Origin: Prorocentrum cordatum
Taxonomy: Eukaryota
Length of the DNA stretch: 64,000 nucleotides
Direction: 5' to 3'
Assembly: GCA_963575745.1 (NCBI GenBank)
Contig: CAUYUJ010000315.1
Coordinates: 1-64,000 of the forward strand
Shown: positions 1 to 64,000 of the stretch, piece by piece
Numbering within the stretch: position 1 is the first letter of the stretch
How the letters are laid out: the number at the start of each line of letters is the position of its first letter
Notes under the pieces: generated by a model
What the model was told of the DNA's origin: nothing
The model's input: the letters and a program-made list of their open reading frames with translations, nothing else
Database searches by the model: none
Translations under genes and position numbers: made by a program

Positions 1-940
1 CTTCCTCCTCCTCGTCCTCCTCCTCCTCCTCCTCCTCCTCCTCGCTCCTCGCTCCTCCTCGCTCCTCCTCGCTCCTCCCTCCTCGTCCCCCCCGCCTCGT
101 CCCCCTCTCATCGTCCCCCTCCCCCCCCAGGAGCAGCGGGGGGCTGTCTGCGCGCAGCCCGCAGCCTCAGCAGGCCGAGAGGCCAGGCGCGCACTCGGAG
201 CGGCTCCGGGCCTCGCAGGCGTTCGCTCCGGGCTTGCAGGTCGTGCAGGGGACCGGCGGGCAGCAGGGGCGGAGCAGGAGCCTCGAGAAGCCCCCTCCTC
301 CTCCTCCTCTCCTCCTCCTCCTCCTGCTCCTCCTCCGCCTCCTCTCCGCCTCCTCCTCTCCTCCCCTCACTCCTCTCCCTCCTCCGCCTCCTCCTCCTCA
401 CTTGCCTCCTCCTCCTCCTCCTCCTCTTCCTCCTCCTCCTCCTCCTCCTCCTCCTCCTCCTCCTCCTCTCCATCCTCCTCCTCCCCCTCCCCCTCCTCCT
501 CCTTCTCCGCCTCCTCCTCCTCTCCTCCTCCCTCCTCCTCCTCCTTCCTCCCCCTCCTCCCTCCTCCTCTTCCTCCCCTGCCTCCTCCTCCTCCTCCTCC
601 TCCTTCTCCTGCTCCTGCTCCTCCTCCTCCTCTCTCCTTCTCCTCCGCCGCCCTCCTCCTCCTCCTCCTTCTCCTCCTCCTCGTCCTCGTCCTCGTCCTC
701 TTTCCTCTCCCCTCGTCCTCGGCCTCCTCCTCCTCCTCCTCCGCCTCCTCCTCCTCCTGGTCCTCTCCTTCTCCTTCTTCTTCTCCTCCTTCCTCCTCCT
801 CCTCCTCCTCCTCCTCAAAAAAACTCCTCCTCCTCCTCCTCCTCCCTCCCTCCCTCCCCTCCCTCCCTCCCTCCCTCCCTCCCTCCCTCCCTCCCTCCCT
901 CCCTCCCTCCCTCCCTCCCTCCTCCCACCTCCCTCCTCGC
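1..940. repeat. (CCT)n / (CCCT)n imperfect microsatellite mosaic
   Basis: Directly visible CCT triplets, with CCCT tetramers at ~843-920. Similar CCT/GAG tracts recur across the window (e.g. 2295-2660, 3538-3880, 4554-5085, 22560-23215, 42045-42700, 47625-47880, 49210-49675, 58994-59670). Confidence 0.95.
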
Positions 941-2684
941 TCTCTGCACGCCCAGACACGTCGGTAGGGCTGGCCAGGCGTTCCGCCCGAGATTCTCTCA
1001 CAGCTTATGACCATGGAGCTTGACATTCTCAAAAACTCCACTGATGGAGGGCGGGTGGCTTTGGGAGTGTTGCGCCTGAGCGCCGTGCACCTTCGCCTTG
1101 AAAGCTTCCAACAACTACGCCGACGGAGGTGAAGTCACAATGGTGTCCGCGCTTGAGCGACATGCACAACATTCGCTTACTTTTCGAAATGTGGCAATCG
1201 CCTGGGTTCGCTTAAGCCTGAATGCCAGTTGTATGGCCATGAATAGCTATCTGCCGACCCCCGCTTGCCAGGGGCGACAGTGTGTGCGTGTGTGCATGTG
1301 TGCGTGTGTGTTTGCGTGTTTGCGTGTTTGTGCTGTGTGTGTTGTCTGTGTGTAAGTGTGCGTTAAACATTTGGTTGTGCCCTCCCCCCTTCCCCCTTCC
1401 CTGGTGTGCACAATTCAGCTTGGAGGGGGAGGCTCGTCAACGCAACTCCACTCCAAATCCACCCTCCGTGGCCAGCGGCCACTGGCCGCTAAGATGCACA
1501 GGCTGCCTTCTCAGAAGGCTCTAGTAGGGGGCCACGTGCGAACCCTACCCCTACCCCCCACGATTTCTGAGGGGGAGGGTGGGGTTCACTTCGCTCGGGA
1601 GCTTCCCACGGGGGCCCCAAGGGGACCTCCAAGAGGGCCTCAAGAGGCTAACAATGAGTTGTTGTGCAGTGCTTGCTTGATGTTCGCGTTCTTGCCGTTT
1701 CGAGCTTCTGGAAATACCAGACGCCTCGAAAAAAGGCACCCCCAAACGGGCCCTAGACGGCCCAAGTGGCCCCGAATAGGACCGGGGACGGCCCAAGAAT
1801 GGCCCCAAGAGAAAAACAAATAATGCATCAAAAATGTCCCGAGGGGAGCCCCAGAGGGGAACGCGCAGAGACCCCAAGAGCCTCCCCCACAAGATGGCCT
1901 CAGAGACCGTCTAAATGCCCCCAGGAGGCTACTAAGAAGCACCCGAGGGCCACCAAAAGCCTCCATGAGCCCTGAAAAAAAGCTTTAGGAGGCCGCCCCC
2001 AAGGCCTCCACGAGGCCTCCAAGAAGCCCCGCAACAGACGCAGAAGATGACGAGGACAAATCGGCAACAACTACACGCAGGCAGCACGACAGGAAGGCAA
2101 GCAACACATATGACATGCACATGTCCTTTTGCGTGGGGGGTCGGCGAAATTGCGCAGGCCTCTTGAGCAAACTTGTGCAGCAGTTGCACAGGTGGAAGGC
2201 CACTCAGGCAAAACAAGGCTCTCGCTTAACACTTCCCTGACCTTTACAGCCCTGCAGCCTTGCACCTCTTGAAGCTGGACAGATGGAGGGCGCTCCTCGC
2301 TCCTCCTCCTCCTCCTCCTCCTCCTCCTCCTCCTCGTCCTCCTCCTCCTCCTCCTCCTCGTCCTCCTCCTCCTCCTCCTCCGCCTCCTGCGACTCCTGCT
2401 CCTCCTGCTCCTCCTGCTCCTCCTGCTCCTCTTGCTCCTCCTGCTCCTCCTGCTCCTCCTCCTCCTCCTCCTCCTTCTCGCTCTTCCTCGCTCCTCCTCG
2501 CTCCTCCTCCTCCTCCTCCTCCTCCTCCTCTTCCTCCTCCCTCTCCTCCTCCTCCTCTCATCATCTACCTCCTCCTCCTCCTCCTCCTCGTCCTCGTCCT
2601 CGTCCTCATCCTCATCCTCGCCCTCGTCCTCGTCCTCCTCCCCCTCCCCCTCCCCCTGCCCCTCCACAACTACATAACATGAAT

Positions 2685-3537
2685 AATATCCTCCTCTCTC
2701 CCCTGATGACGTCCGAAAGATGTCCGGCCCCCTTCCGCGTATTGTTTTTAACACTGGATTCCCAGGAGATGGGCTTTCGCTGTTCTTTTTCAAAATGTTG
2801 CTCCCGCTGAAGCGCTGGTCTCAGTTCTGCGCCTGCGCCTCTGGTTGTTCCAAATCGCGCTCCCGCTGCAGCGCGGGCGTTTTCGGTCCCTCAAAAGCCC
2901 CCAGAATCTAGAAAATGCCCCCACGAAAAAAACATCGGAAGTGATTCATCAGTCGGTGCCGATGCGTTGATCTCTGGGGCCGCAGAAGCCCCCCCCACAC
3001 ACATACACACACACACACACACCTTGGGGCGTCGTCGCTTTCAGGAAGTATCAAACGGGAGCCCCGTTTCTGCTTTGAGAAGGCGATGTTGAAAGCAGAG
3101 CCAGCGGGTGCTCTTCATCAGCCCCGCCTTGTGTGGAGGTGTTCGGGGAGCCCAAGGAGCTAGACATGGAGCCACGACTCCAAACTGGCCCAGACCTCTC
3201 GAAGACGATCCACTTACCCTCCAAGTGACCAGGCACCATGCCATGACATGCTGTGCGGTGTTGTGTTCTGCGCCGCTGTGCGATGCCATGCTTTGCGTTG
3301 CAATGCTTTGTGATGCAATGCTTCATTGCTCAATGCCACGCCGTACTATGGCATTCTACGCTCTGCTGTGCACTTCTACGCCATGTCATGCCGTGCTCTA
3401 CCATGCATCGCGTACCCTCTCGCGATCATTGCCCTGATCGACATCCCGGTATGCGATAGAGAGGATATCTACCCCAAGTAATGGGAGGGAAAGGCAGGAC
3501 GTCGGGTCAGATATGACGCGAGCGCACCTAGCTTGCC
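2685..3537 (+). repeat. Dispersed repeat family B, copy 1
   Basis: Start (GACGTCCG..GAT.TCCGGCCCCCTTCCGCGTA) and end (CAGATATGACGCGAGCGCACCTAGCTTG) match the reverse complement of 24041-24655. Non-coding, flanked by CCT tracts. Confidence 0.75.
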
Positions 3538-3889
3538 CTCCCCCTCCCCCCTCCCCCTCCCCCTCCTCCCTCTCCCCTCCTCCTCCTCCTCCTCCTCTCC
3601 TCCTCCTCCCTCCTCCCCTCCTCCTTCTCCTCCTCCTCCTCCTCCTCCTCCTCGCTCCTCCTCCTCGCTCCTCCTCCCTCCTCCTTCCTCCTCCTCCTCT
3701 CCTCCTCCTCCTCCCTTCCTCATCCCTTCATCCTCCTCGCTCCGCCTCCTCCTCCTCCGCCTCCTCCTCCTCGCTCCTCTTGCTCCTTCTTGCTCTTCCT
3801 CGCTCCTCCTCGCTCCTCCTCTCCCGCCTTGCTCTCCCTCCCCCTTCTCCTCCCTCTCCCCCTCCCCCTCCTCCTCCTTTTGTTCTCCG

Positions 3890-4266
3890 TATCATTCTTC
3901 TTATGATTATAATTCTTCTCCTTATTAACATTATTAGTGTTATTATGTCAAGTATGATTCGTATTCTTATCTCATCATGATTATGATTATTATGATTAGT
4001 ATTAGGTTTATTACTATTATTTTTACTATTGTTATAATGATAATAATAATTATTATTATTAGTATTATTATTATTACTATTACTAATATTATTAATAATA
4101 ATAATACTATTATTATTGTTATTAATAATAATAATATTAATATTAGTGTTAGTATTACTAGTGTTATTATTATTATTAATAATATCAGTATTATTATTAT
4201 TATTAATAATATTATTATTATTAGTATTATTAGTGGTAGTATTATTATTATCATCATTATTATTAT
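3890..4266. repeat. (ATT/AGT/AAT)n AT-rich triplet microsatellite
   Basis: Visible degenerate ATT run in otherwise GC-rich DNA. Confidence 0.95.
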
Positions 4267-5089
4267 CCTCCTCCTCCTCCTCCTCCTCCTCCTCCTCCTC
4301 CTCCTCCTCCTCCTCCTCCTCCCCCTCCCCCCCGAGGTCGCGGCGCCGCGCGCGCGCCGCTCACAGCTCGATGTCGACGTCCATGGCTCCCGCGAGGTCC
4401 AAGCCGCCCGCGCCCGCGCCGCTCGCGGACGACGCGGCGCCGCTCGGGCTCCCCGCGCCCCCGACGCCGCTCGCGGGCGACCCGGCGCCGCTGGGGCCGC
4501 TCGCGCCCTGGCGGGGAGCGCCGAGACCGCCGGGCGCCCAAGTCGTCGAGCTTGAGGAGGAGCGAGGAGGGAGGAGGGGAATGATGAGGAGGAGGGGGAG
4601 GAGAAGGGGGGAGAAGAGGAGGAGGAGGAGGAGGAGGCGGAGGAGGAGGAGGAGGAGGAGGAGGAGGAGGAGGAGGAGAGGGAGGAGGAGGAGGAGGAGG
4701 AGGAGGAGGAGGAGGAGAGGAGGAGGAGAGGAGGAGGAGGAGGAGGAGGAGGAGGAGGAGGAGGAGGAGAGAGGAGGAGGAGGAGGAGGAGGAGGGGGAG
4801 CAGGGGAAGGAGGGGGAGGAGGAGGAGGAGGAGGAGGGGAGAGGAGGAGGAGGAGGAGGAGGAGGAGGAGCGGAGGAGGTGGGGAGGAGGAGGAGGAGGA
4901 AGAGGAGGAGGAGGAGGAGGAGGAGGAGGAGGAAGAGGAGGAGGGGGAGGAGGAGAGAGGACGAGGGAGGAGGAGGGAGGGGGGGCAGGGGAAGGAGGGG
5001 GGGGAGCAGGAGGAGGAGGAGGAGGAGGAGGAGGAGGAGGAGGAGAAGGGGGAGGAGGAGGAGGAGAAAGTGGAGGCGGAAGAATAAGG

Positions 5090-5960
5090 ACCAATGTAAA
5101 CGCATTACTCATCAACGATGTTTCAATACACCTTCCCTCCAAGCTCCCTCTTCATAGGCCCCAACAAAGGTCCATTCCCACTGAGGGCAATGCCACATTG
5201 GGGGACAACCGTGTGAAAATTCTGAAGGGTGGCCAAAAAACCATTCGCAAGGCTTCAACTTCAAGAGTGAACCTGACTAATGCGTCTTGACGATCCCGAA
5301 CCGTGCCAGAACATCTTTTCTGGGACTTCAACACCGCGAATCAACGTGTACATGTTGGGACCTGGCAACCTGGAATTGTTCCCAAACATAATTTCTGGTA
5401 CGTTGACCATGAGAACAAATAGAACTCTTGCAAATGTTTGAAGCGAATGTGCGCGGCGCCGAGGCGAGAGTCACATGTTGAAAAGGGACCACCCTCAATT
5501 CGTGAAGCTCTTGCAAATGCAGGCGCCAAGGCGAGAGTCACATTTTGAAACCACCCGCCCTCAATCCGCGACACTTTGGCCAAATTTTAGAATTCATGCG
5601 CGCGGCGCTGAAGCAAGAGTTGCATTTAAAAAAACGAACCACCCTCAATCCGTGAAGGTCTCGCACAATGTTCGAAATAATGTTCGCGGCGCTAAAGCGA
5701 GAGCAACGTTTTGAAAACCACCGTTCCCCAATCCGTGAAACTCTTGCAAATTGCATATGTTTGGAGCGGATGTGCGCAGCGCTGAAGCGAAAACCACATT
5801 TTGGAAGCGACCCGCCCTCCAACTGTGAAACTGCTGCAAGCTTTAAGCTTGACGCTCACAACTGGTAAGGAAGTCTCGACCGAAACGCCTGGCCCGCCCT
5901 TGCGACTGGCCTCAGGGTGCGACAGGATGAAATTATTCGTTAAAACGGAAAAGGAATGGA
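5090..5960 (+). repeat. Dispersed repeat family A, copy 1 (unique head plus ~82-bp tandem subunits)
   Basis: Head CTCATCAACGATGTT...CCACTGAGGG is shared with the copies starting at 24670 and 35085. It is followed by units like GCGCGGCGCTGAAGCGAGA..CACATTTTGAAAACCACCCGCCCTCAATCCGTGAA and ends in GGGTGCGACAGG. Confidence 0.85.
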
Positions 5961-6084
5961 GCAGGGAGGAAGGGGAGGAGGGGGAATGGGAATGAGAAGG
6001 AGTACGACGAGGAGTAGGAACAGGAGGGGGAGGGGGATGAGGAGGAGGAGGAGGAGGAGGGAGAGGCCCAGAAGAACCTCAGCT

Positions 6085-7445
6085 GTCGATCGTCGGTCCT
6101 CGATCCTCGAGCCTGGAGCAGCGATCGGTCCCCGATCCTCGAGCCCCGACCCTGGGTCCTTGAGGGTCGAACGACCCTCGATCCTCGAGCCCCAATCCTC
6201 GACCCAGTCTGCACGGCCCCGGGGCCGAGAGAATACCACGCCGCCGCAGCGCTGGGCCCGACCAGGCCCAGGAAGAGCTCGGCCGTCGATCCCCGATCCT
6301 CGAGTCGCGCACGGCCCCTGAGGATCCATCGAGAGCCCCCGACGCTCGATCCCCAGACCCCCGACGTCATGATTTTTTCATGACGCGACCCCCAGAGGTC
6401 CAGACCCATTCCCCGGGACCGGTTTTTCATCCCGAGTCGTTTTTTGACGGTCCCGAGGCCCGGTAAGGGCCCTCAGAGGCCGAAAATAGCGAAAAACCTC
6501 CCGTCCTGATTTTTTTACGACGCCATCATGTCTGGGTCCCCGACTCTCGGTCCTGGAAGATCGGTCCATCCCCGATACCCGATACCCGATCCCCCGATCC
6601 CCGACCCAGTCTTGAGATGGCCCTGGGGCCCGACGTCGGGCTCCAGAGGCCGGGAGGTCTCGATGGGGCCCCAGGACACACAAAGAAAGACACACACAAC
6701 TGAGACTTTTCCCTCATGTCTTCCCGTATGTTCTGGGTGTCTGTCTTGCCCCCCACTTCCCACAAATAAATACACACACACAACCAAAAATATTCCCCAT
6801 CTCTTCCCATATGTTCTGGGCTTCTGTCTTCCCCCCCTCACTTCCCATATCTTCCCAGATGTTCGAGGGAATCGACGATTCATTGTGTCTGTGTGTGTTT
6901 GTTCTCTCCGGAAGGTCGGAGCGGATGAGAGGCCACCGGGGCCGAACACACCACGCCGCCGGGGATCTGGGCCCCGAAAGCTCAGCCAGAAAAAACACCT
7001 CGGCTGTCGATCGTCGAGCTGCGGCCCATCCGTCCTCGGGGATCGATCAGTCTCCGATCCTCGATCCCCGACTCTCGGTCCTCGAGGATCGATCGATCCT
7101 CGATCCTGGATCCCTGCAATCTCGATCCTCGATCCTGAATCGATCGATCCTCGATCGATCCTGGATCCCCGACTCTCGGTCCTCTCGGGGGCCCCCAAAC
7201 GGGGTGGTGACCACACCGTGCGGTGAGTCGGTGGGGATTCGGGGTCGCCGCACGGTTTTGGGACTCGGGTCGTTCTCCGAGGATGTCTCGGGCGATTGGG
7301 GCCTCCGAGGCCCCAAAACCGTGCGGTGACGGACCGTGCGGTGAGGTCTTGGGGGATTTCGAGGTCACCGCACGGTCTGTCACTGCACCGTTTCGGGGCT
7401 CCAAATCCTCGAGGATCGATCGATCCTCGATCCTGGATCCCTGGG
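6085..7445. repeat. GATC/TCGA-rich composite repeat region (CGATCCTCGA motifs) containing a family C segment at ~6350-6540
   Basis: Dense GATCCTCGATC motifs. 6350-6540 is homologous to 20257-20454 and 48274-48440. Confidence 0.7.
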
Positions 7446-7981
7446 ATCTGACAGAACACACCCTGGAACCAGAGAGCTTCCGAAAACTTCCGAACACCTT
7501 GATAAACTTCGGGGGGAACTCGAGACGCTAGCCTGATGTCTTGGCATCCAGCGGCCGTCTGGGACGATCTGGGCAACCGTGCAACCCCTGAACGCTCTCA
7601 GCGAGGTGCAGCCGCTGGAAGGCACCCCGATGCTGGAAAACCGCCGAGAACCGACAAGAACGTCCGAAAACTTCGAACCTGGAACTCGACGGGTCGATCC
7701 TCGATCGAAAAACTGCAACATCGCGAACAAACTGACGACTGGATCCCGGGACCCAATCTCTCTGCTGCCTTTTTCGAGCTGGCCCGATCGGTGGTAGTCC
7801 TGGGGCCCAAACCGGAAGAACGCGCCCAGCGTGAAAAAGATGGAACGCCCCAGGTCTCAGGGCCCCCCTCCTCCTCGCTCCTCGCTCTTCGCTCCTCGCT
7901 CTTCGCTCCTCGCTCCTCCTCCTCCTCCTCCTCAGTCCCCCCCTGCCCCCGTCTCCTCGTCCACCCCCCACCCCTCATCGC

Positions 7982-8046
<65 letters not shown>

Positions 8047-8065
8047 CTCCTCCTCCTCCTCCTCC

Positions 8066-8240
8066 TGCAAAACCCCGAGGAGGGTTCTGCACGGGAGCCT
8101 GGTAACAATGATGATGATCGGTCACCTTTATACTCCCGCACGGCGAAGCAAGTCTCAGTAGCTTCAGCCGTTAAACACTTGAGCCAAAGGCAACAGGGTT
8201 ACTATTCCTCCCCAGTCACCTGAACGCTTGCATGTTAACA
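8066..8240 (-). repeat. 3' LTR of copia element
   Basis: TGCAAAACCCC...CATGTTAACA, 174/175 identical to 18614-18788. Confidence 0.97.
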
Positions 8241-8250
8241 CCCCCCCCCT
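8241..8250 (-). other. Polypurine tract (PPT)
   Basis: CCCCCCCCCT on + reads AGGGGGGGGG on -, immediately upstream of the 3' LTR. Confidence 0.9.
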
Positions 8251-8650
8251 CGGACGCCAGTCCGCACTGGCTGACGGGGAGGTGTCTTCAAACGTAAAGA
8301 CAGGTTAAACCAAGCAACGTGCTGCACACAAATCGTTATATTGCCGAATTCGAAAGATCTCGTGACAACGTTTACGAGCACCACGTTTCTCAGACATGCA
8401 ACATGAGCTCAAGTAAACGTTCTTGCAGTCACAAGTTTAAGCGTAGCATCCAAAGTTTACACGGCAGGCTAGCATTTATATGATTTTGATGGTTTTCGCT
8501 TTTTATTCGCCAATACCTGCAGTAACTACAAAAGATGCACATGCACACAGATTCAGCTCAACAAGCCACTGCAACACGATTGTTAAGCCGAGTTAAGAGG
8601 GGAGATGAGGAAGAGCGTAAAAGAACAGCATGCCGGTCACCAGTCTCCGT

Positions 8651-11083
8651 TTACGAGCGGCGCGGGCGCCTCACTGACGGGGTGCGTGCGCCCCTGGACC
8701 TCGGTAGCCCACGGTGCCCCACACTGGCCGCTGTGTAGGACGACACCCTGTTAAGGGCCTGCATCGGGCTGTAATAGTCGGTGTCCAGGTACGCGTTAAT
8801 CCGCTCCTCGTCGTCGAGCCAGCACCCCTCGTCAAAGCTCTTGATGGACCCGTCAACAATGTTGTGGTAGGTGCCGATGGCCCTCCAGTAACTGGCGTGG
8901 GGAGCCTTCAACAGAGGTCTACCACCTGGATTGTTACGGAGGTGCTCCTCGACCGCAGCGCCGGTAAACGGGTTCACAGTCCAGGTCGGATCGGTAAGCC
9001 AGTTGGGGAAGTCGTCGCACGGTAACCATCCAAACCAGCAGAGCTTCTCACGATGGTCGCTTTTACGCTCGGTGATATGATCAGCAGGCCAATTGTCACG
9101 GTAAAGTGCCCTCATGGACCCCTGATCGTTAAGAGCGACATCTAAGATGGTCTGGTGCCAGTAGACTGGAGGCCTGTTGATGCTGCCCTTTAACTCCTCG
9201 GCGCTCCTGACCTCGAGGTCCTCGATGAAGTAGTTGCGGTAATGCACCTGGAGCCCGTTCATGTAACGGCAATAGAGCTTGGCAAGGTCAGGCGTCGCAA
9301 ACCGAATTACGGTAACTCCAGTCGAGATGTAACCGTGCGGCCCATAAGTGTCTTCCACCAGGTGCTTAACGGAGACCACGGTGGGGTTGCCGTGGGGCAG
9401 CATCCCTGCCCACGTTAAGAGAAGGCCGTTAAGCTGCTTCTCGTTCATCTCCGGCACCTTGTTGACGTACACCTGTGTGTCCGGGCAACTGTGGACGTCA
9501 AACCACGATGGGTGAAGATCGTCAACGTGGAGTGGTGGCACGTATTCGTCGTCAAACAGGGACTGTACGTGCCCAACTGCGTCAGCCCCCCACTCGTCAT
9601 GCTTGGCCAACTCCTTCTCCGTCAACTGAGATCTCCAGCTGCTCGGGCCCTTCAACACGGAGTAGCCGATGAAACCGTAAGCGTGTTGGCCGTTGATGTC
9701 AACGAACACTTCATCGTAGTCGTTAAGCTCCCGCCCCGTGTTGCCTTGAATATACCGACCACCAGGGGTCGTTAACCCCGCCTTCGCCACATGCCCGACG
9801 AAGTTGCCCTCAAACCTGCGCCAGTTGTCGCGCGTCTTCATCGTTAATGCGACTACTTCCCTGGGGTCAGGTTCCGCCTTGTAGTTAACGTCGTGGTCCT
9901 CGCTCCTGTCGTTCAGCATGGGCATGTGGCCGTTGACGTGGTACAGTGGGTGGTACACGGCCCTGGCAACGTTCCGAGAGTATGCCGCAAGCTGGTCGTT
10001 CGTGCGGTTAACAGCTTGAGGCTGCGGTGGCGGTATGTGCTGGGCCGATAACTTCTTGGGCTCCGGAGGCGGGGGCTTCATGCCGCTAACGCTGCTCGAT
10101 GCACTTGACTCGCCAAGCCCCGGAGGAGGCGGCTTGGGCGCCCTCGCGTTCACAACAGGGGCAGGACCTTTTGGTGCTTCGTCACGTTGACTGCTCTGCG
10201 CACGATCTTCCTCCATCTCCATGCCGATCTGCAGTAACTCTTCCAATTCCCGTTTACGCTCATGCATGGCCTTTGGTGCTTTCTTGTAAACAGGTTGCGG
10301 CACCGTTGACTGAGGGATCTTATTCGGCGACATGGACCGACCGAACCCTCCGGTCTTGGGTGTGGTGCCGGTAAGATCCTGAGCCGGGGGCGCGCCCGAG
10401 GCCACGGACTCGGCCGCCGCGGTGACGGCAACGGGTGGCGCCTTGGCGATTGCTGCCGTTGGGGGCAGGTCAGGTAACGGCGGAGGCACCTGCGGGATGA
10501 TGGTAGCCGAGGAACTGATCGGGTCATTCAAGAACCTCTGTAAACCTTCAAGTCTCTCGGTAACTCCCACCAACATGCGTAGTGCCGCATCCCGTTTGCC
10601 CTCGAAGTCCTGCAGGGGCGTGATGTTCTCGGTGAGGCGTCTGGCGGTGTTTAAGAGGTAACCAATGTTCTCGTTGATGCGCCTGTACTTGGTCGCATTC
10701 TCCGTCGTGTTAACCTCCGAGTCACGATTCTTGATGTTCATCTCCGTAATCGTCGCCATCAGAACGTTAATCTCGTCTTGCGCCCCCTTGAGGTTCTCGT
10801 TGACGTCGTCACTGGCGTGGATCAACGCAGCGTTCTGCCGCGTTAAGTCCTCGATCCTCTGCGCCATGTCGTCGGCAGCCCTCTGCGCCTCGTCAACGTG
10901 TTTGTCGTAGGCCCCGTGAAAGTTAATCGCCATGTTAGTGAGGGTCACGGTAAACGCGTGGGCAACGTTGACGATGTCGTCAACACGGCGATTGAGGTTC
11001 TCACGCGTAACCGGTCCATCCCCAGGCGGGCTCTGGTCGACCACGGAGCCGTTGATGGTGAGGTTGACCTGATGAGCCGCCAT
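8651..11083 (-). CDS. Copia accessory ORF3 (~810 aa): N-terminal coiled coil, Pro-rich linker, predicted RRM, Trp-rich C-terminal region
   Basis: Uninterrupted non-repetitive ORF between the pol stop (11171) and the PPT. First ATG at 11083 (the track starts at TTG 11107). RRM-like pattern QVYVNKVP...GVTVIRFATPDLAKLYCRYMNG...LEVRSA at ~9195-9480. The ORF is well supported; the domain calls are inferred. Confidence 0.85.
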   Translation of the reverse strand: MAAHQVNLTINGSVVDQSPPGDGPVTRENLNRRVDDIVNVAHAFTVTLTNMAINFHGAYDKHVDEAQRAADDMAQRIEDLTRQNAALIHASDDVNENLKGAQDEINVLMATITEMNIKNRDSEVNTTENATKYRRINENIGYLLNTARRLTENITPLQDFEGKRDAALRMLVGVTERLEGLQRFLNDPISSSATIIPQVPPPLPDLPPTAAIAKAPPVAVTAAAESVASGAPPAQDLTGTTPKTGGFGRSMSPNKIPQSTVPQPVYKKAPKAMHERKRELEELLQIGMEMEEDRAQSSQRDEAPKGPAPVVNARAPKPPPPGLGESSASSSVSGMKPPPPEPKKLSAQHIPPPQPQAVNRTNDQLAAYSRNVARAVYHPLYHVNGHMPMLNDRSEDHDVNYKAEPDPREVVALTMKTRDNWRRFEGNFVGHVAKAGLTTPGGRYIQGNTGRELNDYDEVFVDINGQHAYGFIGYSVLKGPSSWRSQLTEKELAKHDEWGADAVGHVQSLFDDEYVPPLHVDDLHPSWFDVHSCPDTQVYVNKVPEMNEKQLNGLLLTWAGMLPHGNPTVVSVKHLVEDTYGPHGYISTGVTVIRFATPDLAKLYCRYMNGLQVHYRNYFIEDLEVRSAEELKGSINRPPVYWHQTILDVALNDQGSMRALYRDNWPADHITERKSDHREKLCWFGWLPCDDFPNWLTDPTWTVNPFTGAAVEEHLRNNPGGRPLLKAPHASYWRAIGTYHNIVDGSIKSFDEGCWLDDEERINAYLDTDYYSPMQALNRVSSYTAASVGHRGLPRSRGARTPSVRRPRRS

Positions 11084-11170
11084 GCTTTCGTTCACGCCCA
11101 AGAGCAAGAGGTAATGGGTGGAGAAGGCTTTTATCGAGGCAGCTTGCTTGACAGAAATGAGCTGCGAATG

Positions 11171-12800
11171 TCAACATTCGGTAGCCGGCGCAAGACCATG
11201 CCTACCTGTTAATGCACATTGATTCGTGTTTCGTAGGTGTGCGCTCATGCTCTCACGACTGACATACTTGGTTAATGCATCAGCTGTGTTCTCATGTGTT
11301 CCTACTTTCACAATACGAAGTACTCCCTCCTTTACCTTTTGCTGTAACCACAGTTGACACACTTCAATATGTCTCACTTTCCCCAAACCTCGTCTGCTCG
11401 CAATGGCAATCGCAGCCGTGGCATCACTCTTCAGGGTGATCTCAGCTTCCAGGTTAAAATCTCTCAGCACTGCCTGAAGTCCTAGACCAACCGATCCTCC
11501 TTTTACAAGTCCATCATATTCTGCTTCCCCTGACGATAATGCAATCACACTTTGAGTTGTGCTCCAAGACTTTATAAGATGTTTACCCCACATCACTACT
11601 CCTCCACTCGTAGACTTCCTAGTTCGCTTACATCCTGCGAAATCCGTGTCAGTCCAAATCGTTAATTCTCGGGGCTGTTCCTGATATTGGTACACATAAC
11701 TGCTTCTGCTGTGGTACTTTAAATACTTTCCTAGCTTGACCAGACCTTTCCAAGAACCCATTGTTGGCTTTGACATGGTTCTAGCAAGCTCCTTTACTGA
11801 ATACTGTATGTCTGATCTGTCTTGAGCTAAATAATTCGCTCTGGCCGTCAATGCCTGATACCTCTTAGTCATGTTGGACGAAAGTTCCACCTCATCTCCC
11901 TCTTCAACTGGAATACGCTCACCTGGTACCTCAGTCCTCACTTCTACTCCCTCTAACTCAAGCTCTTTCACAATTATCTCTGCATGCCTTTGATCTGCCT
12001 CATATCTTAACCCTTCCTCAGTCCATTCTACTATCCTGTTAAGAATCCTGATCGCTTTCATGTCCTCCTTTCCTGGTCCAAGTCGTCCTCTCACTTTTAC
12101 TTCAAACTCCTCCTTTATTGTATTTTCAAACCAATCGAGATCATGGTCACCTCCTAATAGCGCGAAGTCATCCCCATGAACCGTCAACCATAAGGCTCGA
12201 ATCTCATGTTTGAATACGCGCGGTGACGCAACTCCACTCTTAAACCCAACCTCGATAGCAAAGTCCATGTAACAGTCTTCCCAATTGCTCGCTGCGTCCC
12301 TTTTTCCGTACATTGACTTTAATAGTTTTCCGCACATGCCTGGTTCATAATCCTCGTCTGGTAATCTGATGAATATGTCTTCCTTTGCCGGAGCGTAAAA
12401 GTAAGCTCGTTTAGTGTCAATGAATGCCAGCTTTAATCCTTTCTCGCGCTCGCCATTCGTGAATCCAACTCCTTCGGTAACTGCCATTGAAAAAAAGCAG
12501 TTTCTGTGCCTCCAGTGGAGGTGTAGCCGCAAATATATTCTTTTCCTTGGAATTGTATTTAACCTGCTGAGCCACTAGCCTTGACCTATGGTCTGGGCTT
12601 GACTCATCTCCTTTGTTAATGTCTATCCACCTGGTTCCGATGGGTGCCTTCCCCGTAACTTGCCAGCACACTTCCTCTTTCACTTTCTCGTACACCTTGT
12701 GTTTTCTGAATTGTTCCATTTCTTCTTGGCGTGCTGTTACAGTCTGTTTAGGATCAAGTTCGTTTCCAGTAACATCGTCCCAGGCTTGAGTTATCTCTCC
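11171..12800 (-). pseudogene. pol: Copia reverse transcriptase plus RNase H (frameshift at ~12490 in a T run)
   Basis: RWIDINKG..RSRLVAQ, DTKRAYF, KSMYG, VHGDDF (RT); WTDTDFAGC..RKSTSGG, LSSGEAEY, ADALTK (copia RNase H). Confidence 0.95.
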
Positions 12801-13314
12801 ATTTTCCTCGTGAACAACGTTGGTCATATTCATGGGGAGAGGGTTAACTGTACCAATTCTTTCACACGCCGCACAGGTGCTGGGCGTCTTGAACCAGCCT
12901 TCATGTTCACATGCACTGCATTTCCACTTGTGTGGAGCAATCTCGCCAACAGCCTCATACGTAAAGGTGGTGGAAGTGTTAACTGGTCCCTTCTTGAACA
13001 TTCTCCTTCTCTCTCTCCCTGTGGTTTCGTTCACGGGCCTGTCCTCGATAACCTTCCCCGTGTCTATGTCAACGGTAAGTCTCCTAATGCATGAACTCCA
13101 TTGTGGTCCATTTGGTCCTGGCAGCATCAATCTTTGAGTTCCATAATCCTTTCTCGTCCACGTTAGCTGGTGTTTGTGCTTTCTATCTTCGTTCGCACGT
13201 TCACATGCCCAGTTAGTCTCGCTTATCTGCATTTCACTTTGCTCCTCTTCGTCAACTTCCATGTTTGTTGCTTCTTCTTCTTTAAACGTACCCCCTTGGC
13301 GTCCGTCAATCTTC

Positions 13315-13975
13315 ATTTGTCGCGCAAGCCCTCTCAGTATCGCTCGGCACAATTTGTCTGGGTAAACTTCTGATCTGTGAGTTCTTCCGCCACCTGTTAA
13401 CTCCATGTGTCGATGTTGCCCTTTGCATCTCCAACTTAACTCGCGACCTATGGCCGGACTGTTTGTCATGAACTTGGTCGGTTTCTTAATGAACATCTCT
13501 TCACCTTTGACCATCTGCTTTAAGTCGTAACAGCACAAATCTCCATTGTAGACTTTAACATCTTTGTTCCTGAGCAACCGTTGCACTGTTGAAGTACCCC
13601 AACTGGTCGCCCCCGCGGGGTGTTCAAATAGAAAGTATAAACCATTTCGCCGTTGAATTTCGCAAAGCTCCATTGCGAACGTCAAATGCTTGATCCCGTA
13701 ATCCAATATTTGTTTTACTCGGTCAGTGCCTAATCTTTTAAAGTTGAACGTCTGAAGTCTGCTGAAAGCTGCGCACATGGGGCTCACCACCAGTAACAGG
13801 GCTGCTTTGGATTTGACGATCTTCTTCGCTTTCGCTCGCATAGCTGGCACATTAAAGTCCCATGGGTTACCATGTTGATCACGTGTTGTTAAGTCCATCG
13901 CTAACCCCAGTATCAGTCCCATGTTCTCTGCCATTCCTGTAACTCTCACCGGCGAATATGCCTCGGTCACGTGCG
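13315..13975 (-). CDS. C5 cytosine DNA methyltransferase domain inside copia pol (part of ORF 12417-14384)
   Basis: Motifs in order: I-like EAYSP, IV SPMC (catalytic Cys), VI FEHP, VIII-like DLCCYDL..KKPT, X-like YPDKLCRAI. Parallels the DIRS DNMT at 35858-36605. Confidence 0.8.
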
Positions 13976-14409
13976 CCTGAGTTTCATGTTGACTAGCTCC
14001 ATAAAGCTTGGTGGCTCTCCTCACCTCGTTCAATTGACGCACGACGTTCAATTCCCCGCTTGTCAACCATTCAACCAGCTCAGAGTTAAATCCCACCATG
14101 CTAAGCCCCGATCTGATATCGTTCACTTCTGACATTTCTTCATCTTGTTCCGGATTAAGTTGACGATGTTGAGTTGCCTGTTGATCTTCTTCGTCATGAT
14201 CACCCTCTGCTTTTCGTTTGATGGGTTCACTTGGGGGGTCTTTCATTTCTTCATCTTCCACTTCAAACTCGGTCCATCCGGTCCAGTAACCGTTCAAGGG
14301 GTTTCCCATGGCCCATGTTTGGTCATCTCCCTCTTCACCATACCAAGCGTCTTCGTGCTCATGTATCTCACCACTGTCAATCATGATGGCATGGGTAAAT
14401 CTTCTGGGT

Positions 14410-16041
14410 TTAAGTTTGTCCCAATCTACAGGACATCCACCATTGGTGGGAAAAGCTAACTCTTTTCTTGGTCTCCGGTGTTGACATATAACTTTGTTTC
14501 CTTTTTACTACCCACTCATCCTTTGCTTCCTCAACTTTAGCGCTCGGCGGAGGTGGCGCGTTGGTCCTCAGTCTTTTCGCTTGACTTTCTAATTCTTGAT
14601 TTTGATTTTCCGGCGCACGGCTTTTACTTTCGAGTCTCAGTTGGGCAGATGCTAGCCTTGCCTGGATGTTTGGGCTCTCTTGTTTCTTTAACCACTCGAT
14701 AACCCGAGTCCTGCAATCAGCGTTATGTGGTTTGTGCTCTTTGTCTCCTCTAACGAGACATTTGCATCCGTAACATCCCGGCGTCGGTCCCATTTTTAAA
14801 TATTCATGCTTCTTTACAGCGATTCCTCGTGCAATAAGCGGCTTCGTCTCAGGTGCAGTTAACTCTTGCTCTGGAAAATCCATGGGTACCATGATTCTAG
14901 ACTGTAATTCCATTCCCGCCGTACTGGGGTCAGGCTGCCAAGGTAAGCCCTTCATCTCGGTGATCTCGACAATGTTCCATCTTTCCGCCTCACTTCCTTT
15001 TCGCTTAAACTCGTGCGCCTTGATTGCTCCATTTGGTGTCCCAATAATCAACTCCTGACTCTTCTCGTTTATCCCCAAAAACACTCCACTTTCCCATCTC
15101 ATTTCAAGCTTCTCGCGGCCCTTGTGTGCAGGCGTCTTTAAGTACATGACGCATTCGCCAAATTCAGGAATTTGCTTATTAAACTTTCTTCCCCTGCACC
15201 TCTCATGGGCTGTCTTCCCATCTGTGTCTATCGTGAACTTGTTAATCAGAGAAGACGCATAGCTCACCAGCCATGGTATTATCGGGTGACTCTCACCAAA
15301 CTCAGTCTTATAATTGGCATCCAAGGCGCTCTTTAACGTTCTGACTTGACCCTGCACCGTCCTGACAGCCCTCTCGATTTCACCGTTGGCCTTTGAGTCA
15401 CCTACTGGACTGACTTCAACACCCATGTCAAGGTCACGCGACGCTTTAATTATGTTGGCCAGTGCTGTGATTGCCGCTTCTCCATCACTTTTGAGTATAA
15501 CCTTCTTATATCCGGTAAACCTGATCATGTCACATCCCACCTTTACTGAGTATGAGTCCACTCCTTTTTTCATCAACGCTCTGCTCCATGTTAATTTGGT
15601 CTCCCTGCAATGCATGACCACAATTGGGTTGCCATTGCTGGCACTTTCACCTTCTTCCTTTTTTCCCTTAAGCCACATATAGTCCATTGAAATCACTGGC
15701 ACGTTTCCGTTCCCTTCTCTTTTGCGTCTACGGCGATTGCGCCTGCGTGCTTTTCCTCTAACACAATGCGGGCACCAGCTTCGGTAAGGTAAATGCGTCG
15801 TGTTATGCGTCTCAACTTCCTCCTTTGAGGGCCTCATGTCACAGTAAACTTTCTTCGGTAGCTCCGCTTCATCGCTCACAAATACATCTTCCACATCACT
15901 CAACTCACTCTCGTTGCCCCCACTTTCACTCCCTTCGTCTCCTTCGGTATTAAAGACGTTTAAGTTTTCGCTTGGTCTTACGGGTAATGGGGGGCTTAGT
16001 AGAACAGGTCCGCCTCCAGGGTTCCCGGCCGCGGAAAACCC
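14410..16041 (-). CDS. pol: Copia integrase (entered by predicted -1 frameshift; frameshift lesion near 14450 downstream)
   Basis: HNTTHLPYRSWCPHC zinc-binding motif and DDE core MDY / KSDGE / NGEIERAV. The frame opens exactly at GGGTTTT (16035-16041). Confidence 0.93.
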   Translation of the reverse strand, partial: GFSAAGNPGGGPVLLSPPLPVRPSENLNVFNTEGDEGSESGGNESELSDVEDVFVSDEAELPKKVYCDMRPSKEEVETHNTTHLPYRSWCPHCVRGKARRRNRRRRKREGNGNVPVISMDYMWLKGKKEEGESASNGNPIVVMHCRETKLTWSRALMKKGVDSYSVKVGCDMIRFTGYKKVILKSDGEAAITALANIIKASRDLDMGVEVSPVGDSKANGEIERAVRTVQGQVRTLKSALDANYKTEFGESHPIIPWLVSYASSLINKFTIDTDGKTAHERCRGRKFNKQIPEFGECVMYLKTPAHKGREKLEMRWESGVFLGINEKSQELIIGTPNGAIKAHEFKRKGSEAERWNIVEITEMKGLPWQPDPSTAGMELQSRIMVPMDFPEQELTAPETKPLIARGIAVKKHEYLKMGPTPGCYGCKCLVRGDKEHKPHNADCRTRVIEWLKKQESPNIQARLASAQLRLESKSRAPENQNQELESQAKRLRTNAPPPPSAKVEEAKDEWVVKRKQSYMSTPETKKRVSFSHQWWMSCRLGQT

Positions 16042-16475
16042 TCAGCTGCGTTCACTTCACTCCTGGGATTGACAGCTTCCGCTGGCCCCCTCGGCACTGT
16101 GATGTTGAACTGAAACGTGCCGTTCTTCTCGTGGATAGTTGTGAATTTACCTGTGGCCTTATTCATGATGTGGCTCAGGGACCTCCCGCTAAGATCCTTG
16201 TCAAACACAACTCTATTTCCAGCGTTTACCATTTCTCTGACGGATCCCAGAACTTTGTTGACTTCCGCTACCTGGATCGGCATACTGACTGCGTTCCCAT
16301 GTTCATTTTTGCCCGTGATCACTCGTTGACCATAATTCTTTATCGTTGTCCCAGTCGCTGCGCTGCAATGCCTTCCCTGCTTTGACGCATTCGTATGCTT
16401 AATGGGGAAATGGGTGCCAACCTTGGGGGGTCCCACTGTATTATACGCCCCAGAGTCCACGGTAACCAGAGTCCA
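15996..16475 (-). CDS. Copia aspartic protease
   Basis: TLVTVDSGA active-site motif and downstream VLGSV..MVNAGNRVVFD. Separated from the gag frame by an apparent 1-nt lesion near 16475. Confidence 0.9.
   Translation of the reverse strand, partial: WTLVTVDSGAYNTVGPPKVGTHFPIKHTNASKQGRHCSAATGTTIKNYGQRVITGKNEHGNAVSMPIQVAEVNKVLGSVREMVNAGNRVVFDKDLSGRSLSHIMNKATGKFTTIHEKNGTFQFNITVPRGPAEAVNPRSEVNAAEGFPRPGTLEADLFY
16035..16041 (-). promoter_or_regulatory. Predicted -1 ribosomal frameshift site G_GGT_TTT with downstream stem-loop
   Basis: X_XXY_YYZ heptamer in phase with PR. The -1 frame has TGA immediately upstream and runs without a stop into integrase. Hairpin CCGGG-AAC-CCTGG begins 6 nt downstream. 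Confidence 0.8.
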
Positions 16476-18592
16476 CTCAGTGGCGGCACCGCGTTAATTT
16501 CTGGATCACAGTCCCGCATCTCAATTAGCCCAATTTCTCTGCATTTCTCTAGCCAACTTTTTTCCTGTTTTATGCTTTTACTTATCCTCTGGTCCCATTG
16601 ACTCACATGATTACAATCTCCGTTGCATTGATGCTCCTGGTAAATTCTTTTCAGACTCATCGCAGTGTTACGCGCCTTTTTCTTTCTGGCATATGAGGGC
16701 AGATCCCATTGCCCGTTCACCTCCTCAGTTGTGAGTGGGTCCAGTGGCACGTTCACTGCGTCCTTCATCTTAACGCTGAGAACATGTTGCGGTTGGCCGA
16801 ACGAGGTGGTTTGTTCACTTTCAGCGTTCATGGTAGGTCTCTCCTGTTCAACTTCGTTGGCGGTCTTCTTGGAGCCCGGGCAGTTAATGGCGATGTGCCC
16901 TTTGGCACCGCACTTGTAACACTCGCGCTCGCTATGGGGGGTGAATTTTCCTTGGCCTCCATAACTTCCACCCCACGAGCCACTTCCTTTACCACCTTAT
17001 TCACCGCCGATCTTACCTTTCACGTAGGATCCGTAGGTGGCCCGGTAACCCTTGCCTTTTCCGCCTTTGCCACCTTTACCTCCTTTGGTAAACTGTTTGG
17101 GTCTTGTGCAATTTCTGGCTAAATGACCCATGCCTCCACAATTGTAACATTTGGGGCCCGCGCCTTTACCTTTGCCTTTGTTTACGGCGTCAACTTCTTC
17201 ATGGTCCCCACTGTCACTCTCATTGGCCCAGGACCCGTAACTCCACGATCCATCTTCTGGCCACCAGTTTCCGCCCTCGTCAACCCATCCTGTTTGGTCC
17301 CAAACATTTTCGGACCCTTGACCCATCTCGTTGATGTTCCCAATGCCCATCGCATCTTTATTTGTTGTGTCTGAGTCGAGTTTCTTTTTACGCGCCCAGT
17401 CTTCGCACTTGGAGTATAACTTCTGGAATGAGTCAATGTTAAGCGCGTCGGGCGTTCGCCAGCACGCCTGCTGCCATTCATCAAACCAATCGTTCGCATG
17501 CACCATTATTGCCCTGAGTGCGGTGACTTTAAAAGGAAGAGGCAGCGAGTAATCTTTACCGTGCTTTTCAAGGTTTTCTGCCAATGCGCTCCACTCCTCA
17601 AGTCGGGTAACGGTGTCAATAATCTTCTTGGGCGGCTCAGGGTTCATGGCGTGCGTCATCTTTGATGACAGAGTCGCTCCAGTAACAGCCGAGTACCATG
17701 TGTATACCTTTTGCCAAGCCATGATTCCATCTCCATCCATAAGTCCCTTTAAATTTCCTCTTGCTTCTGCACCTTCGAGCTTCTCGTTGAGAATGTACCA
17801 TAAGTCTTCCTCCATTTGAGTTTTGTCTCCCTCGGTAAACTCGTACTCTCCTTTGTTGTCATCCTCTGCTTGTTTAGCTGAATTCGCCTTCAAGTATTCG
17901 CTTGCTGTTAATCGGCCGTTCATTATACGTATGATGTCATCATCGTCCTCCTCTGGTACAACTCCGTCGAGCGTCTCCAACTTCTTGTTTAGCATTTTCA
18001 GCGCCGGTCGGTAACTCGGTTTTACTTGGGCCAGTGCGTTTAAGAACTTGTCGTTCCAGTCTCTGAACTTTGCTCTTTCTCCACTGAAGTTCTTTAACGC
18101 CTGTAATGCCTTATATTCGCTTATCGGTTTACCGCTCCCGTGCTTGCTTCCACTTCCTCCTTTAATTGCTTCCGAAAGCTGACCAAATGTTTCAATCAAC
18201 TTTTCTTGTACCTCACTGTTGGTCTCCAACTCGGTGACTCTTTCCACCAGTCTGCGAGCATCCCTTTCAAGTGCAGCATTTCTTTTCGTAATCGCTAACA
18301 ACACGCTGTTGGTCTTATGAGCACTCTGTAACATTTGGAATGCCTCGGCGTTCGATACCTCCCTTCGGTCCTGTGTCACTCGCTCGTTGATGAACGTTGC
18401 GAGTCCGAAATGGTTCGCGAGTAACGCTGTCTGAACATAACTGAAGTCTCCGTTCAGGTATGCCTGCTCACACAGGTCGTTGAAGCGGTTAGGGTCCATG
18501 TTGACCCATGCGTCTCTGTCTGCCGGCACATTGAGGTTAACCGGCGGGTCGCCCTGCCCAGGCCTAGCTGCAGCGGCCGCCGCCGCCGCCAT
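16476..18592 (-). pseudogene. gag: Copia gag with two CCHC zinc knuckles (in-frame TAA at 16997-16999)
   Basis: ATG 22 nt after the 5' LTR. CYNCGGMGHLARNC precedes the TAA and CYKCGAKGHIAINC follows it in frame. ORF 16340-16831 is in the same frame. Confidence 0.9.
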
Positions 18593-18595
18593 GGC

Positions 18596-18613
18596 AACCG
18601 CGCTCCGCTACCA
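18596..18613 (-). other. Primer-binding site, initiator tRNA-Met type
   Basis: TGGTAGCGGAGCGCGGTT directly abuts the 5' LTR and resembles the canonical TGGTAGCAGAG iMet PBS. Confidence 0.85.
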
Positions 18614-18788
18614 TGCAAAACCCCGAGGAGGGTTCTGCACGGGAGCCTGGTAACAATGATGATGATCGGTCACCTTTATACTTCCGCACGGCGAAGCAAG
18701 TCTCAGTAGCTTCAGCCGTTAAACACTTGAGCCAAAGGCAACAGGGTTACTATTCCTCCCCAGTCACCTGAACGCTTGCATGTTAACA
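18614..18788 (-). repeat. 5' LTR of copia element
   Basis: Direct repeat of 8066-8240 with TG...CA termini. Confidence 0.97.
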
Positions 18789-19338
18789 CCTCCTCCTCCT
18801 CCTCCTCCTCCTCCTCCTCCTCCTCCTCCTCCTCCTCCTCCTCCTCCTCCTCCCCCTCCTCCCCCTCCCCCTTGGCTGAAGCTGGATCGACCCTCCTCCC
18901 CCGGCCTCCGACCCCCCCCCCGCCGGGGGCCTCGGCCTCGGCGCCCCCCGCTGGCGCCCCGACGCCCCGGCCCTCCTGCCCTGCCCGGCCTCGGCTCTCG
19001 GGCCGCAGCTCGGCCCCTCCGGCGGCCGAGCTGCGGCCCGAAGGCCGGGCACCGCTGCAGCGCTCTCGACGAGGGGCCGCCGATGGGAGCCACCGGACCC
19101 AATCTCTCTGCTGCCTTTTTCGAGCTGGCCCGATCGGTGGTAGTCCTGGGGCCCAAACCGGGCGAACGCGCCCAGCGTGGAAAAGATGGAACGCCCCAGG
19201 TCTCAGGGCTCCCCTCCGCCTCGCTCCTCGCTCCTCGCTCCTCGCTCTCCTCCTCCCCCTCCTCCCCTCCTCCCCCTCCCCCCTCCTCCTCCTCCTCCTC
19301 CTCCTCCTCCTCCTCCTCCTCCTCCTCCTCCTCCTCCT

Positions 19339-19352
19339 CCTGAATTACAGGT

Positions 19353-19384
<32 letters not shown>

Positions 19385-20480
19385 CCCAGACATGATGGCG
19401 TCGTAACAAAAATCAGGGCGGAAGGTTTTTCGCTACGCCGTCCTGAAAAAATCAGGACGTCGCATGTCTGGGGAGGCGTCCTCGTCGGGCGGCCCCGCCC
19501 GCGCTCGGCGCGCCCGTCCCCCCCCCAGCTCCCCCTGGCTTCAGGCCGGGGCGGCGGGGCCGGACAGGCGGGGCGCTCGGGATGCAGAACCACCCCCCGC
19601 CCCGGGCCCCGAAAGCTCCCGAAGGCTTCCGCAGGGTTTCTGAGACTTTCGACCATCTCCCCCCCCCCCCGAGTCTGTCCCCCCCCCCTACGGCCGGGAG
19701 CTTTTGCTTCGCGTGGGGTGGCGGCGGCCTGGCGACACGCTACGCCCTGCGAGCGGCCATGCGTGTCACGCCGCTGCGCGGGGTGGGATGGTCGGAACGG
19801 CTCGGGACGTTGGCTCTCGGGGGCCGCGACGTGGATAGCGTGTCGCGCCGAACCATGGTGGGCCAGAACCGGCGGAGCCACACGCAAATCCAAAGTTCCA
19901 AACCGTCACGTTGCCCCAGGGCCGCTTTTCCATCCCGTATCCAAACCGTCACGTTGCCCCAGGGCCGGTTTTCCATCCCGTATCCTTTTTTTGGCGGTCC
20001 CGGGGCCTAGCGCCTGGCGAGGCGGAGACCGAAAATGACCCAAAGCTGCCCGTCGTGATTTCTTCAAGACGTGACCACGTCTGGGGACCTCGGCCACAAG
20101 CAAGAGTGACCCCAGGCAGGGGTGACCTTGGGCGCGCGACTTCCGGGGGGCCCAAGGGGTGCCAAACCCGAGCGCGGACGCCGCTGCTGCCGCACCGCAT
20201 TCGGCCATCTGGGGACCTCAGTGGGCCCGCACAGCAGGTCACGCGGGCGAAAGGTCCCCAGACATGCGACGTCCTGATTTTTTCAGGACGGCGTCCCTGG
20301 AAGTCCCGACCCTTTTCCCGGGGCCGGTTTTTCGTCCTGAGTCGTTTTCTGACGGTCCCGAGGCCCGGCGAAGGCCCCCAGGGGCCGAAAGTAGCGAAAA
20401 ACCTATAAAAACCTCCCGTCCTGATTTTTTTGACGACGCCATCATGTCTGGGTCTCTCTCTCTCGCACCTGCAGTTCAGG
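19339..20480. mobile_element. Non-autonomous inverted-repeat element (family C), ~1.14 kb
   Basis: CCTGAATTACAGGTGCGAGA..(GA)n..CCCAGACATGATGGCGTCG at left is the reverse complement of 20410-20480. A second inverted pair lies at 19436-19473 / 20257-20293. No credible ORF. Confidence 0.7.
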
Positions 20481-20849
20481 GCCGCCCCGAACGGTGCCCC
20501 GGACCTCGGCGCCGCTCGCGGGCGACCCGATGCTGGCGGCGGCCGCCGGCGCGCCCTCGGCGCCGGGCGCGGCGGCGCGCGGGCTCCGCCCTGAGGAGGA
20601 GGAGGAGGAGGAGGAGGAGGGGGAGGAGGAGGAGGAGGTGGAGGAGGAGGAGGAGGGGAGGAGGAGGAGGAGGTGGAGGAGGAGAGGAGGAGGAGGATGC
20701 AGGTGGAGGAGGAGGAGGAGGAGGTGGAGGAGGTGGAGGAGGGGAGGGGGAGGAGGAAGGGGAGGGGGAGGGGGAGGAGGAGGAGGCGGAGGGGAAGGAG
20801 GAGGAATGGGAAGGGCGCCCTGCGGCAATTTGACCAACTCTCGTAACAC

Positions 20850-21440
20850 CATTATTTGTTCGTCCTCTCTTCCTCCACTCCTTTCTTTATGACCAAAGCT
20901 CTTCCCTGTCGCACCCCGAAGCTGGTCGGAAAGGCGGAGAACTGAGAACAGCCTCGCACATGGAGGGCGGGTGGTTTTCAAAATGCGGCTCTCGATTCAG
21001 CGCCGCGCAAGCTTCAACTTTGTAAGAGTTTCACGGGCTGAGGGCGGGTCGTTTTCAAAATGTGGTTTTCGCCGCGCACATTCGTCTTAAACATGTGCAA
21101 GAGTTTCACGGACTGAGGGCGGGTCGTTTTCAAAATGTGATGTTCGCCTTTGCGCCGCGCACATTCGTTTTAAAACATTGCAAGAGCTTCACGGATTGAC
21201 GGCGGGCGATGTTCAAAATGTGGCTGCCGCCTAACGCCGCGCACATGTGTCTTAAACATGTGCCAGAGCTTCACGGATTAAGGGCGGCTCCTTAAAAAAA
21301 ATGCGGCTCTCGCCTTAGCGCCTATGAGCTGGTTCTCCTCCTCCTCCTCCTCCGCCTCCTCCTCCTCTTCCTCCTTCTCCTCCATTCCTTTTCCTTATAG
21401 ATAACTCGTCCCTGTCGCACCCCGAAGCCGGTCGAAAGGG
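20850..21440 (-). repeat. Dispersed repeat family A, partial inverted copies
   Basis: Reverse-complement subunits GAGGGCGGGTCGTTTTCAAAATGTG...GCGCCGCGCAC, with end motif CCTGTCGCACCC at ~20905 and ~21412. Confidence 0.8.
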
Positions 21441-22212
21441 CGGTCCGCGCGTTTCGTCTACGTACAACAGCAAATCAACGAATGCTCGCGGCGCTGAGGC
21501 GAAAGCCCCATTTTGAAAACGACCAGCGCTCAGACCCAAACACTGCTGCAAGATTGGAGGAGGCGGAGGAGGAGGAGGAGGAGGAGGAGAATGGGGAGGA
21601 GGAGGAGGGGGAGGAGGAGGGGGAGGAGGAGGGGGAGGAGGAGGAGGAGGAGGAGGAGGAGGAGCCCCTTCCCGCCTTCCTCCGTCGTGCTGCTCCTTCC
21701 GCCTCCTCCTCCCCCTCCTCCCTCCTTGTCCTCCTGTTGCTCCTCCTCGTGTCGCCCGCCTCTCGGTCGGTCTTCCTCCTCCTCCTCCTCTGCGGCCGCA
21801 CCCCCTCCTCCCCGTCGGAGGTTGGCGATCCAAATGGAACAGAGAGCCCCCCACCGGGAAAAATCGGTTCATGTCGCCCGCCTCTTGGTCAATCTTCCTC
21901 CTCCTCCTCTGCGGCCGCACCCCCTCCACCCCGTCGGAGGTTGGCGATCGAAGTGGAACAGAGAGCCCCCCACCGGGAGAAATCGGTTTCGGTTTCGGGC
22001 TCGCGTCGTGCGTGCGGGCGAGGCGAAGCTGCGTGGGTGGGCGAGGGGAACGGCTCCGCTGTTGCCAGGACGGGGCGAACCGATTGCCCGAACCTCCCCT
22101 GGTGGGCGGGCGGTGGCCGGGTTGTCCCGCCGTCGCTGTCCCGTCGCTGTCCCGTCGATGTCCCGTCGGTGTCGCGTCACTGTCGCGTCGCTGTCCCGTC
22201 GGTGTCCCGTAG

Positions 22213-22400
22213 TGAGATCGATAGTAATATCGACAGTAAGATCGAGAATGAGACCGACATTGAGGTCGATAGTGGGATCGAACGTGAGATCGATAATGCA
22301 ATCGATAGCGTGATCGATAGTGCGATCGATGGTAAGATCGATCGTGAAATCGATAGCGATTAATAGCGAGATCGATAGTGATATCGATAGTGAGATCGAT
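22213..22400. repeat. 12-bp minisatellite, consensus TGAGATCGATAG (~15 units)
   Basis: Visible 12-nt periodicity with a conserved TCGA core. Confidence 0.85.
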
Positions 22401-23213
22401 TGAGTGAGACGTTGGTTCCTCCCCCCTGCACATCATTATCACCCGAGGGGTGGTCGTACGTGTACCTGTCTTAGTTGCGTGCCCTCCCCAGTGGCAGAGG
22501 TCTGCCAGGGAGGGAGGGGCTGCGCCTGTTACAGGTGCCAGAGACCGCAACGATCAGCGACCGAGAGGAGGAAGAGGAGGAGGAGGAGGGGGAGGAGGAG
22601 GACGAGGAGCAGGAGGAGGAGGAGACGAGGACAGGAGGAAACGAGACGAGGAGGATGAGGAGGAGGAGGAGGAGGAGGAGAAGGATGAGGAGAAGGAGGA
22701 GGAGGATGGAGGAGGGAGGGAGAAGGGAAGGGGAGAAGGAGGAGGAGGAGGAGGAAGAGGAGGAGGAGGAGGACGACGAGGAGGAGGGGGAGGAGGTGGA
22801 GGAGAGGAGACGAGGAGGAGGAGACGAGGAGCAGGAGGAGGAGGAGGAAGAGGAGGAGGAGGACGACGAGGAGGAGGGGGAGGAGGTGGAGGAGAGGAGA
22901 CGAGGAGGAGGAGACGAGGAGCAGGAGGAGGAGGAGGAGGAGGAGAAGAAGGAGGAGGCGGAGGAGGAACAGGAGGAGGAGGAGGAGGAGGAGGAGGAGG
23001 AGGAGCATGGCGACAGAACCAGTTAGTAAGTGAGGCAGCTCAAAAGCCCTGCTGCTTCCCTCTGGTAAGTGAAGCACTTCAAAAGCTCTGCTGCTTCCCT
23101 CTGGCCAACTCGCCCTTACAGCGAGCCTTGGGCCAGAGGCCTTGGGAAATGGGGAGGGGGAGGAGGAGGAGGAGGAGGAGGAGGAGGAGGAGGAGGAGGA
23201 GGAGGAGGAGGAG

Positions 23214-23298
23214 GACGAGACGAGACGAGACGAGACGAGACGAGACGAGACGAGACGAGACGAGACGAGACGAGACGAGACGAGACGAGACTAGACGA
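23214..23298. repeat. (GACGA)n pentanucleotide microsatellite
   Basis: Directly visible. Confidence 0.95.
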
Positions 23299-24040
23299 GG
23301 AAGAGGGGGAGAAGGAGGAGCAGCAGGAGGCGCGGCAAGCCGCAGCAGCCCGCAGCCTTCGCCAGCTGGGGCCGCGCGGCTGGCCGCCCCCACCACGGGA
23401 ACGCGGATGCTCTGGACCATCAAGCCCGACAGTTCCTCGTCGTCCTGCATGGCGGCCAGCGTATGTCCGAGGTGGCAGCACGAGGAGGAGTAGGAGGGAG
23501 GACGAGGAGGAGGAGGAGGAGGAGAAGGAGAAGAAGGAGGAGAATGAGAGAAAAAGAGGAGACGAGAAGAGGAGGATGAGGATGAGGAGGAGCAGGAGGA
23601 GGAGGAGGAGGAGCAAGGGACAGGAGGGCGGGAGGAGGAAGAGGAGGAGGAGGAGGAGGAGGAGGAGGAGGAGGAAGAGGATGAGGAGAAGGTATAATGA
23701 GGAGGTGGAGGAGGAAGAACAGGAGGCAGGATGGAGAAGGGAGGGTGAGGTGAGAGCAGGATAAGACAGGAAAGAAAAGGAAGCCTCGGGGATGCGAGCG
23801 CTGGCCAGATAGGAAGGCACGAGAGGATGGTCATGCAGGTGTGGAGGTCACCAATGATCTGCCAGGCCTGCTCCGCCCGGCGGCAGTGCAGCAGGAGCCC
23901 CCTTAGGAACTGAGGACATGGCTCAGACGCGGGAACGGAAAAGGAGGAGGGAGGAGGGGAGGGAGGGGGGAGAGGGAGGGGGGGGGAGGGAGGAGGGCGG
24001 AGGGGGGGGAGAGGGGGGAGGGAGGGAGGAGGGGAGGAGG

Positions 24041-24655
24041 ACAAGCTAGGTGCGCTCGCGTCATATCTGACGTCCTACACCTCCCTCCCATCGCTTGCCA
24101 TGGCGTAGATCTCTTCTCTATTCGCACAGTCGGATGGCGTAGCATGGTGTTGAAGATCAACACGTATCATGACATAGCATGGCGTGGCGACGCCCCAAAG
24201 TGGGGGTGGCTTTGCGGCCCAAGAAAACAACGAGTCGACACCGAATGTGTAATCACTTCCGATGGTTGTTGTCGGGGGGGCATTTTCTAGACTTGGGGGC
24301 CTCTTTGGAAAGATCGAGAACCATGCCGTGGCATGGCGCTGGACATAATGACACCAGCGCTGCAGCGGGAGCGGAGCACGATTCGGAACGAGCGGAAGCG
24401 CGGAATGAGGCCAGCGCTGCAGAAGGAGCACGATTCGGAACGAGCAGAAGCGCGGAACTGAGGCCAGCGTTGCAGCGGGAGCACGATTCGAAACGAGCGG
24501 AAGCCTGAAAATGAGGCCAACGCTTCAGCGGGAGCAACAATTGGAAAACAAGCCCAAGCGAAAACTCGTTTCCTGGGAATCCTGTGTAAAAAAACCGTAC
24601 GCGGAAGGGGGCCGGATATCTGCCGGACGTCACCAGGGGAGAGAGGAGAATAGTA
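24041..24655 (-). repeat. Dispersed repeat family B, copy 2, with internal ~53-bp tandem repeat (24353-24540)
   Basis: Ends are the reverse complement of 2685-3537. Internal units CCAGCGCTGCAG..GAGCACGATTCGGAACGAGCGGAAGC. Confidence 0.75.
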
Positions 24656-24669
24656 TGAATAAAGGAGGA

Positions 24670-25610
24670 CCTGTGTAAACCGAAGACTCATCAACGATGT
24701 TGGAATACACCCTCGAGCTCCCCTGTCGCAGGCCTCTGCAAGGGTTCTCTTCCACTGAGGGAACTGCCCCGTTGAACAGTCTGAAAATTCGGGAACGCGC
24801 CCAAACACCATTCACAGGACGTCAAATCCACGAGTTCAACTGACTGTTACGTCTTGGTAATCTGTTACGTCTTGGCAATCTTGAATAGTGCCAGGACGCG
24901 ATCGCAGGGACTTCAACACAACCAACCAACGTAATTGTTACGCCCTGACATTCCTGAATCGTTCCACAACATCACCTATGGTACGTTAGCCGCGAGAATC
25001 AATACAACTTCTGCTTTATCTGAACGTATGTCCGCGGCGCTAAGGCGAGAGCCACATGTTGAAAAGGAGCCGCCCTCAATCGGTGAAGCTCTTGCAAATT
25101 TATAAACGAATAAGCGCGGCGCTGAGGCGAGAACTGAATATTGAAAGCGAACCGACGCCAATCCGTGAATTTTTTGCAATGTTTAAAACGAATGTGCGCG
25201 GCGATACGGCAAGAACCACATTTTGAACACGACCTACACGCAGTCCGTAAAACTCGAGCACATGTTTAAAGCGACTGTGCACGGCGCTAGGGCGAGAGTC
25301 ACATGTCGAAAACCACCTACCCTCAATCCGTGAAGGTCTTTCAAAAGTTTAGAACGAGTGTGCGCGGCGCTAACTCGAGAGCTATATTTTGAAAACCACC
25401 CGCCCTCAATCCGTGAAGCTTTTGCACATGTTTTTAACGAACGTGCGCGGCGCCACGGCGAGAGCCACATTTTGAAAACCACCCGCCCTCAATCTGCGAA
25501 TCGGTTGCTATTCTTTACGCTTGCAGATCATCGCTGCTGAGGGAGTCTCAATCGGAACGCCCAGCCCGCCCTTTCGACCGGCATCCGGGTGCAACAGGGA
25601 GGAGTTGCTT
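24670..25610 (+). repeat. Dispersed repeat family A, copy 2
   Basis: Same head and tail as 5090-5960. Subunits recur at ~82-bp spacing (about 25033, 25115, 25197, 25279, 25362, 25445). Confidence 0.85.
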
Positions 25611-26269
25611 AGAAGGAGAAGGAATGGAGGAGGAGACAGGAGGGAGGGAGAAGGGAGGTGCGAAAAAGGAAGCGGGAGGAGGAGCAGGAGAAGGAGGAAG
25701 AAGGAGGTAGGGAGGAGGGAGGCGTAATTAGGAGGGGGAGGCGTAATTAGGAGGAGGAGGAGGAAAAGGAGGAGGAAAAGGAGGAGGAGGAGCAGGAGGA
25801 GAAGGGAGGCAGAGGAGGCGGCTATGCTTCGTCTCGGTCCTCGTCCTCCTTGCCCCCGTTCTGCCCCTCCTCCGCCCCCCCCCCCCCCCCCACTTCCCCA
25901 CTGCTCGTCCTCGTCCTCGTCCTCGTCCTCGTCTTCCTCCTCGCCCTCCTGGTGCGGGCGCGCGCGTCGGCCCCGCCCCCGGGATGTCCTCGCTGCCGGA
26001 CCCGTCGGAATCGCAGGCTGGCGCCAGGGGCGAGCCGTCCTGCCCCGGGAGACCACGGGCGGGCCGGCAAAGCGAGACCACCGCGATGAGGAGGAGGAGG
26101 AGGAGGAGGAGGCGGAGGAGGAGGCGGAGGAGGAGGCGAAGGAAGAGGAGGAGGAGGAGGAGGAGGAAGAGAAGGAGGATGAGGAGGAGGAGGAGGAGGA
26201 GGAGGAGGCGGAGGAGGAGGCGAAGGAAGAGGAGGAGGAGGAGGAGGAAGAGAAGGAGGATGAGGAGGA

Positions 26270-29200
26270 GGGCACGAAGCTCGGCGAGCAGGTCGATCTG
26301 CGGCCTCGCCTATGCTTGCATGCGGTGCAGAGCGGCCAGTCTCACACCAGACCGATGATCCGCTCCGGCATCCAGGCCCACGTCCACGCGGTTCTTCTGG
26401 ATGTGGTAGCACTGGCACATGAGGCCGACCGAGTAGATGCAGTCCGTGATCGGTCTCCTTGCGTGGAACTGCGCGTCGCCGAACCCGAGGAGCTCGACGC
26501 CGTGGCCCAGGGAGTCCGCGCCAGCGTCTCCCGCGGTCATCGCCCTGAGGATCGGGCAGACGATGTAGTGCTCGAGCGCGTCCTCCTCATCGCAGCCGAA
26601 CAGGCATGGACGCGCATCGATGACGGCGCTCATGCGGCGAGATGTCGTCCAGCCGTTGACCGCGGTGCGGATCCACGACCACATCCATGAAGGGCGGACC
26701 TCCGTCAGCTTGTCACGCAGCGGAGGCCACCTCTCGCGCAGCTCGGGAAGCGAGCACGCGACTCCCCACCTGCGCAGCCGACGGTGGATGGTGGCCACCA
26801 GGTCCTCGGGGTACAGCGAGCCTCGGAGCGATATGGCGGCCGTGGCCTGGCGCTTGGGCTTCCTGTTGGGGATGGCCGCTGCCGCCGCCTTCGTCTCCAG
26901 GGTCATCGCCGCCTTCGCAATCTTGATGTACCTGCTCGGAATCGGGACCGGGAGCACATCGAGCGTCGGTCTGGGGATGTTCAACTGGCCGTAGGTGTCC
27001 GTGATGATGGCGAAGTTCTGTACGATCGCCCTCCGCGTCTGCCACCACGGCGGCGACCAGTTGCCCTTGATCACGTCGACCAGTGGGACATGCTCCACCG
27101 CAGCTTCATGAAGATGGTGAAGGTGAGCTTCCCATTCGCGAACCGTGTTCTCCGCCGTGCGCATCGTCGCCGCGAGCGTGTACGGGAAGAGGCCCGTCGG
27201 CGAGGGGGAGCCGCACCACGCGCTCATCGACAGGATGTCGGCCTTGCGCATGGACGAGGGCGGCAGCCGCAGCAGGCGGTGCAGGGAGGTGAACTCGACC
27301 TTCCAGATGGCAGGCACAATGAAGTAGAACTGCGCGAGGTACGACAGGCACGGTAGCGCGTTGATGTTGCACGCGCGGGCCGCAAGGCTGGTGGCCATGC
27401 CAGTGCGCGCCAGTTCCCAGCAGCGGGTCCACCATTTCCCCGCAGCAGCCTTCCAGATGCCGAAGTCTGTGACGCCTGGTCCCAGGTGAGTCCCCGGTAC
27501 TTGGCCGTGGAGTCGACGCGGAAGCCCGACCAGCGGGGGACCTCCTCAGCGAGGAAAGACTAAACGTCCTGCAGTGTGTCCTCCGAGAGCTCCTCCCACA
27601 GCGGAACCAGCGCGCACTTGTGCAGCGCCAGCTGCAGGTTGAAGGCAAACTCTATGGAGACGAAGGTGTAGTCGATGCTAGGGAGGGCGACAGCGTTCTT
27701 GATCAGCATCCCGAGGTCGTCGGCGCAAGCCGTGAGGAACCCATGCTCTGCAATCGCAACCAGCAGCGCGCGGATGGGCGCGTCCATGGCCAAGCACCAG
27801 ACCGTGCCAGAGAGCGGGCATCCTTGCATGATGCCGCATAGGAGCGCGAACAGCGGCTCGAACTCCGCGCTGGCGCCCTCGGCGCGGAAGGAGCTGAAGG
27901 CGAGGCAGTTGCTGTAGAGCGCCGCGACCACGTTGCAGAAGCCCAGCGGGACCCCGAAGCGCGGGAGGACCTTGTCGATGACTTCCCTGAAGAGTGAGGG
28001 GAAGGCCTGACGGAAGTCGAACGACAGGAACATGGGGCGGCGGGTCGCCGCGTCAGGAAGAAGGCCCCCCCGACGGCATTCCGCGTCCAGGTACGGGATG
28101 TGGTCGACGAAGCGCCGCCCAGCAGTGAAGCCCTTCTGCTCGGGTGAGGTAGATGATGTGGCGATGGGCTGGAGCCCGCGGTCTGCGCAGGCCGCTATCA
28201 GCTTGGCGTCGCAGTTCTTCAGAGAGAGGGTGCGCACCGTGGAGGCCGTGCGCGTGCAGGAGTCGGGGACGTCGTCCTCCTCCGTGCCCTTTGGCACGCA
28301 GATGAAGATCGACCAGTTGAGGTCGAGCGGGGCCACGCCGTCGTTGAAGAGGACTCCCATGAGACCCTGGAGATGCTGCAAGGCTCCAGGGCTGCGGCGC
28401 CACGCTGCGTACGACAGCTGATCTGGTCCCGCAGCGCTCGGCGGGGCCCTACTGGCCGCACGTTCCAAGTCATGTAGAGCTGGTTGAGGTAGTTCCACCG
28501 CGGGCTTCCTTGGCGCGTGCTTGTCCAGGAAAGCGCCCAAGGCCTTGAGCTGTTCAGAGTTCGGCACCTTCGCGAAGATCTCACCCCAGTAGTTCGCTAC
28601 GGTCGCCTTCATGCCCGCGGGATCGGAGACCACGCGCTGAGCCACCTTCGAGTCCTTGGCGGCACACGGTGCGGAGTCCACGCGCAGGCCCGACAGGATC
28701 ATACGTCGCCGCCACGGGACCCAGAGCTGCGCATGCCTGGCGGCCTTGCGCTCAACCCTCCGCCAGGCTGCGCTGTCGCGCACGTTGGCCGTCCGAGCTG
28801 CTGCCTCCGCCGCCTGCCTGCGCAGGGAGTGCACCCGCTCGGCGACGGCATCGAAGTTGGTGGCGAAGCTGTGGGGGTCCACGAGGCGCACGGTGCCGTC
28901 GGCAACGTGGAGGTGGGCGGCCAGCGCAGGGCAGGACTCGAGAAGCCTGCCTGCCAGGGCAGCGTCCTGTCGCCAGACAGCCCGCGCCGCCGACTTGAAG
29001 CCCATGTACGAGGTCTCGACCATGGAGTCCTTGACGTGTAGGGAGAAGTTGGTCCGCAGCTGGTCATCACGAACGCGTCGCGCTGCAAGTTTCATGCACT
29101 GCTTCGCTGCTCTCCAGCGGCCTTCCGCCGTTTCCCCCGCCAAGGAGCAGTGGTCCAGCATGAGCGTGTAGGTCTCAGGGTACTTCCTGTGGTTGAAGAG

Positions 29201-29440
29201 GTGCGTCGGGATTGGCTGCTCGTCTCGTGGTACCTGGCGCGCGGCAGTGATCTGCAGGACGAGGGGCGCGTGGTCGCTGATGCCCTCCTCGGAAAGCTCC
29301 ATCGCGTCCCTCGCAGTGGTGAGGATCGTCGAGACCGAGAGCATGGCGTGCGCGTCGATGCCCAAGAAGATGCGGTCGATCGTGGACAGCTGCTTGCTGG
29401 ACTTGTCGTAGTGGGTCGGCCACTGAGACTCCACCTCCAG
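26270..29440 (-). mobile_element. 5'-truncated LINE (non-LTR retrotransposon): end of APE endonuclease, RT, C-terminal zinc finger; disrupted
   Basis: TIDRIF..SDHAPL (APE C-terminus); GPDQL, RTLSLKNCDAK, DFRQAFPSL, GIMQGCPLS, CADDL (RT); CLFGC..LEHYIVC. Stop at 27560 and a frameshift near 27495 split ORFs 27560-29434 and 26310-27398. Confidence 0.92.
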
Positions 29441-29516
29441 AGCTGGAGGAGGAGGAGGAGGAGGAGGAGGAGGAGGAGGAGGAGGAGGAGGAGAAGGAGG
29501 AGGACCAGTGGAAACA

Positions 29517-32500
29517 GCCGTGGCCTTGGCTCAAGTACGAAACCGTGGCCCGGCGGCTTCGTACTCGTCCGCTGCCAATGGGGCTGGCCCCAGGCCGGCC
29601 GCCCTCCAGTGGCGCGGGCCTTCCCGGTCCTTTCCCCTTCGCTCGCTCAGGGAGGGCCCGCTTTGGCACCGCCTGGCCGCCACGGCCGGGGCAGTCCGAG
29701 GGGGCCTCGAGGAGCAGGGGGGACGGTGGCAAGGGCAGGGCCTGCAGGGGCAGAGGAGGGCGCCCCGCTCCAGGACGCGGCGCCTCCCCGCCAGCGCGGC
29801 GGCCCGAGCCCAGCGGCCCCCCCTGGCAGTGAGGCGTCAGCGTTTCTCGTGGGAGCGTGCTGGATGCAGTGCCAGTCGTGAACCTGCGTCGCCCGCGGTG
29901 CTGGCGGCGTGGGCGACACGGGGAAGCACCGGGCTCTTCCCGGGCCCCGTCGCACGCCAGGGCGGGCAGCACCATCGGGGACGAGGCGAAGATCGGCCCG
30001 CGGATGTCCCGGCTGCCAGCTGCCAGCAGTCCCTGGACCTGCTCAAGGGCACGGGGGGCAACGCTGAGTCTGCGACCTCGGACCTGCAAGCCAAAGCAGC
30101 CACTGAGGCAGCGGAGGCAGCGATGGAGCAGCTGCGGGCCGAGCGAGATTCAGGTAAATAGGAAAATCGACTATTTCGAGCACGCTGCAGTCGTCCGATT
30201 CGTGTTCAGGAACAACCTGAGCAACAGCGCAGACACGCGGAAGAACAAACGGCGGCCCTAGCGGACATTTGTTGCTCAGCATGTACTCCTGGCGGCAGAC
30301 CTCGAGGCTGCAAAGGAGACGCAGGCTGAGCTTGAGGAGAAGGTGCAAGAGCTTCATCGCAGCGCCCCTATACGATCCTTTATATGAACGCACCGCCTAG
30401 GCTCATGGCGCCGTTCCACACCATGGAGTTCGGAGGCAAAGGAGCGGCCGTGGTAGCAATGAGTGGCATGCAGTCTGGCAGGGACCTCGACAGATGCTTC
30501 GCTGGGCTCAACTACCCGCCTTGCGCACCGCCCTGCACGACCACATGGCGGCCTTCGCGGGGGCTGAGAGGGCTGAGGCGAAGGTTCCTCCGCCACCGCC
30601 GCAGCCTGAGGAGCGCGCCAGGGCAGCCGCCGCAGCAATGGGCCTATAGAGGAGGCCGAGGCCGCGGCCGCGCCGGCAGACGCGGTCACGCCGCAGGCGC
30701 CTACGGCCGAGAGGCGCTCGGCGGAGCAGGCGGAGCTCGAGGCTGAGGATTGCCCTGCGAGGACTGGGACCGGGTAGGCGGCGGAGGCGGCGAATCCGCC
30801 GCCAGGGCAACACTCAGCATGACTGCGAGAAGGGCGGCCAGCTCGTCATCCAGACGGCGAATGCCAACTCGTGGAGCACGGCGGCTGCCCCCACATCGTG
30901 GGCTCTTCTGCACGCACTGTACCAGTTCACGAACATGAGCTTCATGGTCAGCTTTTGTTGGAGGCCAAGGGGCACCTCAGTCGGCAAGGGTGGGGCAACT
31001 TTTGGGCACCGCGCATTGTCGCTCAGCGTGCTGGCAAGAGTGCTGGAGTCTGCATGTTGGCGAGGTCTCATCTGGATGCTTGGCAAACTCATTCGGGCCC
31101 CGTCGAGATCTGAGGTCAGAACCATCCAGTGCTACTTCAGGAGTGAGTCCTTGGGACAGATTCCGATAGTGTAACTATTGGAAAGATTGCGTCGGCCTCG
31201 GGGAACAGAACCTTCGGCTGGCTCAGTGTCGTCTGGGAAGAGATATCCCGAGGAGGAAATTACCGCTTGTGTCCCGAGAAAATCGCAAACTGGAGCCTCA
31301 TTTGTTTCAGAAAAGCTTGCGCCTCACAAGGTGAGCGGTAAGTTGACGGTGCCCTCACCTAGGCAAACTTGTCTTTCCGGCACGCCAAGTCGTTGCTAAA
31401 ACTATTTCTGGTCAACAAGAACTTGCTGCTAGGCATTGAGTCGGTCGAGACCGACATGCACGCGGATACGCAGATGTGTATTCCCGCATCGCCCCGTCAG
31501 GCTGAAGTTTCCCAGAAGGCTCGACCAAGTGACGGCTCAGAGGCTCCTGAAGTACCAGAAGCTCCCCCTGCACCTCCTCATGGGACCCGCTCCTCATGGC
31601 CCGAGTTATTCGCATGTCGCTGAGTCTCTGGTGGCGCTCTTGGAGCCCTCTGCTGTTCCTGGAGGCGTTCAGGTTCCTGCAGAACGTTAGCGCGCAGGTC
31701 TCCAGGCTCGGCCTTTCTACCAATTGAAGCCAGCTTCCTGAAGCGCGCGTGATCAGGCAGCCGTTGTGGTTCTTGCATTTGACGATGAACCCCAAAATTG
31801 GGCATCAATCGTATTCCGGTTTACATGTGGAAAAAATCGCAGCTGCGCCGGGCATTCGGATTTGATTCGCGGTGAGGCTGGCTTTGCTACTTGGCATGAG
31901 CGGTGGCGCGAGCTGTCTCGCGGGGGGAACTTCGCAACGAACCTCGAAGCTTTCCAGGAGGCGGGCCAGGGGGCCCGCCGTGCATGACGGACGAGGTCCC
32001 CATGTCCGAGCTGCTCTGCCACAAGCGCCCCCCCCCCGCCCCAGAGCCCGCGCCGTGCCCTGAGATGGTTGTCGCGCAGCGCCGTGCAGAGGTGTAGGCA
32101 TTTACTCAAGCATGAGAGAGCCAACGCAGTCGCAGTGCATACTACTCTGACTTGGCCAGGGCCAGCTGCAAGGCATCAGCCCGAGGTGGCGCCCTCAAGG
32201 CCCGCTTCCCTGGATGCCGCGAGTTCTGGTGCGGCTGTTTGAAGGCTGCGCTGGTCTCACTCTGGAAACCCTCGAGGCTCGACTCGGCGCGGCCTGCCCC
32301 AGCCTTGGTCAGAGAGCTTGCAGATTGTGGCAGACCACTTCGCCACTGAGCGCTTGGCTCGGCAGAGGGCCGATAGATGTAACAAGTGGAAGGATTGGTG
32401 CCCTGAGGCGCTGGCAGGTGGTGCGAAGTGGGCTCGCGCCTATACGAAGGCGGCCAACGACCGCCAGCTGGACATCCTGCCAGCCTCGGACGGCATCGAG

Positions 32501-34300
32501 ACGTTCTGCCTCAAGGCCCAGCTTGATCAGGAACGTATCAGTTGGTCAGATGCCTGGGGAGTTCACGCAGGTGCTCCAGAAGGAATTCAGTGGCCATCCT
32601 GAGCTATTCCTGCTTCCCCAGGGCCCGATGAGATCATCAAGACTTCCAAGAGCTTCACGAGGAACACTACAGCGGCTGACGGCTACCACCCCAGGCACTA
32701 CCAATTCCTCTGTGAACCAGCGCTACCCTGTCTGAGCTCCATTGTTGGGATTACGCCCGTCTTGGGGTCGTCTCCGACCTGGGCGCAGACCTTGATTGTG
32801 GCGTTGTTTCGATAACCCATTGTTGGGAGGCGCCCAACAAGCTTCTTTCAGACCTTGGCCAGGACTCTGCCCAGGTGGAGCACAAGAACGTGCACTCCCT
32901 GGGAGAACACGATCATCGACCCCGGTACCTTTTCAATGGCACCAGACATGAGCCCTGCGGACACGGGCTGGCGCCAAGCTGCACGAAAGGATCTTGCGAT
33001 TTCGCAAGAGGATGTGCCCGGCCTGCCCGCCGACTTGAAGCAGTGCTACGAGCGCGAGAATCAGCAGCGGCTGACTGATTCTGCAACCGAGTGGGGGTTC
33101 CCCTTGTATGTGCTGAGGTTTTCGCTGTGCACGCATGCCTGGGACCGCATTCCAAGTTTGGGAGGGATGCGCGCAGATTCTTTCAGGCCGTCTCAGGGGG
33201 GTGGTTGCTGGCAACCGCACGGCCACCTACGCGAGTAAGTGTTATGTGCTGCCCACTGTCGCTGAGTACTGTGCACGTCGTCCCCCTCCGCCCTAGCCGT
33301 GCACGTATACGATTTGAGCCTCGACGAAAGGAATGCGGATCTGGATTTTTGCGTTATTCGCATGGCGTGTGCTGTTGCTTTTTGGGTGGACCTGCTATCC
33401 AACTTATTCAACCTTCCGTTCCCCATGAACAAATGCAGTATCACTGGGGTGCCACCTACACTGGTTGAACAAAACAACTAGGGTTTCCCTGGATAACCAC
33501 GCTGGCACTCACGGCCCGTCCATCGTGAACTTAGGCTGCGACTTCACTCCAGGTGAGGACCCCAGGGTTAGGAAAGCCACGCGTTGCCCAGCCTGGCAAG
33601 GAAGCGCAACGAATTCTGTGCAGGCTGATCAAATTCAAGCTGTTCTCGGCGCGGGTGGAGACCTTCATGCTATACAGCAGCTTCTGGCAGGCCATACCTG
33701 ATGGCATCGATGAAGCTCTGTCGGATGGACAGGTTCGGTACTTTGACAGGTCGGGCGAAACCAAAAACAAATACCTCCAGGGACAGGCTGTGTTCGGGCA
33801 GGCTGTGTTCGGACAGGCAGTCATTCAGACAGATGATGAACTGGGCCCTTGGCAAGGCCATACTTGGAAACCTATCTGTTTATTGCATCAGTGTGTGGTG
33901 TTTGCGGGGCATTATACGTTCTACTGCAGGCGCCCGACCATTTCGAATTCGACGAAGGAGATGGCGAGCCATTCAGGCTGTTCTTTAATTGCCAGGCCCC
34001 CTTTTCATGTCCTCAAGAGTCGAGGGCAACGAGAAGCGGCAAATCATCGCTTAGCGAGATACGGAAATTACCTTCCCCCGCCAATACCCCGAGTGGACCT
34101 CGAGCAAGGCAAAACCTCATGTAGGAGGTGATGTCGTGGGACAGCCTACACTACGTAAGCTCGGATTCGGTCCTGCCAATGAATATGCTAAACATGGTGC
34201 TCAATTGCAGCCTGAAGTGGCTCAGAACATCATGTATTACGAGCTTGCTCTGGGTAGCTGACAATCTCTAGATTTCGGCATGGCTGAACTGTTAGACTCC
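29517..34300 (+). mobile_element. Heavily decayed LINE beginning with an SL relic
   Basis: Fragments in changing frames: KWKDWCPEALAGGAKWARAYTK, ADGYHPRHY, ADLKQCYE, WGFPLYVLR, VYDLSL (YVDD position), NLGCDFTPG. Their order matches the LINE at 52590-58993. The 3' boundary is uncertain. Confidence 0.65.
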
Positions 34301-34766
34301 CTTTTTCATTGGAGCGGGCCCCTCGTGTACCTCGGCCGAGGGCCCCCCCCCCCCCCAGCTGCCGCAAGCCCCACCATGGTCGTTGGAACGTGTGTAGGTG
34401 GTGGTCCCTAGATTGTGCCCGTTTGCTTGGTTCTGAAAACCTGGGGGCGGTCCTGTGCGAGTCTGACCCCCCCGAAGAGCTCTCCAATTGACCAGGTAGC
34501 GCCCCCGCCCCGCACACCCTGCATGGTGCCAAGGTTGTCGAATCTTCCCTGCCCGCTGTCATGTGCCTACGGTGTGGGGCGCTGTATTCGGGGACCCCTC
34601 GGCAGATGCTGAAACTCGGTAGTGAAGTTTTCGGACAGCAGAGGAGACTGTTGCTGTGAGGAGACCTGCCCTGGCCGCGGGGTCATAAGATCAACTCCCC
34701 ATGGCCCATTCACCTCGCGCTTCAAGAGGAGGCGGAATGGTTGGCCAGGCTCAACAGGTAATCCGC

Positions 34767-34770
34767 TTGT

Positions 34771-34817
<47 letters not shown>

Positions 34818-34853
34818 TTGCTGTTGTTGCTGTTGTTGCTGTTGTTGTTGTTG
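34767..34853. repeat. (GTT/GCT)n microsatellite
   Basis: Directly visible. Confidence 0.95.
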
Positions 34854-35084
34854 TACGCGGCACCGCCTGGTCGGCGACGTGGCGTCGTGGGAGGATCGAA
34901 CTTTTCTTTCGCGGGGCTTGGGGATTAGCGACAGGCGAACCTGGCGCGGGGGCTGGCCACTTGCTCCTTCGGGGAAGGGGGGGTGTCAGTTCTCGCGAGC
35001 TGTGTGTCTTGTCGCTTTCCCCCATCGCCCTACCCTCAGCAGCCCCTTTCGATCACGGAATGGCGGGTGGAAGAGAGAGCCACT

Positions 35085-35382
35085 GGAAACCAGTGCAAAC
35101 GGAAAGCTCATCAACGATGTTGGAATCAATCCTCCCTCCACGCTCCCTCTTCGTAACCCCTACAAAAGATCATGTCCACTGAGGGAACTGCCTCGTTGGG
35201 AGACAACCATGTGAAAACCCGGAAGCAGGCCAACACCATTCCCTAGACTCCAACGCCACGAATCAACCTGACTGTTGCGTCTTGGCGATCCTGAACCGTG
35301 CCAAAACACCGTTCCTGGGACTTCAGCACTGCGCATCAACGTAACTGTTACGCCCTCGCAGTCCTGAATCCTTCCTCCAAAA
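35085..35382 (+). repeat. Dispersed repeat family A, copy 3, 5' part (interrupted by the DIRS-type element)
   Basis: Head homologous to the copies at 5090 and 24670. Continues at 41486. Confidence 0.85.
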
Positions 35383-35857
35383 AACTGTACCCCCAGCTGT
35401 CTGGACCTGCCATGCGCGGAGCGCCTCGATCTTCGAGGCACGCCGACTTTTTCTGGAAGAGAGCTCGCCACCAGCGACGCGTGCGACAGAAGCTTGCACC
35501 TCGAGGTTAGCACGCGCCAAGGGCTGGCCAGGAAACGCGGACAGATTAAAAGAAAAGAGAAAAGGGGAGGGAGGGAGGGAGACTTTGAGCAAACAGCCAT
35601 GGATGGACGGCAGGGCAGCGACAACTAGGGATTCAAAGACGTGTGGAACACTGAACTGTACCCCCAGCTGTCTGGACCTGCCATGCGCGGAGCGCCTCGA
35701 TCTTCGAGGCACGCCGACTTTTTCTGGAAGAGAGCTCGCCACCAGCGACGCGTGCGACAGAAGCTTGCACCTCGAGGTTAGCACACGCCACACCGGACCG
35801 TGCCAAAAAACACGAAGTCGAATGGCCGCAAGGCCGTCATCATTTACTTATAGAGTG

Positions 35858-38200
35858 TCACATTGACAATTTGGACGCCATGGCTGAGACCTTACGGCAC
35901 ACGATAGCCTCATCGAATGCGCGGGCTAACTGCTGACACAGGCGGGAGGGATACGCCTCGGCTACGGCGGTCCAGAACCGTCGATCGGGCGCACGCCCCT
36001 CCAAACCTTGGTGGGGCAGTCCTGTACGACTGCAGCAGCCTTGAGTGCGCTGGCACAGTTTCACCAAGGATGTCAAATCAATGTAAGTACCTAAGAAGCT
36101 GGTGCGCTTCCGCCAGGGGGTACCCCATTGGCAGAAATCTGTACTGACGAGAGACCATCGCGTGGACCTGACAAGCGAGGCGACTGGCGGCGCGAGCCAA
36201 AGTCGAGAGGTGGACGGGTTTTCCATCACACACGGCACCTGCATGCGACGGGCGACGGTTAGAACCGAAACACTGAAGCGCATCATCTGATTCCCAACAT
36301 CTACAGCGGCTTGTGCCGACGGTATCAAGTTGGGCAAGCCTAAGACACATGTGTCCGAGCGGAGACGGGGAGGACCAGGTTGGATATCTCTGGCGCGTGA
36401 CCAGCTGCCACACGGCGTTCCCAGATGCACACCTAAGATGAGTCCCGCTTGGATCCAGCCCCGAATCAGACGTTGCCTCGAAACGTCACGGAGATCAAAC
36501 AAGGGCCCGTGCTTAATGTCCCACGCAAGCACATGATACCCCTTTCGCGCCATCGCTCGTGCGAGGCGCCCAGAGCCTGAAAAAATCTCTAGGAAAACTC
36601 TCACAGTCAGCGAGCCAGGCACTGCAGGGCAGCGAGCCTCCCTCAGAGAACCTCGCGGAGCACGCTGAGGCGGTCCAACACGGGGCTCTCGTCGAACTCT
36701 GCCGTCTCGCAGGGCCGCGACTCTCCGCCGACGAGTGGATGTAGCACCCGGGCCCAGTCGCGGCTGAGACGCGGGTCGCACCATTGTAGGGCGGCCAGCA
36801 TTTGAACTCCGTGCCAGGAGTCGACGCCCTCCAGGAGCTGCCCCAACATCCTCTTCGCGAGTCTGTCGTCCAGCGCGGCGGCAGCCTCGGGAGCCAGTGG
36901 GATACCCCTCTGGCCGTCGAGGGAGAGCATCGGCTGCGTATGTAACTCTTGCTCGGCCAGCCAGTCGGTGGTCTCGGCGCCCACCGGCTGGAACCTGGAC
37001 GTCACTGTCTGCGTCCGCACTGTGCTCAGCTGTGGCACGTCCAGCGTCTCCGCTTCGGCCAGCGTGGCTCCGCCCCGGGCCAGCTTCCGCCGCTCCACCA
37101 CGTTGGCCGCAGGCGTAGCCTGCGCCGTGAAGGGCGGTGGCGAGCCAGCCAGGGCGACGCAGAGAGGCCTCCGAGGCGACGGTGCCGACGTCGCCCGGCT
37201 CGGCGGCGCTGCGCGGCTCCGCGGGACCGAGCGGGCCTCCTCCGCCTGGCCCGCCGCCCGGCGACGCTCCAGCCTGGCCGTATCCAGCACGAGCATAACC
37301 AGCGTGCCGCAGCCCTCGCGAAGGTCCGTCGGCAAAGTTCCACTCACTGGGCAGCCAGCGGGCACTGGGCCGGAGCCCCGTCGCCGCGACATGTGCTGCC
37401 ACGGAGCGCAGCGCGCCGCTGACGCCGGGGGCCGAAGACCGGCCCTTGCCCAGAGCCAAGACGGACGAGAGGGAGTCGGAGAGCAGGAGGTGATGACAGT
37501 CAAAGGCCTTCGTGGATCTGCAGATGTGCTTTACCCCAAAAGCGATAGCCCTGGCTTCCCCCTCCACGATGTTGTCAGGCGGAGATCCCCACTTGTGCGA
37601 GCCCACCACAGCCCAACCTTCGTCACGAACCGCTTCGGGAAGACGACCAGCGGCCCGCGTGCGGGCCTCGTTGCTAGCCTCCTCATCCCCCACGAACTGC
37701 TGGAAGTCCTTGGAGCTCTCTAGAGGCTTTGTCATGATCCCGTCGTCATGGGAGCCTGCAGCCCAGGCCCTGGAGAGCACCTTGTTGTCGCCCAAGAAGC
37801 GCCACCGTTCGGAGAAACAGCCCATCGAGCCCACGAGGTCCTTGTCGAGGTCCTTGCAGACCAATCCGAAGCCCCAAAAAGACGCGTCCGTGCACATCAC
37901 CTTAGGGCTCCATGACACCTGCAGCTTCCTGGAAATCAGACACAGCAAACTCGAGAACGTACTTAACTCCCAACGGACGGACTCCCAGAGAGGGACCGCG
38001 GTACAGTGGCCCAGCCGCCGAATAAAAGCATAGACGGACCTGAAGATCGACAGATGCTCACGGCAAAGCAGCGCTACAAAGGTACAATGACCCAACACCT
38101 TCTCAACTTCTTTTGGACTCACCACGGCCTTGCTTGTAAGACAATCGAGCGCCATGCGAAGCCTCCACAGCCTTGATCTCTTTGGTCGAATCTCTCTCTC
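35858..38200 (-). CDS. DIRS RNase H, linker and C5 DNA methyltransferase (DNMT ~35858-36605) in one frame
   Basis: TDASFWGFG, EGEARA, LSDS, WLPSEWNFADGPSR (RNH); FLEIFSGSG (I), GTPCGSWS (IV), MENP (VI), PWRKRT (VIII), AYPSRLC (X). Confidence 0.9.
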   Translation of the reverse strand, partial: EREIRPKRSRLWRLRMALDCLTSKAVVSPKEVEKVLGHCTFVALLCREHLSIFRSVYAFIRRLGHCTAVPLWESVRWELSTFSSLLCLISRKLQVSWSPKVMCTDASFWGFGLVCKDLDKDLVGSMGCFSERWRFLGDNKVLSRAWAAGSHDDGIMTKPLESSKDFQQFVGDEEASNEARTRAAGRLPEAVRDEGWAVVGSHKWGSPPDNIVEGEARAIAFGVKHICRSTKAFDCHHLLLSDSLSSVLALGKGRSSAPGVSGALRSVAAHVAATGLRPSARWLPSEWNFADGPSRGLRHAGYARAGYGQAGASPGGGPGGGGPLGPAEPRSAAEPGDVGTVASEASLRRPGWLATALHGAGYACGQRGGAAEAGPGRSHAGRSGDAGRATAEHSADADSDVQVPAGGRRDHRLAGRARVTYAADALPRRPEGYPTGSRGCRRAGRQTREEDVGAAPGGRRLLARSSNAGRPTMVRPASQPRLGPGATSTRRRRVAALRDGRVRREPRVGPPQRAPRGSLREARCPAVPGSLTVRVFLEIFSGSGRLARAMARKGYHVLAWDIKHGPLFDLRDVSRQRLIRGWIQAGLILGVHLGTPCGSWSRARDIQPGPPRLRSDTCVLGLPNLIPSAQAAVDVGNQMMRFSVSVLTVARRMQVPCVMENPSTSRLWLAPPVASLVRSTRWSLVSTDFCQWGTPWRKRTSFLGTYIDLTSLVKLCQRTQGCCSRTGLPHQGLEGRAPDRRFWTAVAEAYPSRLCQQLARAFDEAIVCRKVSAMASKLSM
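36643..37100 (-). pseudogene. Probable internally deleted tyrosine recombinase remnant in an overlapping frame
   Basis: Occupies the position where YR is expected. Helical N-terminal region (LDDRLAKRMLGQLLEG..MLAALQWCDPRL) and LHP..ETAEFDESPVLD resemble DIRS YR segments from recall. No HxxR/Tyr catalytic C-terminus is visible. Confidence 0.5.
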
Positions 38201-39551
38201 GCCCACGAATCTCCCACCCCAGGATGTCGGCGTTATGATCACACATACAGACCTCATGAGTGGGTAACCCTCTGGACGTCAAGGCTGCGTTGACGAGCTT
38301 CACAGCGCGGGAAACGGCCTCGGGATCTGTACCCAAGGCGAGAAAATTATCCACATATACGGTCATCGCCAGTGGCTGCACCGGCGGCGCTACACTCTTG
38401 TCTGAAATGAACGGGACGTCGAGCAGCGCGGGGATGGAGCTCACGATCCCGCGGTGAATGGTCTGGCACCAATACAGCGCATGCGACCAGCCCATGGGCA
38501 GCACCGCCAGGACTGGCCACACACGGCTGCCCGGCGCGAGGGACCTTCCACCTAAGACACTCAGCCCCATATCACCTGCCTTCACCGCTGGCAGCGTGAA
38601 GTAGTCCCGAAAAGCCTCCGGCAATCCAAAGTGATAGAAAGCGTCGCAGATATCCACGTGACCGACGTAGAGCTGCTCTCCCTCTGGCACGGCTAGCTCT
38701 CCAAGTGCAGAGCCCGTCGCCAGCGCGACTGTCGAAGGCCTCTTGAACCAGCAGTTAGCCCGTCGGCAGTCAATAACCATGCGCTGCTTGCCAGACTTCT
38801 TACGCACGAAGAAGAGGCCGCACCTCTCACGTGGCGCGGCAGAGAAAGTCACCATCCCCGCCGCATGCAAGCGCCGCACCAACCCAGTATAGGCATGTGG
38901 CTGAGCGCGAAGGACAGCATCCATGTACGGCTGTCGCGGAGCCTCAGAGAGGTTGGAATCCGCATCCTTGCGTGGAAGGAGCTGCTCGTGTATTGATGCC
39001 TCGACATCTAGATCGCCCACGCCTGCAACCAGCTCCCCAAGCGGCACAGGCACGTTGCCGGCCTCGGGCAGCGAGACGAGGGAATCGTCGAAGCTGACGA
39101 CTGGCGAGTCGATGTCCTCGTACACGCCAGCACCGCGGAGCTCACGGAGGGCTCCTGCGGGAGTGAGGCCAGCTGGCGGGGGGCCCAGCGCGGCGGCAGC
39201 ATGACGAACTCGCTCATGTACCAAGCGATGGGGTAGCCGCTCCGCCAGGCCAGGAGCTCCGGGCGCCCCTGGCCGACCAGCCAGATCATTGAGGGCCCCC
39301 AGGGCGCGATTGGCTTCAGCCACTTGAGCGTCACGCCGCAGAAGCCGGCGCCGCACCGAGCGGTTCACCACGCCCTCTGCTGGAGCCTGGCCGTCCCGAA
39401 GTAGCGGGACAGGAAAAAAGTCTCGACGGTCTGGAACTCCGTCGAACTGAATTCGCCCAGGTAAGCATGCAGGAGAGCCCTTGGGCTCGGCGGCCTTGAA
39501 GCTCGAGAAGGAGGCGGCCGCCTTCAGGCCTCCTTCCCGCGACGCCGTCAT
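38103..39551 (-). CDS. DIRS reverse transcriptase (frameshift into RNH at the (GA)5 run, ~38191-38200)
   Basis: FFVRKKSGKQRMVIDCR, DICDAFY, LPMGWSHA, YVDN, ILGWEI. Confidence 0.93.
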   Translation of the reverse strand: MTASREGGLKAAASFSSFKAAEPKGSPACLPGRIQFDGVPDRRDFFPVPLLRDGQAPAEGVVNRSVRRRLLRRDAQVAEANRALGALNDLAGRPGAPGAPGLAERLPHRLVHERVRHAAAALGPPPAGLTPAGALRELRGAGVYEDIDSPVVSFDDSLVSLPEAGNVPVPLGELVAGVGDLDVEASIHEQLLPRKDADSNLSEAPRQPYMDAVLRAQPHAYTGLVRRLHAAGMVTFSAAPRERCGLFFVRKKSGKQRMVIDCRRANCWFKRPSTVALATGSALGELAVPEGEQLYVGHVDICDAFYHFGLPEAFRDYFTLPAVKAGDMGLSVLGGRSLAPGSRVWPVLAVLPMGWSHALYWCQTIHRGIVSSIPALLDVPFISDKSVAPPVQPLAMTVYVDNFLALGTDPEAVSRAVKLVNAALTSRGLPTHEVCMCDHNADILGWEIRGRERDSTKEIKAVEASHGARLSYKQGRGESKRS

Positions 39552-40981
39552 GACTTCCCTCCGCCGCCGTCCCCTTTGGGACCTTTGCGGCGGAGCTCTC
39601 GTTCTTCTCGGGCCTTCCTGATGTTCTTCATGATGGCGGCGTCCTTCTCGACCTGGCCTTTCACGAACTCGAGGAGCGTAGGGGCCACCATTAGAAGGTC
39701 CCCAGCCTTGCTGAAGCCGCTGAAAGCCGAGAACTCCTCGGGACTCATCTTGTCCTTGGAGCTAGCCGAGTCGGCCTCACGCAAACGATCGTGGTAGCTC
39801 CACTCGATAGTCTGCGCCCGCCGAAAAATGGCCTCGGCGAAGGCGCAGTTGCTGAGGTCCAGCTGATCATAAGTGCCCGCCAGCTCGATATACTTCATGA
39901 GCTGCTCATGCTCCTGCACCCCCCACTGCTCCGACTGGAGCCTCGCCGTCGTCTTGAACATCAGATGATGATCCGTAGGGGTGTGCCGCCGCCGCAAGAA
40001 ATCCAAGCACCACCAAGCTGACCGAGGCCCTGCCACGGGGAAGTCACCAAACGGCTCCTCCTCGCAGGCGTCCACGACCTCGCGCCACTCTCGGCCTCGG
40101 CCCCGCGGCCCACTCTTCACCGTCAGTGTTCGGGCATCTCCTCCTCCCCCGTTCCCGGCGCCAGCGCTCAAGGGGTGGCCCTCGCCACTGCGCAGGCTCA
40201 TCACGAAGGAGTCCTGGTCGAGCCCCGTCAGGTGCACCACCACGGCTCGCCCGGGCGCTGCGAGGTACAGCCCCTTGCCGCAGAGAGACTGCGCTGGAGG
40301 CCCCAACTCGTCTCCCAGAGCGATGCGGCAATGCTCGTCGGCCTCGGCTGCTCGCCATGCACGGCCGCTCGACCGCGGCGTGCTGGTCCCCTCAACCGCA
40401 GGCCCCGGGGCGCCGCTGTCGCCGACGCCCTCCGCGGCCGCCGCAACCGATCCAGAGTGTCCCCCGTGGTCGCCTCCGAGGTCCAGACCAAGAGGAGGTC
40501 TCTTGCCCGTCATCCGTCGGCCCCCGAAGAAGTTGGCCCCGAGCGCCTCCTGCACGGCCACGTCTCGCCCCGCTGCAGTTCGCACCGCCATCGGCGTCTC
40601 CAGCTGCACCCCGCGCGCCTCCGCATCGGCTTGGGCGGCCGAGAAGGCCCGACGATAGAGGCCCTTCATCACCTCCTCCGTCGGCGACTCCTCGAAGCGA
40701 TACGCCCGCCCAAGCCCACTGGGAAGCCGCAAGTCCCGCGGCATCTCCAGCCACTCGACGGGGCTGTCGTCGGGCGACCCTCCTTCAAGCTCCTCGATGT
40801 ACATGTCACGATCGGGGGTGTACACCACCCAGCAGGTTCCTGGAAGCCCGGCGCCAGCAGTCTCACTGGCTGCTGGGTACAGCAGGATCCGCTCGTGCCA
40901 GAGGTCGTCCCCTGCGTAGCGCACCACCGCTCTGCAGCCCGGGAGAAGCCGCCGCGAGGATCCCCTGGGCACCAGCGCCAT
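39548..40981 (-). CDS. DIRS ORF1 (gag-like)
   Basis: Long complex ORF directly upstream of RT. Its stop overlaps the RT start as ATGA (39548-39551). First ATG at 40981. Confidence 0.8.
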   Translation of the reverse strand: MALVPRGSSRRLLPGCRAVVRYAGDDLWHERILLYPAASETAGAGLPGTCWVVYTPDRDMYIEELEGGSPDDSPVEWLEMPRDLRLPSGLGRAYRFEESPTEEVMKGLYRRAFSAAQADAEARGVQLETPMAVRTAAGRDVAVQEALGANFFGGRRMTGKRPPLGLDLGGDHGGHSGSVAAAAEGVGDSGAPGPAVEGTSTPRSSGRAWRAAEADEHCRIALGDELGPPAQSLCGKGLYLAAPGRAVVVHLTGLDQDSFVMSLRSGEGHPLSAGAGNGGGGDARTLTVKSGPRGRGREWREVVDACEEEPFGDFPVAGPRSAWWCLDFLRRRHTPTDHHLMFKTTARLQSEQWGVQEHEQLMKYIELAGTYDQLDLSNCAFAEAIFRRAQTIEWSYHDRLREADSASSKDKMSPEEFSAFSGFSKAGDLLMVAPTLLEFVKGQVEKDAAIMKNIRKAREERELRRKGPKGDGGGGKS

Positions 40982-41396
40982 CGCGAGGCTCAAGGTGAGC
41001 TGACGCGGCGCGGCTGAGGCGTCCGAGTCCGAACCCCGCGAGCAGCGCGAGCAGCACCAGTCCTATCGCGGCTCCCCCGCCGACACAGCCTTCCACCGCC
41101 TCGCGCAGCGCCCCCACGACCGCGTCGGCGACCGCGTCACACACCGGCCCGCCCCCGGCCGCCAACCAGGGAGGGCTGCCTCCCCCGCCGCCCCCGCCAG
41201 CCGGAGCCCCGCCGCCCCCGCCTCCCTCCCCGCACGTGCAGAAGCACGCGGGGCAGGGCGGGTACGGCGGGCAGGGGGGCGCCGCAGGGCAGCTGGGCAG
41301 CAGCGCCCACGATGCGCCAGCGTGGAAGCCCGCGCGAGCAATCTCGCGGATACCCGAGGCGCTGGCCTCGACGAGTGGTCGCAGGGCCTCCTTCAT
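40863..41396 (-). CDS. DIRS upstream small ORF: Cys/Pro cluster plus one predicted transmembrane helix
   Basis: ATG 12 nt after repeat A1. SCPAAPPCPPYPPCPACFCTC and hydrophobic AAIGLVLLALLAGFGLG. Overlaps the ORF1 start. Confidence 0.55.
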   Translation of the reverse strand: MKEALRPLVEASASGIREIARAGFHAGASWALLPSCPAAPPCPPYPPCPACFCTCGEGGGGGGAPAGGGGGGGSPPWLAAGGGPVCDAVADAVVGALREAVEGCVGGGAAIGLVLLALLAGFGLGRLSRAASAHLEPRDGAGAQGILAAASPGLQSGGALRRGRPLARADPAVPSSQ

Positions 41397-41485
41397 GCCC
41401 TGGAAAAAGACTTTGAGCAAACAGCCATGGATGGACGGCAGGGCAGCGACAACTAGGGATTCAAAGACGTGTGGAACACTGAACT

Positions 41486-42045
41486 ACATCTGGCACGTTC
41501 ACTATGGAAATTCGTGAAGTTCCTGCAGAGGCTTAGAACAAGTGCGCGCGGCGCTGAAGCGAGAACCACCCACCCTCAGTATGCGAGCTCTTGCACATGT
41601 CCAAGACGAGTGTGTGCGGCGTGAAGGCGGGAACCGCATTTAGAAAACTACCCGTCCTCTATCCGTGGAGCGCTCTTGCAAATATTCTAGAGGAATGCGC
41701 GCGGCGCTCAAGCGCGTGCCACATGTTGAAGACGATCCGTCCCCGATCCGTGGAACTCTGGCAAATGTTTGAAACACATGTGCTCGTTGCAAAGGCGAGT
41801 GCCACATTTTGAAAAAAAGAGCCGCCCTCAACCCTTGAAACGCTTGCAAATCTCTAAATCAAATGCGTGCGGTGCTAAGGCGAGAGCCACATTTTGGAAG
41901 CGGCCCGCCCTCCATCTATGAACTTGTCGCCAACATCTACACTCCAGGGTCATACACAGTGAGGAAGTATTCGGCGCAACGTCTGGGCCGTTCTTTGGAC
42001 CAGCCACTGGGTGCGACAGGGAGGGAGTACTCATAAGGAAAAGGA
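41486..42045 (+). repeat. Dispersed repeat family A, copy 3, 3' part
   Basis: ~82-bp subunits and terminal GGGTGCGACAGGGAG. Joins 35382 colinearly with the other copies once the insertion is removed. Confidence 0.8.
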
Positions 42046-43866
42046 ATGGAGGAGGAGGAGAAGGAGGAGGAGGAGGAGGGGGCGGAGGAGAAGGAGAAGG
42101 AGGGGGCGGAGGAATGATGATGATGATGATGATGATGATGAGGAGGAGGAGGAGGAGGAGGAGAGAACAACGATGAGGAGGAGGAGGAGGAGGAGGAGGA
42201 GGAGGAGGAGGGGGAGGACGAAGGGGATGAGGAGAAGAAGGGGGGAAGAGGAGGAGGAAGGAGGAGGAGGTAGGAGGATGAGGGAGGATGGGGAGGAGGA
42301 GGAGGAGGAGGAGGAGGAGGAGGGAGGAGGAGGAGGAGGAGATGGAGGAGGAGGAGAGGAGGAGGAGGACGAAGAAGGAGGAGGAAGAGGGGGAGGAGTC
42401 CAGGGAGGAGGAGGAGGAGGAGGAGGAACACGATGAGGAGGAGGAGGGGGAGGACGATGGGGATGAGGAGGAGGAGGAGAAGGAGGAGGAGGAGGAGGAG
42501 GAAGAGGAGGACGAGGAAGGAGGAGGGAGTAGGGAGGATGAGGGAGAGGAAGAAGAGGAGGAGGAAGAGGAGGAGAAGGAGGAGGATGAGGAGGAGGAGG
42601 AGGAGGAGGAAGACGAGGAGGAGCAAAAGGAGAAGGAGTAGGAGGAGGAGAGCGACCACCAGCAACAGGTGAAGGAGGCGGAGGAGGAGGACGAGGAAGG
42701 GGAGAAAGAACCCAGAGACAGGACGCCCCGTCAGCCTGAGCCCGAGCAGGACGAGGGGGAGGAGGATGAAAGGAGGAGGGCGGACAAAAACGGGGGGACT
42801 TGCCTGACATCGCGCGCATGGAATCCGTTCCCTCCTGAGGATTGCCGGAGGTGGGATGCTGAAGTTCGCGCGCGCCACACACACACAAATACCAGCCCCC
42901 CCACCCGCCCACGCCTGCTCGGGAAGTTCCGCCTACACCAGCACGGCATCATCCTCTGTCCGCCTGCACTCCCGCGCGGCACCCCTTCAAGAGAGGAACC
43001 GTCATGCGTCGCATCGGCAGGGGGGCCTCGCTCCGCGATCAGGGGGGGGTCTCCCTCTGCCGGCGGGGTTGCGCGCGCGGCTGGGCACCGCTCGCGCGGC
43101 GCGGGCGGACGGGGGGTCTCGCGCGGGGGGGGGGGGGCGCAGATGCGTCGCGCAGGGAAAGGGGGCCTCGCCCCGCGGATCGGGGTAGGCGCGCCTCGCG
43201 GCGCGCCACTGGGCGCGCGCGCGCGGCCGAGGGGGTCGCGCAGCGGGGGCGCGGCTGCCTCGCCTCCGCGGGGGCCTCGCTCCGCGACCGGCCGGGGGCC
43301 TCGCCCCGCGCCTGGGCAGCGCCTCGCTGCGCGACGGGGCAGCGCCCAGTCGCAGGGGAAGGCCTCGCGCGGGGAAAGGCGCGGAGGCGTTACCTCCGCG
43401 GCGCGGGGGGTCTCGCTCCGCGCCTGTTGGGGGCCTCGCTCCGCGACCGAGGGTGCGCCTCACTGCGCGACTGGGCACCGCTGGCGCAGCGGGGTCTCGC
43501 GCGGGGGCACCGCGTCCGTGTCCCATGAGGAAGCCCGCTTGGGGCAGCACTTGAGGAGGAATCCTGCGGGCAGGCAATGGGGCCTCCTGCCTCCCATTCG
43601 GCAGGGCCTCATCCAGAGGCATTGCATTGCAGTGGCCGCAGGGGCACTGCAAGAAGCAGCCCAACCTGTGCTACGAAAAAGACGAAGGAGGCGCAGCCCG
43701 CTTTCTTGCCTCGCCCGCCCCGTCGTTCGTCCGAGGCTCCACTGAAAGCTCCGACCTGACTTCAGAGAAGGGGGGAGGGGGAGGATAGCAAGGGGGGGGA
43801 CAAGTAGGGGGAGGACGATGCGGGTGAATGCAAGGACTAGGGAGGGAGAGGAGACAAGCATGCCAC

Positions 43867-44229
43867 TGATGATGCTGATGCTGATGCTGATGCTGAAGCT
43901 GAAGCTAAAGCTGATGATGATGATGATGATGATGCTGATGATGATGCTGATGATGCTGATGATGCTGATGATGCTGATGGTGATGATGGTGATGATGGTG
44001 ATGATGATGATGATGGTGGTGATGGTGATGATGATTATGATGCTAATTCTGATAATAATGATGATGATGTTGATGATGATGATGCTGATGATGATGACGA
44101 TTATGGTAATGGTCATGATGATGGTGATCATGACGATGATGATGATGATGATGGTGATGCTGATGATGATGCTGAAGATGATGATGGTAATGATGATGAT
44201 GATGGTGATGATGATGCTGATGCTGATGC

Positions 44230-44270
<41 letters not shown>

Positions 44271-44530
44271 GCTATGATGATGATGCTGCTGCTGATGATG
44301 ATGATGACGATGATGATGCTGCTGATGATGATGCCGATGATGAGGAGGCTGCAGCTGTTGATGATGCTGATGATGCTGATGATGATGGTGATGATGAGGA
44401 GGAGGGTGGTGGTGGTGATGATGACGAGGGTGATGATGGTGATGGTGATGGCAACAACGATGACAACGTCGATAACGATGACGACGGCGACGACGACGAC
44501 GATGGTGATAAGTGCGATGATGGTGAGGAG
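43867..44530. repeat. (GAT/GCT/GGT)n triplet microsatellite
   Basis: Directly visible. Source of the poly-Met/His/Ile ORF artefacts. Confidence 0.95.
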
Positions 44531-46851
44531 GACGTGGGTGAGGAGGACGAGGAGAAGCGACGGGACGCATGCATGAGGAGGAGGAGGAGGAGGAGGAGGA
44601 GGAGGAGGAGGAGGAGGAGCAGGAGGAGGACGACGACGACGACGACGACGGAGGATGAGGAGGAAGAGAAGGAGGAGGAGGCGGAGGAGGAGGAGGAGGA
44701 CGACGGAGGAGGAGGAGGAGGAGGAGGCGGAGGAGGAGGGGAGGAGGAGGAGGAGGAGGAGGAGAAGGAGGACAGAGGACGGAGGAGGACGGAGGGGGAG
44801 GCGGAGGAGCAACGGCAGCAGCAGGAGGGGGGAGGCCAGGCCCCTCTGCCACAGGGGCTGTTGCCGGGCTGCCCCGCTCCTCCGCGCCCACGCGCAGCTC
44901 CACCTCGGCACCGCACCGGGAGAGGGGGGCGAGGGCGGCAGCCTTCTGCTCACCAGGGGCTTTCTCGGGAGGCCCTCCCTCCTCCAAGGGCCCTCCGCCT
45001 CCTCTTCAGTCTCCTCCTTCTCATCCTCCTCCTCCTCCTCCCTCCTCCTCCTCCTCCTCGTCCTCCTCCCCCCCCCCCCCCCGAGCTCCGAGACGACCGG
45101 GCAGACGGCACGACGGCGGGCCGAATCTCCACGAGGCCCCGGTGCCGCGATCCTCGGAGGCCCTCCCGCCCTCCGAGGGCCCTCCCTCGGCGAGCCCCTC
45201 CCGAGCAGAGACGACCAGGCAGGCGGCACGACGGCGGGCCGAACCGCCATGAGGCCACGGTGCCGCGAGACGGGGCAGCCTGAGGCGACGGGCCTGAGTC
45301 GTATTCGTCGCCCGAGTCCCGACAAGCATGCGTTTCACTCTCCGAGAAGGCCAACCACCCGGAGCGCCCCCCCCCCTCCCACCCCACCCCTGCCCGTCGG
45401 TCGGAAGAAGCAGGTAGAACCATGCGGTAGGAAGGCGCTGGACGTAGATTGGGCTCCCGCCCGCCCCCTGAAGAGGAGGGAAGCAGGACACCGCTCGACC
45501 CTGGACACCGCTCGACCCTGGAAGCAGGGGAGGCGCCCCAAATCGATTGGGATCTGGGAGTCCAGAAATACCTACTTGCAACGACCGGCGTGTAGTGTCT
45601 GCGCGCCGCCAACCACCTCCCAGAGCGCGCGGGGCCACGGGCTCGCACCCCCAGGGGTATAGTTCTCCGCCCAGGATCCCCTCCTGGGAACCCCGGACGG
45701 GCCCCAGAGGCCGAAACCTCGGAAAAACGCCGGGATTGGAAACTTTTTTGGTTGACTTGCTTTTTTGGTTGACGGCTCCCTGGCGAAGGTCAAGATTCGG
45801 GGCAACGAACGGGGCGCGAAACGAAGATAATTGGCCGCAGTGGCGCATGCACATGCAAGGGACAAAATGACCCAAATTCAAATGCGGGATTGGAAACGCG
45901 CAGTGTCGGAAATCTGACAGGAGGGCTTCTGACCCCCGGAGGACCCCCGGGGCGAATCAAAAGGCCGCCCAGAAGCGCCCCCACCCCCTCCTCGAGAAGC
46001 AGCGACGGGGCGGACGGGCTCAGCGGGGGACATCGAACTGGAATGGGCGATAGGTCCCCGACAGCGAATGTGGACGTTCCAGGGCAGCGTGGGCTTCTTG
46101 TCGGGCCCCAATCCGCGATGATCGGGGTCGATGCATCCCCCCCGGAGCCTCGCCCTCGAAATTGTCGGACCGCAGCTGCGACGGCCTCGGGCGCCCGCTC
46201 GGGACGACCCAGGCACCCCCCGGGCGCCCTCGGCGAGGCGCGGCCGCTGGAAGGCCTCCCGAGGCCGAGACACGGGCGAGAGCCAACGACACCGCCCGCA
46301 CGCCTCGAGACGCTGCTCCCGGCTTCTCTGCGCGCCGCTGCCCGCCTCCAGCGCGCGCGGGGCCACGGGGCTCAGCCCGCAGCTGCTCTCCTCGCCGACG
46401 GGCCCCTCGCACGAGCCCGTGCCCTCGGAGCACTCCGCCGCCTCGCCGGGCCACTCGCCGCCCGCGCCGCCGCCGAGGGCGGGCTCTCCGCTGCCCGCGC
46501 CGCCGCCGACCGCGCCGCCGCCTCGAGCGCTGCTGAAGGGGGGGGGGGACACGACTGGGGGGAGGGGGGGGAGGGGAAGAAGCGTACACCTCTCGTGCCC
46601 CTCTGGGGCCGCGGGAGTGCCCCCCCCCCCCCCTGAGGGACCCCGAGGTGTGCGGACGAGGCGCCTCTCTTCACCAAAGATGGGGGGGGGCGGAGACGCG
46701 TGCGCCTTTCGCGCGCCTCTTGGGCCCCAAGAGGGCCCCTTTAGGCCCCCAGGGTGAAGAGTGCCCCTCTTGTGTCGCAAGAGGGCCCCTTTAGGCCCCC
46801 AGGGTGTACGAAGTGTGCCTCTCCCAAGAGGGCCCCCCAGGGCATACGAAA

Positions 46852-46884
<33 letters not shown>

Positions 46885-46985
46885 GGGCCCCAAGAGGGCA
46901 AGGCCCCCAGGGTGTACGAAAGGTGTACTTCTTTACTTCTCTTCACCCTCCCATTGTCGGCTGCGAGCGAGGGGGGGGGGGGAAA

Positions 46986-47134
46986 GAGAAGGAGAAGGCC
47001 TTCTCACAAGGCGGCGGGACTTCTCAGAAGCCCTCGCGCCCTCTGAGAAGTGTTTCTGTCCCTGGGAAAAGCTTAAAAACTTCTCAGAGGACCGGGGGAC
47101 TTCCGAACCTTCTGAGAAAGGCCTTCTCCTTCTC
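46986..47134. repeat. Foldback element built on CTTCTnAGAAG motifs
   Basis: GAGAAGGAGAAGGCCTTCTCACAAGG pairs with CCTTCTGAGAAAGGCCTTCTCCTTCTC, with inner CTTCTCAGA/TCTGAGAAG motifs. Confidence 0.65.
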
Positions 47135-48022
47135 ACTTCACCTTCCCTGGACGCTTGCTGATTCCCCTGTTGCTGAGTCTCTGCGCAAGAGGAGGGCGGA
47201 CACATCGTGCCCCCCACCCCTCTCCCGGAATCGACAGGTTTCTTCTGCCTCGCTCGCCGCCGACATTGATCGCCCCCCTCATTCATTACCAGCCTGGAAC
47301 ATATCCCGATCCCTATGCTGGGCACCTCCTCATCACGATGCCAATCTTAGGGGCTCCCTAATTTTTTCAAGGCGAATCCCTAAGATTATCATCACCTTTT
47401 GGCGTGCCAATCTTAAGGATAGGGATACGTTCGAGGCTGGTAAATTGAGCAGCGCCCGACCGCTGAGGGCGGGCCACGCGCCCGCCGCGCCGCCGCGCAG
47501 CGCGCCCCCGCCGACGCCGCCGAGTGCGCCCTCGGGGCCGGGCCCTGGCGGCCCGCCGGCGCTGTGGGGGCGCGGGGCGGCCACGTCGGCGTGGTCGGGC
47601 GCGGGGGGCGCCGCCGTGCCGAGAGCGAGGAGGAGGAGGAGGAGGAGGAGGAGGAGGAGGAGGAGGAGGAGGAGGAGGAGGAGGAGGAGGAGGGGGAGGA
47701 GGGGGAGGAGGAGGAGGAGGAGGAGGAGGAGGAGGAGGAGGAGGAGGAGGAGAGGAGGAGGGGAGGAGGAGGAGGAGGGAGGAGGGGGGGAGGAGGGGAG
47801 GAGGAGGAGGAGGAGGAGGAGGAGGAGGAGGGGGAGGAGGAGGAGGAGGAGGAGGAGGCGGAGGAGGAGGGGGAGGCGGGAGGATGGGCAGGACGACGAC
47901 GACGACGACGATGAAGACGACGAAGACGGACGACGACCCTGACGAACGACCGACGACCGACGACGGACAAAGTACGACGGACGAAGGGCGACGGACGACG
48001 GACGAGGACGGCGACGGAGACC

Positions 48023-48090
<68 letters not shown>

Positions 48091-49601
48091 TATCAGGCGG
48101 GCCGTCTTCCTTACGATCTCCTGCCTTAAACCCTTGGCTTTTGCTCTTCCCTCCCCCCGCACCGACTGGGAAGAGGGATCTCGACGGCATCGGCGTGGTC
48201 GCTGGACATTGCCCGCAGCTCGAAGCTCGGAGGCGGGCGGGAAGCGAAGCGGAGACGGGCGGTGGGTGGGGCCCCAGACATGCGATGTCTTGATGTTTGT
48301 TCAATGCGCGGCCCCTTTTCGCGGGGTCGGTTTTCCATCCAGGGTCGTTTCTTGACTGTTCCAGGGCCCGTCGAGGGCCCTTCGAGCCGAAAAGGGACGA
48401 AGAAAAAGTCCGTCGTGATTTTTTCACGACACGAGCATGTCAGGGGTGCAGAGGCGGAAGACGACTGGGGACACCAGACGGTACCGATACCGCCACTCCC
48501 CACACCTCTCCTGCGGTGCGCTCTGACCAGGATGTCGAGACGAATCCGGCGGTGGCGACTAGGGCTTCTCAGGAGGCCCAGACAGGGCGAAAACGAGGGA
48601 AGAAGATCGGTATACAGCCGAAAATATGATCAAGAAGATCATCACTTAAGAAACCTGGGCCAGCTTTCTGGACATTTCTTAAGACAAGCCTGGCCACGTT
48701 GTTGCGTCAGCGCTGGAAGGGCGAACGCGCTCCAAAAATTGCGCCAGCTCTCTGGCAAAGTTGGCGCCGGCCCAGCTCTTCGAGAGAAGGTCTCTTAATC
48801 AGATGCTCGACTGTAGATACCCTTTCCTCTCGGGTCGGGCGAAAGGGGGGGATAGCAAAGGGGGGGCTTGAGAATCAGCTCACGCAGCTGATTTTCCCGG
48901 CGCCTCCCGGCGCCGGAGGCGACTACGTATCGAGGAATGGGCCCCTCGGTGAGGCCGAAGCCAGCTGCATGCAGCAAATTTTAAAACAGGGCTAGGATCG
49001 GGATAAATCGCTCCAGAGCGTTCCGGAGCGCTCTCAGAGCGTTCCGGAACGCTCTGGAGCGGCCGCGGCGCCCAATACATCCTCCAAACCCGCCGATTCT
49101 CAGAGATTTCGAGTTATCCCGATCCGATTTTGTCCCGATCTTCGCGTCGTTTTACCCCCCCCCTTTCCCAATCCCCCCCCTTCGCCCGGCCCGATCCTCC
49201 TCCGAGACGGGGAGGGGGAGGAGGAGGAGGAGGAGGAGGAGGAGGAGGAGGAGGAGGAGGGAGGAGGAGGAGGAGGGGGAGGAGGAGGAGGAGGAGGAGG
49301 AGGAGGAGGAGGAGGGAGGAGGAGGAGGAGGAGGAGGAGGAGGAGGAGGAGGAGGAGGAGGAGGAGGGGGGGAGGGGGAGGAGGAGGAGGAGGAGGAGGA
49401 GGAGGAGGAGGAGGAGGAGGAGGAGGAGGAGGAGGAGAGGAGGAGGAGGAGGAGGAGGAGGAGGAGGAGGAGGAGGAGGGAGGAGGAGGAGGAGGAGGAG
49501 GAGGAGGAGGAGGAGGAGGAGGAGGAGGAGGAGGAGGAGGAGGAGGGGAGGAGGAGGAGGAAGGAGGAGGAGGAGGAGGAGGAGGAGGAGGAGGAGGAGG
49601 A

Positions 49602-49632
<31 letters not shown>

Positions 49633-49945
49633 AGGAGGAGGAGGAGGAGGAGGAGGAGGAGGAGGAGGAGGAGGACGGCGGCCGACCGCCGACGGGCGGC
49701 TGCGGGGCGCCAGACGGGGAGCCGCCCGCGCCGTCCAGGCGCGCGGCCGCGGCGCAGAGCGCGGAGTCGAAGGAGGAGCGGCGGCTCGGGGCCGCGGGCT
49801 CCGCCCCGGCGCCTGGGCGTCGTCGGCCTCGTCGCCGGTCGTCCGCCGTCCGCCGTCCGCCGCCGCCGCCGTCCGCCGCCGCCGTCGCCGTCGCCGCCGT
49901 CGTCGCCGCCGTCGTCGTCGCCGTCGTCGTCGCCGTCGTCGTCGC

Positions 49946-49979
<34 letters not shown>

Positions 49980-50126
49980 CGTCGTCCGTCGCCCGTCGTC
50001 CTTCGTCCGTCGTCCGTCGTCGTCCGTCGCTGTCGTCCGTCGTCCTCATCGTCGGCCTCTCCCCACCTCCTCTCGCTGTGGAATAACTACGACGGGAAAT
50101 TCCTGGCAAGCTTCGGACTTTGGCGG

Positions 50127-50282
50127 CGCGCACAAGGGGGTAGGGGGAGGGGGGAAGGCTTCTTAGAAGGAGACTGCTTCTTAGAAGGCGCCGGCCTTAC
50201 ATCTACAAAGAAGGCCCGCGCCTTCTAAGAAGCAGGGGTGCTTCTAAGAAGCCTTCCCCCTCCCCCTACCCCCTTCTGCGCG
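50127..50282. repeat. ~156-bp near-perfect palindrome (foldback/MITE-like)
   Basis: AAGGGGGTAGGGGGAGGGGGGAAGGCTTCTTAGAAG..TGCTTCTTAGAAGGCGC is mirrored by GCGCCTTCTAAGAAGCA..CTTCTAAGAAGCCTTCCCCCTCCCCCTACCCCCTT. Confidence 0.85.
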
Positions 50283-50838
50283 TGGCCAGGGACTGCGACA
50301 GCTCTCACAGGGCCCGGTACTGTAGAAAAATGGCTCGGGATAACGACACGGTCCTGGGGAAGGGTGTCAATTTCTGGGGGGCCAGGTTGTGAACGTAACA
50401 CGGCGCCTGGGCACGCCGAACTCGTCCGAAGTCGCCCGTCGTCGGCCTGCCCCGAGGCCCGGGCAGTGCAACTTTTCCACACCAAGCGTTCTCGCCCACT
50501 TTCGGGCCCCAGGACGATCCCAGGTCGAGCCGGCTCGTGAAGTGCCGCCGGAAGATCGGGTCTGGGCCCCTGTTTCGGTTTTTCGAGCTTTTGCAGCTGC
50601 TTCGTAGCCCTAGATATCAGGGCCGTCGTCGGTCGTTCGTCGTCCTTCGCCCGTCGTGCGCCGTCCGTCGTCGGTCGCGCGTCGTCCGTTGTCGGTTGTC
50701 GATCGTCCGTCGTCGTCGGTCGTCCGTCGTCGTCGGTCTCGCGCCGAGCGGTTGCTGCGGGCTGTCCGCTCGCCAGGGCCCCGTTGCCGTTGCTGGGCGG
50801 TGGACGAAGGCGTCGTCGTCGCCAGCGTTGATGCCACA

Positions 50839-50921
<83 letters not shown>

Positions 50922-52653
50922 GGTCTCCGTCGCCGTCGTCTCCGTCGCCGTCGTCCCGTCGCCCGTCGTCGGTCGTCGGTCGTCGGCCTTCCGTCGTCGT
51001 CGCTGGTTGTCCATCGTCCTCGCCGCCGTAATCGTCGTCGTCGTCGTCGTCGTCGCCGTCACCGTCGCCGTGGGCCGTCGCGACGTCGTCCACACTTGTT
51101 CTCCGCCCTCCCTCATTCCCTCCCCCCGCCCTCCCTCCCGCCTCCATCCCGCCCTCCCTCCCTCGCGACCTCGCTCCCTCGCTCCCTCCTTGCTCCGCCC
51201 TCCTCCTCCTCCTCCTCCTCCTCCTCCTCCTTGCTCCGCCTTCTTCCTCCTCCTCCTTCTGCCTCCCTCCCCTGTCACGTGCGGTGCGGCAGTGGCGGCC
51301 TCTGCGCGCCCTGGCGTGGTCCCCCCCGCGCCCCGGCGGCCACCCCTGCGAGGGGCTACCCTTGTGTAGCCTGTAGCCTGTAGCCGACCCCTGTTCGCTC
51401 CCGCGCAGCTCTGGCCACGTTCCTGGTGCGGTCTTGCGCTGGCCACGCGAATCCGTGAGTCTGCTCATTTTCCGCGTCCCTCCTCCTCCTCCTCCTCCTC
51501 CTCCTCCTCCTCCTGTTCTTCTCCTCCTCCTCGTCCTCCTCCTCCTCCTTCTCTTCTTCCTCCTCCTCCTCCTCCTCCTCCTCCTCCTCCTCCTCCTCCT
51601 CCTCCTCCTCTTCTGGCTTACGGGTCAAAACTCCAACCTCCAGCGGCCGTTCGGGGCGATTCTGATCCCCCCCAGGGGCGCCTCTAAGCGAGGCAGCTGC
51701 TGGAACGTACCCCGAGGCAGGAAAACCTTTGCGCACCGACGAAACCGCTTGAAAACGTCCGACAACGCGTCCCGCAACTTGTTCCTTGCCAGATTTTCGA
51801 CGTCGTGCTTTCTTTGGTTGTTTTGCAACAGGAGCCTCCCAAAGTCTCGACCCCTCCGCTGGGACCAGTTTCCGGGCCCCCAGTGAGGGCCCCTGGAAGC
51901 CGAAAACGGCCACAACCCTCCCGCTGCGCGTTTGAGGTCGGGGTACGTCTGGCTTCTTTGGAGATCTCCCGGATGAGGTCCCAGCGGATGGGGTCGGAGG
52001 ATTGCACCGCATCGCCGATGCATCGGCGACGCCCGCATGGAGAATGTCGGGCTCCACGTCGAGCCGCATCGGCGATGTGGTGCATCGGCGATGCGGCGGA
52101 AGCCTCCAACCCCATCCACTCCGATCCCATCTGGGAGGCATAGAGGTTCGGAGCAGGGCGAGGCGAGACAACGGCAGCTCTGAGTCGGTCCCCTGACCCC
52201 TCCTCCTGGGGCTCCAGCGCGCCAGTTTCCCGAGCGGCGTCCGGCCGGGGCGACGAGGGGCCTTCCCGAAGGCCAACCACCTTCGCCTCGACTCGCCCTC
52301 TGATCGTCGCCGTCGGCTCTCGCTTCGTGGCGCGGCCCTCCTGCGGCCCCTTGGGGCGACCCGGGCCCCCCCTGGAGCGCTCCTGGCGAGGCGCGGCTGC
52401 TGGAAGCCACGCCGAGGCCGAGCAGCCGCCAAGGACCGACGAGAAAACGCCCGACAGCCTCGAACCTCGACCAGCTCGCCTCTGGAGAGCTACGTCTGGC
52501 GTCCGCACGCTTCCTCCACAGGAGGAGGAGGAGGAGGAGGAGGAGGAGGAGGAGGAGGAGGAGGAGGAGGAGGAGGGAGGAGGGAGGAGGGAATGCTATG
52601 GGAATGCTATGAGAGCGGACCTCTGTCCTCCACAAAATTACCCACCTATGGGG

Positions 52654-55600
52654 TTAGTCTGAACTGCCTGAATCGCCTCCTCCTCCCACCGCCCCAAAAG
52701 ATAAACGGGGCGGCTCCCGTCGTAGAGCCTGTGCACTCCGAAGCGGCGCAGCTCTCTCCTGGGCGGCGGGCCTTGCCTCCGCTGGGACGGGCGGTGGGGG
52801 AGGGGCGAGGGAGGGGCCCCCTGGCGCTTCACCCTCGCACGAACGACCGACGTGAGACGACACCACCCTCTCACGATCACGCGCCGCCATAGCCTCCACT
52901 ACGGCTTGGGGGGGCCCCTCCCTCCTGGGATATATACCCTTGCGAATTCGAGTGAGGTTCTCGGTCCCCTTGGGGGTCAGTCCCTCACATCGCTTGCTGA
53001 TATGCCTACCATCTACCGTAGCGTAACGACCACATTTGCTGCAGGCATGCATGAACCACTTGTCCACATAAAACATAGCATGAGTTTCGTGAAACTCAAA
53101 GGCCCCCGCCACGAACCTTCTGGGGGTCTGAATCACATCTGGGGGCCTCTGTCCCTCTGGGATGGCCCTGCCTGCACAAGGGGTGGCCGAAAACTTGAGC
53201 AGTCGAGAGCCTGGCACCACCTGATCACACACCGCACACCTCCAACCCGTGCCCGACTTCTCAAGGCGGTGGGCCGACTCTCGAACTGCTACCGCACACT
53301 TGTTAGCTGGGGGTCGCTTCGCAACCTCCTGCCTTCCATTCTTCGCTTGGACTTCTGCACTCGCTGAGTCGGCCAACGCTCGTCTCGCGCGCCGCCGCAC
53401 TAAACTGGCAATGGCATCAATTCTATCTGTCTGCGGGTTCTCCCCAACCAAACCGAACTCCCAAGCCAGCTCCGCCCCCTCTCCCGCCCATATGTCAGCT
53501 ACCGCATTACCAACCGCAGTCTCTAACTGCAGCTCGGTTGTCAGCAGCTCAGGGGATTCATCCGTGTGAGAGGGTGTCCACTGCACTTCGACAGTGGCGG
53601 TATCTGGCCTAGAACTCCAGGACACGCGGGCCCTGGTCCACAAATCTTCATTAGCCCCAGTCGGGCTCGGGTTCTCCATTTTAAAACGCCACTTCTTAGC
53701 GACCGACAAGTGGTCTGTAACGAAAACGAACGGCCCAGGGATCTCTTCTAAAGCTAAACAAAACGCCCGGATCTCGGAGCGCGGGACGGTTTGGCGGGCT
53801 CCGAGCAGGGGACGGGCCAACGCCGCCTGGACAATCCATTCGCCCTGGGACCACCTCAGGGAGCAGATAGAAGATCCGCATCTCCTTCGTCTGGGGTCGT
53901 CCGAAAATCGCCCCCCCGAGCCGTCGTCGTAAACCTTTTAAACCCCGTCGCTTCCTCGAGAGGCCTCAAAGTCCCCCTCCCCGCCCAGCCTAAGCTCCCG
54001 CCCCTCCAGCCGCCCATCGTCAAAGAGGGGGTGAGTGAGGCGAGTAGGGGGAAGACCACGGAGCCATAAAGCTGGCTCAGCTTCTGCTTGTGCTAAAGCC
54101 GCAACTACCAAAGGCTCAGTTTTGCTATAATCGCTGTGATCAGTGTTCCTGGAACATTCCCATATTCTATGCTTCAAGCTCTCAGGGGCTTGTTTACATC
54201 TCGGGCAATCGACTGTTACTTCGTATCCTTTTTCCCTGCAGCGGACTCTCGGCCACTGGCCGCCAGCGACCACCGTCACGTTGAGCGCCAGCTGATCTAG
54301 CATCCCCTTGCGCTCGAACCTGCGCTGCTCCATTACTATGGGCCACAGGTCTCCGCCCTCCTGCAAGTTGTCACCAAACTCGTGCTTGGCAGCCTCCGTC
54401 CAGAGGTCCCTGCGTAGGTCGCCCTCCAGGTCGTCCAGGAGCTCCTGGAAGCAGCCCGTGGCCACGAACTTGCCGTCCTCGGAGGTCGGCAGCTCCCACA
54501 TCTCCAACTCATCAGGTCCAGGTCGATGCCATTGAGTGGCGGTCGAGGGTGTCCATCCAGCATCCATTAGCGTTGCCATCAGAGCTCCTGTGGGGCCCCG
54601 TACAGCTCGCCATCTCTTGTCGCCATATCTGTGGAGACGCGCCTTGATGAACGGCCATGCTTTCGCAACTCGTCGATGGATGTGGGGAAACCTCTGCCAC
54701 AGGCCTAACCATTCTCGTACCACACCCAGTCTGAGATCAACTGCGGGGTCTCTCAGGCCCAGCTCCATGCCCAGCGTGGTCGTCAGACATCGACCTCCTG
54801 CACTGCCTCCTGCCACTTTGCCCGCCTGCCTTCTCAGCACGGTGATCGCCTGCTTGGACATGCCGTACGTCTGCTGCCCATAGATCGCCTGCGGCAGTGC
54901 GCCCACGTTATAGAGGCCCTTGGACTCATGCTTCAGCGCAGCAATCTTTCTCAGCTTCACGATCTTCGCGAACCTCCTCCTCGCCTTGAGCTGCCGCTGC
55001 TTACTCTTTGCTGCTACCCGCTTACGTCCTGCAGCAGTGTCCAGGCCCAGGTCCGTAGCCACGCCGCTGGCCTTAGCAGGTATGCCACGTATTCGTAATC
55101 GCTTAGCTGTCTTCCGAGCCTCCTTCAAGTCTGAGCCTATCACCGTGGTCTTATTCGATATGGTCATACGTTGTTCCACCAATCCAGTGCATATATCCGT
55201 CGACACCTCCACCAGCTGCTCAGCCACCGTCTGTGAACTGCCCTCGCATCTTGCTACCGTGTCGTCCACGAACGTCCACAATCCTGCTGTTGGGTGTCTT
55301 CGATGCGCCAACTCAAGCACTGGATGAAGAAAAAGCTTCGCTAGAGTTACTCCTCTCGCGGATCCTGCCACCGGTGATCTGGTAGGCCAGATGGCCTCGC
55401 TGATGACAGATCGCTCCTGCAAGTATCTGGGTCCAAGAAAGATCATCGCTTCCAATCCGACTGCCACCGCAGGGAATCCTGCCGCACACGCAATCTGCAG
55501 CAAGATGACCAGCGAGACCGTGTCGTAGAACTTTTCTATATCCAACAACAATGTCATGGCCGAGGCGCCGATCTCGATGCCTGTCTCGTCCAAGATCGAC

Positions 55601-57800
55601 CGAAGGAGTCCTGCCCTGAGCGCCGAGCTCCCCTTGATCGCAGTGTCCCAGTGGTCTGATAGCCCAGCACTCCACAAGGCACATACTCCGCCTCGCGCTC
55701 TCGACCATAACTTAACTGGTAGCGGTAACATACCCAATACTCGATCACCTGCACCTGGCCCAGGCTTGGCCACCATCGCGCACTTGGTGGCTGATAGCTG
55801 TCTTGGCCATGTCAAAGTACTTTCGCTCCTCTGCAATATTTCCAACAATTCTTGCTTAGCCTGGCCAGGAAGTCTGTCAATATCCGTGGGGCCAAGCTGA
55901 TCCAGACCTTTCGCTTTGGATGCCGATGTGACTCGGAGCGCACTATTGAGCATGTCCATGTCTATGGGGTCCAGGTCCTCTTCCCACGCTCTTCGCTTGG
56001 TGCGCTCCAACTGCTCAATGATGTCAGCTCGTCTGTCCACAGGGTCCGTCCAGATGGTCTCCCACTTTCTTGCCTTCGTGTTCATGATAATGGTGGGGTC
56101 AGCTGTGACGAAGTCTTCTCTGATGGCCATCTCATAGCGGGGCGCGTCCTTGGGCTTGACATGCCTGTGCAGGATGCCCGCCTTGGTCTGCCATACCTTT
56201 TTTGCCCAGGTAGCAAAGTTCTTCCGAGCCGTGGTCATCGATCTGGACGACGCCACCGCCAAGTGCTTCTCTGTCTGGGTCACCAGATTCGCTAGCTTCC
56301 CCTCGTCTAACTGCCATATGTCAGATGCCATGTCGAAGTACATCTCGCTGCTGGCCTCAGTCACATTCTTGCTGAAGGCGTCCTTCCGCGGCAATCCTCG
56401 CAGGACTCCAAGCTGCTTCTGTATGCGTGTCACGCACATTCTCTGCTGCTGCCCGTCGGTGCCGTTCGCAAAGAGTGACTGATATCTGACCAGATCTGCT
56501 GCCAGTATACTCCATTCTTCCGCAGGGCCATACCGCATGTGAGTTCTGCCTGGCGTGGGTTTTGCTCGCACCCATCGTATACCAAAGCCTGCTGCGCGCC
56601 CCTGGCATCCCTGCGCCTCCTGCTCGTCCAGCTGCTCATGCCTGATGAACGCCTCCTCCACCTTGGCGACCCACCGGCCGTACTGCTGCGTCAACTGGTA
56701 CTCATCCTTCTGGTGCTTCGTACCTCTGGTGATCATCTTCTCACCTATGATGCGCATTTCCTCCGACAGCTCCATCTCGTGCTCCACGAGCCCGACCTGC
56801 TCCCAGAGCTCCTCCGAGACGCAGTAGGGCATCTTCAGCACCGGTGTGTCCTGGCTGTCGGGGACATGCTGCTCGAGCATCATCGCCTCCTCGTACGCCT
56901 CCTGCAAGTGCTCCTCCAGGGCCTGCTGCCGACGTCGCTGCGCTTCCTGCTTCCTCTTGCTCGTCTTAGAGTCAGGGTCCGCCGCCTTCTGAGGTCTCGC
57001 CTGGTATGGGAGCGCCTTAGGGATAACTAGCTTCCGATGCCACCAGCTCTCCTTGGTGCCCTCGATGGTTAGCTGGAGCCCACAATGCGTACGCCATGGC
57101 ACGCGACCCTGAACGTACAGCTTGAGCCTAGGGGCGAAGTCCACTCTTGCTATGCCGTAGTCAATGAGGCTTCCCTTGCCTTTGTCACATGTGATGCCAA
57201 CATCTGGTCGTAGCACCACTCCTCCCAGCTTGCCAGGTAACTCAGCGCGTTCCATGCTGTCCGCTGGGATGTTCCAATCAGCCAGGACCACCCATGGGTC
57301 CGTGAGAGATCTGATGAAACCTGACAGGGATCGAATCCTGTGGTAATTCGACCCTGTGAAGCCTTCGCCTGGAACCAGGTAGGCCGAGATCAGGATGACG
57401 TTGCCCGAGCGCGTGTGGACGTTGAGCGCCGCGAAGCCCCTGAACGGGTCGACGTCTCCGTTGTCCACGATGCGCTTCCTCAACAGGTCGTATCCAGTGC
57501 ATGCGAGGTGAGTCCTGGCCAATATGAACTCGCCCCCCGTGGTGCCCTTCTCAGACCGCTTTGTGGGCACCGCCGCCGTGCCCTGTAGCTTCCAGCCATC
57601 TCGTGCTACCACTTCACGTACCTGTTCCAGTCGCCCTCGATCCACGTGCGTCTCGCACATCATGATGATGTCCTTCTGCTTGCCTTCTTCCGTGATGAAC
57701 TTATGGGCCTTAGGCCCCCACACTGTGATATTCGAGAAGAAGATGCTAAAGACTTTGCTCGCCACCAGGAGTCTTATCAGCCTCTGCACCCCGCACCGCG
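52654..57800 (-). CDS. LINE ORF2: APE endonuclease, RT, CCHC zinc finger, RNase H, C-terminal Cys/His clusters (single in-frame TAA at 53938-53940)
   Basis: FFSNITVW, MCETH, SAYL, ADWN, LIDY (APE); GLDQL, DIEKFYD, FVDD (RT); CPRC..HRIWEC; YDDGSGG, QTVPRSE, VTDH, WTPSH, GNAVAD (RNH). ORFs 53938-58971 and 52654-53820 are the same frame. Start codon uncertain. Confidence 0.92.
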
Positions 57801-58825
57801 TCCCTGTACGCCGTGGGGGCGGTCTTGGCCTTGGCGCCCCTGGCCTTGTGCTCGGCCTGCTGCTTGATCTTGTCAATGACCTCCTTCCGTTCGCGCTTCT
57901 GCTCCTCCGTGGGAGGCGGCTGGGTAGGGCTGGCTCCTCCCGTCCCCGCCGCCGTAGCTGACGCCGCGGAGCCCCCACCAGACGCCGCTGGCGCCTGGGC
58001 CTCCTGCGCGTCGTTCTTGGTCTCGTCCTCCGTGGTCTTACGCTTCTTCTGTGCCTGTCGTCTGAAACGGTCCGCCTGCTGCTTGAGCTCGCTGAACTTC
58101 CGAAACTGCCCAGCCGCTGCCTGCAGCAACTTGTCCAGCGCCTCCATGTCTGCCTTGAACTTGACCAGCTTGGCCTTGTCCTCCTCCTCATACTCGTCCA
58201 GGTCATCGAAGAGGTCCCCAACCGCAGGTGCCTGCCAGTCCGCCTGCTGAGGCGGCTCGGGGTCCTGGCACACGGTCTCCGCCTGGTACGCCGCCAGCGC
58301 GCGCTTATGCTCCAGCACCGCGTCGGCTGCATCCTCGATGGCCTTCTGGTTCTTAGTGCGCAGCTGCAGGACGTGGTCCTCCGCCTCCTGCAGGGCCGCC
58401 GCGGAGCTGTCCACCTCCAGCTGGCAGCGGTTGAGCTTGTTGATCGCCTGCCGCAGCTCGAGCTCCTTGGACACTTCCTTCTTGGGCGCCGCCGCCGCCG
58501 CAGCCGCCTGCACCTGCGACTGCACCGCCTTGACGGGCCCCAGGTCCACCTGCGGCGCCATCTGCGCCGTGAGGGACTCGACGCGCTCCAGCATGCTGCT
58601 GAGCTCCGCCAGCGTGCCGTGGACCGCCGTCGGCTTGCGCCAGGGGGGCCCCTTGCCTGTGCTCTTGCCCTTGTCCGCAGCCGCCGTGCCTGGGGCCATT
58701 GACTTCCACCCCGGCATGACTGACTGGCACTTGTTGCACCACCCACCTGACCTCTCCAGCTTCCAGTCGTAGACCCAACCACCACAGGTCGCACAAATCG
58801 AGTAGGTCTGGCGCCCGCGCCCCAT
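57746..58825 (-). CDS. LINE ORF1: N-terminal C4 zinc finger plus coiled coil
   Basis: MGRGRQTYSICATCGGWVYDWKLERSGGWCNKC, followed by long heptad-rich helices. Located between the SL and ORF2. Confidence 0.85.
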   Translation of the reverse strand: MGRGRQTYSICATCGGWVYDWKLERSGGWCNKCQSVMPGWKSMAPGTAAADKGKSTGKGPPWRKPTAVHGTLAELSSMLERVESLTAQMAPQVDLGPVKAVQSQVQAAAAAAAPKKEVSKELELRQAINKLNRCQLEVDSSAAALQEAEDHVLQLRTKNQKAIEDAADAVLEHKRALAAYQAETVCQDPEPPQQADWQAPAVGDLFDDLDEYEEEDKAKLVKFKADMEALDKLLQAAAGQFRKFSELKQQADRFRRQAQKKRKTTEDETKNDAQEAQAPAASGGGSAASATAAGTGGASPTQPPPTEEQKRERKEVIDKIKQQAEHKARGAKAKTAPTAYRDAVRGAEADKTPGGEQSL

Positions 58826-58971
58826 GGCCTGCGCAGGCTCGTGGTGTGTGCCTCCGACGCTCCGAGGTGGGGCGGACCACCTCGGCGCTCGCCCTGGGGC
58901 TGACCAGGGGAAGGAATGCAAACTGGCCGCGGACTAGCGGTATCCACTTGTTCCCCTGCGGAACAAAGCAT

Positions 58972-58993
58972 CTTGAGCCAAAATGGCTACGGA
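58972..58993 (-). other. Dinoflagellate spliced leader exon, retro-copied
   Basis: TCCGTAGCCATTTTGGCTCAAG is an exact match to DCCGTAGCCATTTTGGCTCAAG. It is not followed by a GT SL intron, so it is not an SL RNA gene. Confidence 0.97.
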
Positions 58994-60044
58994 AGGAGGA
59001 GGAGGAGGAGGAGGAGGGAGGAGGGGAGGAGGAGGAGGAGGGGGAGGAGGAGGGAGGAGGAGGAGGGAGGAGGAGGAGGAGGAGGAGGGGGAGGAGGAGG
59101 AGGAGGAGGAGGAGGAGGAGGAGCAGCAGGGGGAGGAGGAGGAGGAGGAGGAGGAGGAGGAGGAGGAGCAGGAGGAGAAAGAGGCAGGAGGCAGGAGGGA
59201 GGAGGAAGGAGGAGGAGGAGGAGGACCGATCGCGAAGCGAGGGCTTCCTCCACAGCGGCCCGCCCGCCTTCGCCGGCCGCTGCCGCGCGCGGGGGTGCGC
59301 CCGGGGCGGGCGGGCGATGGCCCGCGGCGGCCGAGCTGCGCGCCGCCCCCGGCGGGCTGCGCTCCTCAAGGCCGGCGCTCCCAGAGGGGGAGGCCGGGCG
59401 CGGTGGCGCGAGGGGCCTCGTAGGGCACGGCAAGGCCAGGACAGGGGCGGCATCGTCGAGCTTGAGCTGGGAGGAGCGAGGAGGAGGGGGGAGGAGGAGG
59501 AGGAGAAGGAGGAGGAGGAGGAGGAGGAGGAGGAGGAGGAGGAGGAGGAGGAGGAGGAGGAGGAGGAGAGGAGGAGGAGGAGGAGGAGGAGGAGGGAGGC
59601 AGAGGAGGAGGAGGGGAGGAGGAATGTGAGGAGGAGGAGGAGGAGGAGGAGGAGGAGGAGGAGGAGGAAGAGGGGCGCTGGAGTCGTCGGGCGCCCACCC
59701 GCCCAAGACGAGGCCAGCACAGGGACAACGCCGAGCAGTGCTGAGTCGGAGCCCTCCGAGATCCGTCGGTTCTGGAAGCTTTACCGGGAGCCGCGGCCGT
59801 CCCAGAGCGTTCCAGAACGCTCCGAGAGCGTCCCGAACGATTTCTGCCGCTGTCCGAGCCCCGCCTGGTAGGAGGGAGGGGCCGGTGGAGACAGCGGCGG
59901 CCCTCCCCAGCGTTTTCTCCTCCTCGTTGAGCCTCCTGCAGGTGCCCCGCCGCCACGGCCAGATCCGCCTCAAGAGACGGGCCGGTCTGGATCCTGGGAG
60001 GGGTGCAGGGTCCAGGGGAAAACCGACGAGTAGCGATACCCCTA

Positions 60045-60306
60045 CCCTGACTCCGGATCCGCCCTACTTTGGGGAAATTCGTAGGTAGGGCTTGGAATTC
60101 CCGCCTTATACTTTTCAGGCCCCGCTGATGCCAATTTCCGCCCTACTTTTCTGCTGCTGTTTCCGCCCTACTTCTGTGGATTTCCGCTCTACTTTACGCT
60201 GGGTGCAGAAATTTCCGCCCTACTTCTTCGGCATCTTATAGGTGGATACCCGACGCAGCTTGAAGTTGGACAAAAAATCCAAAGCAGGGCGGATCTGGAG
60301 TCAGGG
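60045..60306. mobile_element. 262-bp MITE-like element with ~26-bp TIRs and flanking TA
   Basis: TA|CCCTGACTCCGGATCCGCCCTACTTT ... AAAGCAGGGCGGATCTGGAGTCAGGG|TA (2 mismatches), with internal repeats of TTTCCGCCCTACTT. Confidence 0.75.
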
Positions 60307-61384
60307 TATTCCCCGAATTCCCCAAGCGGATCCAGCGGTGGCGACGAGGGCCCCCCAGGAGGCCCGAAAAGGCGACAACGAGGAAAGGGCAGCGGCCTGC
60401 GTGCCTCTTCCTTCTCCGAGGCCCGGGGGGGCCGACTCCGAGCGGAGCCGGGCCGAGCGGGGCGGCGGGGCCCCGTGGGGAGAGAGCACCGGGGGGAGGG
60501 CGCCACAGGGCCCCCGCGACAAGGAGGGGGGGGAGGGGCGGAGGGCCGAGAGGGCGGGGAAGCGGCGCGGCAGGCCCGCGCAGAGCCAGGGAGGCGCGGC
60601 CCCCCCCCCCAAGCATAAGGCTCCCCGGCCCGCGCGCCGGGGCGAGCAGGGCCTGCCAGGCGGAGCGACCTCCTGCCGAGGGCACGGGCCCAACGCCTCC
60701 AGGAGGCGGGTGGCCTTCTCCGGGTTGGCCACCTCCTCCCTTCGCTGGGCGTGGGGGCCACTGGGGCGGAGGTGGAGACAAGGACCACAGCAGAGCCAAG
60801 CTGTGCCAGCGGTGGTGCAGCACACCCGTGCGAAGCCCCCCCACCACGAGTCCTTGCAGGGATCTCTTCGCTGCGCGAGGCGCCCGTTGAAAGACAGGGC
60901 CCCTCCTCCTCCTCCTCCTCCTCCTCCTCCTCCTCCTCCTCCTCCTCCTCCCACCCCCCCTCCTCCTCCTCCCTCTCCTCCTCCTCCTCCCCCTCCTCCT
61001 CCTCCTCCTCCTCCTCCTCCTCCTCCTCCTCCTCCTCGTCCTCCTCCTCCTCACACACTTCCTCCGCCTACCCTGTCACGTTGTCCTTTAGCTCCTTCCT
61101 GTGATCACACATCCCGTCGCCATCGACTGCCAAAACCTTCAGGGTCGGCGGCACTGGCCGTAAGGCCTTCACAACACAATGTTCGATACTTATGCGGAGC
61201 AATCGATGTGGCGAAACCTATGTCAAGCAACCAACAAGGTGCAACTTTTGTGGTGCAGCGTATGGTGGGCAATCTGTGTTGTGCAGTCTACGATGTGCCA
61301 TATATGCTGTGCACTCCATGTGGTACAATATGTGGGGTGCAATCTGTATGGTCCAGAAAATGTGGAACAATCTACGTGATTCAA

Positions 61385-64000
61385 AATATGTGGTGCATTT
61401 CACTTTGCGGATTTGGGAGATGTCAATTGCACTGCTCGCGCAATCGCCCCACCCACCCACCCACAACTTGGTTTGCAAATCCAATGCGGCGGCGATTGCG
61501 ATGATTGTCCGGCGCTGGCTGGCACATCGCCGCGGCCGCGCTAGCGCGCGCAAGGTCGCGCATAGTGGCCAATTCGTTTGGCGCGACTGACGCGGCCGCG
61601 GCGGCGCTGACAGCTGGAGACTCCACAACTGAAGGCCGCGCTGACCCGAGGGCACATCAGTGCGTGTCGGTGACTCGGGCGGGCGCGGTACCATGGCGAC
61701 GTCGACAAATGCAGACACGATGATGATAGCAGCGATGTTGGTGGCGATGGCGACGGCAAGGCCTCATACTATGAAGGCGCCGATGTTGGTCACGCCGATG
61801 ACAACAATTGTGTCCACATGTCGGTGATGAAAGTCTTGGAGGGATTTCGACATACGCGCGCGGCCGACGCGCGCGACTGGCCCACATGGTATTAGTTGAC
61901 AAGGATCGTGCCCCCACCGGCAAGAGCGCAAGGGCGTTCGATTGGATTCGAAATGCAGACGCGGGGTCTGATTTCACGAAAATGTTGAAAACCGATGGTT
62001 TCCGTAACAATTCGTAATCGCGCGCCGGCGGGCGGACTTGCCAAACCCAAAAAACAGGATACCACACCACTGGTTGTTTGATTTGTTCGGGAACCTTGAT
62101 CTTGAATCCATTACGGAATCGACGGTCTGTGCTCTACGGATTTCGACATGCGCGCGCGACGCTGCGCGCGTGTCCACTCCGTCGCATCTGTTGCCAAGGA
62201 TTGCCGAATATTCCAACGCGCGCGCGGCATTATTTGACAGGGATGACAAAGGGAGAAGTCGACACTGGCCTGCATGGAGAGGTGTGTATTCATCGTAACA
62301 TGAACGATATTCTTTTTTCACTAGAGAATCATGTGGTGCAAATCACCCTGCTGAGCTGGAAATTGTCAACACCACTGCTCGCGCAATCCTCCCACCCACC
62401 AGTCCGCAATGTGGTTTGCATAAACCCATGCGGCGGCGACTGCGATGAGTGCTTGGTGTTGGCTAATGCATCTCTGCGGCCGCGCTAGCCCGCGCATGGT
62501 GGCGCGCGCAGCGGCAGGCTAAATTTGCGCAACCGACGCGGCCGCGGTGGCGCGGACCGCTGGGCACTTCCCAGCGGGCACTTCAGTGTGAGTCAGCGAC
62601 TTGGGCGGGCACGATATCATGGCAACGTCGACAACGGTAGACTCGATGATGATAGTAGCGATGCTGGTGACGATGATGGCGACGACGAATGCCAAGGCCA
62701 ATGACGGCGCGGATGCTGATCACGCCGACGACGATGACGGCGTTCTCGCGTCGGTGATAAAGGTCTTGGGAAAAGTTCGACATGCGCGCGGCCGACGTGC
62801 GAGTGGCCCGCATGGCATTACTTGACACGGATCGTGCCCCCCCCAGCACGCGCGCAAAGGCGTTCGACTGATTTCGACATGCGGCGCAAGGGGCCCGTTT
62901 GGAATAATTCATTGAACAGGTTGATAACTGTTAGCTGTTCACGAACTCGCAACAATGCGAGCGCAAGCTTGTTCGAAAACTGGCGTTGCACAGCTATCTG
63001 TTTTCCTATGCTTTCGGGACTCTCGATTTTTACATCCGGACGAAACCTAACATGTTTGAAGAATTTCGGCATGCGCGCGCGACGACGCGCGCGTGCCAAT
63101 TTCGTCCCATGTGTTGCAAAGGAATCTTGCGACAGCACGCGCGCAGGGGCGTTCGAACGATTTCGACGTGCGCGCGCGAAAGGCCCGCCTGGCAGCAATT
63201 TAAGAGAAAATGAAAACCCGATGGTTCGCTCAAGGACTTGCCAAAAGGGCGGGCGCAAGCTTGTTTTATATTTCTCGTTGCGAAGCAGTTTTTTATGTTT
63301 TAAAAATGTTCTCGGGGTACTCGAATTTAAAATCCTTGCGCCACCTAAGGCTGTTAAAAGAGTTTGGCATCCGCGCGCGACGACGCGCGCTTGTGCTCGT
63401 CGTCCCTTTGTTGCAAGCGATTCTTGAACATGCTTGATGTTTTCGAAAAACGAGTGCGCCCGCATCTCATGTTTGGCAGAGGATGAGGGGAAACGATACC
63501 GACTTGCCTGGGGTGGTACGGATTCATATTCAGAGTGGACAATTGGGCAGAACCATACGTACATTGCAATACGAAGAATGGTACTTTAATTCCAGGGGGT
63601 AGAGACTTTTGCTTGGAGTTGGCTGGTGCATCTCTGCGGCCGCGCTATCCCGCGCACGCTCGCAAGCGCAGCGGCAAGATAGTCTGGCGCTGCCGACGTG
63701 GTGGCTGTGGCGCTGACCGCTGCGTACTTCCCAACGGGCACTTCAGTGCGAGTCGGCGACTCGGGCTGGAGCGGTATCGTGGCAACGTCGACAACGGTAG
63801 ACGCGATGATGATGGTAGCGATGCTGGTGACGATAGTGGCAACGATGACGGCAAGGCCAATGACGGCGCCGATGTCGATCACGCCGACGGTGATGACGGC
63901 GCCGTCGCGTCGGCGACGAAGGTTTTGGAGGGAGTTCGGCGTGCGTGCGCGGCCGACGTGTGAGAGCGGCCCGCATGGCATGACTTGAAAGGGATCGTGC
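61385..64000. repeat. Diverged large tandem repeat, ~0.94-1.17 kb period, at least 3 copies, running off the window end
   Basis: GCGGCCGCGCTA at ~61531, ~62477, ~63636 followed by colinear CGTCGACAA..GATGATGAT.GTAGCGATG and GGATCGTGC blocks. Internal TTCGACATGCGCGCG subrepeats. Confidence 0.8.

What the first reader, a model, noticed from the sequence alone, without database searches (positions are those of the whole stretch)
8651..11083. Intact ~810-aa extra ORF (coiled coil plus predicted RRM) in the env position of a DNMT-carrying copia element
Seen: a long intact ORF between RNase H and the PPT with no obvious transmembrane segment, so not a typical env. It has an N-terminal heptad region (~10540-10930), a Pro-rich spacer, and a segment matching the RRM beta-alpha-beta-beta-alpha-beta pattern (VYVNKVP / NEKQLNGLL / VVSVKHL / GVTVIRFA / TPDLAKLYCRYMNG / LEVRSA) within a Trp/His-rich globular region. 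Inference: an RNA-binding accessory factor travelling with a cytosine methyltransferase, possibly an anti-silencing factor, RNA chaperone or targeting partner. I do not recognise this combination as described.
Basis: partly seen in the sequence, partly recalled or inferred. Interest (0 to 1): 0.8.

Follow-up and report, generated by a model that had tools for sequence, protein, structure and literature searches.

The report
RRM-fold third gene in copia retrotransposon
A family of jumping genes in dinoflagellate-type DNA carries, after its usual genes, a conserved extra gene for a non-membrane protein whose best-kept part is predicted to fold like a common RNA-binding module; what it does for the element is still unknown.

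Summary
On the minus strand, 8651-11083 is an intact 810-codon ORF. It lies between the pol stop (TGA, 11171-11173) and the polypurine tract and 3' LTR of a 10.7-kb Ty1/copia-order element with 175-bp LTRs that differ at 1 base.

It is a real, conserved gene and not a one-off capture:
- Full-length relatives (841-876 aa) exist at 68-70% and about 31% identity.
- One relative (L001) sits in the same third-ORF position of an intact gag-PR / INT-insert-RT-RH element.

The protein has a helical, heptad-rich N-terminal domain, a variable Pro/Ala/Ser linker, a roughly 350-aa C-terminal domain and an Arg/Ser tail. No transmembrane segment was found, so it is not Env.

A predicted structure (pLDDT 71.7) shows a beta-alpha-beta-beta-alpha-beta core. 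Foldseek, VIA-align and a profile search of PDB sequences all return RRM proteins. This core is the most conserved part of the protein. Pfam does not detect an RRM, and the RNP1 aromatic residues are missing, so the RRM is non-canonical.

RNA binding, oligomerisation, how the ORF is expressed and any link to the pol insert remain untested. The pol insert is DNMT-like at fold level only.

Best reading: an element-encoded RNA-binding accessory protein, analogous to but not a member of L1 ORF1p. This is a new variant of the known "additional ORF" kind.

The parts
18614..18788 (-). 5' LTR, 175 bp, TG...CA. It contains a TATAAA-like box and a 10-nt string identical to the 3' end of the dinoflagellate spliced leader.
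   Evidence: 1 mismatch in 175 against the 3' LTR.
18593..18613 (-). Primer-binding-site-like stretch starting TGG, directly after the 5' LTR and directly before the gag ATG (18592).
   Evidence: Sequence read. The same start is seen in L001.
15999..18592 (-). gag with two CCHC knuckles, plus protease. In this copy it is broken by an in-frame TAA (16997-16999) and a frame change near 16466-16484.
   Evidence: In L001 this is one open frame. The TAA is read as a sense codon in all covering contigs of 4 runs.
14623..16056 (-). Integrase part of pol. It starts in the -1 frame relative to PR, as in L001.
   Evidence: 68% identity to L001 pol residues 1-475.
13293..13955 (-). Insert in pol between INT and RT with a predicted Rossmann-type fold closest to C5 cytosine methyltransferases. 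It carries a Pro-Cys motif and an E-H-P motif.
   Evidence: No Pfam or PDB-sequence match.
11174..12651 (-). Reverse transcriptase (RVT_2) and RNase H. There is a frame change at about 12494 inside a run of seven T.
11084..11173 (-). pol stop codon TGA (11171-11173) and an 87-nt spacer with a pyrimidine-rich tract and an AG just before the ORF3 ATG. This is a candidate (trans-)splice acceptor by inference only.
   Evidence: Sequence read. No RNA data.
8651..11083 (-). ORF3 (the finding): 810 aa plus stop, intact.
10469..11083 (-). ORF3 N-terminal domain (aa 1-205): conserved, helical, heptad-rich.
9899..10468 (-). ORF3 Pro/Ala/Ser-rich linker (aa 206-395). It is the least conserved part and varies in length.
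   Evidence: One search lists a skip of 84 and a skip of 53 in this stretch (between-letters unknown, 1-2 contigs each).
8849..9898 (-). ORF3 C-terminal globular domain (aa 396-745), rich in Trp and His.
9230..9475 (-). RRM-fold core (aa 537-618; beta1 QVYVN, alpha1, long beta2-beta3 hairpin, alpha2, beta4). An extra hairpin runs to aa 651.
8654..8848 (-). ORF3 tail (aa 746-810), low model confidence, ending in a conserved Arg/Ser-rich stretch.
8241..8251 (-). Polypurine tract (GA followed by nine G) abutting the 3' LTR.
   Evidence: The G-run length varies among copies (place 8241).
8066..8240 (-). 3' LTR, 175 bp.

Best explanation
ORF3 is a genuine, selectively maintained third gene (an 'additional ORF') of a lineage of Ty1/copia-order LTR retrotransposons of dinoflagellate-type genomes. 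It is not an envelope gene.

Shown here:
- It encodes a soluble protein of three modules: a conserved helical, heptad-rich N-terminal domain; a fast-evolving Pro/Ala/Ser linker; and a roughly 350-aa C-terminal domain built around a non-canonical RRM fold, ending in an Arg/Ser-rich tail.
- It keeps its place behind RNase H in two element lineages whose pol proteins are 56-75% identical, while ORF3 itself has drifted to about 31%.

Inferred:
- The RRM face, which keeps one aromatic residue (Tyr in beta1) and a near-invariant Arg in beta3, binds single-stranded RNA together with the basic tail. The most likely target is the element's own transcript.
- The N-terminal helices make the protein multivalent by self-association.
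- It therefore acts as an accessory RNP factor for packaging, chaperoning, protection or export of the genomic RNA. It may shield that RNA from the host's pervasive trans-splicing. The layout is the same as L1 ORF1p (coiled coil + RRM + C-terminal domain), with a loose resemblance to Rev or SR proteins.
- It is probably translated from its own processed mRNA and not by read-through of pol.
For: A real and conserved gene:
- 73 representatives match at E<=1e-3, 12 of them at <=1e-30.
- Three full-length relatives of 841-863 aa are 68-70% identical.
- The distant cluster of P0010 has 11 of 11 members full length (876 aa), 8 of them on contigs of 10.4-11.3 kb.

Linkage to the element: L001 is 10,523 bp. 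It has 131-nt terminal repeats, gag-PR, a 1614-aa pol with the same insert, and ORF3.

Constraint by domain against the three close relatives: RRM 80-83% identity, rest of the C-terminal domain 61-70%, N-terminal domain 49-55%, linker 33-39% with gaps. Against L001 ORF3 the RRM is again the best-kept part (41% against 17-30%).

Among the rows shown for the 4 public runs (12 of 37 indel rows, 40 of 2131 letter differences), the only indel row inside ORF3 is an in-frame 3-nt gap.

Fold:
- The model has pLDDT 71.7 and pTM 0.76, with a beta-alpha-beta-beta-alpha-beta core.
- Foldseek against PDB: 39 of 48 listed rows name RRM-type proteins, the other 9 are chains of large complexes, and none names another fold (E 2.4e-3 to 2e-2).
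- VIA-align wide: 33 of 50 rows name RRM-type proteins and 17 are complex chains. Z is 5.5-6.7 and rmsd 1.8-3.5 A over about 75-98 residues in most rows (up to 8.6 A over up to 116 in a few), within model residues 139-260.
- A profile of 14 family members against PDB sequences: 4 of 4 hits are RRMs, the best being hnRNP M at E=0.007.
- Atlas feature search: the second to fourth nearest clusters are RRM_1/RRM_2 clusters at 0.84-0.85, which is a lead only.

Not Env: no TM-grade hydrophobic stretch.

Read-through unlikely: ORF3 is in frame with pol in the window but in another frame, and overlapping pol, in L001.

Separate codon regime in both lineages: GC3 is 0.73 for ORF3 against 0.42-0.55 for gag and RT-RH in the window, and 0.71 against 0.52-0.64 in L001.

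The ORF1p layout is taken from abstracts seen in the listing (PMC6428221, PMC5940361).
Against: - No Pfam RRM model matches any of 9 family members even at E<=1.
- The structural scores are middling (Foldseek E>1e-3, Z<8). The tool's own notes say such values can reflect a common arrangement only.
- RNP1 positions 3 and 5 are Val/Thr/Ala rather than aromatic in most members. That is also typical of RRMs that bind proteins.
- The element already has two CCHC knuckles in gag for nucleic-acid chaperoning.
The crude heptad count is only moderately convincing.
- No dN/dS could be computed, because no DNA of close relatives was retrievable.
- Whether the beta-sheet face is free in the large domain was not examined.
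- One relative (P0025) is called from an upstream ATG that adds a hydrophobic 19-residue leader. That leader is homologous to the window's untranslated pyrimidine-rich spacer, so a signal peptide in some copies is not excluded.
- The ORF being intact in this copy says little: the LTRs differ at 1 of 175 bases, so the insertion is young.
Confidence: 0.5

Rival explanations
1. The RRM-like core is a protein-interaction module, like U2AF-homology motifs or other occluded RRMs. On this reading ORF3 is an adaptor that ties Gag/Pol or the pre-integration complex to a host factor, for example for nuclear import into the dinoflagellate nucleus or for choosing the (GGA)n target. It would not be an RNA binder.
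For: - RNP1 lacks the two aromatic residues in most members.
- Pfam RRM models fail.
- The RRM is embedded in a much larger conserved Trp-rich domain that could cover the sheet.
- A UHM (Tat-SF1) is among the structural matches (rank 31).
- The basic tail could be a nuclear localisation signal.
- Both elements examined sit directly after a (GGA)n repeat.
Against: - The best sequence-profile matches are RNA-binding RRMs whose RNP1 is also non-aromatic (hnRNP M).
- A Tyr in beta1 and a near-invariant Arg on beta3 are kept.
- No partner has been identified.
- Integrase, not an accessory protein, usually sets target choice in LTR elements (general knowledge, not tested here).
Confidence: 0.2
2. 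ORF3 is a counter-defence factor: a suppressor of RNA-based or methylation-based silencing that works with, or compensates for, the methyltransferase-like domain in pol.
For: - ORF3 evolves much faster than pol (31% against 56-75% identity between the two lineages), as expected for a protein in conflict with the host.
- It co-occurs with the DNMT-like insert in both elements seen.
- Accessory ORFs in the 3' position of retroelements often act on host defences (general knowledge; PMC7264820, passages read, discusses retroviral accessory factors).
Against: - Only two elements were examined, so co-occurrence is not a test.
- No similarity to any known silencing suppressor was found.
- The fast evolution is concentrated in the linker and N-terminal domain, while the RRM is well kept.
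- Activity of the DNMT-like domain is itself unproven, and motif I was not seen.
Confidence: 0.12
3. ORF3 is a transduced host gene carried as a passenger, with no role in the element's life cycle.
For: - Its GC3 (0.71-0.73) is host-like and clearly above that of pol in both lineages.
- Gene capture by LTR elements is documented (PMC7264820 and PMC5408684, abstract and passages).
Against: - It is kept full-length and in the same position in lineages as diverged as 47% (gag) to 75% (RT-RH).
- All 73 database matches look like this family or its fragments, apart from one low-complexity match. No separate host paralogue with a known name appeared.
- Conservation is domain-wise.
- A host origin long ago is compatible with a present function, so this reading only fails as 'passenger'.
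Confidence: 0.06
4. ORF3 is an Env-like or movement protein that mediates cell-to-cell spread, as proposed for the env-like ORFs of plant Sireviruses.
For: - It has the same position (sense, between pol and the 3' LTR) and a predicted coiled coil.
- One relative has a hydrophobic leader when called from an upstream ATG.
Against: - No transmembrane-grade segment in 6 of 6 members scanned.
- The window copy and the three close full-length relatives start at the Met without a leader.
- The conserved core is an RRM-type fold.
- There was no match to viral glycoproteins in BFVD. The best rows are giant-virus RRM proteins at E>=0.011.
Confidence: 0.03

Closest known systems
LINE-1 ORF1p (coiled coil - RRM - C-terminal domain; trimeric RNA-packaging chaperone of non-LTR retrotransposons)
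   Same: Both are retroelement-encoded non-enzymatic proteins with a rapidly evolving N-terminal or coiled-coil part followed by a non-canonical RRM and a further C-terminal domain with basic residues. The ORF1p layout is taken from abstracts in the listing.
   Different: - There is no sequence relation. No Pfam hit of any kind for the RRM region appears at E<=1, and no L1 ORF1 family appears either.
- No L1 ORF1p chain appears among the listed structural matches.
- ORF3 lies 3' of pol in an LTR element that also has a Gag with zinc knuckles.
- It has a 190-aa Pro-rich linker and a much larger domain around the RRM.
- Trimerisation was not tested.
Additional ORFs (aORFs) between pol and the 3' LTR of LTR retrotransposons, including the env-like ORFs of plant Sireviruses (Copia) and Athila/Tat (Gypsy)
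   Same: Position and sense orientation, presence in most copies of a lineage, and unknown function (PMC7264820, abstract and passages).
   Different: ORF3 has no transmembrane segment and a predicted RRM fold. The host is dinoflagellate-type, not a plant. Three library searches found no paper that describes an RRM-type aORF in an LTR element: one search returned 0 papers, one search returned 1 unrelated paper, and one search returned none describing it among those listed.
ORF3 diversity of bdelloid rotifer LTR retrotransposons (GDSL esterase, DEDDy exonuclease, env-like)
   Same: This is a precedent for LTR elements carrying third ORFs of kinds that serve as ORF1 in non-LTR elements, i.e. module sharing between retroelement classes (PMC5408684, abstract).
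   Different: The domains and the host differ. No shared sequence was found.
Ty1-copia-like elements of Symbiodinium microadriaticum (SmTCL1-4, about 10 kb, heat-activated)
   Same: These are copia-order LTR elements of about 10 kb in a dinoflagellate (PMC5776459, first part of the text read).
   Different: The part of that paper read here describes only RT, integrase, RNase H and LTRs. It mentions neither a third ORF nor a methyltransferase-like insert. Its figure and supplements were not seen. Relatedness to the window's element was not tested.
DNMT-bearing retrotransposons of Symbiodinium (SymbioLINE-Dnmt, SymbioDIRS-Dnmt3) and Klebsormidium (Gypsy-Dnmt3)
   Same: A cytosine-methyltransferase-type domain sits inside a retrotransposon of the same broad host group (PMC5890265, passages).
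   Different: That paper states that the Symbiodinium Copia superfamily lacks any DNMT domain. Here the insert sits in a copia-order pol, is invisible to Pfam, and is DNMT-like only by predicted fold and a Pro-Cys motif.

Membership tests
Ty1/copia-order LTR retrotransposon | Two direct LTRs ending TG...CA, with a PBS after the 5' LTR and a polypurine tract before the 3' LTR | tested here: met
   175-bp LTRs with 1 mismatch, TGTT...TGCA ends, a TGG-starting PBS and a G-rich PPT.
Ty1/copia-order LTR retrotransposon | Integrase upstream of reverse transcriptase, and RT of the RVT_2 type | tested here: met
   The order is PR-INT-insert-RT-RH by alignment to the intact pol of L001. RVT_2 scores E=1.6e-7 in the window and 5.9e-17 in L001.
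Ty1/copia-order LTR retrotransposon | Short target-site duplication | tested here: inconclusive
   GGAGG is found on both sides, but the site is a (GGA)n repeat, so a match is expected in one of three phases.
RRM (RNA recognition motif) fold | beta1-alpha1-beta2-beta3-alpha2-beta4 topology | tested here: met
   The predicted model has this order at aa 537-618, with block pLDDT 79-95. This is a prediction, not a solved structure.
RRM (RNA recognition motif) fold | Structural similarity to solved RRMs | tested here: met
   Foldseek: 39 of 48 rows are named RRM proteins (E 2.4e-3 to 2e-2). VIA-align: 33 of 50 rows are named RRM proteins, Z 5.5-6.7. No other fold is named. The scores are middling.
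RRM (RNA recognition motif) fold | Match to curated sequence models (Pfam RRM_1 and relatives) | tested here: not met
   No RRM family at E<=1 in 9 members. A family profile does reach RRM chains in PDB weakly (E=0.007).
RRM (RNA recognition motif) fold | RNP2 and RNP1 consensus with exposed aromatic residues | tested here: inconclusive
   An aromatic residue (Tyr/Trp) is kept in beta1. RNP1 keeps Gly, the basic residue and the final Phe/Tyr, but positions 3 and 5 are mostly aliphatic. The consensus itself is recalled, not taken from a call.
RRM (RNA recognition motif) fold | Binds RNA | not testable with these tools
   Needs binding assays or CLIP.
Retroviral or Sirevirus Env-like protein | Signal peptide and at least one transmembrane segment | tested here: not met
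   The maximum 19-residue hydropathy is 1.18 in the window protein and at most 1.56 in 6 members. Caveat: P0025 has a leader when called from an upstream ATG.
LINE-1 ORF1p family | Sequence membership (Pfam L1 ORF1 trimerisation, RRM and C-terminal families) | tested here: not met
   Not among the Pfam hits at E<=1 for 9 members.
LINE-1 ORF1p family | Coiled-coil-mediated homotrimer | not tested
Only a crude heptad count and weak hits to generic coiled-coil families exist.
LINE-1 ORF1p family | First ORF of a non-LTR element | tested here: not met
   It is the third ORF of an LTR element.
C5 cytosine methyltransferase (for the pol insert) | Match to the curated sequence model or to solved DNMT sequences | tested here: not met
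   No Pfam family at E<=0.01. No DNMT in PDB by single sequence or by a 20-member profile. 120 listed relatives carry no precomputed DNMT family.
C5 cytosine methyltransferase (for the pol insert) | Fold similarity to solved C5 methyltransferases | tested here: inconclusive
   Foldseek: 39 of 41 listed rows are DNMT1/2/3, MET1, ZMET2 or bacterial C5 methylases (E 3.7e-3 to 7e-2). VIA-align: ranks 1-9 are C5 methylases (Z 6.8-7.4), but generic Rossmann dehydrogenases follow at Z 5.3-6.7.
C5 cytosine methyltransferase (for the pol insert) | Catalytic Pro-Cys (motif IV), E-N-V (motif VI) and glycine-rich AdoMet loop (motif I) | tested here: inconclusive
   Conserved S-P-M-C and F-E-H-P are present in the alignment. 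No F-x-G-x-G-like loop is seen where motif I would be. The motif definitions are recalled.

The most novel reading that the evidence does not exclude
A widespread dinoflagellate copia lineage has assembled its own RNA-handling and DNA-marking toolkit. The first part is an ORF1p-like, self-associating RRM protein in the third-ORF position. It coats the genomic RNA and keeps it from being cut up by the host's universal spliced-leader trans-splicing, and it is itself expressed from a trans-spliced subgenomic mRNA. The second part is a highly diverged cytosine-methyltransferase-fold domain inside pol. This would be the first copia-order element with either module. It would also be a case of convergent, or shared, use of the coiled-coil-plus-RRM design by LTR and non-LTR retroelements.
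Probability: 0.15. Interest if true: 0.8.

Novelty: new variant of a known kind. Interest (0 to 1): 0.58.

Why it matters
Additional ORFs of LTR retrotransposons are common, but almost none has an assigned fold or function. This one offers several things:

- It has a testable fold (RRM), a clear domain plan and deep conservation. It also belongs to a high-copy family: 729-2721 contigs per run were laid in 4 public runs.
- Dinoflagellates process every mRNA by spliced-leader trans-splicing and lack normal chromatin, so how retroelements complete their cycle there is an open question. An element-encoded RNA-binding protein is a concrete handle on it.
- The design parallels L1 ORF1p. If confirmed, this would show that LTR and non-LTR elements converge on, or exchange, the same RNA-packaging solution.
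- The pol of this lineage carries a DNMT-fold insert that profile methods miss. A published survey states that Symbiodinium Copia elements lack DNMT domains (PMC5890265).

Tried and rejected
- The window's whole genome is not held.
- tblastn of ORF3 against the window finds only itself.
- Pfam gives nothing for ORF3 except sub-threshold generic coiled-coil families.
- The search for related loci:
  - The closer alignment A4 found no relative in JGI metagenomes or in viral contigs.
  - The single protein P0098 found L001.
- No RNA holder was listed for the ORF, so expression and the proposed spliced-leader mRNA could not be examined.
- BFVD has no match at E<=0.001.
- The Atlas search on the N-terminal domain scores 0.82 or lower, which is noise level.
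- Rfam finds nothing at gathering score in 7500-19500.
- The third word-index protein search, with profile A3, added only 4 new fragments.
- dN/dS was not computed.
- Read-through of the pol TGA into ORF3 was considered, because they share a frame in the window. It was rejected as a general mechanism because L001 has ORF3 in another frame, overlapping pol.
- 'ORF3 intact while gag-pol is broken means domestication' was considered and rejected. The LTRs differ at 1 of 175 bases, so the copy is young. One frame break lies in a run of seven T and may be an assembly or slippage difference. The stop is private to this copy.
Nothing is claimed about them.


Full report
THE ELEMENT

The finding lies inside a minus-strand LTR retrotransposon spanning 8066-18788.
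- The LTRs are 175 bp (18614-18788 and 8066-8240), start TGTT and end TGCA, and differ at one base.
- The 5' LTR is followed directly by a TGG-starting primer-binding site and the gag ATG at 18592.
- The 3' LTR is preceded by a GA+G9 polypurine tract at 8241-8251.
- Both flanks are (GGA)n, with GGAGG on each side.
- Coding order is gag with two CCHC knuckles, protease, integrase, an insert of about 330 aa, RVT_2 reverse transcriptase and RNase H. This is copia order.

A perfect copy of the dinoflagellate spliced leader elsewhere in the window (58972-58992, motif recalled), together with the base composition, indicates a dinoflagellate-type genome. That is an inference.

THE ORF

From ATG 11083 to TAA 8651-8653 the minus strand encodes 810 aa. 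The pol frame ends at TGA 11171-11173 in the same frame. The 87-nt spacer is pyrimidine-rich and ends in AG just before the ATG. After the ORF come 402 non-coding bases before the PPT.

THIS COPY IS DEFECTIVE IN GAG-POL

I compared it with an intact relative, L001, in which gag-PR (857 codons) and pol (1614 codons) are each one open frame. Against that reference the window copy has four lesions:
- an in-frame TAA at 16997-16999;
- frame changes near 16466-16484, between 14501 and 14623, and at about 12494.

The PR-to-INT change of frame (-1) is shared with L001 and is presumably the normal gag-pol shift.

Contigs of four public runs (3 studies) laid at >=85% likeness show a high-copy family, with 729-2721 contigs laid per run.
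- At 16999 all covering contigs (3, 7, 3 and 1 in the four runs) read the letter that makes the codon a sense codon. The stop is private to this copy.
- Single-base gaps or insertions relative to the window occur in a minority of contigs at 12495 and at 14502-14567.
- Loose ends cluster at 12493/12495 and at 16468/16475.

The 12494 break lies in a run of seven T, so it could be slippage or an assembly difference. The LTRs are 99.4% identical, so the insertion is young. An intact ORF3 next to a broken gag-pol is therefore not evidence of special selection on this copy.

ORF3 IS A CONSERVED GENE OF THE LINEAGE

- An exhaustive HMMER search of 1.84 billion representatives gave 73 proteins at E<=1e-3 (38 at <=1e-10, 12 at <=1e-30). 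One of them (P0042) is a low-complexity match to the linker.
- A word-index search gave three full-length relatives of 841, 863 and 854 aa. They are 67-69% identical over the C-terminal 431 aa and alignable from the first residues.
- Cluster look-ups show full-length members in 2 of 3, 3 of 5, 4 of 8 and 11 of 11 members of four clusters. In the last cluster (876 aa, about 31% identical to the window protein), 8 of 11 members are on contigs of 10.4-11.3 kb.
- One such contig, L001 (10,523 bp), has 131-nt terminal repeats (LTR pieces), a (GGA)n flank, the same PBS start, gag-PR at 210-2783, pol at 2723-7567 and ORF3 at 7506-10136.

Identity of the window element to L001 by tblastn:

| Region | Identity |
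|---|---|
| gag | 47% |
| PR | 59% |
| INT | 68% |
| insert region | 56% |
| RT-RH | 75% |
| ORF3 (C-terminal 411 aa only) | 31% |

ORF3 is thus the fastest-evolving gene of the element, yet it is kept full length. Domain-wise identity to the three close relatives and to P0010:

| ORF3 part | Close relatives | P0010 |
|---|---|---|
| RRM core | 80-83% | 41% |
| Rest of the C-terminal domain | 61-70% | 26-30% |
| Tail | 65-68% | 28% |
| N-terminal domain | 49-55% | 17% |
| Linker | 33-39%, with gaps | 22% |

Among the 12 of 37 indel rows that one search printed, the only one inside ORF3 is a 3-nt (in-frame) gap at 9586. The 25 unprinted rows were not seen. A formal dN/dS could not be computed.

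WHAT THE PROTEIN LOOKS LIKE

- Transmembrane segments: none. The maximum 19-residue hydropathy is 1.18, and at most 1.56 in 6 members.
- N-terminal 205 aa: conserved, with an invariant-looking block around residues 50-65. It gives only sub-threshold hits to generic coiled-coil families. It has more heptad-compatible windows than any of 500 shuffles, though the best window is unremarkable.
- Residues 206-395: 16% Pro.
- C-terminal 416 aa: folded with a 66-row alignment. That alignment held the window protein, 3 proteins, and 62 of the 73 representatives. I left out 10 that match only the N-terminal domain or linker, plus P0042. The model has pLDDT 71.7 and pTM 0.76, and the last 70 residues are unstructured.
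- Core of the model: beta1 (537-541), alpha1 (548-556), a long beta2-beta3 hairpin (569-595), alpha2 (598-608), beta4 (612-618) and an extra hairpin (640-651).

Three searches agree on an RRM:
- Foldseek against PDB listed 48 rows at E 2.4e-3 to 2e-2. Of these, 39 name RRM-type proteins and 9 are chains of large complexes.
- VIA-align against 48,161 representatives listed 50 rows at Z 5.5-6.7, spanning mostly model residues 139-260. Of these, 33 name RRM-type proteins and 17 are complex chains.
- A 14-sequence family profile against PDB sequences returned 4 hits, all RRMs: hnRNP M at E=0.007, then HuR and PABP.

The Atlas feature search also pointed to RRM_1/RRM_2 clusters, at 0.84-0.85, which is a lead only. 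None of these scores is strong alone. Their unanimity and the topology make an RRM-type fold the clear best reading.

The RRM is non-canonical. Pfam RRM models miss it, and RNP1 positions 3 and 5 are aliphatic in most members. A beta1 aromatic residue, the RNP1 glycine, a near-invariant Arg/Lys and the final Phe/Tyr are kept. The protein ends in a conserved Arg/Ser-rich tail.

HOW IT PROBABLY WORKS

Shown: a soluble, modular, element-linked protein whose most constrained part has an RRM-type fold.

Inferred: it binds single-stranded RNA, most plausibly the element's own transcript, through the RRM face and the basic tail. It is made multivalent by its helical N-terminal domain. It would then be an accessory RNP factor.

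The plan (fast-evolving coiled coil + non-canonical RRM + C-terminal domain) is that of L1 ORF1p, described in the abstracts of PMC6428221 and PMC5940361 (listing). There is no detectable sequence relation, and the genomic position differs, so this is an analogy and not membership.

In a host where all mRNAs are trans-spliced, one attractive specific role is protecting or exporting the unspliced genomic RNA. This is speculation.

Expression by read-through is unlikely, because L001 has ORF3 in a different frame, overlapping pol. A separate processed mRNA is more likely but untested, since no RNA run was listed.

ORF3 has a distinct codon regime in both lineages: GC3 is 0.73 and 0.71, against 0.42-0.55 and 0.52-0.64 for the other genes. 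This fits either a foreign (host-like) origin or different expression.

THE POL INSERT

Pfam, a single-sequence PDB search and a 20-member profile PDB search found nothing, and 120 listed relatives carry no precomputed DNMT family.

A model was built from 122 rows (pLDDT 70.1).
- Foldseek: 39 of 41 listed rows are C5 cytosine methyltransferases, at E 3.7e-3 to 7e-2.
- VIA-align: ranks 1-9 are C5 methylases (Z 6.8-7.4), followed by generic Rossmann dehydrogenases.

The alignment shows conserved S-P-M-C and F-E-H-P motifs but no glycine-rich motif I. The insert is therefore DNMT-like in fold, and activity is open. PMC5890265 (passages) places Symbiodinium DNMTs in LINE and DIRS elements and says the Copia superfamily lacks them.

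LITERATURE

- Additional ORFs between pol and the 3' LTR are a known kind (PMC7264820, abstract and passages; PMC5408684, abstract).
- Searches for an RRM-type additional ORF in LTR elements or in dinoflagellates found nothing relevant. These searches cover only the held library.
- The part of PMC5776459 read describes about-10-kb copia-like elements in S. microadriaticum without a third ORF. Its figure and supplements were not seen and might show one.

VERDICT

The RRM prediction is supported at fold level. The functional interpretation remains open. The finding is a new variant of the known 'additional ORF' kind, of moderate to good interest.

Noticed in passing
window 13293-13955 (-); L001 4640-5602: The pol of this copia-order lineage carries an insert between integrase and RT. 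Its predicted fold is closest to C5 cytosine methyltransferases, and it has conserved S-P-M-C and F-E-H-P motifs. Pfam and PDB-sequence searches miss it, and no glycine-rich AdoMet loop was seen. A published survey says Symbiodinium Copia elements lack DNMT domains.
   Followed up: yes
window 8178-8187 and 18726-18735 (-); L001 about 100-116 and 10460-10476: Both LTRs contain a 10-nt string identical to the 3' end of the dinoflagellate spliced leader (4 matches in the window against 0.14 expected). The same motif, with 7 further bases, is conserved in the otherwise diverged LTR of L001. It could be a relic of, or a mimic of, the spliced leader in the element's transcript.
   Followed up: partly
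window 58972-58992 (-) and 53938-58986 (-): A perfect 21-nt spliced-leader string (0 expected by chance) abuts the start of a 1682-codon open frame with a weak RVT_1 match (E=2.7e-4, below the Pfam cut-off). It looks like a retroposed, leader-bearing copy of a non-LTR-type element.
   Followed up: partly
window 8054-8065 and 18789-18820; L001 1-39: Both elements examined (2 of 2) are inserted directly after a (GGA)n microsatellite. This hints at a target preference of the lineage.
   Followed up: partly
window 7749-7919 vs 19095-19265; 6350-6499 vs 20255-20404; 6510-6555 vs 20426-20471: Blocks of 83-93% identical sequence lie on both sides of the element, outside the LTRs, in an order that does not fit a longer LTR. 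The element seems to have landed in a locally repeated region.
   Followed up: no
window 8654-11083 vs 11174-18592; L001 ORF3 vs ORF1/ORF2: ORF3 has much higher third-position GC (0.73 in the window, 0.71 in L001) than pol (0.42-0.52) and gag (0.55-0.64) in both lineages. This compositional step inside the element is stable.
   Followed up: partly
window 16997-16999, about 16466-16484, 14501-14623, about 12494 (-): This copy's gag-pol has one in-frame stop, read as a sense codon in all covering contigs of 4 public runs. It also has three frame breaks, one of them in a run of seven T. The LTRs nevertheless differ at only 1 of 175 bases.
   Followed up: partly
window 11084-11140 (-); protein P0025: The pyrimidine-rich spacer before the ORF3 ATG, read in frame, is similar to a hydrophobic 19-residue leader. 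One relative gains that leader when it is called from an upstream ATG. Either the tract is conserved as a processing signal, or some copies encode a leader peptide.
   Followed up: no
window 27563-29530 (-), 38106-39761 (-): Two further open frames have RVT_1 matches (E=8.4e-11 and 4.5e-5). The window is dense in retroelement remains.
   Followed up: no
proteins P0104, P0140, P0227: Three relatives of the pol insert and of ORF3 carry the source label 'Pyramimonas sp.' (EukProt), at up to 83% identity to the window. This was recorded as given, and its meaning (true host or mixed culture) was not pursued.
   Followed up: no

What the first reader, a model, noticed from the sequence alone, without database searches (positions are those of the whole stretch)
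18726..18745. SL relic built into both copia LTRs in the sense orientation
Seen: both LTRs (8178-8197 and 18726-18745) read CCTGTTGCCTTTGGCTCAAG on the element strand, against SL CCGTAGCCATTTTGGCTCAAG. The last 11 nt are identical and GTTGCC resembles GTAGCC. The motif lies 44-63 nt into a very short 175-bp LTR. Inference: the AG may be a trans-splice acceptor marking the U3/R boundary, and SL homology would let minus-strand strong-stop DNA ending in anti-SL transfer to the 3' LTR. This would be an LTR replication cycle adapted to trans-splicing.
Basis: partly seen in the sequence, partly recalled or inferred. Interest (0 to 1): 0.8.

Follow-up and report, generated by a model that had tools for sequence, protein, structure and literature searches.

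The report
Spliced-leader module inside copia LTRs
A young jumping gene in a dinoflagellate genome carries a worn copy of the cell's universal mRNA leader inside both terminal repeats, and related elements from other samples keep the same piece at a similar place, so it probably helps the element copy itself in a cell that re-caps its mRNAs.

Summary
Both 175-bp LTRs (8066-8240 and 18614-18788, minus strand, 174/175 identical) of a 10.7-kb Ty1/copia-type element read CCTGTTGCCTTTGGCTCAAG at LTR positions 44-63. That is edit distance 4 from the 21-nt DinoSL, with the last 11 nt exact.

A scan of metagenome contigs used only the element's primer-binding site. It gave 10 contigs encoding related gag, integrase or RT (23-53% identity), in 8 LTR types whose flanks are otherwise unalignable. 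Nine of the 10 carry the core TTTGGCTCAAG with at most 2 mismatches, in sense, 30-52 nt upstream of the PBS, ending exactly at the SL exon end. Only 1 of 68 unrelated control loci does. Six of 9 LTR types have the dinoflagellate poly(A)-site motif AAAA(C/G) 2-18 nt after the module.

Best reading: the SL module is the start of the LTR's R region, so SL sequence supplies the terminal redundancy of the element RNA.

No RNA data could be obtained, so trans-splicing at the AG is inferred. The strict form, in which a full anti-SL strong-stop DNA is made every cycle, is contradicted. Young copies keep a degenerate 5' half and a mutated internal AG.

My literature searches found no description of this.

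The parts
18614..18788 (-). 5' LTR, 175 bp, TG..CA
   Evidence: Direct repeat with 8066-8240; followed at once by the PBS.
18726..18745 (-). SL-derived module in the 5' LTR (LTR positions 44-63); last 11 nt identical to the DinoSL 3' end
8066..8240 (-). 3' LTR, 175 bp, one mismatch to the 5' LTR
8178..8197 (-). SL-derived module in the 3' LTR, identical to the one in the 5' LTR
18598..18613 (-). Primer-binding site TGGTAGCGGAGCGCGG, directly after the LTR's CA
   Evidence: The same 16-mer follows the LTR end in 10 related metagenome loci. The tRNA it pairs with was not identified; no tRNA gene is in the window.
8241..8251 (-). Polypurine tract GAGGGGGGGGG directly before the 3' LTR
   Evidence: X1 contigs vary by 2-3 bases in this G run (table 4).
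18674..18677 (-). AAAG within GTATAAAGG, 49 nt after the module (LTR 112-115; the same bases at 8126-8129): the only candidate poly(A)-site-like run in this LTR. Weak.
   Evidence: The motif definition comes from passages of PMC2488372.
16997..18592 (-). gag reading frame (ATG at 18592-18590) with a CCHC zinc knuckle; a second knuckle lies in the next frame, 16340-16996
14410..16041 (-). Integrase frame: H-x3-H..C-x2-C and D, D(35)E visible; weak SH3_retrovirus hit
   Evidence: tblastn to integrase regions of L021, L024, L010, L015 and L032.
11171..12574 (-). Reverse transcriptase (RVT_2) with the RNase H region behind it
8651..11170 (-). Extra 839-aa frame between pol and the 3' LTR; no family found
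   Evidence: no tblastn match in the related loci.

Best explanation
What it is. [quoted passage not shown] It is a built-in, maintained module of the LTR in a clade of Ty1/copia-type retrotransposons that share one primer-binding site.

How it most likely works. The module is the start of the R region.
- The element's RNA begins with SL sequence. Either a real SL is trans-spliced at the AG that ends the module, or the module itself is transcribed. The two products are nearly identical in sequence.
- The RNA is cut and polyadenylated shortly after the module of the 3' LTR.
- SL sequence therefore stands at both ends of the RNA and provides the homology for the first template switch of reverse transcription.
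- This would solve a problem specific to hosts that trans-splice most mRNAs: trans-splicing would otherwise remove the 5' copy of R.

Limit on the model. Young copies are not restored to a perfect SL. So only the SL-proximal 8-16 nt can be copied from, or be required to pair with, a real SL. The 5' half of the module is inherited from the 3' LTR and drifts. Its internal AG, the acceptor used in retrogene relics, has been lost.

Shown: the SL origin, the location in both LTRs, conservation across LTR types, the exact boundary at the SL 3' end, and enrichment of the poly(A)-like motif.

Inferred: the position of R, trans-splicing at the AG, and the role in strand transfer.
For: 1. Anatomy of a complete young LTR element with the module in both LTRs.

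2. An unbiased scan with CA plus the PBS only gave 36 metagenome loci.
- Ten of them encode relatives of this element's gag, integrase or RT. Amino-acid identity is 23-28% for gag, 29-44% for integrase and 31-53% for RT.
- All 10 have their best SL match in sense, 20-52 nt upstream of the PBS, at edit distance 1-6.
- L010 reads CCGTTGCCATTTTGGCTCAAG and L032 reads CCGTCGCCATTTTGGCTCAAG.
- The core TTTGGCTCAAG with at most 2 mismatches is present in 9 of these 10 loci. It is present in 0 of 22 other metagenome loci, 0 of 4 loci of a coding-less family, 0 of 25 viral-contig loci and 1 of 21 prokaryote-genome loci.

3. In 9 LTR types anchored at the module end:
- The top-base fraction is 0.94 over SL positions 11-21, 0.49 over positions 1-10, and 0.46 in both flanks.
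- Mean pairwise identity is 0.89 in the core and 0.27 in the flanks.
- Conservation ends exactly at the SL exon end.

4. The base pair after the module is never GT. The module therefore copies a spliced product, not an SL RNA gene.

5. AAAA+(C/G) is described as lying at the exact poly(A) site in three dinoflagellates (PMC2488372, passages). It occurs 2-18 nt after the module in 6 of 9 LTR types. Shuffles give 0.87 expected, with 0 of 5000 reaching 6. It occurs in 0 of 9 control segments upstream.

6. Six loci have the order pol, polypurine tract, LTR, PBS, and five of them gave clean LTR bounds. So the module lies in true LTRs of 148-287 bp.

7. The internal AG of the SL is absent from the module in the window and in 9 of the 10 loci.

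8. L010 and L032 LTRs differ at only two places in 176 nt. Both are in the module: position 5, and a 1-nt indel at its end.

9. The same window holds a complete 22-nt SL abutting the ATG of an RT-encoding frame. SL-capped retroelement RNAs are therefore reverse-transcribed in this genome.
Against: - There is no transcript evidence of any kind. The only run listed is of unknown kind, is held as contigs, and looks like DNA of a multi-copy family.
- The module of this very young element is degenerate and identical in both LTRs, so the last replication cycle did not copy a full SL.
- In the window's own LTR the module lies 112 nt from the PBS, not 30-52 nt. Only AAAG, at +49, resembles the poly(A) motif. 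The part upstream of the module is only 43 nt.
- L018 keeps the 5' half of the module but not the 3' core. L015 has lost the terminal AG. So has L023, in the coding-less family.
- Four LTR-like loci with the same PBS but no coding similarity have at best a split remnant.
- All comparison LTRs share one PBS class and come from unnamed metagenome contigs. The pol-LTR-gag order in them may be assembly collapse.
- The poly(A) motif was defined in other species.
- A short A run is a weak signal.
Confidence: 0.5

Rival explanations
1. Encoded leader without trans-splicing. RNA polymerase starts at the module, so the RNA carries an SL look-alike. It is kept because the mRNA machinery (export, translation, stability) recognises SL sequence. 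R is simply the module plus its tail, and no real SL is involved in replication.
For: - Young copies are not refreshed to a perfect SL.
- The variable middle of the module covers the internal AG and the T run. The T run is the Sm site of the SL RNA by recall, not checked. Neither would be needed in an mRNA leader.
- Bachvaroff and Place note a genomic SL-like sequence at the exact trans-splice site of a gene, which would allow a message with SL but without trans-splicing (PMC2488372, passage).
Against: - The cap-proximal bases are poorly conserved: positions 1-10 score 0.49, no better than the flanks.
- No shared promoter-like motif was seen upstream of the module (consensus line; by eye).
- Only 43 nt lie upstream of the module in the window's LTR.
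- There is no evidence that SL sequence alone confers any function.
Confidence: 0.2
2. Strict first-reader model. In every cycle the RNA is trans-spliced at the AG. Strong-stop DNA runs to the end of the SL, and its complete anti-SL end pairs with the 3' LTR module.
For: The same conservation and position data as the best explanation.
Against: The minus strand made from such a strong-stop DNA carries the real SL, so both new LTRs would be perfect. The 174/175-identical LTRs here share a one-base insertion, a substitution and a 2-nt deletion relative to the SL. L010 and L032 are near-identical copies that still read GTTG and GTCG.
Confidence: 0.08
3. Promoter box. [quoted passage not shown]
For: - Song et al. 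[quoted passage not shown]
- In the window's LTR there is room for a start site and an R region between the module and the PBS (112 nt).
Against: - The best-kept bases are GGCTCAAG (8-9 of 9), not the T run (7 of 9).
- L005 and L030 have lost TTT(T/G) but keep GGCTCAAG.
- In most families only 30-52 nt remain to the PBS, and the poly(A)-like run lies 2-18 nt after the module. A downstream start would leave no R region.
Confidence: 0.1
4. Neutral fossil. An ancestral element once copied an SL-capped RNA into its LTR, and the remnant is carried along without function.
For: - SL relics are common in dinoflagellate DNA (PMC5585692, PMC7245778, passages).
- The shared non-SL variant CCGTCGCC in several families suggests common descent of the module.
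Against: Flanking LTR sequence is at random-level identity (0.27) while the core is at 0.89. Ungapped mismatches to the SL number 53 of 90 at positions 1-10 against 6 of 99 at positions 11-21 (my sum of the per-position counts). Neutral decay would not spare one half.
Confidence: 0.05
5. Chance resemblance.
For: In the window alone the support is modest: 44 of 20000 shuffles reach the local score, and 0.11 edit-4 sites are expected per window.
Against: Recurrence in 9 of 10 related loci against 1 of 68 controls, at a fixed place and strand, up to 20 of 21 identical to the SL.
Confidence: 0.01

Closest known systems
Relic DinoSL upstream of dinoflagellate retrogenes (Slamovits and Keeling 2008, cited in PMC7245778; Song et al. 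2017, PMC5585692; passages read)
   Same: A DNA copy of the spliced leader in sense orientation, left by reverse transcription of a trans-spliced RNA. The 3' part from TTTG onwards is the best-kept part in both.
   Different: Retrogene relics stand at the 5' end of a retroposed gene, are typically cut at the internal AG, and stack in tandem. Here a single copy lies inside a terminal repeat, is present at both ends of a transposon, has lost the internal AG, and is conserved across transposon families.
R region of retroviruses and LTR retrotransposons (textbook knowledge, not looked up here)
   Same: A short sequence between U3 and U5 that stands at both ends of the genomic RNA and guides the first strand transfer. 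The module's place, followed by a poly(A)-like site and about 20-35 nt to the PBS, fits this.
   Different: A normal R is element-specific and is defined by the element's own start site. Here it would be, in part, the host's universal leader, possibly supplied at the 5' end by host trans-splicing.
[quoted passage not shown]
   Same: An SL copy encoded in DNA exactly where the SL would be added, so spliced and unspliced messages would look alike.
   Different: That is a single host gene, not a repeat of a mobile element, and no role in replication is involved.
Ty1-copia-like elements of Symbiodinium microadriaticum (SmTCL1-4; Chen et al. 2018, PMC5776459; passages read) and copia transcripts of Oxyrrhis marina (PMC3942190; passages read)
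   Same: Dinoflagellate Ty1/copia elements about 10 kb long, recently active and expressed.
   Different: Neither text mentions a spliced leader in or near the LTRs; the terms 'spliced leader' and 'trans-splic' do not occur in PMC5776459. Their supplementary sequences were not examined.
Pr77 internal promoter of trypanosomatid L1Tc/ingi elements (PMC1874656, PMC3383444; abstracts seen in the listing)
   Same: A retroelement's answer to life in a host that trans-splices its mRNAs: a device that fixes the element's RNA 5' end.
   Different: These are non-LTR elements. The device makes unspliced transcripts and avoids the SL, where the LTR here incorporates it.

Membership tests
Ty1/copia-type LTR retrotransposon | Two long terminal repeats in direct orientation ending TG..CA | tested here: met
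   8066-8240 and 18614-18788, 175 bp, 174/175 identical.
Ty1/copia-type LTR retrotransposon | Primer-binding site next to the 5' LTR and polypurine tract next to the 3' LTR | tested here: met
   TGGTAGCGGAGCGCGG at 18613-18598 and GAGGGGGGGGG at 8251-8241. The identity of the primer tRNA was not tested.
Ty1/copia-type LTR retrotransposon | Short target-site duplication (5 bp) | tested here: inconclusive
   GGAGG lies on both sides, but the insertion is inside a (GGA)n run, so the match is expected anyway.
Ty1/copia-type LTR retrotransposon | Integrase encoded upstream of reverse transcriptase | tested here: met
   The HHCC and D, D(35)E motifs are read in frame 14410-16041, upstream of the RVT_2 frame 11171-12574. 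Pfam rve was not detected; SH3_retrovirus is only weak (E 0.0023).
Ty1/copia-type LTR retrotransposon | RT of the RVT_2 (copia) type | tested here: met
   PF07727, 31.7 bits against a cut-off of 31.6. All 120 listed homologues carry PF07727, out of 800 with E <= 0.001.
Ty1/copia-type LTR retrotransposon | Intact gag-pol reading frame (autonomy) | tested here: not met
   The coding region is split over seven frames with in-frame stops. X1 contigs show 1-nt indel variants at the frame changes. Copy defects or assembly errors cannot be told apart.
Relic DinoSL of a retrogene | SL sequence in DNA, in sense, ending exactly at the SL exon end | tested here: met
Relic DinoSL of a retrogene | Stands at the 5' end of a retroposed host gene copy, often truncated at the internal AG and stacked | tested here: not met
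   It lies 43 nt inside an LTR, as a single copy in both LTRs. Similarity runs upstream of the AG position, and the AG itself is mutated.
R region of an LTR element | Begins at the RNA 5' end and ends at the poly(A) site; present at both RNA ends | not testable with these tools
   No RNA run was listed. The indirect support is the AAAA(C/G) enrichment after the module.
SL RNA gene | SL exon followed by a GT intron start | tested here: not met
   The two bases after the module are TG in the window and GA, AA, GC, AC, TG or CC in the related LTRs.

The most novel reading that the evidence does not exclude
The host's spliced leader is the R region of a whole clade of dinoflagellate LTR retrotransposons. 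Host trans-splicing makes the 5' copy, so the element needs no promoter of its own.

Every host mRNA carries the same 'R' at its 5' end. cDNA made on host mRNAs could therefore jump by SL homology onto the element's 3' LTR and be integrated. This would give a direct mechanism for the exceptionally heavy retrogene formation in dinoflagellates, whose mediator is unknown (PMC5585692, PMC6050394; passages).
Probability: 0.12. Interest if true: 0.9.

Novelty: new variant of a known kind. Interest (0 to 1): 0.74.

Why it matters
An LTR retrotransposon needs the same sequence at both ends of its RNA. In a cell that cuts off the 5' end of most mRNAs and replaces it with a common leader, that requirement is under threat.

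A leader copy kept inside the LTR, at a fixed place, across families that share nothing else there, suggests how these elements cope. It gives a concrete, testable model.

It also marks the likely U3/R boundary and poly(A) site in elements for which neither is mapped. It offers a sequence tag for finding such LTRs in dinoflagellate assemblies. And it may connect copia activity with the mass retroposition of host genes in this group.

Eight literature searches and the passages read found no description of an SL inside LTRs. Subscription journals and supplementary files were not covered.

Tried and rejected
- Whole-genome search: no genome is held for this window.
- RNA evidence: no RNA holder was listed. 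The single run, X1, is of unknown kind and held as contigs. It showed a multi-copy family (1318 contigs laid at 80% or better), but the printed tables show no row inside the module, and most rows were cut. It says nothing about transcript ends.
- gag and RT as protein queries in viral contigs: no relatives.
- PBS 16-mer in viral contigs and the 18-mer in prokaryote genome contigs: only unrelated phage or bacterial hits, which I used as controls.
- Other LTR copies in the window: none.
- tRNA genes in the window, sought to identify the primer: none.
- Earlier notes of this scan: nothing relevant.
- Integrase by PDB sequence search: no hit. One Pfam call on a whole locus failed on stop codons and was not repeated.
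- L002 looked like an LTR end by pattern but is a bacterial-type locus with aminotransferase and ABC transporter genes.
- The idea that the module copies an SL RNA gene was rejected because no GT follows it.
- The idea that the CAG in AAAACAG is the real acceptor was rejected. Splicing there would delete the bases between the module and the CAG from all progeny, yet those bases are present.
- A modified base in the SL as the cause of the GTAG change was rejected, because the full relic at 58972-58992 reads GTAG.

Full report
THE ELEMENT

The window is GC-rich (60%) and holds a complete 22-nt dinoflagellate spliced leader in its DNA. I therefore treat it as dinoflagellate nuclear DNA.

On the minus strand lies a 10.7-kb LTR element.
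- The two 175-bp repeats are at 18614-18788 (5') and 8066-8240 (3'). They begin TG, end CA and differ at one base. The coordinates were one base off and were corrected.
- The 5' LTR is followed at once by TGGTAGCGGAGCGCGG.
- The 3' LTR is preceded at once by GAGGGGGGGGG.
- Both flanks read GGAGG. This is expected anyway, because the insertion is inside a (GGA)n run.

The coding order is as follows.
- gag with CCHC knuckles.
- A frame with the integrase HHCC and D, D(35)E motifs.
- An RVT_2 reverse transcriptase, at 31.7 bits against a cut-off of 31.6.

This is the Ty1/copia order. The coding region is broken into seven frames.

The only sequencing run that could be found, X1, is of unknown kind and is held as contigs. 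It laid 1318 contigs on the element at 80% identity or better, so the family is multi-copy. It shows 1-nt indel variants at 14503, 16021, 16034, 16421 and 16425, within the overlaps where the frames change.

THE OBSERVATION

Both LTRs read CCTGTTGCCTTTGGCTCAAG at LTR positions 44-63, which is 18726-18745 and 8178-8197.
- Against the 21-nt SL this is edit distance 4, with the last 11 nt exact.
- The exact 11-mer occurs three times in the window. The third is the full SL at 58972-58992 on the minus strand.
- Sites within edit distance 4 number 0.11 per simulated window. The real window has three independent ones; the third is at 29515-29535 on the plus strand.
- 44 of 20000 shuffles of the LTR reach the local score.

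Taken alone, this is suggestive and no more.

THE DECISIVE COMPARISON

No genome is held, so I scanned metagenome contigs. The pattern was the last two LTR bases plus the primer-binding site. It does not include the motif. The scan returned 36 loci.
- Ten loci encode relatives of this element's proteins: L005, L010, L015, L016, L017, L018, L021, L024, L030 and L032. Identity is 31-53% for RT, 29-44% for integrase and 23-28% for gag.
- The GC content of these ten is 0.47-0.66, which points to other hosts.
- In all ten the best SL match in the 500 nt upstream of the PBS is in sense, 20-52 nt from the PBS, at edit distance 1 to 6.
- L010 has CCGTTGCCATTTTGGCTCAAG and L032 has CCGTCGCCATTTTGGCTCAAG.

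The core TTTGGCTCAAG with at most two mismatches was counted as follows.

| Set of loci | With the core |
|---|---|
| Protein-related metagenome loci | 9 of 10 |
| Other metagenome loci | 0 of 22 |
| LTR-like loci with the same PBS but no coding similarity | 0 of 4 |
| Viral-contig loci holding the PBS 16-mer | 0 of 25 |
| Prokaryote-genome loci holding the 18-mer | 1 of 21 |

The one miss among the ten is L018. It keeps CCGAAGCCATTTGG but not the 3' core.

Six of the ten loci show the order pol, polypurine tract, LTR, PBS. Five of them gave clean LTR bounds: 148, 175, 176, 184 and 287 bp, with the module 30-42 nt from the LTR end. That order may reflect collapse of the two LTRs in assembly. 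Either way the sequence is an LTR.

SHAPE OF THE CONSERVATION

I anchored nine LTR types at the module end: the window, L010, L015, L016, L030, L017, L021, L005 and L024. L032 was left out as a near-duplicate of L010. L018 and the coding-less family were left out as uncertain. L010 and L015 belong to one family.

| Region | Most-common-base fraction |
|---|---|
| SL positions 11-21 | 0.94 |
| SL positions 1-10 | 0.49 |
| 24 nt before the module | 0.46 |
| 20 nt after the module | 0.46 |

- Mean pairwise identity is 0.89 in the core and 0.27 in the flanks.
- Conservation stops exactly at the last base of the SL exon.
- The next two bases are never GT. So the module copies a spliced junction and not an SL RNA gene.
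- The internal AG of the SL is the acceptor at which relics in retrogenes are re-spliced (PMC5585692, passage). It is absent from the module in the window and in 9 of the 10 loci. They read GTTG, GTCG or GTGG, or are degenerate.
- The LTRs of L010 and L032 differ at only two places in 176 nt. Both are in the module.

A LIKELY POLY(A) SITE

Bachvaroff and Place found AAAAG/C at the exact poly(A) site in Amphidinium, Karlodinium and Lingulodinium. They found no consensus at trans-splice acceptors beyond AG (PMC2488372, passages).
- AAAA+(C/G) occurs 2-18 nt after the module in 6 of 9 LTR types.
- Shuffles give 0.87 expected, with 0 of 5000 reaching 6.
- It occurs in 0 of 9 equally long segments upstream.
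- Three families share AAAACAG.
- The window's own LTR has only AAAG, 49 nt after the module, and L021 has only AAAC.

The common layout is therefore: a variable part of 92-236 nt (43 nt in the window), the SL module, a short tail ending in an A run, about 18-35 nt more, and then the PBS.

MECHANISM

This layout is that of U3, R and U5, with the SL module opening R.

I propose that the element RNA carries SL sequence at its 5' end and the LTR-encoded module near its 3' end. The SL then supplies the terminal redundancy for the first template switch.

Whether the 5' copy is a real SL added at the AG or the transcribed module cannot be decided without RNA.

One inference follows from the sequence itself. 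A strong-stop DNA that ran to the end of a real SL would make both new LTRs perfect. Yet this 174/175-identical pair shares four edits, and near-identical copies elsewhere keep GTTG or GTCG. So full copying of a real SL is not the rule.

A premature switch within the last 8-16 nt, with the 5' half inherited from the 3' LTR, would fit the 3'-anchored core. I know from recall that premature switches have been described for retroviruses; I did not check this.

Rivals:
- An encoded leader without trans-splicing. This fits the lack of refreshing, but not the poor conservation of the cap-proximal bases.
- A TTT(T/G) promoter box, as Song et al. propose for retrogenes. It is weakened because GGCTCAAG is better kept than the T run, and L005 and L030 have lost the T run.
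- A neutral fossil. This is excluded by the contrast between core and flanks.
- Chance, which is excluded.

LITERATURE

Eight full-text searches were run. I read passages in PMC7245778, PMC3229502, 10.1101/783902, PMC11453091, PMC5776459, PMC5890265, PMC12014239, PMC3942190, PMC2488372, PMC6050394 and PMC5585692.
- None describes an SL inside an LTR.
- Song et al. report that genes with upstream relics are enriched for 'RNA-dependent DNA replication'. This agrees with the SL-tagged RT frame in this window.
- Supplementary files were not examined and subscription journals are not covered.

VERDICT

I rate it as a new variant of a known kind.

Noticed in passing
window 58972-58992 (-) and 53938-58986 (-): A complete DinoSL (22 nt with the preceding T) abuts the ATG of a 1682-aa frame with a weak RVT_1 hit. 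That frame continues through in-frame stops into 52654-53937 and 51625-52653. It looks like an SL-tagged retroposed RT gene or a non-LTR element. (TCC)n lies directly upstream.
   Followed up: partly
window 29515-29535 (+); L018 near the 5' end of its LTR: A third SL-like site, CCGTGGCCTTGGCTCAAG, at edit distance 4. It lies on the strand opposite to the neighbouring RVT_1 frame 27560-29530. A 14-nt string of its reverse complement also occurs near the 5' end of the L018 LTR. Unexplained.
   Followed up: partly
window 26310-29530, 35858-41062, 51625-58986, 8066-18788: All four RT-encoding regions of the window lie on the minus strand. The three RVT_1 regions are not detectably related to the 1682-aa frame.
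   Followed up: no
window 8651-11170 (-): An 839-aa open frame lies between RT/RNase H and the 3' LTR. It has no Pfam family and no match in the related loci, whose pol-to-LTR spacers are only about 0.5-0.9 kb.
   Followed up: partly
window 14503, 16021, 16034, 16421-16425: One-base indel variants in contigs of run X1 coincide with the places where the element's reading frame changes. This copy, or its assembly, therefore differs from other family members there.
   Followed up: partly
window 7749-7919 / 19095-19265 and 6350-6499 / 20255-20404: Direct repeats of 93% and 83% identity lie on both sides of the element but in swapped order. This may be older repeat structure around the insertion site.
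   Followed up: no
window 5420-5840, 25001-25511, 41583-41933: Arrays of a repeat of about 83 bp occur at three places. The window is otherwise full of (GGA)n/(CCT)n runs.
   Followed up: no
L004, L014, L023, L036: An LTR-like family with the same PBS but no similarity to copia proteins and no Pfam hit. About 120 nt before the PBS it has CCGTCGCC, then about 19 unrelated bases, then TTCAAG. This may be a split remnant of the module.
   Followed up: partly
L016 and L030, first 47 bases: Both contigs begin with the same 47-nt string. By recall it resembles a tagmentation library adapter. It is contig-end contamination, not biology.
   Followed up: no

What the first reader, a model, noticed from the sequence alone, without database searches (positions are those of the whole stretch)
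58940..59040. Full-length LINE begins at an exact spliced leader, directly behind a (CCT)n pyrimidine tract
Seen: the first 22 nt of the LINE are the exact dinoflagellate SL, preceded on the element strand by (CCT)n and followed by only ~150 nt of UTR before ORF1. Established: SL is added to dinoflagellate mRNAs by trans-splicing, and retro-copied mRNAs leave SL relics. Inference: this LINE's RNA was trans-spliced and fully reverse transcribed. The integrated SL ends in AG and sits behind a pyrimidine run, so it could act as the acceptor for the next round. That would give a promoter-less, self-regenerating 5' end that uses host read-through transcription and benefits from inserting in CCT microsatellites. 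Only one SL is present, with no stacked CCATTTTGGCTCAAG relics, which fits splicing at the terminal AG.
Basis: partly seen in the sequence, partly recalled or inferred. Interest (0 to 1): 0.85.

Follow-up and report, generated by a model that had tools for sequence, protein, structure and literature searches.

The report
Dinoflagellate LINE headed by spliced leader
A 6.4-kb jumping gene (LINE) of a Prorocentrum-like dinoflagellate really does start with the host's 22-letter spliced leader, but the CCT run in front of it arrived by retrotransposition too, so it is not shown to be a chosen splice-acceptor site.

Summary
Observation confirmed. An exact 22-nt dinoflagellate spliced leader (SL) lies at 58972-58993 (- strand). 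It is the only SL-like match in the 64 kb. (CCT)~77 lies directly upstream. Downstream comes a 6403-bp LINE: ORF1, then an ORF2 with an APE-endonuclease fold, reverse transcriptase and RNase H.

New facts change the reading:
- The LINE also ends in (CCT)~23, not poly(A).
- A 13-bp target-site duplication brackets 18 nt + (CCT)77 + SL-LINE + (CCT)23. The upstream tract therefore came in as retro-copied DNA, and the target was not a microsatellite.
- That tract holds no adenosine for 236 nt. The first AG after it is SL nt 6-7, the site retrogenes are reported to use.
- This copy carries a private TAA in ORF2.
- An AUG directly after the SL opens the ORF2 frame across all of ORF1.
- The family is multi-copy in four public runs, and likeness between copies stops at SL nt 1-2.
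- The SL plus 50-nt leader is roughly 10-80 times deeper than the LINE body, so it is a shared 5' module.

Verdict: an SL-headed LINE family is real and I found no published description. The self-regenerating acceptor mechanism is untested and partly contradicted. No RNA data were available.

The parts
59243..59255 (-). 5' copy of the 13-bp target-site duplication CTGTGGAGGAAGC
   Evidence: only 2 exact copies in the window; 1 of 39,152 positions has a copy at this spacing
59225..59242 (-). 18 nt of unknown origin (CCTCGCTTCGCGATCGGT), the first letters of the TSD-bounded insert
   Evidence: unique in the window; origin not explained
58994..59224 (-). (CCT)~77 tract directly upstream of the SL, inside the TSD
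   Evidence: TRF 58994-59225, 87% matches; the 249 nt upstream of the SL hold 1 A, 237 nt away
58972..58993 (-). Exact 22-nt dinoflagellate spliced leader TCCGTAGCCATTTTGGCTCAAG
   Evidence: likeness between copies ends here in 8 contigs of X1 (table 7)
58922..58971 (-). 50-nt leader that, together with the SL, is far more abundant than the LINE body; starts with ATG
   Evidence: depth 1245 at 58959 in X1 (20 contigs) against 16 for the LINE 5' contig (record 8); loose ends at 58922-58926 in all four runs
58826..58971 (-). 146 nt between the SL and the ORF1 ATG; highly structured
   Evidence: fold z = -2.09 for SL + UTR
57746..58825 (-). ORF1, 359 aa, N-terminal CxxC...CxxC motif, no Pfam family
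   Evidence: 5 of 6 listed variants are synonymous in this frame; homologous N-termini in P0001 and P0151
53938..58971 (-). Long ORF in the ORF2 frame, opened by the ATG next to the SL and overlapping all of ORF1
   Evidence: the frame stays open in only 2 of 5000 synonymous-codon shuffles of ORF1
56980..57759 (-). APE-type endonuclease domain of ORF2
   Evidence: pLDDT 86.2; top Foldseek hits are TRAS1 EN (E 5e-12) and LINE-1 EN
55141..55569 (-). Reverse transcriptase core
   Evidence: RVT_1 E 1.8e-4 (below Pfam cut-off); relative P0030 passes the cut-off; 4452 relatives at E <= 1e-3
53938..53940 (-). Private in-frame TAA that cuts ORF2 in this copy
   Evidence: every covering contig in X1, X2 and X3 reads TTA (Leu) here
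52654..53937 (-). Continuation of ORF2: RNase H (about 53473-53823) and a Cys-rich C-terminus
   Evidence: RNase_H E 0.046; relatives pass the cut-off; 11 of 13 listed variants here are synonymous
52591..52653 (-). 3' UTR, 63 nt, ending in a doubled CATAGCATTCC
52522..52590 (-). (CCT)~23 3' tail in place of poly(A), abutting the 3' TSD copy
   Evidence: 69 nt with no A and no G
52509..52521 (-). 3' copy of the 13-bp target-site duplication

Best explanation
This is a dead but full-length copy of a young, multi-copy LINE (APE endonuclease, reverse transcriptase, RNase H) of a Prorocentrum-like dinoflagellate. The family's RNA has the host 22-nt spliced leader as its first 22 letters. An AUG follows at once and opens the ORF2 frame, and the RNA ends in a (CCU)n simple-repeat tail instead of poly(A). 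Reverse transcription to the very 5' end wrote the SL into DNA. That the SL is the 5' boundary of the repeated unit is shown. That it was first put there by trans-splicing, the default fate of dinoflagellate mRNAs, is inferred. The (CCT)n upstream of the SL is not a host microsatellite picked as an acceptor. It lies with the LINE inside one 13-bp target-site duplication, so it arrived as retro-copied DNA. Three routes fit: (i) the LINE landed in the (CCT)n tail of an earlier, almost wholly truncated insertion; (ii) the reverse transcriptase jumped from the SL end onto a second (CCU)n-tailed RNA; (iii) a read-through transcript carried the source copy's upstream flank. How the SL end is renewed each generation stays open: either trans-splicing at the terminal AG, or transcription starting at SL nt 1 under control of the conserved 50-nt leader.
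For: The SL is exact and unique in the window. LINE identity rests on the APE fold, RVT_1 and RNase_H in this ORF2 and its relatives, and 4452 relatives. A copy 93-95% identical in protein is annotated in Prorocentrum cordatum. The family is multi-copy: 458 contigs of X1 were laid, 137 of them at least 99% alike, plus 46, 30 and 22 contigs from three marine metagenome runs of one study. Purifying selection is clear: 26 of 33 listed ORF2 variants are synonymous, including 11 of 13 behind the TAA, and the TAA reads Leu in all covering contigs. The unit boundary sits at SL nt 1-2 in 8 contigs (table 7). The TSD is supported, and its 3' copy abuts (CCT)23, which is therefore the tail. The TSD begins with CT, a 2-nt overlap with the tail repeat, as expected for target-primed reverse transcription.
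Against: No RNA was seen, so both trans-splicing of the LINE RNA and its 5' end are inferred. The 18 nt at 59225-59242 match nothing in the window, including this LINE's own 3' UTR, so routes i to iii cannot be told apart. The SL plus leader is about 10 times deeper than the best-covered RT bin and about 77 times deeper than the LINE 5' contig. Part of what starts with SL plus leader is therefore not this LINE and might be something else, such as short elements or SL-RNA-like genes. The (CCT)n tail is shown for this copy only. Logan contigs are short, and only 24 of 73 loose ends and 40 of 295 differences were printed.
Confidence: 0.55

Rival explanations
1. The integrated SL, sitting behind the pyrimidine run, acts as a 3' splice site. 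Read-through pre-mRNA is trans-spliced at the terminal AG of the genomic SL, which restores exactly one SL each round. Insertion into CCT microsatellites is favoured because it supplies the pyrimidine tract.
For: There is exactly one SL and no stacked relic in this copy. Upstream of the SL other copies are also purine-rich on the + strand, which means pyrimidine-rich on the element strand: 4 contigs read (AGG)n-like, and 4 more are heterogeneous (agreement 0.59) (table 7). If route iii holds, the TSD itself would show that transcripts do read in from upstream. A genomic SL sitting at the exact trans-splice site has a precedent in the Amphidinium peridinin-chlorophyll protein gene (passage in PMC2488372).
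Against: There is no adenosine for 236 nt upstream, so there is no usual branch point in the tract. The first AG after the tract is SL nt 6-7. Relics in dinoflagellate transcripts are reported to start at CCA, meaning that AG is the one used (passages in PMC6616646 and PMC12014239), and this would stack relics. No sequence consensus, and no pyrimidine tract, was reported for dinoflagellate acceptor sites ('pyrimidine' occurs 0 times in PMC2488372). The tract lies inside the TSD, the empty target is not a microsatellite, and the LINE's own tail is (CCT)n, so the tract needs no selective explanation. About 7.3% of this window is such a tract on this strand anyway.
Confidence: 0.2
2. The SL is now simply encoded. 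The conserved SL plus 50-nt leader is an internal promoter or 5' hallmark, like Pr77 of trypanosomatid L1Tc/ingi, that sets transcription to start at SL nt 1. The RNA is then born with an SL-like 5' end and an AUG at nt 23, without trans-splicing.
For: The first 72 nt are far more abundant and better conserved than anything behind them: depth 1245 in 20 contigs of X1; all covering depth in X2 (83.3 of 83.3) and X3 (27.1 of 27.1), and 27.8 of 32.6 in X4, share one variant at 58959. Contigs then diverge at 58922-58926 into at least three continuations. LINEs commonly use internal promoters. Pr77 is a 77-nt 5' module shared by several retroposon families and yields unspliced, translatable RNA (abstracts of PMC1874656 and PMC8190864 in the search listing). 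A promoter role for retroposed SL has been proposed for retrogenes (passage in PMC6050394).
Against: There is no transcription data. The leader's conservation may partly reflect coding, since it is the start of the long ORF. One X1 contig puts an SL next to internal LINE position 58508 (table 5; depth 5.9, side 21, letters between not known), which fits trans-splicing at other sites better.
Confidence: 0.2
3. The 5' 72 nt derive from an SL RNA gene or an SL-RNA-like small gene (exon plus part of the intron). They were captured by template switching, as in U6-L1 chimeras, or recruited as a promoter. On this view the SL was never trans-spliced onto the LINE RNA.
For: The leader is much deeper than the LINE. 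The commonest continuation beyond 58922 reads, on the element strand, as a GC-rich hairpin followed by a run of five T, the shape of a small-RNA gene end (table 7: X1 agreement 0.96; the same last letters in X2 and X3). One X4 contig has the SL's 3' half, then a different 15-nt spacer that begins with GT, then the same leader from 58956 on (table 7).
Against: Here, and in the abundant form, the SL is followed by AT. No high-depth difference is listed at 58960-58971 (table 3). SL gene introns are reported to start with GU or GC (passage in PMC6616646). The contigs break on both sides of the 72 nt into many contexts, unlike a uniform tandem gene array. Other continuations share CCAGGGC with the LINE's own UTR, which suggests diverged LINE UTRs. 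No Rfam family matches.
Confidence: 0.1
4. This is a site-specific LINE sitting in an SL RNA gene, like SLACS/CZAR/CRE of trypanosomatids or NeSL-1 of nematodes, so that the SL is target DNA.
For: An SL abuts the 5' end.
Against: The whole 22-nt SL lies on one side only. The 3' flank is (CCT)23 followed by unique DNA, not the rest of an SL gene. Upstream is (CCT)n, not an SL gene promoter. The TSD lies 249 nt away. The SL plus leader travels with the element in other copies. The endonuclease is APE-type, whereas those elements use a restriction-like endonuclease (recalled, not tested).
Confidence: 0.02

Closest known systems
SL relics of dinoflagellate retrogenes (Slamovits and Keeling 2008; Song et al. 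2017, 2018)
   Same: A DNA-encoded DinoSL sits at the 5' end of an intron-less retro-copy, taken as proof that a mature trans-spliced RNA was reverse transcribed.
   Different: Here the copied RNA is that of an autonomous LINE, the likely source of the copying enzyme. The SL is full length with no stacked relic, the 3' end is (CCT)n rather than a poly(A) trace, and the SL plus 50 nt forms a conserved, over-represented 5' module.
Pr77 5' hallmark of trypanosomatid L1Tc/ingi, NARTc/RIME, SIDER and DIRE
   Same: A module of about 70-77 nt at the extreme 5' end is shared beyond one element family, in a trans-splicing organism.
   Different: Pr77 is not the host SL and gives unspliced transcripts. 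Promoter activity is shown there and untested here.
SL-gene-specific LINEs (SLACS, CZAR, CRE1/2, NeSL-1)
   Same: A LINE is physically joined to spliced-leader sequence at its 5' end. SLACS is reported to be transcribed from the SL gene start (recalled).
   Different: Those elements interrupt SL genes at a fixed site, so both flanks are SL gene, and they carry a restriction-like endonuclease. This element carries a whole SL as its own 5' end, lies outside any SL gene and has an APE endonuclease.
LINEs with simple-repeat 3' tails and microsatellite targets (I factor (TAA)n, UnaL2, Dong, Waldo, Mino, Kibi, Koshi; recalled)
   Same: A simple-repeat tail replaces poly(A), and the same repeat is found on both sides of the element.
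   Different: The 13-bp TSD shows a non-repeat target with only 2 nt of overlap with the tail. Targeting of repeats is not shown for this family.
SymbioLINE elements of Symbiodiniaceae (de Mendoza et al. 2018, PMC5890265, passages)
   Same: These are dinoflagellate LINEs with Exo_endo_phos, RVT_1 and RNase_H domains, TSDs, conserved 5' and 3' UTRs and no poly(A) tail.
   Different: That paper does not mention the SL ('spliced leader' and 'DinoSL' each occur 0 times). ORF1 here has no DNMT domain.

Membership tests
Non-LTR retrotransposon (LINE), APE type | Reverse transcriptase domain | tested here: met
   RVT_1 E 1.8e-4, 21.7 bits, below the 29.6 cut-off. There are 4452 relatives at E <= 1e-3. 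Of 8 relatives scanned, P0030 passes the cut-off (31.9 bits) and P0008 has a weak hit.
Non-LTR retrotransposon (LINE), APE type | N-terminal apurinic-like endonuclease | tested here: met
   Pfam finds nothing. The AlphaFold model has pLDDT 86.2, and Foldseek gives TRAS1 EN at 5e-12, LINE-1 EN, APE1 and ExoIII.
Non-LTR retrotransposon (LINE), APE type | Target-site duplication flanking the insert, and a 3' tail | tested here: met
   An exact 13-bp duplication is present, and the (CCT)23 tail abuts its 3' copy. The duplication encloses 249 extra nt at the 5' side.
Non-LTR retrotransposon (LINE), APE type | Many dispersed copies, with coding frames under purifying selection | tested here: met
   laid 458, 46, 30 and 22 contigs from the four runs. 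Of the 33 listed ORF2 differences, 26 are synonymous.
SL-relic-bearing retro-copy of a trans-spliced RNA | DinoSL encoded in DNA at the 5' end of the copied unit | tested here: met
   the unit boundary falls at SL nt 1-2 in 8 contigs of X1.
SL-relic-bearing retro-copy of a trans-spliced RNA | The RNA is shown to be trans-spliced (SL absent from the precursor, added in RNA) | not testable with these tools
   No RNA run was listed. Table S23 of PMC10666404 was too large to read.
SL RNA gene | SL exon followed by a GU or GC donor | tested here: not met
   The SL is followed by AT. The criterion comes from a passage in PMC6616646.
SL-gene-specific LINE (SLACS/CZAR/CRE/NeSL-1) | Insertion splits an SL RNA gene, so SL-gene sequence lies on both flanks | tested here: not met
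   The 3' flank is (CCT)23 plus unique DNA, the 5' flank is (CCT)77, and there is no second SL piece in the window.
Microsatellite-targeting LINE | The target repeat flanks the element in most copies, and the TSD is made of the repeat | tested here: inconclusive
   This copy has CCT on both sides, but the TSD is non-repeat DNA outside the tract. Of the 8 X1 contigs that lose likeness at the SL, 4 read (AGG)n-like beyond it. The background is 7.3% of the window.
Pr77-like shared 5' promoter module | The same first ~70 nt shared by several element families | tested here: inconclusive
   The leader is 10-80 times deeper than the LINE, with at least 3 different continuations. What those continuations belong to could not be seen.
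Pr77-like shared 5' promoter module | Promoter activity with a start at nt 1 | not testable with these tools
   This needs 5' end mapping or a reporter assay.

The most novel reading that the evidence does not exclude
SL plus a 50-nt leader plus an immediate AUG forms a portable 5' cassette shared by a large set of dinoflagellate retroposons, possibly including short non-autonomous ones. It gives every new copy a ready-made, translation-competent SL 5' end. The end is renewed each cycle either by trans-splicing at the SL's own terminal AG or by initiation at SL nt 1. The (CCU)n tails of these elements would then seed much of the genome's CCT/AGG microsatellite load. Such a cassette would explain why dinoflagellate retro-copies survive so often, and would tie the source of retroposition directly to the SL system.
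Probability: 0.25. Interest if true: 0.8.

Novelty: new variant of a known kind. Interest (0 to 1): 0.5.

Why it matters
Dinoflagellate genomes are thought to have grown largely by retroposition of SL-capped mRNAs, yet the elements that supply the reverse transcriptase are poorly described. Here an autonomous, young LINE family itself carries the SL as its 5' end, with the first AUG right behind it and a simple-repeat tail. That makes three questions directly testable in Prorocentrum. How does a promoter-less retro-copy get expressed again? Can a genomic SL be re-used as an acceptor or as a start site? Are the very abundant CCT-type microsatellites by-products of LINE tails? In four literature searches I found no paper that describes an SL-headed LINE in dinoflagellates.

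Tried and rejected
- Whole genome: none is held, so copies could not be collected.
- RNA evidence: no RNA holder was listed, so expression and 5' ends could not be examined.
- Other copies in public collections:
  - ORF1 in viral contigs found nothing.
  - ORF1 in metagenome contigs found nothing.
  - A leader 20-mer in metagenome contigs gave one hit, L001, which is a chance match inside a bacterial coding region.
  - Two leader patterns in genome and viral contigs gave 0 hits.
- Earlier notes of this scan: nothing found.
- Rfam on 58700-59100: only chance-level hits, all far below gathering scores.
- Folding of the 72-nt leader is no better than shuffles (z = -0.72).
- PDB sequence search with ORF2: 0 hits.
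- Rejected reading of my own: I first took two entries, table 5c (52590 to 58993 and 52593 to 58992) for head-to-tail LINE tandems. They only join the AGG runs at the two ends of the laid stretch, so they are imperfect AGG-microsatellite contigs and are not used as evidence.
- Other copies in the window: no second copy of the LINE or of its leader. The 3' UTR end and the 18-mer recur nowhere else.
- Other reverse-transcriptase ORFs in the window are unrelated by tblastn.
- Papers: PMC2734150 and PMC1838650 (SL RNA gene papers) are not held, so the published Prorocentrum SL RNA intron could not be compared with the leader.
Full report
**1. What is in the sequence**

On the minus strand the region reads (CCT)n, then T-CCGTAGCCATTTTGGCTCAAG, then ATGCTTTG....
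- The SL 21-mer matches once in 64 kb even with 3 mismatches allowed, and 0 of 100 shuffles gave a match.
- The 15-nt relic motif with up to 2 mismatches occurs only inside that SL.
- The SL is therefore exact (58993-58972, D = T), single and unstacked.
- TRF reports (AGG)75 at 58994-59225, which is (CCT)n on the element strand.
- The ORF1 ATG is at 58825, 146 nt behind the SL.

**2. The element is a LINE, and this copy is dead**

Behind the SL lie, in order:
- ORF1, 359 aa, with no Pfam family.
- A long ORF2 frame.
  - Its first 260 residues get no Pfam hit but fold with pLDDT 86.2 into an AP-endonuclease fold. The best Foldseek hits are the TRAS1 endonuclease (5e-12), LINE-1 endonuclease, APE1 and ExoIII.
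  - A weak RVT_1 match follows (E 1.8e-4, below the Pfam cut-off).
  - After an in-frame TAA at 53940-53938, the same frame runs on for 427 codons with a weak RNase_H match (E 0.046).

ORF2 has 4452 relatives at E <= 1e-3 among 1.84 billion representative proteins. I scanned 8 of them:
- 4 have RNase_H above the Pfam cut-off;
- 1 has RVT_1 above the cut-off, and 1 more has a weak RVT_1 hit;
- 4 have no family.

The stop codon at 52654-52656 is followed by a 63-nt 3' UTR and then by (CCT)~23, with no A and no G in 69 nt. The element has no poly(A). From SL to 3' UTR end it measures 6403 bp.

**3. Other copies**

No genome is held. The only window on other copies is Logan contigs of four DNA runs laid on 52570-59012 at 90% likeness or more.
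- X1 (organism A) gave 458 contigs: 137 at 99% or more, 211 at 95-99% and 110 at 90-95%.
- X2, X3 and X4, three marine metagenome runs of one study, gave 46, 30 and 22 contigs.

The family is therefore multi-copy and young.

Of the 295 single-letter differences, 40 were printed. I classified those 40:
- In ORF2 proper, 26 of 33 are synonymous.
- Behind the TAA, 11 of 13 are synonymous.
- The TAA itself reads TTA (Leu) in every covering contig of X1, X2 and X3.

ORF2 is therefore one frame of about 1700 codons in the family, and the stop is private to this copy.

A Prorocentrum cordatum protein, P0151, is 93-95% identical over 509 aligned residues and includes ORF1. The window has 60% G+C. The host is thus P. 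cordatum or a close relative; this is an inference. The supplementary note of PMC10666404 (passages read) says LINEs of that genome have Kimura distances of 0-10 and are likely active.

**4. Is the SL the 5' end of the unit?**

In X1, 4 contigs lose likeness to the window behind 58992 and 4 behind 58993 (table 7; 24 of 73 loose ends were printed). No printed loose end in X1 shows a LINE copy running on 5' in some other way. Across copies the repeated unit therefore starts at SL nt 1-2. This fits an RNA that began with the SL.

**5. The CCT tract**

Four findings weaken the reading of the tract as an acceptor.

(a) The LINE's own 3' end is (CCT)n.

(b) The 13-mer CTGTGGAGGAAGC directly follows the 3' tail (52521-52509). 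It recurs only once in the window, at 59255-59243, which is 18 nt upstream of the 5' tract.
- Only 1 of 39,152 positions, this one, has an exact 13-mer copy at that spacing.
- No longer shared string links the two flanks.

This is a target-site duplication around 18 nt + (CCT)77 + SL-LINE + (CCT)23, 6721 bp in all.
- The tract therefore came in by retrotransposition.
- The deduced empty site is ordinary DNA, sharing only CT with the tail.

Three routes fit, and I cannot tell them apart because the 18-mer matches nothing in the window:
- insertion of the SL-LINE into the tail of an earlier, almost fully truncated (CCT)n-tailed insert;
- a template jump from the SL end onto a second (CCU)n-tailed RNA;
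- a read-through transcript that carried the source copy's upstream flank.

Only the third route needs transcription from upstream, and in that case this copy's RNA was not trans-spliced at the SL.

(c) The 249 nt upstream of the SL hold a single A, 237 nt away, so the tract offers no ordinary branch point. AG dinucleotides end at RNA positions 7, 22, 38 and onward. The first AG after the tract is therefore the UAG inside the SL. Relics in dinoflagellate transcripts are reported to start at CCA, which means that AG is the one used (passages in PMC6616646 and PMC12014239). [quoted passage not shown]

(d) Such tracts are common here. They cover 7.3% of the window on this strand and 3.9% on the other, so one flank alone is weak evidence.

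A link between the SL end and a pyrimidine-rich upstream flank does seem to exist. Tail-to-tail nesting or tail-primed insertion would produce the same pattern.

**6. An unexpected 5' module**

Depth in X1 varies along the element:
- 15-130 along the LINE body;
- 16 for the contig that covers 58503-58940;
- 1245 at 58959, carried by 20 short contigs, of which 941 share one variant.

That same variant at 58959 accounts for all covering depth in X2 (83.3 of 83.3) and X3 (27.1 of 27.1), and for 27.8 of 32.6 in X4.

Contigs then leave the window's sequence at 58922-58926, with at least three continuations. The commonest (X1 agreement 0.96, same ending in X2 and X3) reads on the element strand as a GC-rich hairpin followed by five T. 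One X4 contig keeps the SL's 3' half and the leader from 58956 on, but has a different 15-nt spacer that begins with GT.

SL plus about 50 nt is therefore shared with something far more numerous than this LINE at 90% likeness or more. Three candidates fit:
- many diverged LINE subfamilies;
- short non-autonomous elements;
- SL-RNA-like genes.

Against true SL genes:
- the SL is followed by AT, whereas GU or GC is reported for SL genes (PMC6616646);
- the 72 nt are embedded in many different contexts.

The nearest analogy is Pr77, the 77-nt 5' hallmark and promoter shared by trypanosomatid retroposons (abstracts of PMC1874656 and PMC8190864, search listing only).

**7. The AUG next to the SL**

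The three letters after the SL are ATG. They open a 1677-codon ORF that is the ORF2 frame and overlaps all of ORF1. The in-frame stop before it is the UAG inside the SL.
- In 5000 synonymous-codon shuffles of ORF1, this frame stayed open in only 2 (mean 4.8 stops). The third frame has 8 stops.
- The 6 listed differences in the overlap are 5 synonymous and 1 not in the ORF1 frame. All 6 change the residue in the other frame, and none makes a stop.

The frame is therefore kept open but its protein sequence is not conserved. ORF2 may be reached from an mRNA whose whole 5' UTR is the SL, with ORF1 read by leaky scanning. This is inferred, not shown.

**8. How it most likely works**

- Shown: the anatomy, the TSD, copy number, purifying selection and the unit boundary at the SL.
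- Inferred: the family RNA begins with the SL, ends in (CCU)n, and is copied to its 5' end by target-primed reverse transcription.
- Open: how the SL end is renewed. Only RNA 5' ends, precursors and copy-specific SL mutations can separate them.

**9. Novelty**

SL relics on retrogenes are textbook for dinoflagellates. A promoter role of retroposed SL has been proposed (PMC6050394, passage). A genomic SL at the exact trans-splice site is on record for one gene (PMC2488372, passage).

I found no paper describing a LINE headed by the SL, nor one with an SL-proximal AUG and a (CCT)n tail, in four full-text searches. The SymbioLINE paper does not mention the SL. Repeat libraries could not be consulted. 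I file it as a new variant of a known kind, with interest 0.5.

Noticed in passing
window 58969-58971 and 53938-58971 (-): An ATG directly after the SL opens the ORF2 frame through the 146-nt 'UTR' and all of ORF1. The frame is open in only 2 of 5000 synonymous-codon shuffles, yet its residues are not conserved between copies. It encodes an extension of about 400 aa rich in Arg and Ser.
   Followed up: partly
whole window; e.g. 289-945, 4554-5084, 22559-23010, 42033-42711, 49203-49681: About 11% of the window is polypyrimidine or polypurine tract, mostly CCT/AGG-type arrays: 25 tracts on one strand and 33 on the other. If LINE tails are (CCT)n, many of these arrays may be tails of truncated inserts. 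This was not tested.
   Followed up: no
window about 5947, 20888, 21398, 25611, 42033 (just downstream of Y tracts): A recurring motif ...CCCTGTCGCACCC... follows several pyrimidine tracts. A shared ...GATATGACGCGAGCGCACCTAGCTTG precedes the tracts at 3531(+) and 24046(-). Other repeat families here also carry CCT-type arrays.
   Followed up: no
window 11174-12574, 17000-18607, 27563-29530, 38106-39761 (-): Other retroelement ORFs are present: RVT_2 (Copia-like), a zf-CCHC gag-like ORF and two RVT_1 ORFs. None is related to this LINE by tblastn, and none has an SL.
   Followed up: partly
proteins P0036, P0137, P0118: Three EukProt entries labelled Pyramimonas sp. CCMP1952 are 73-93% identical to pieces of this LINE's ORF2. 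That data set may hold Prorocentrum-like sequences. If it is a transcriptome (recalled, not checked), it would hint that the LINE is transcribed.
   Followed up: no
window 21024-21287 and 25023-25494: Arrays of an 83-nt tandem repeat occur at two places, and the two consensus units look like reverse complements of each other.
   Followed up: no
window 3980-4266 and 43912-44450: Long pure trinucleotide arrays, (ATT)96 and (TGA)180, lie in an otherwise 60% G+C window.
   Followed up: no
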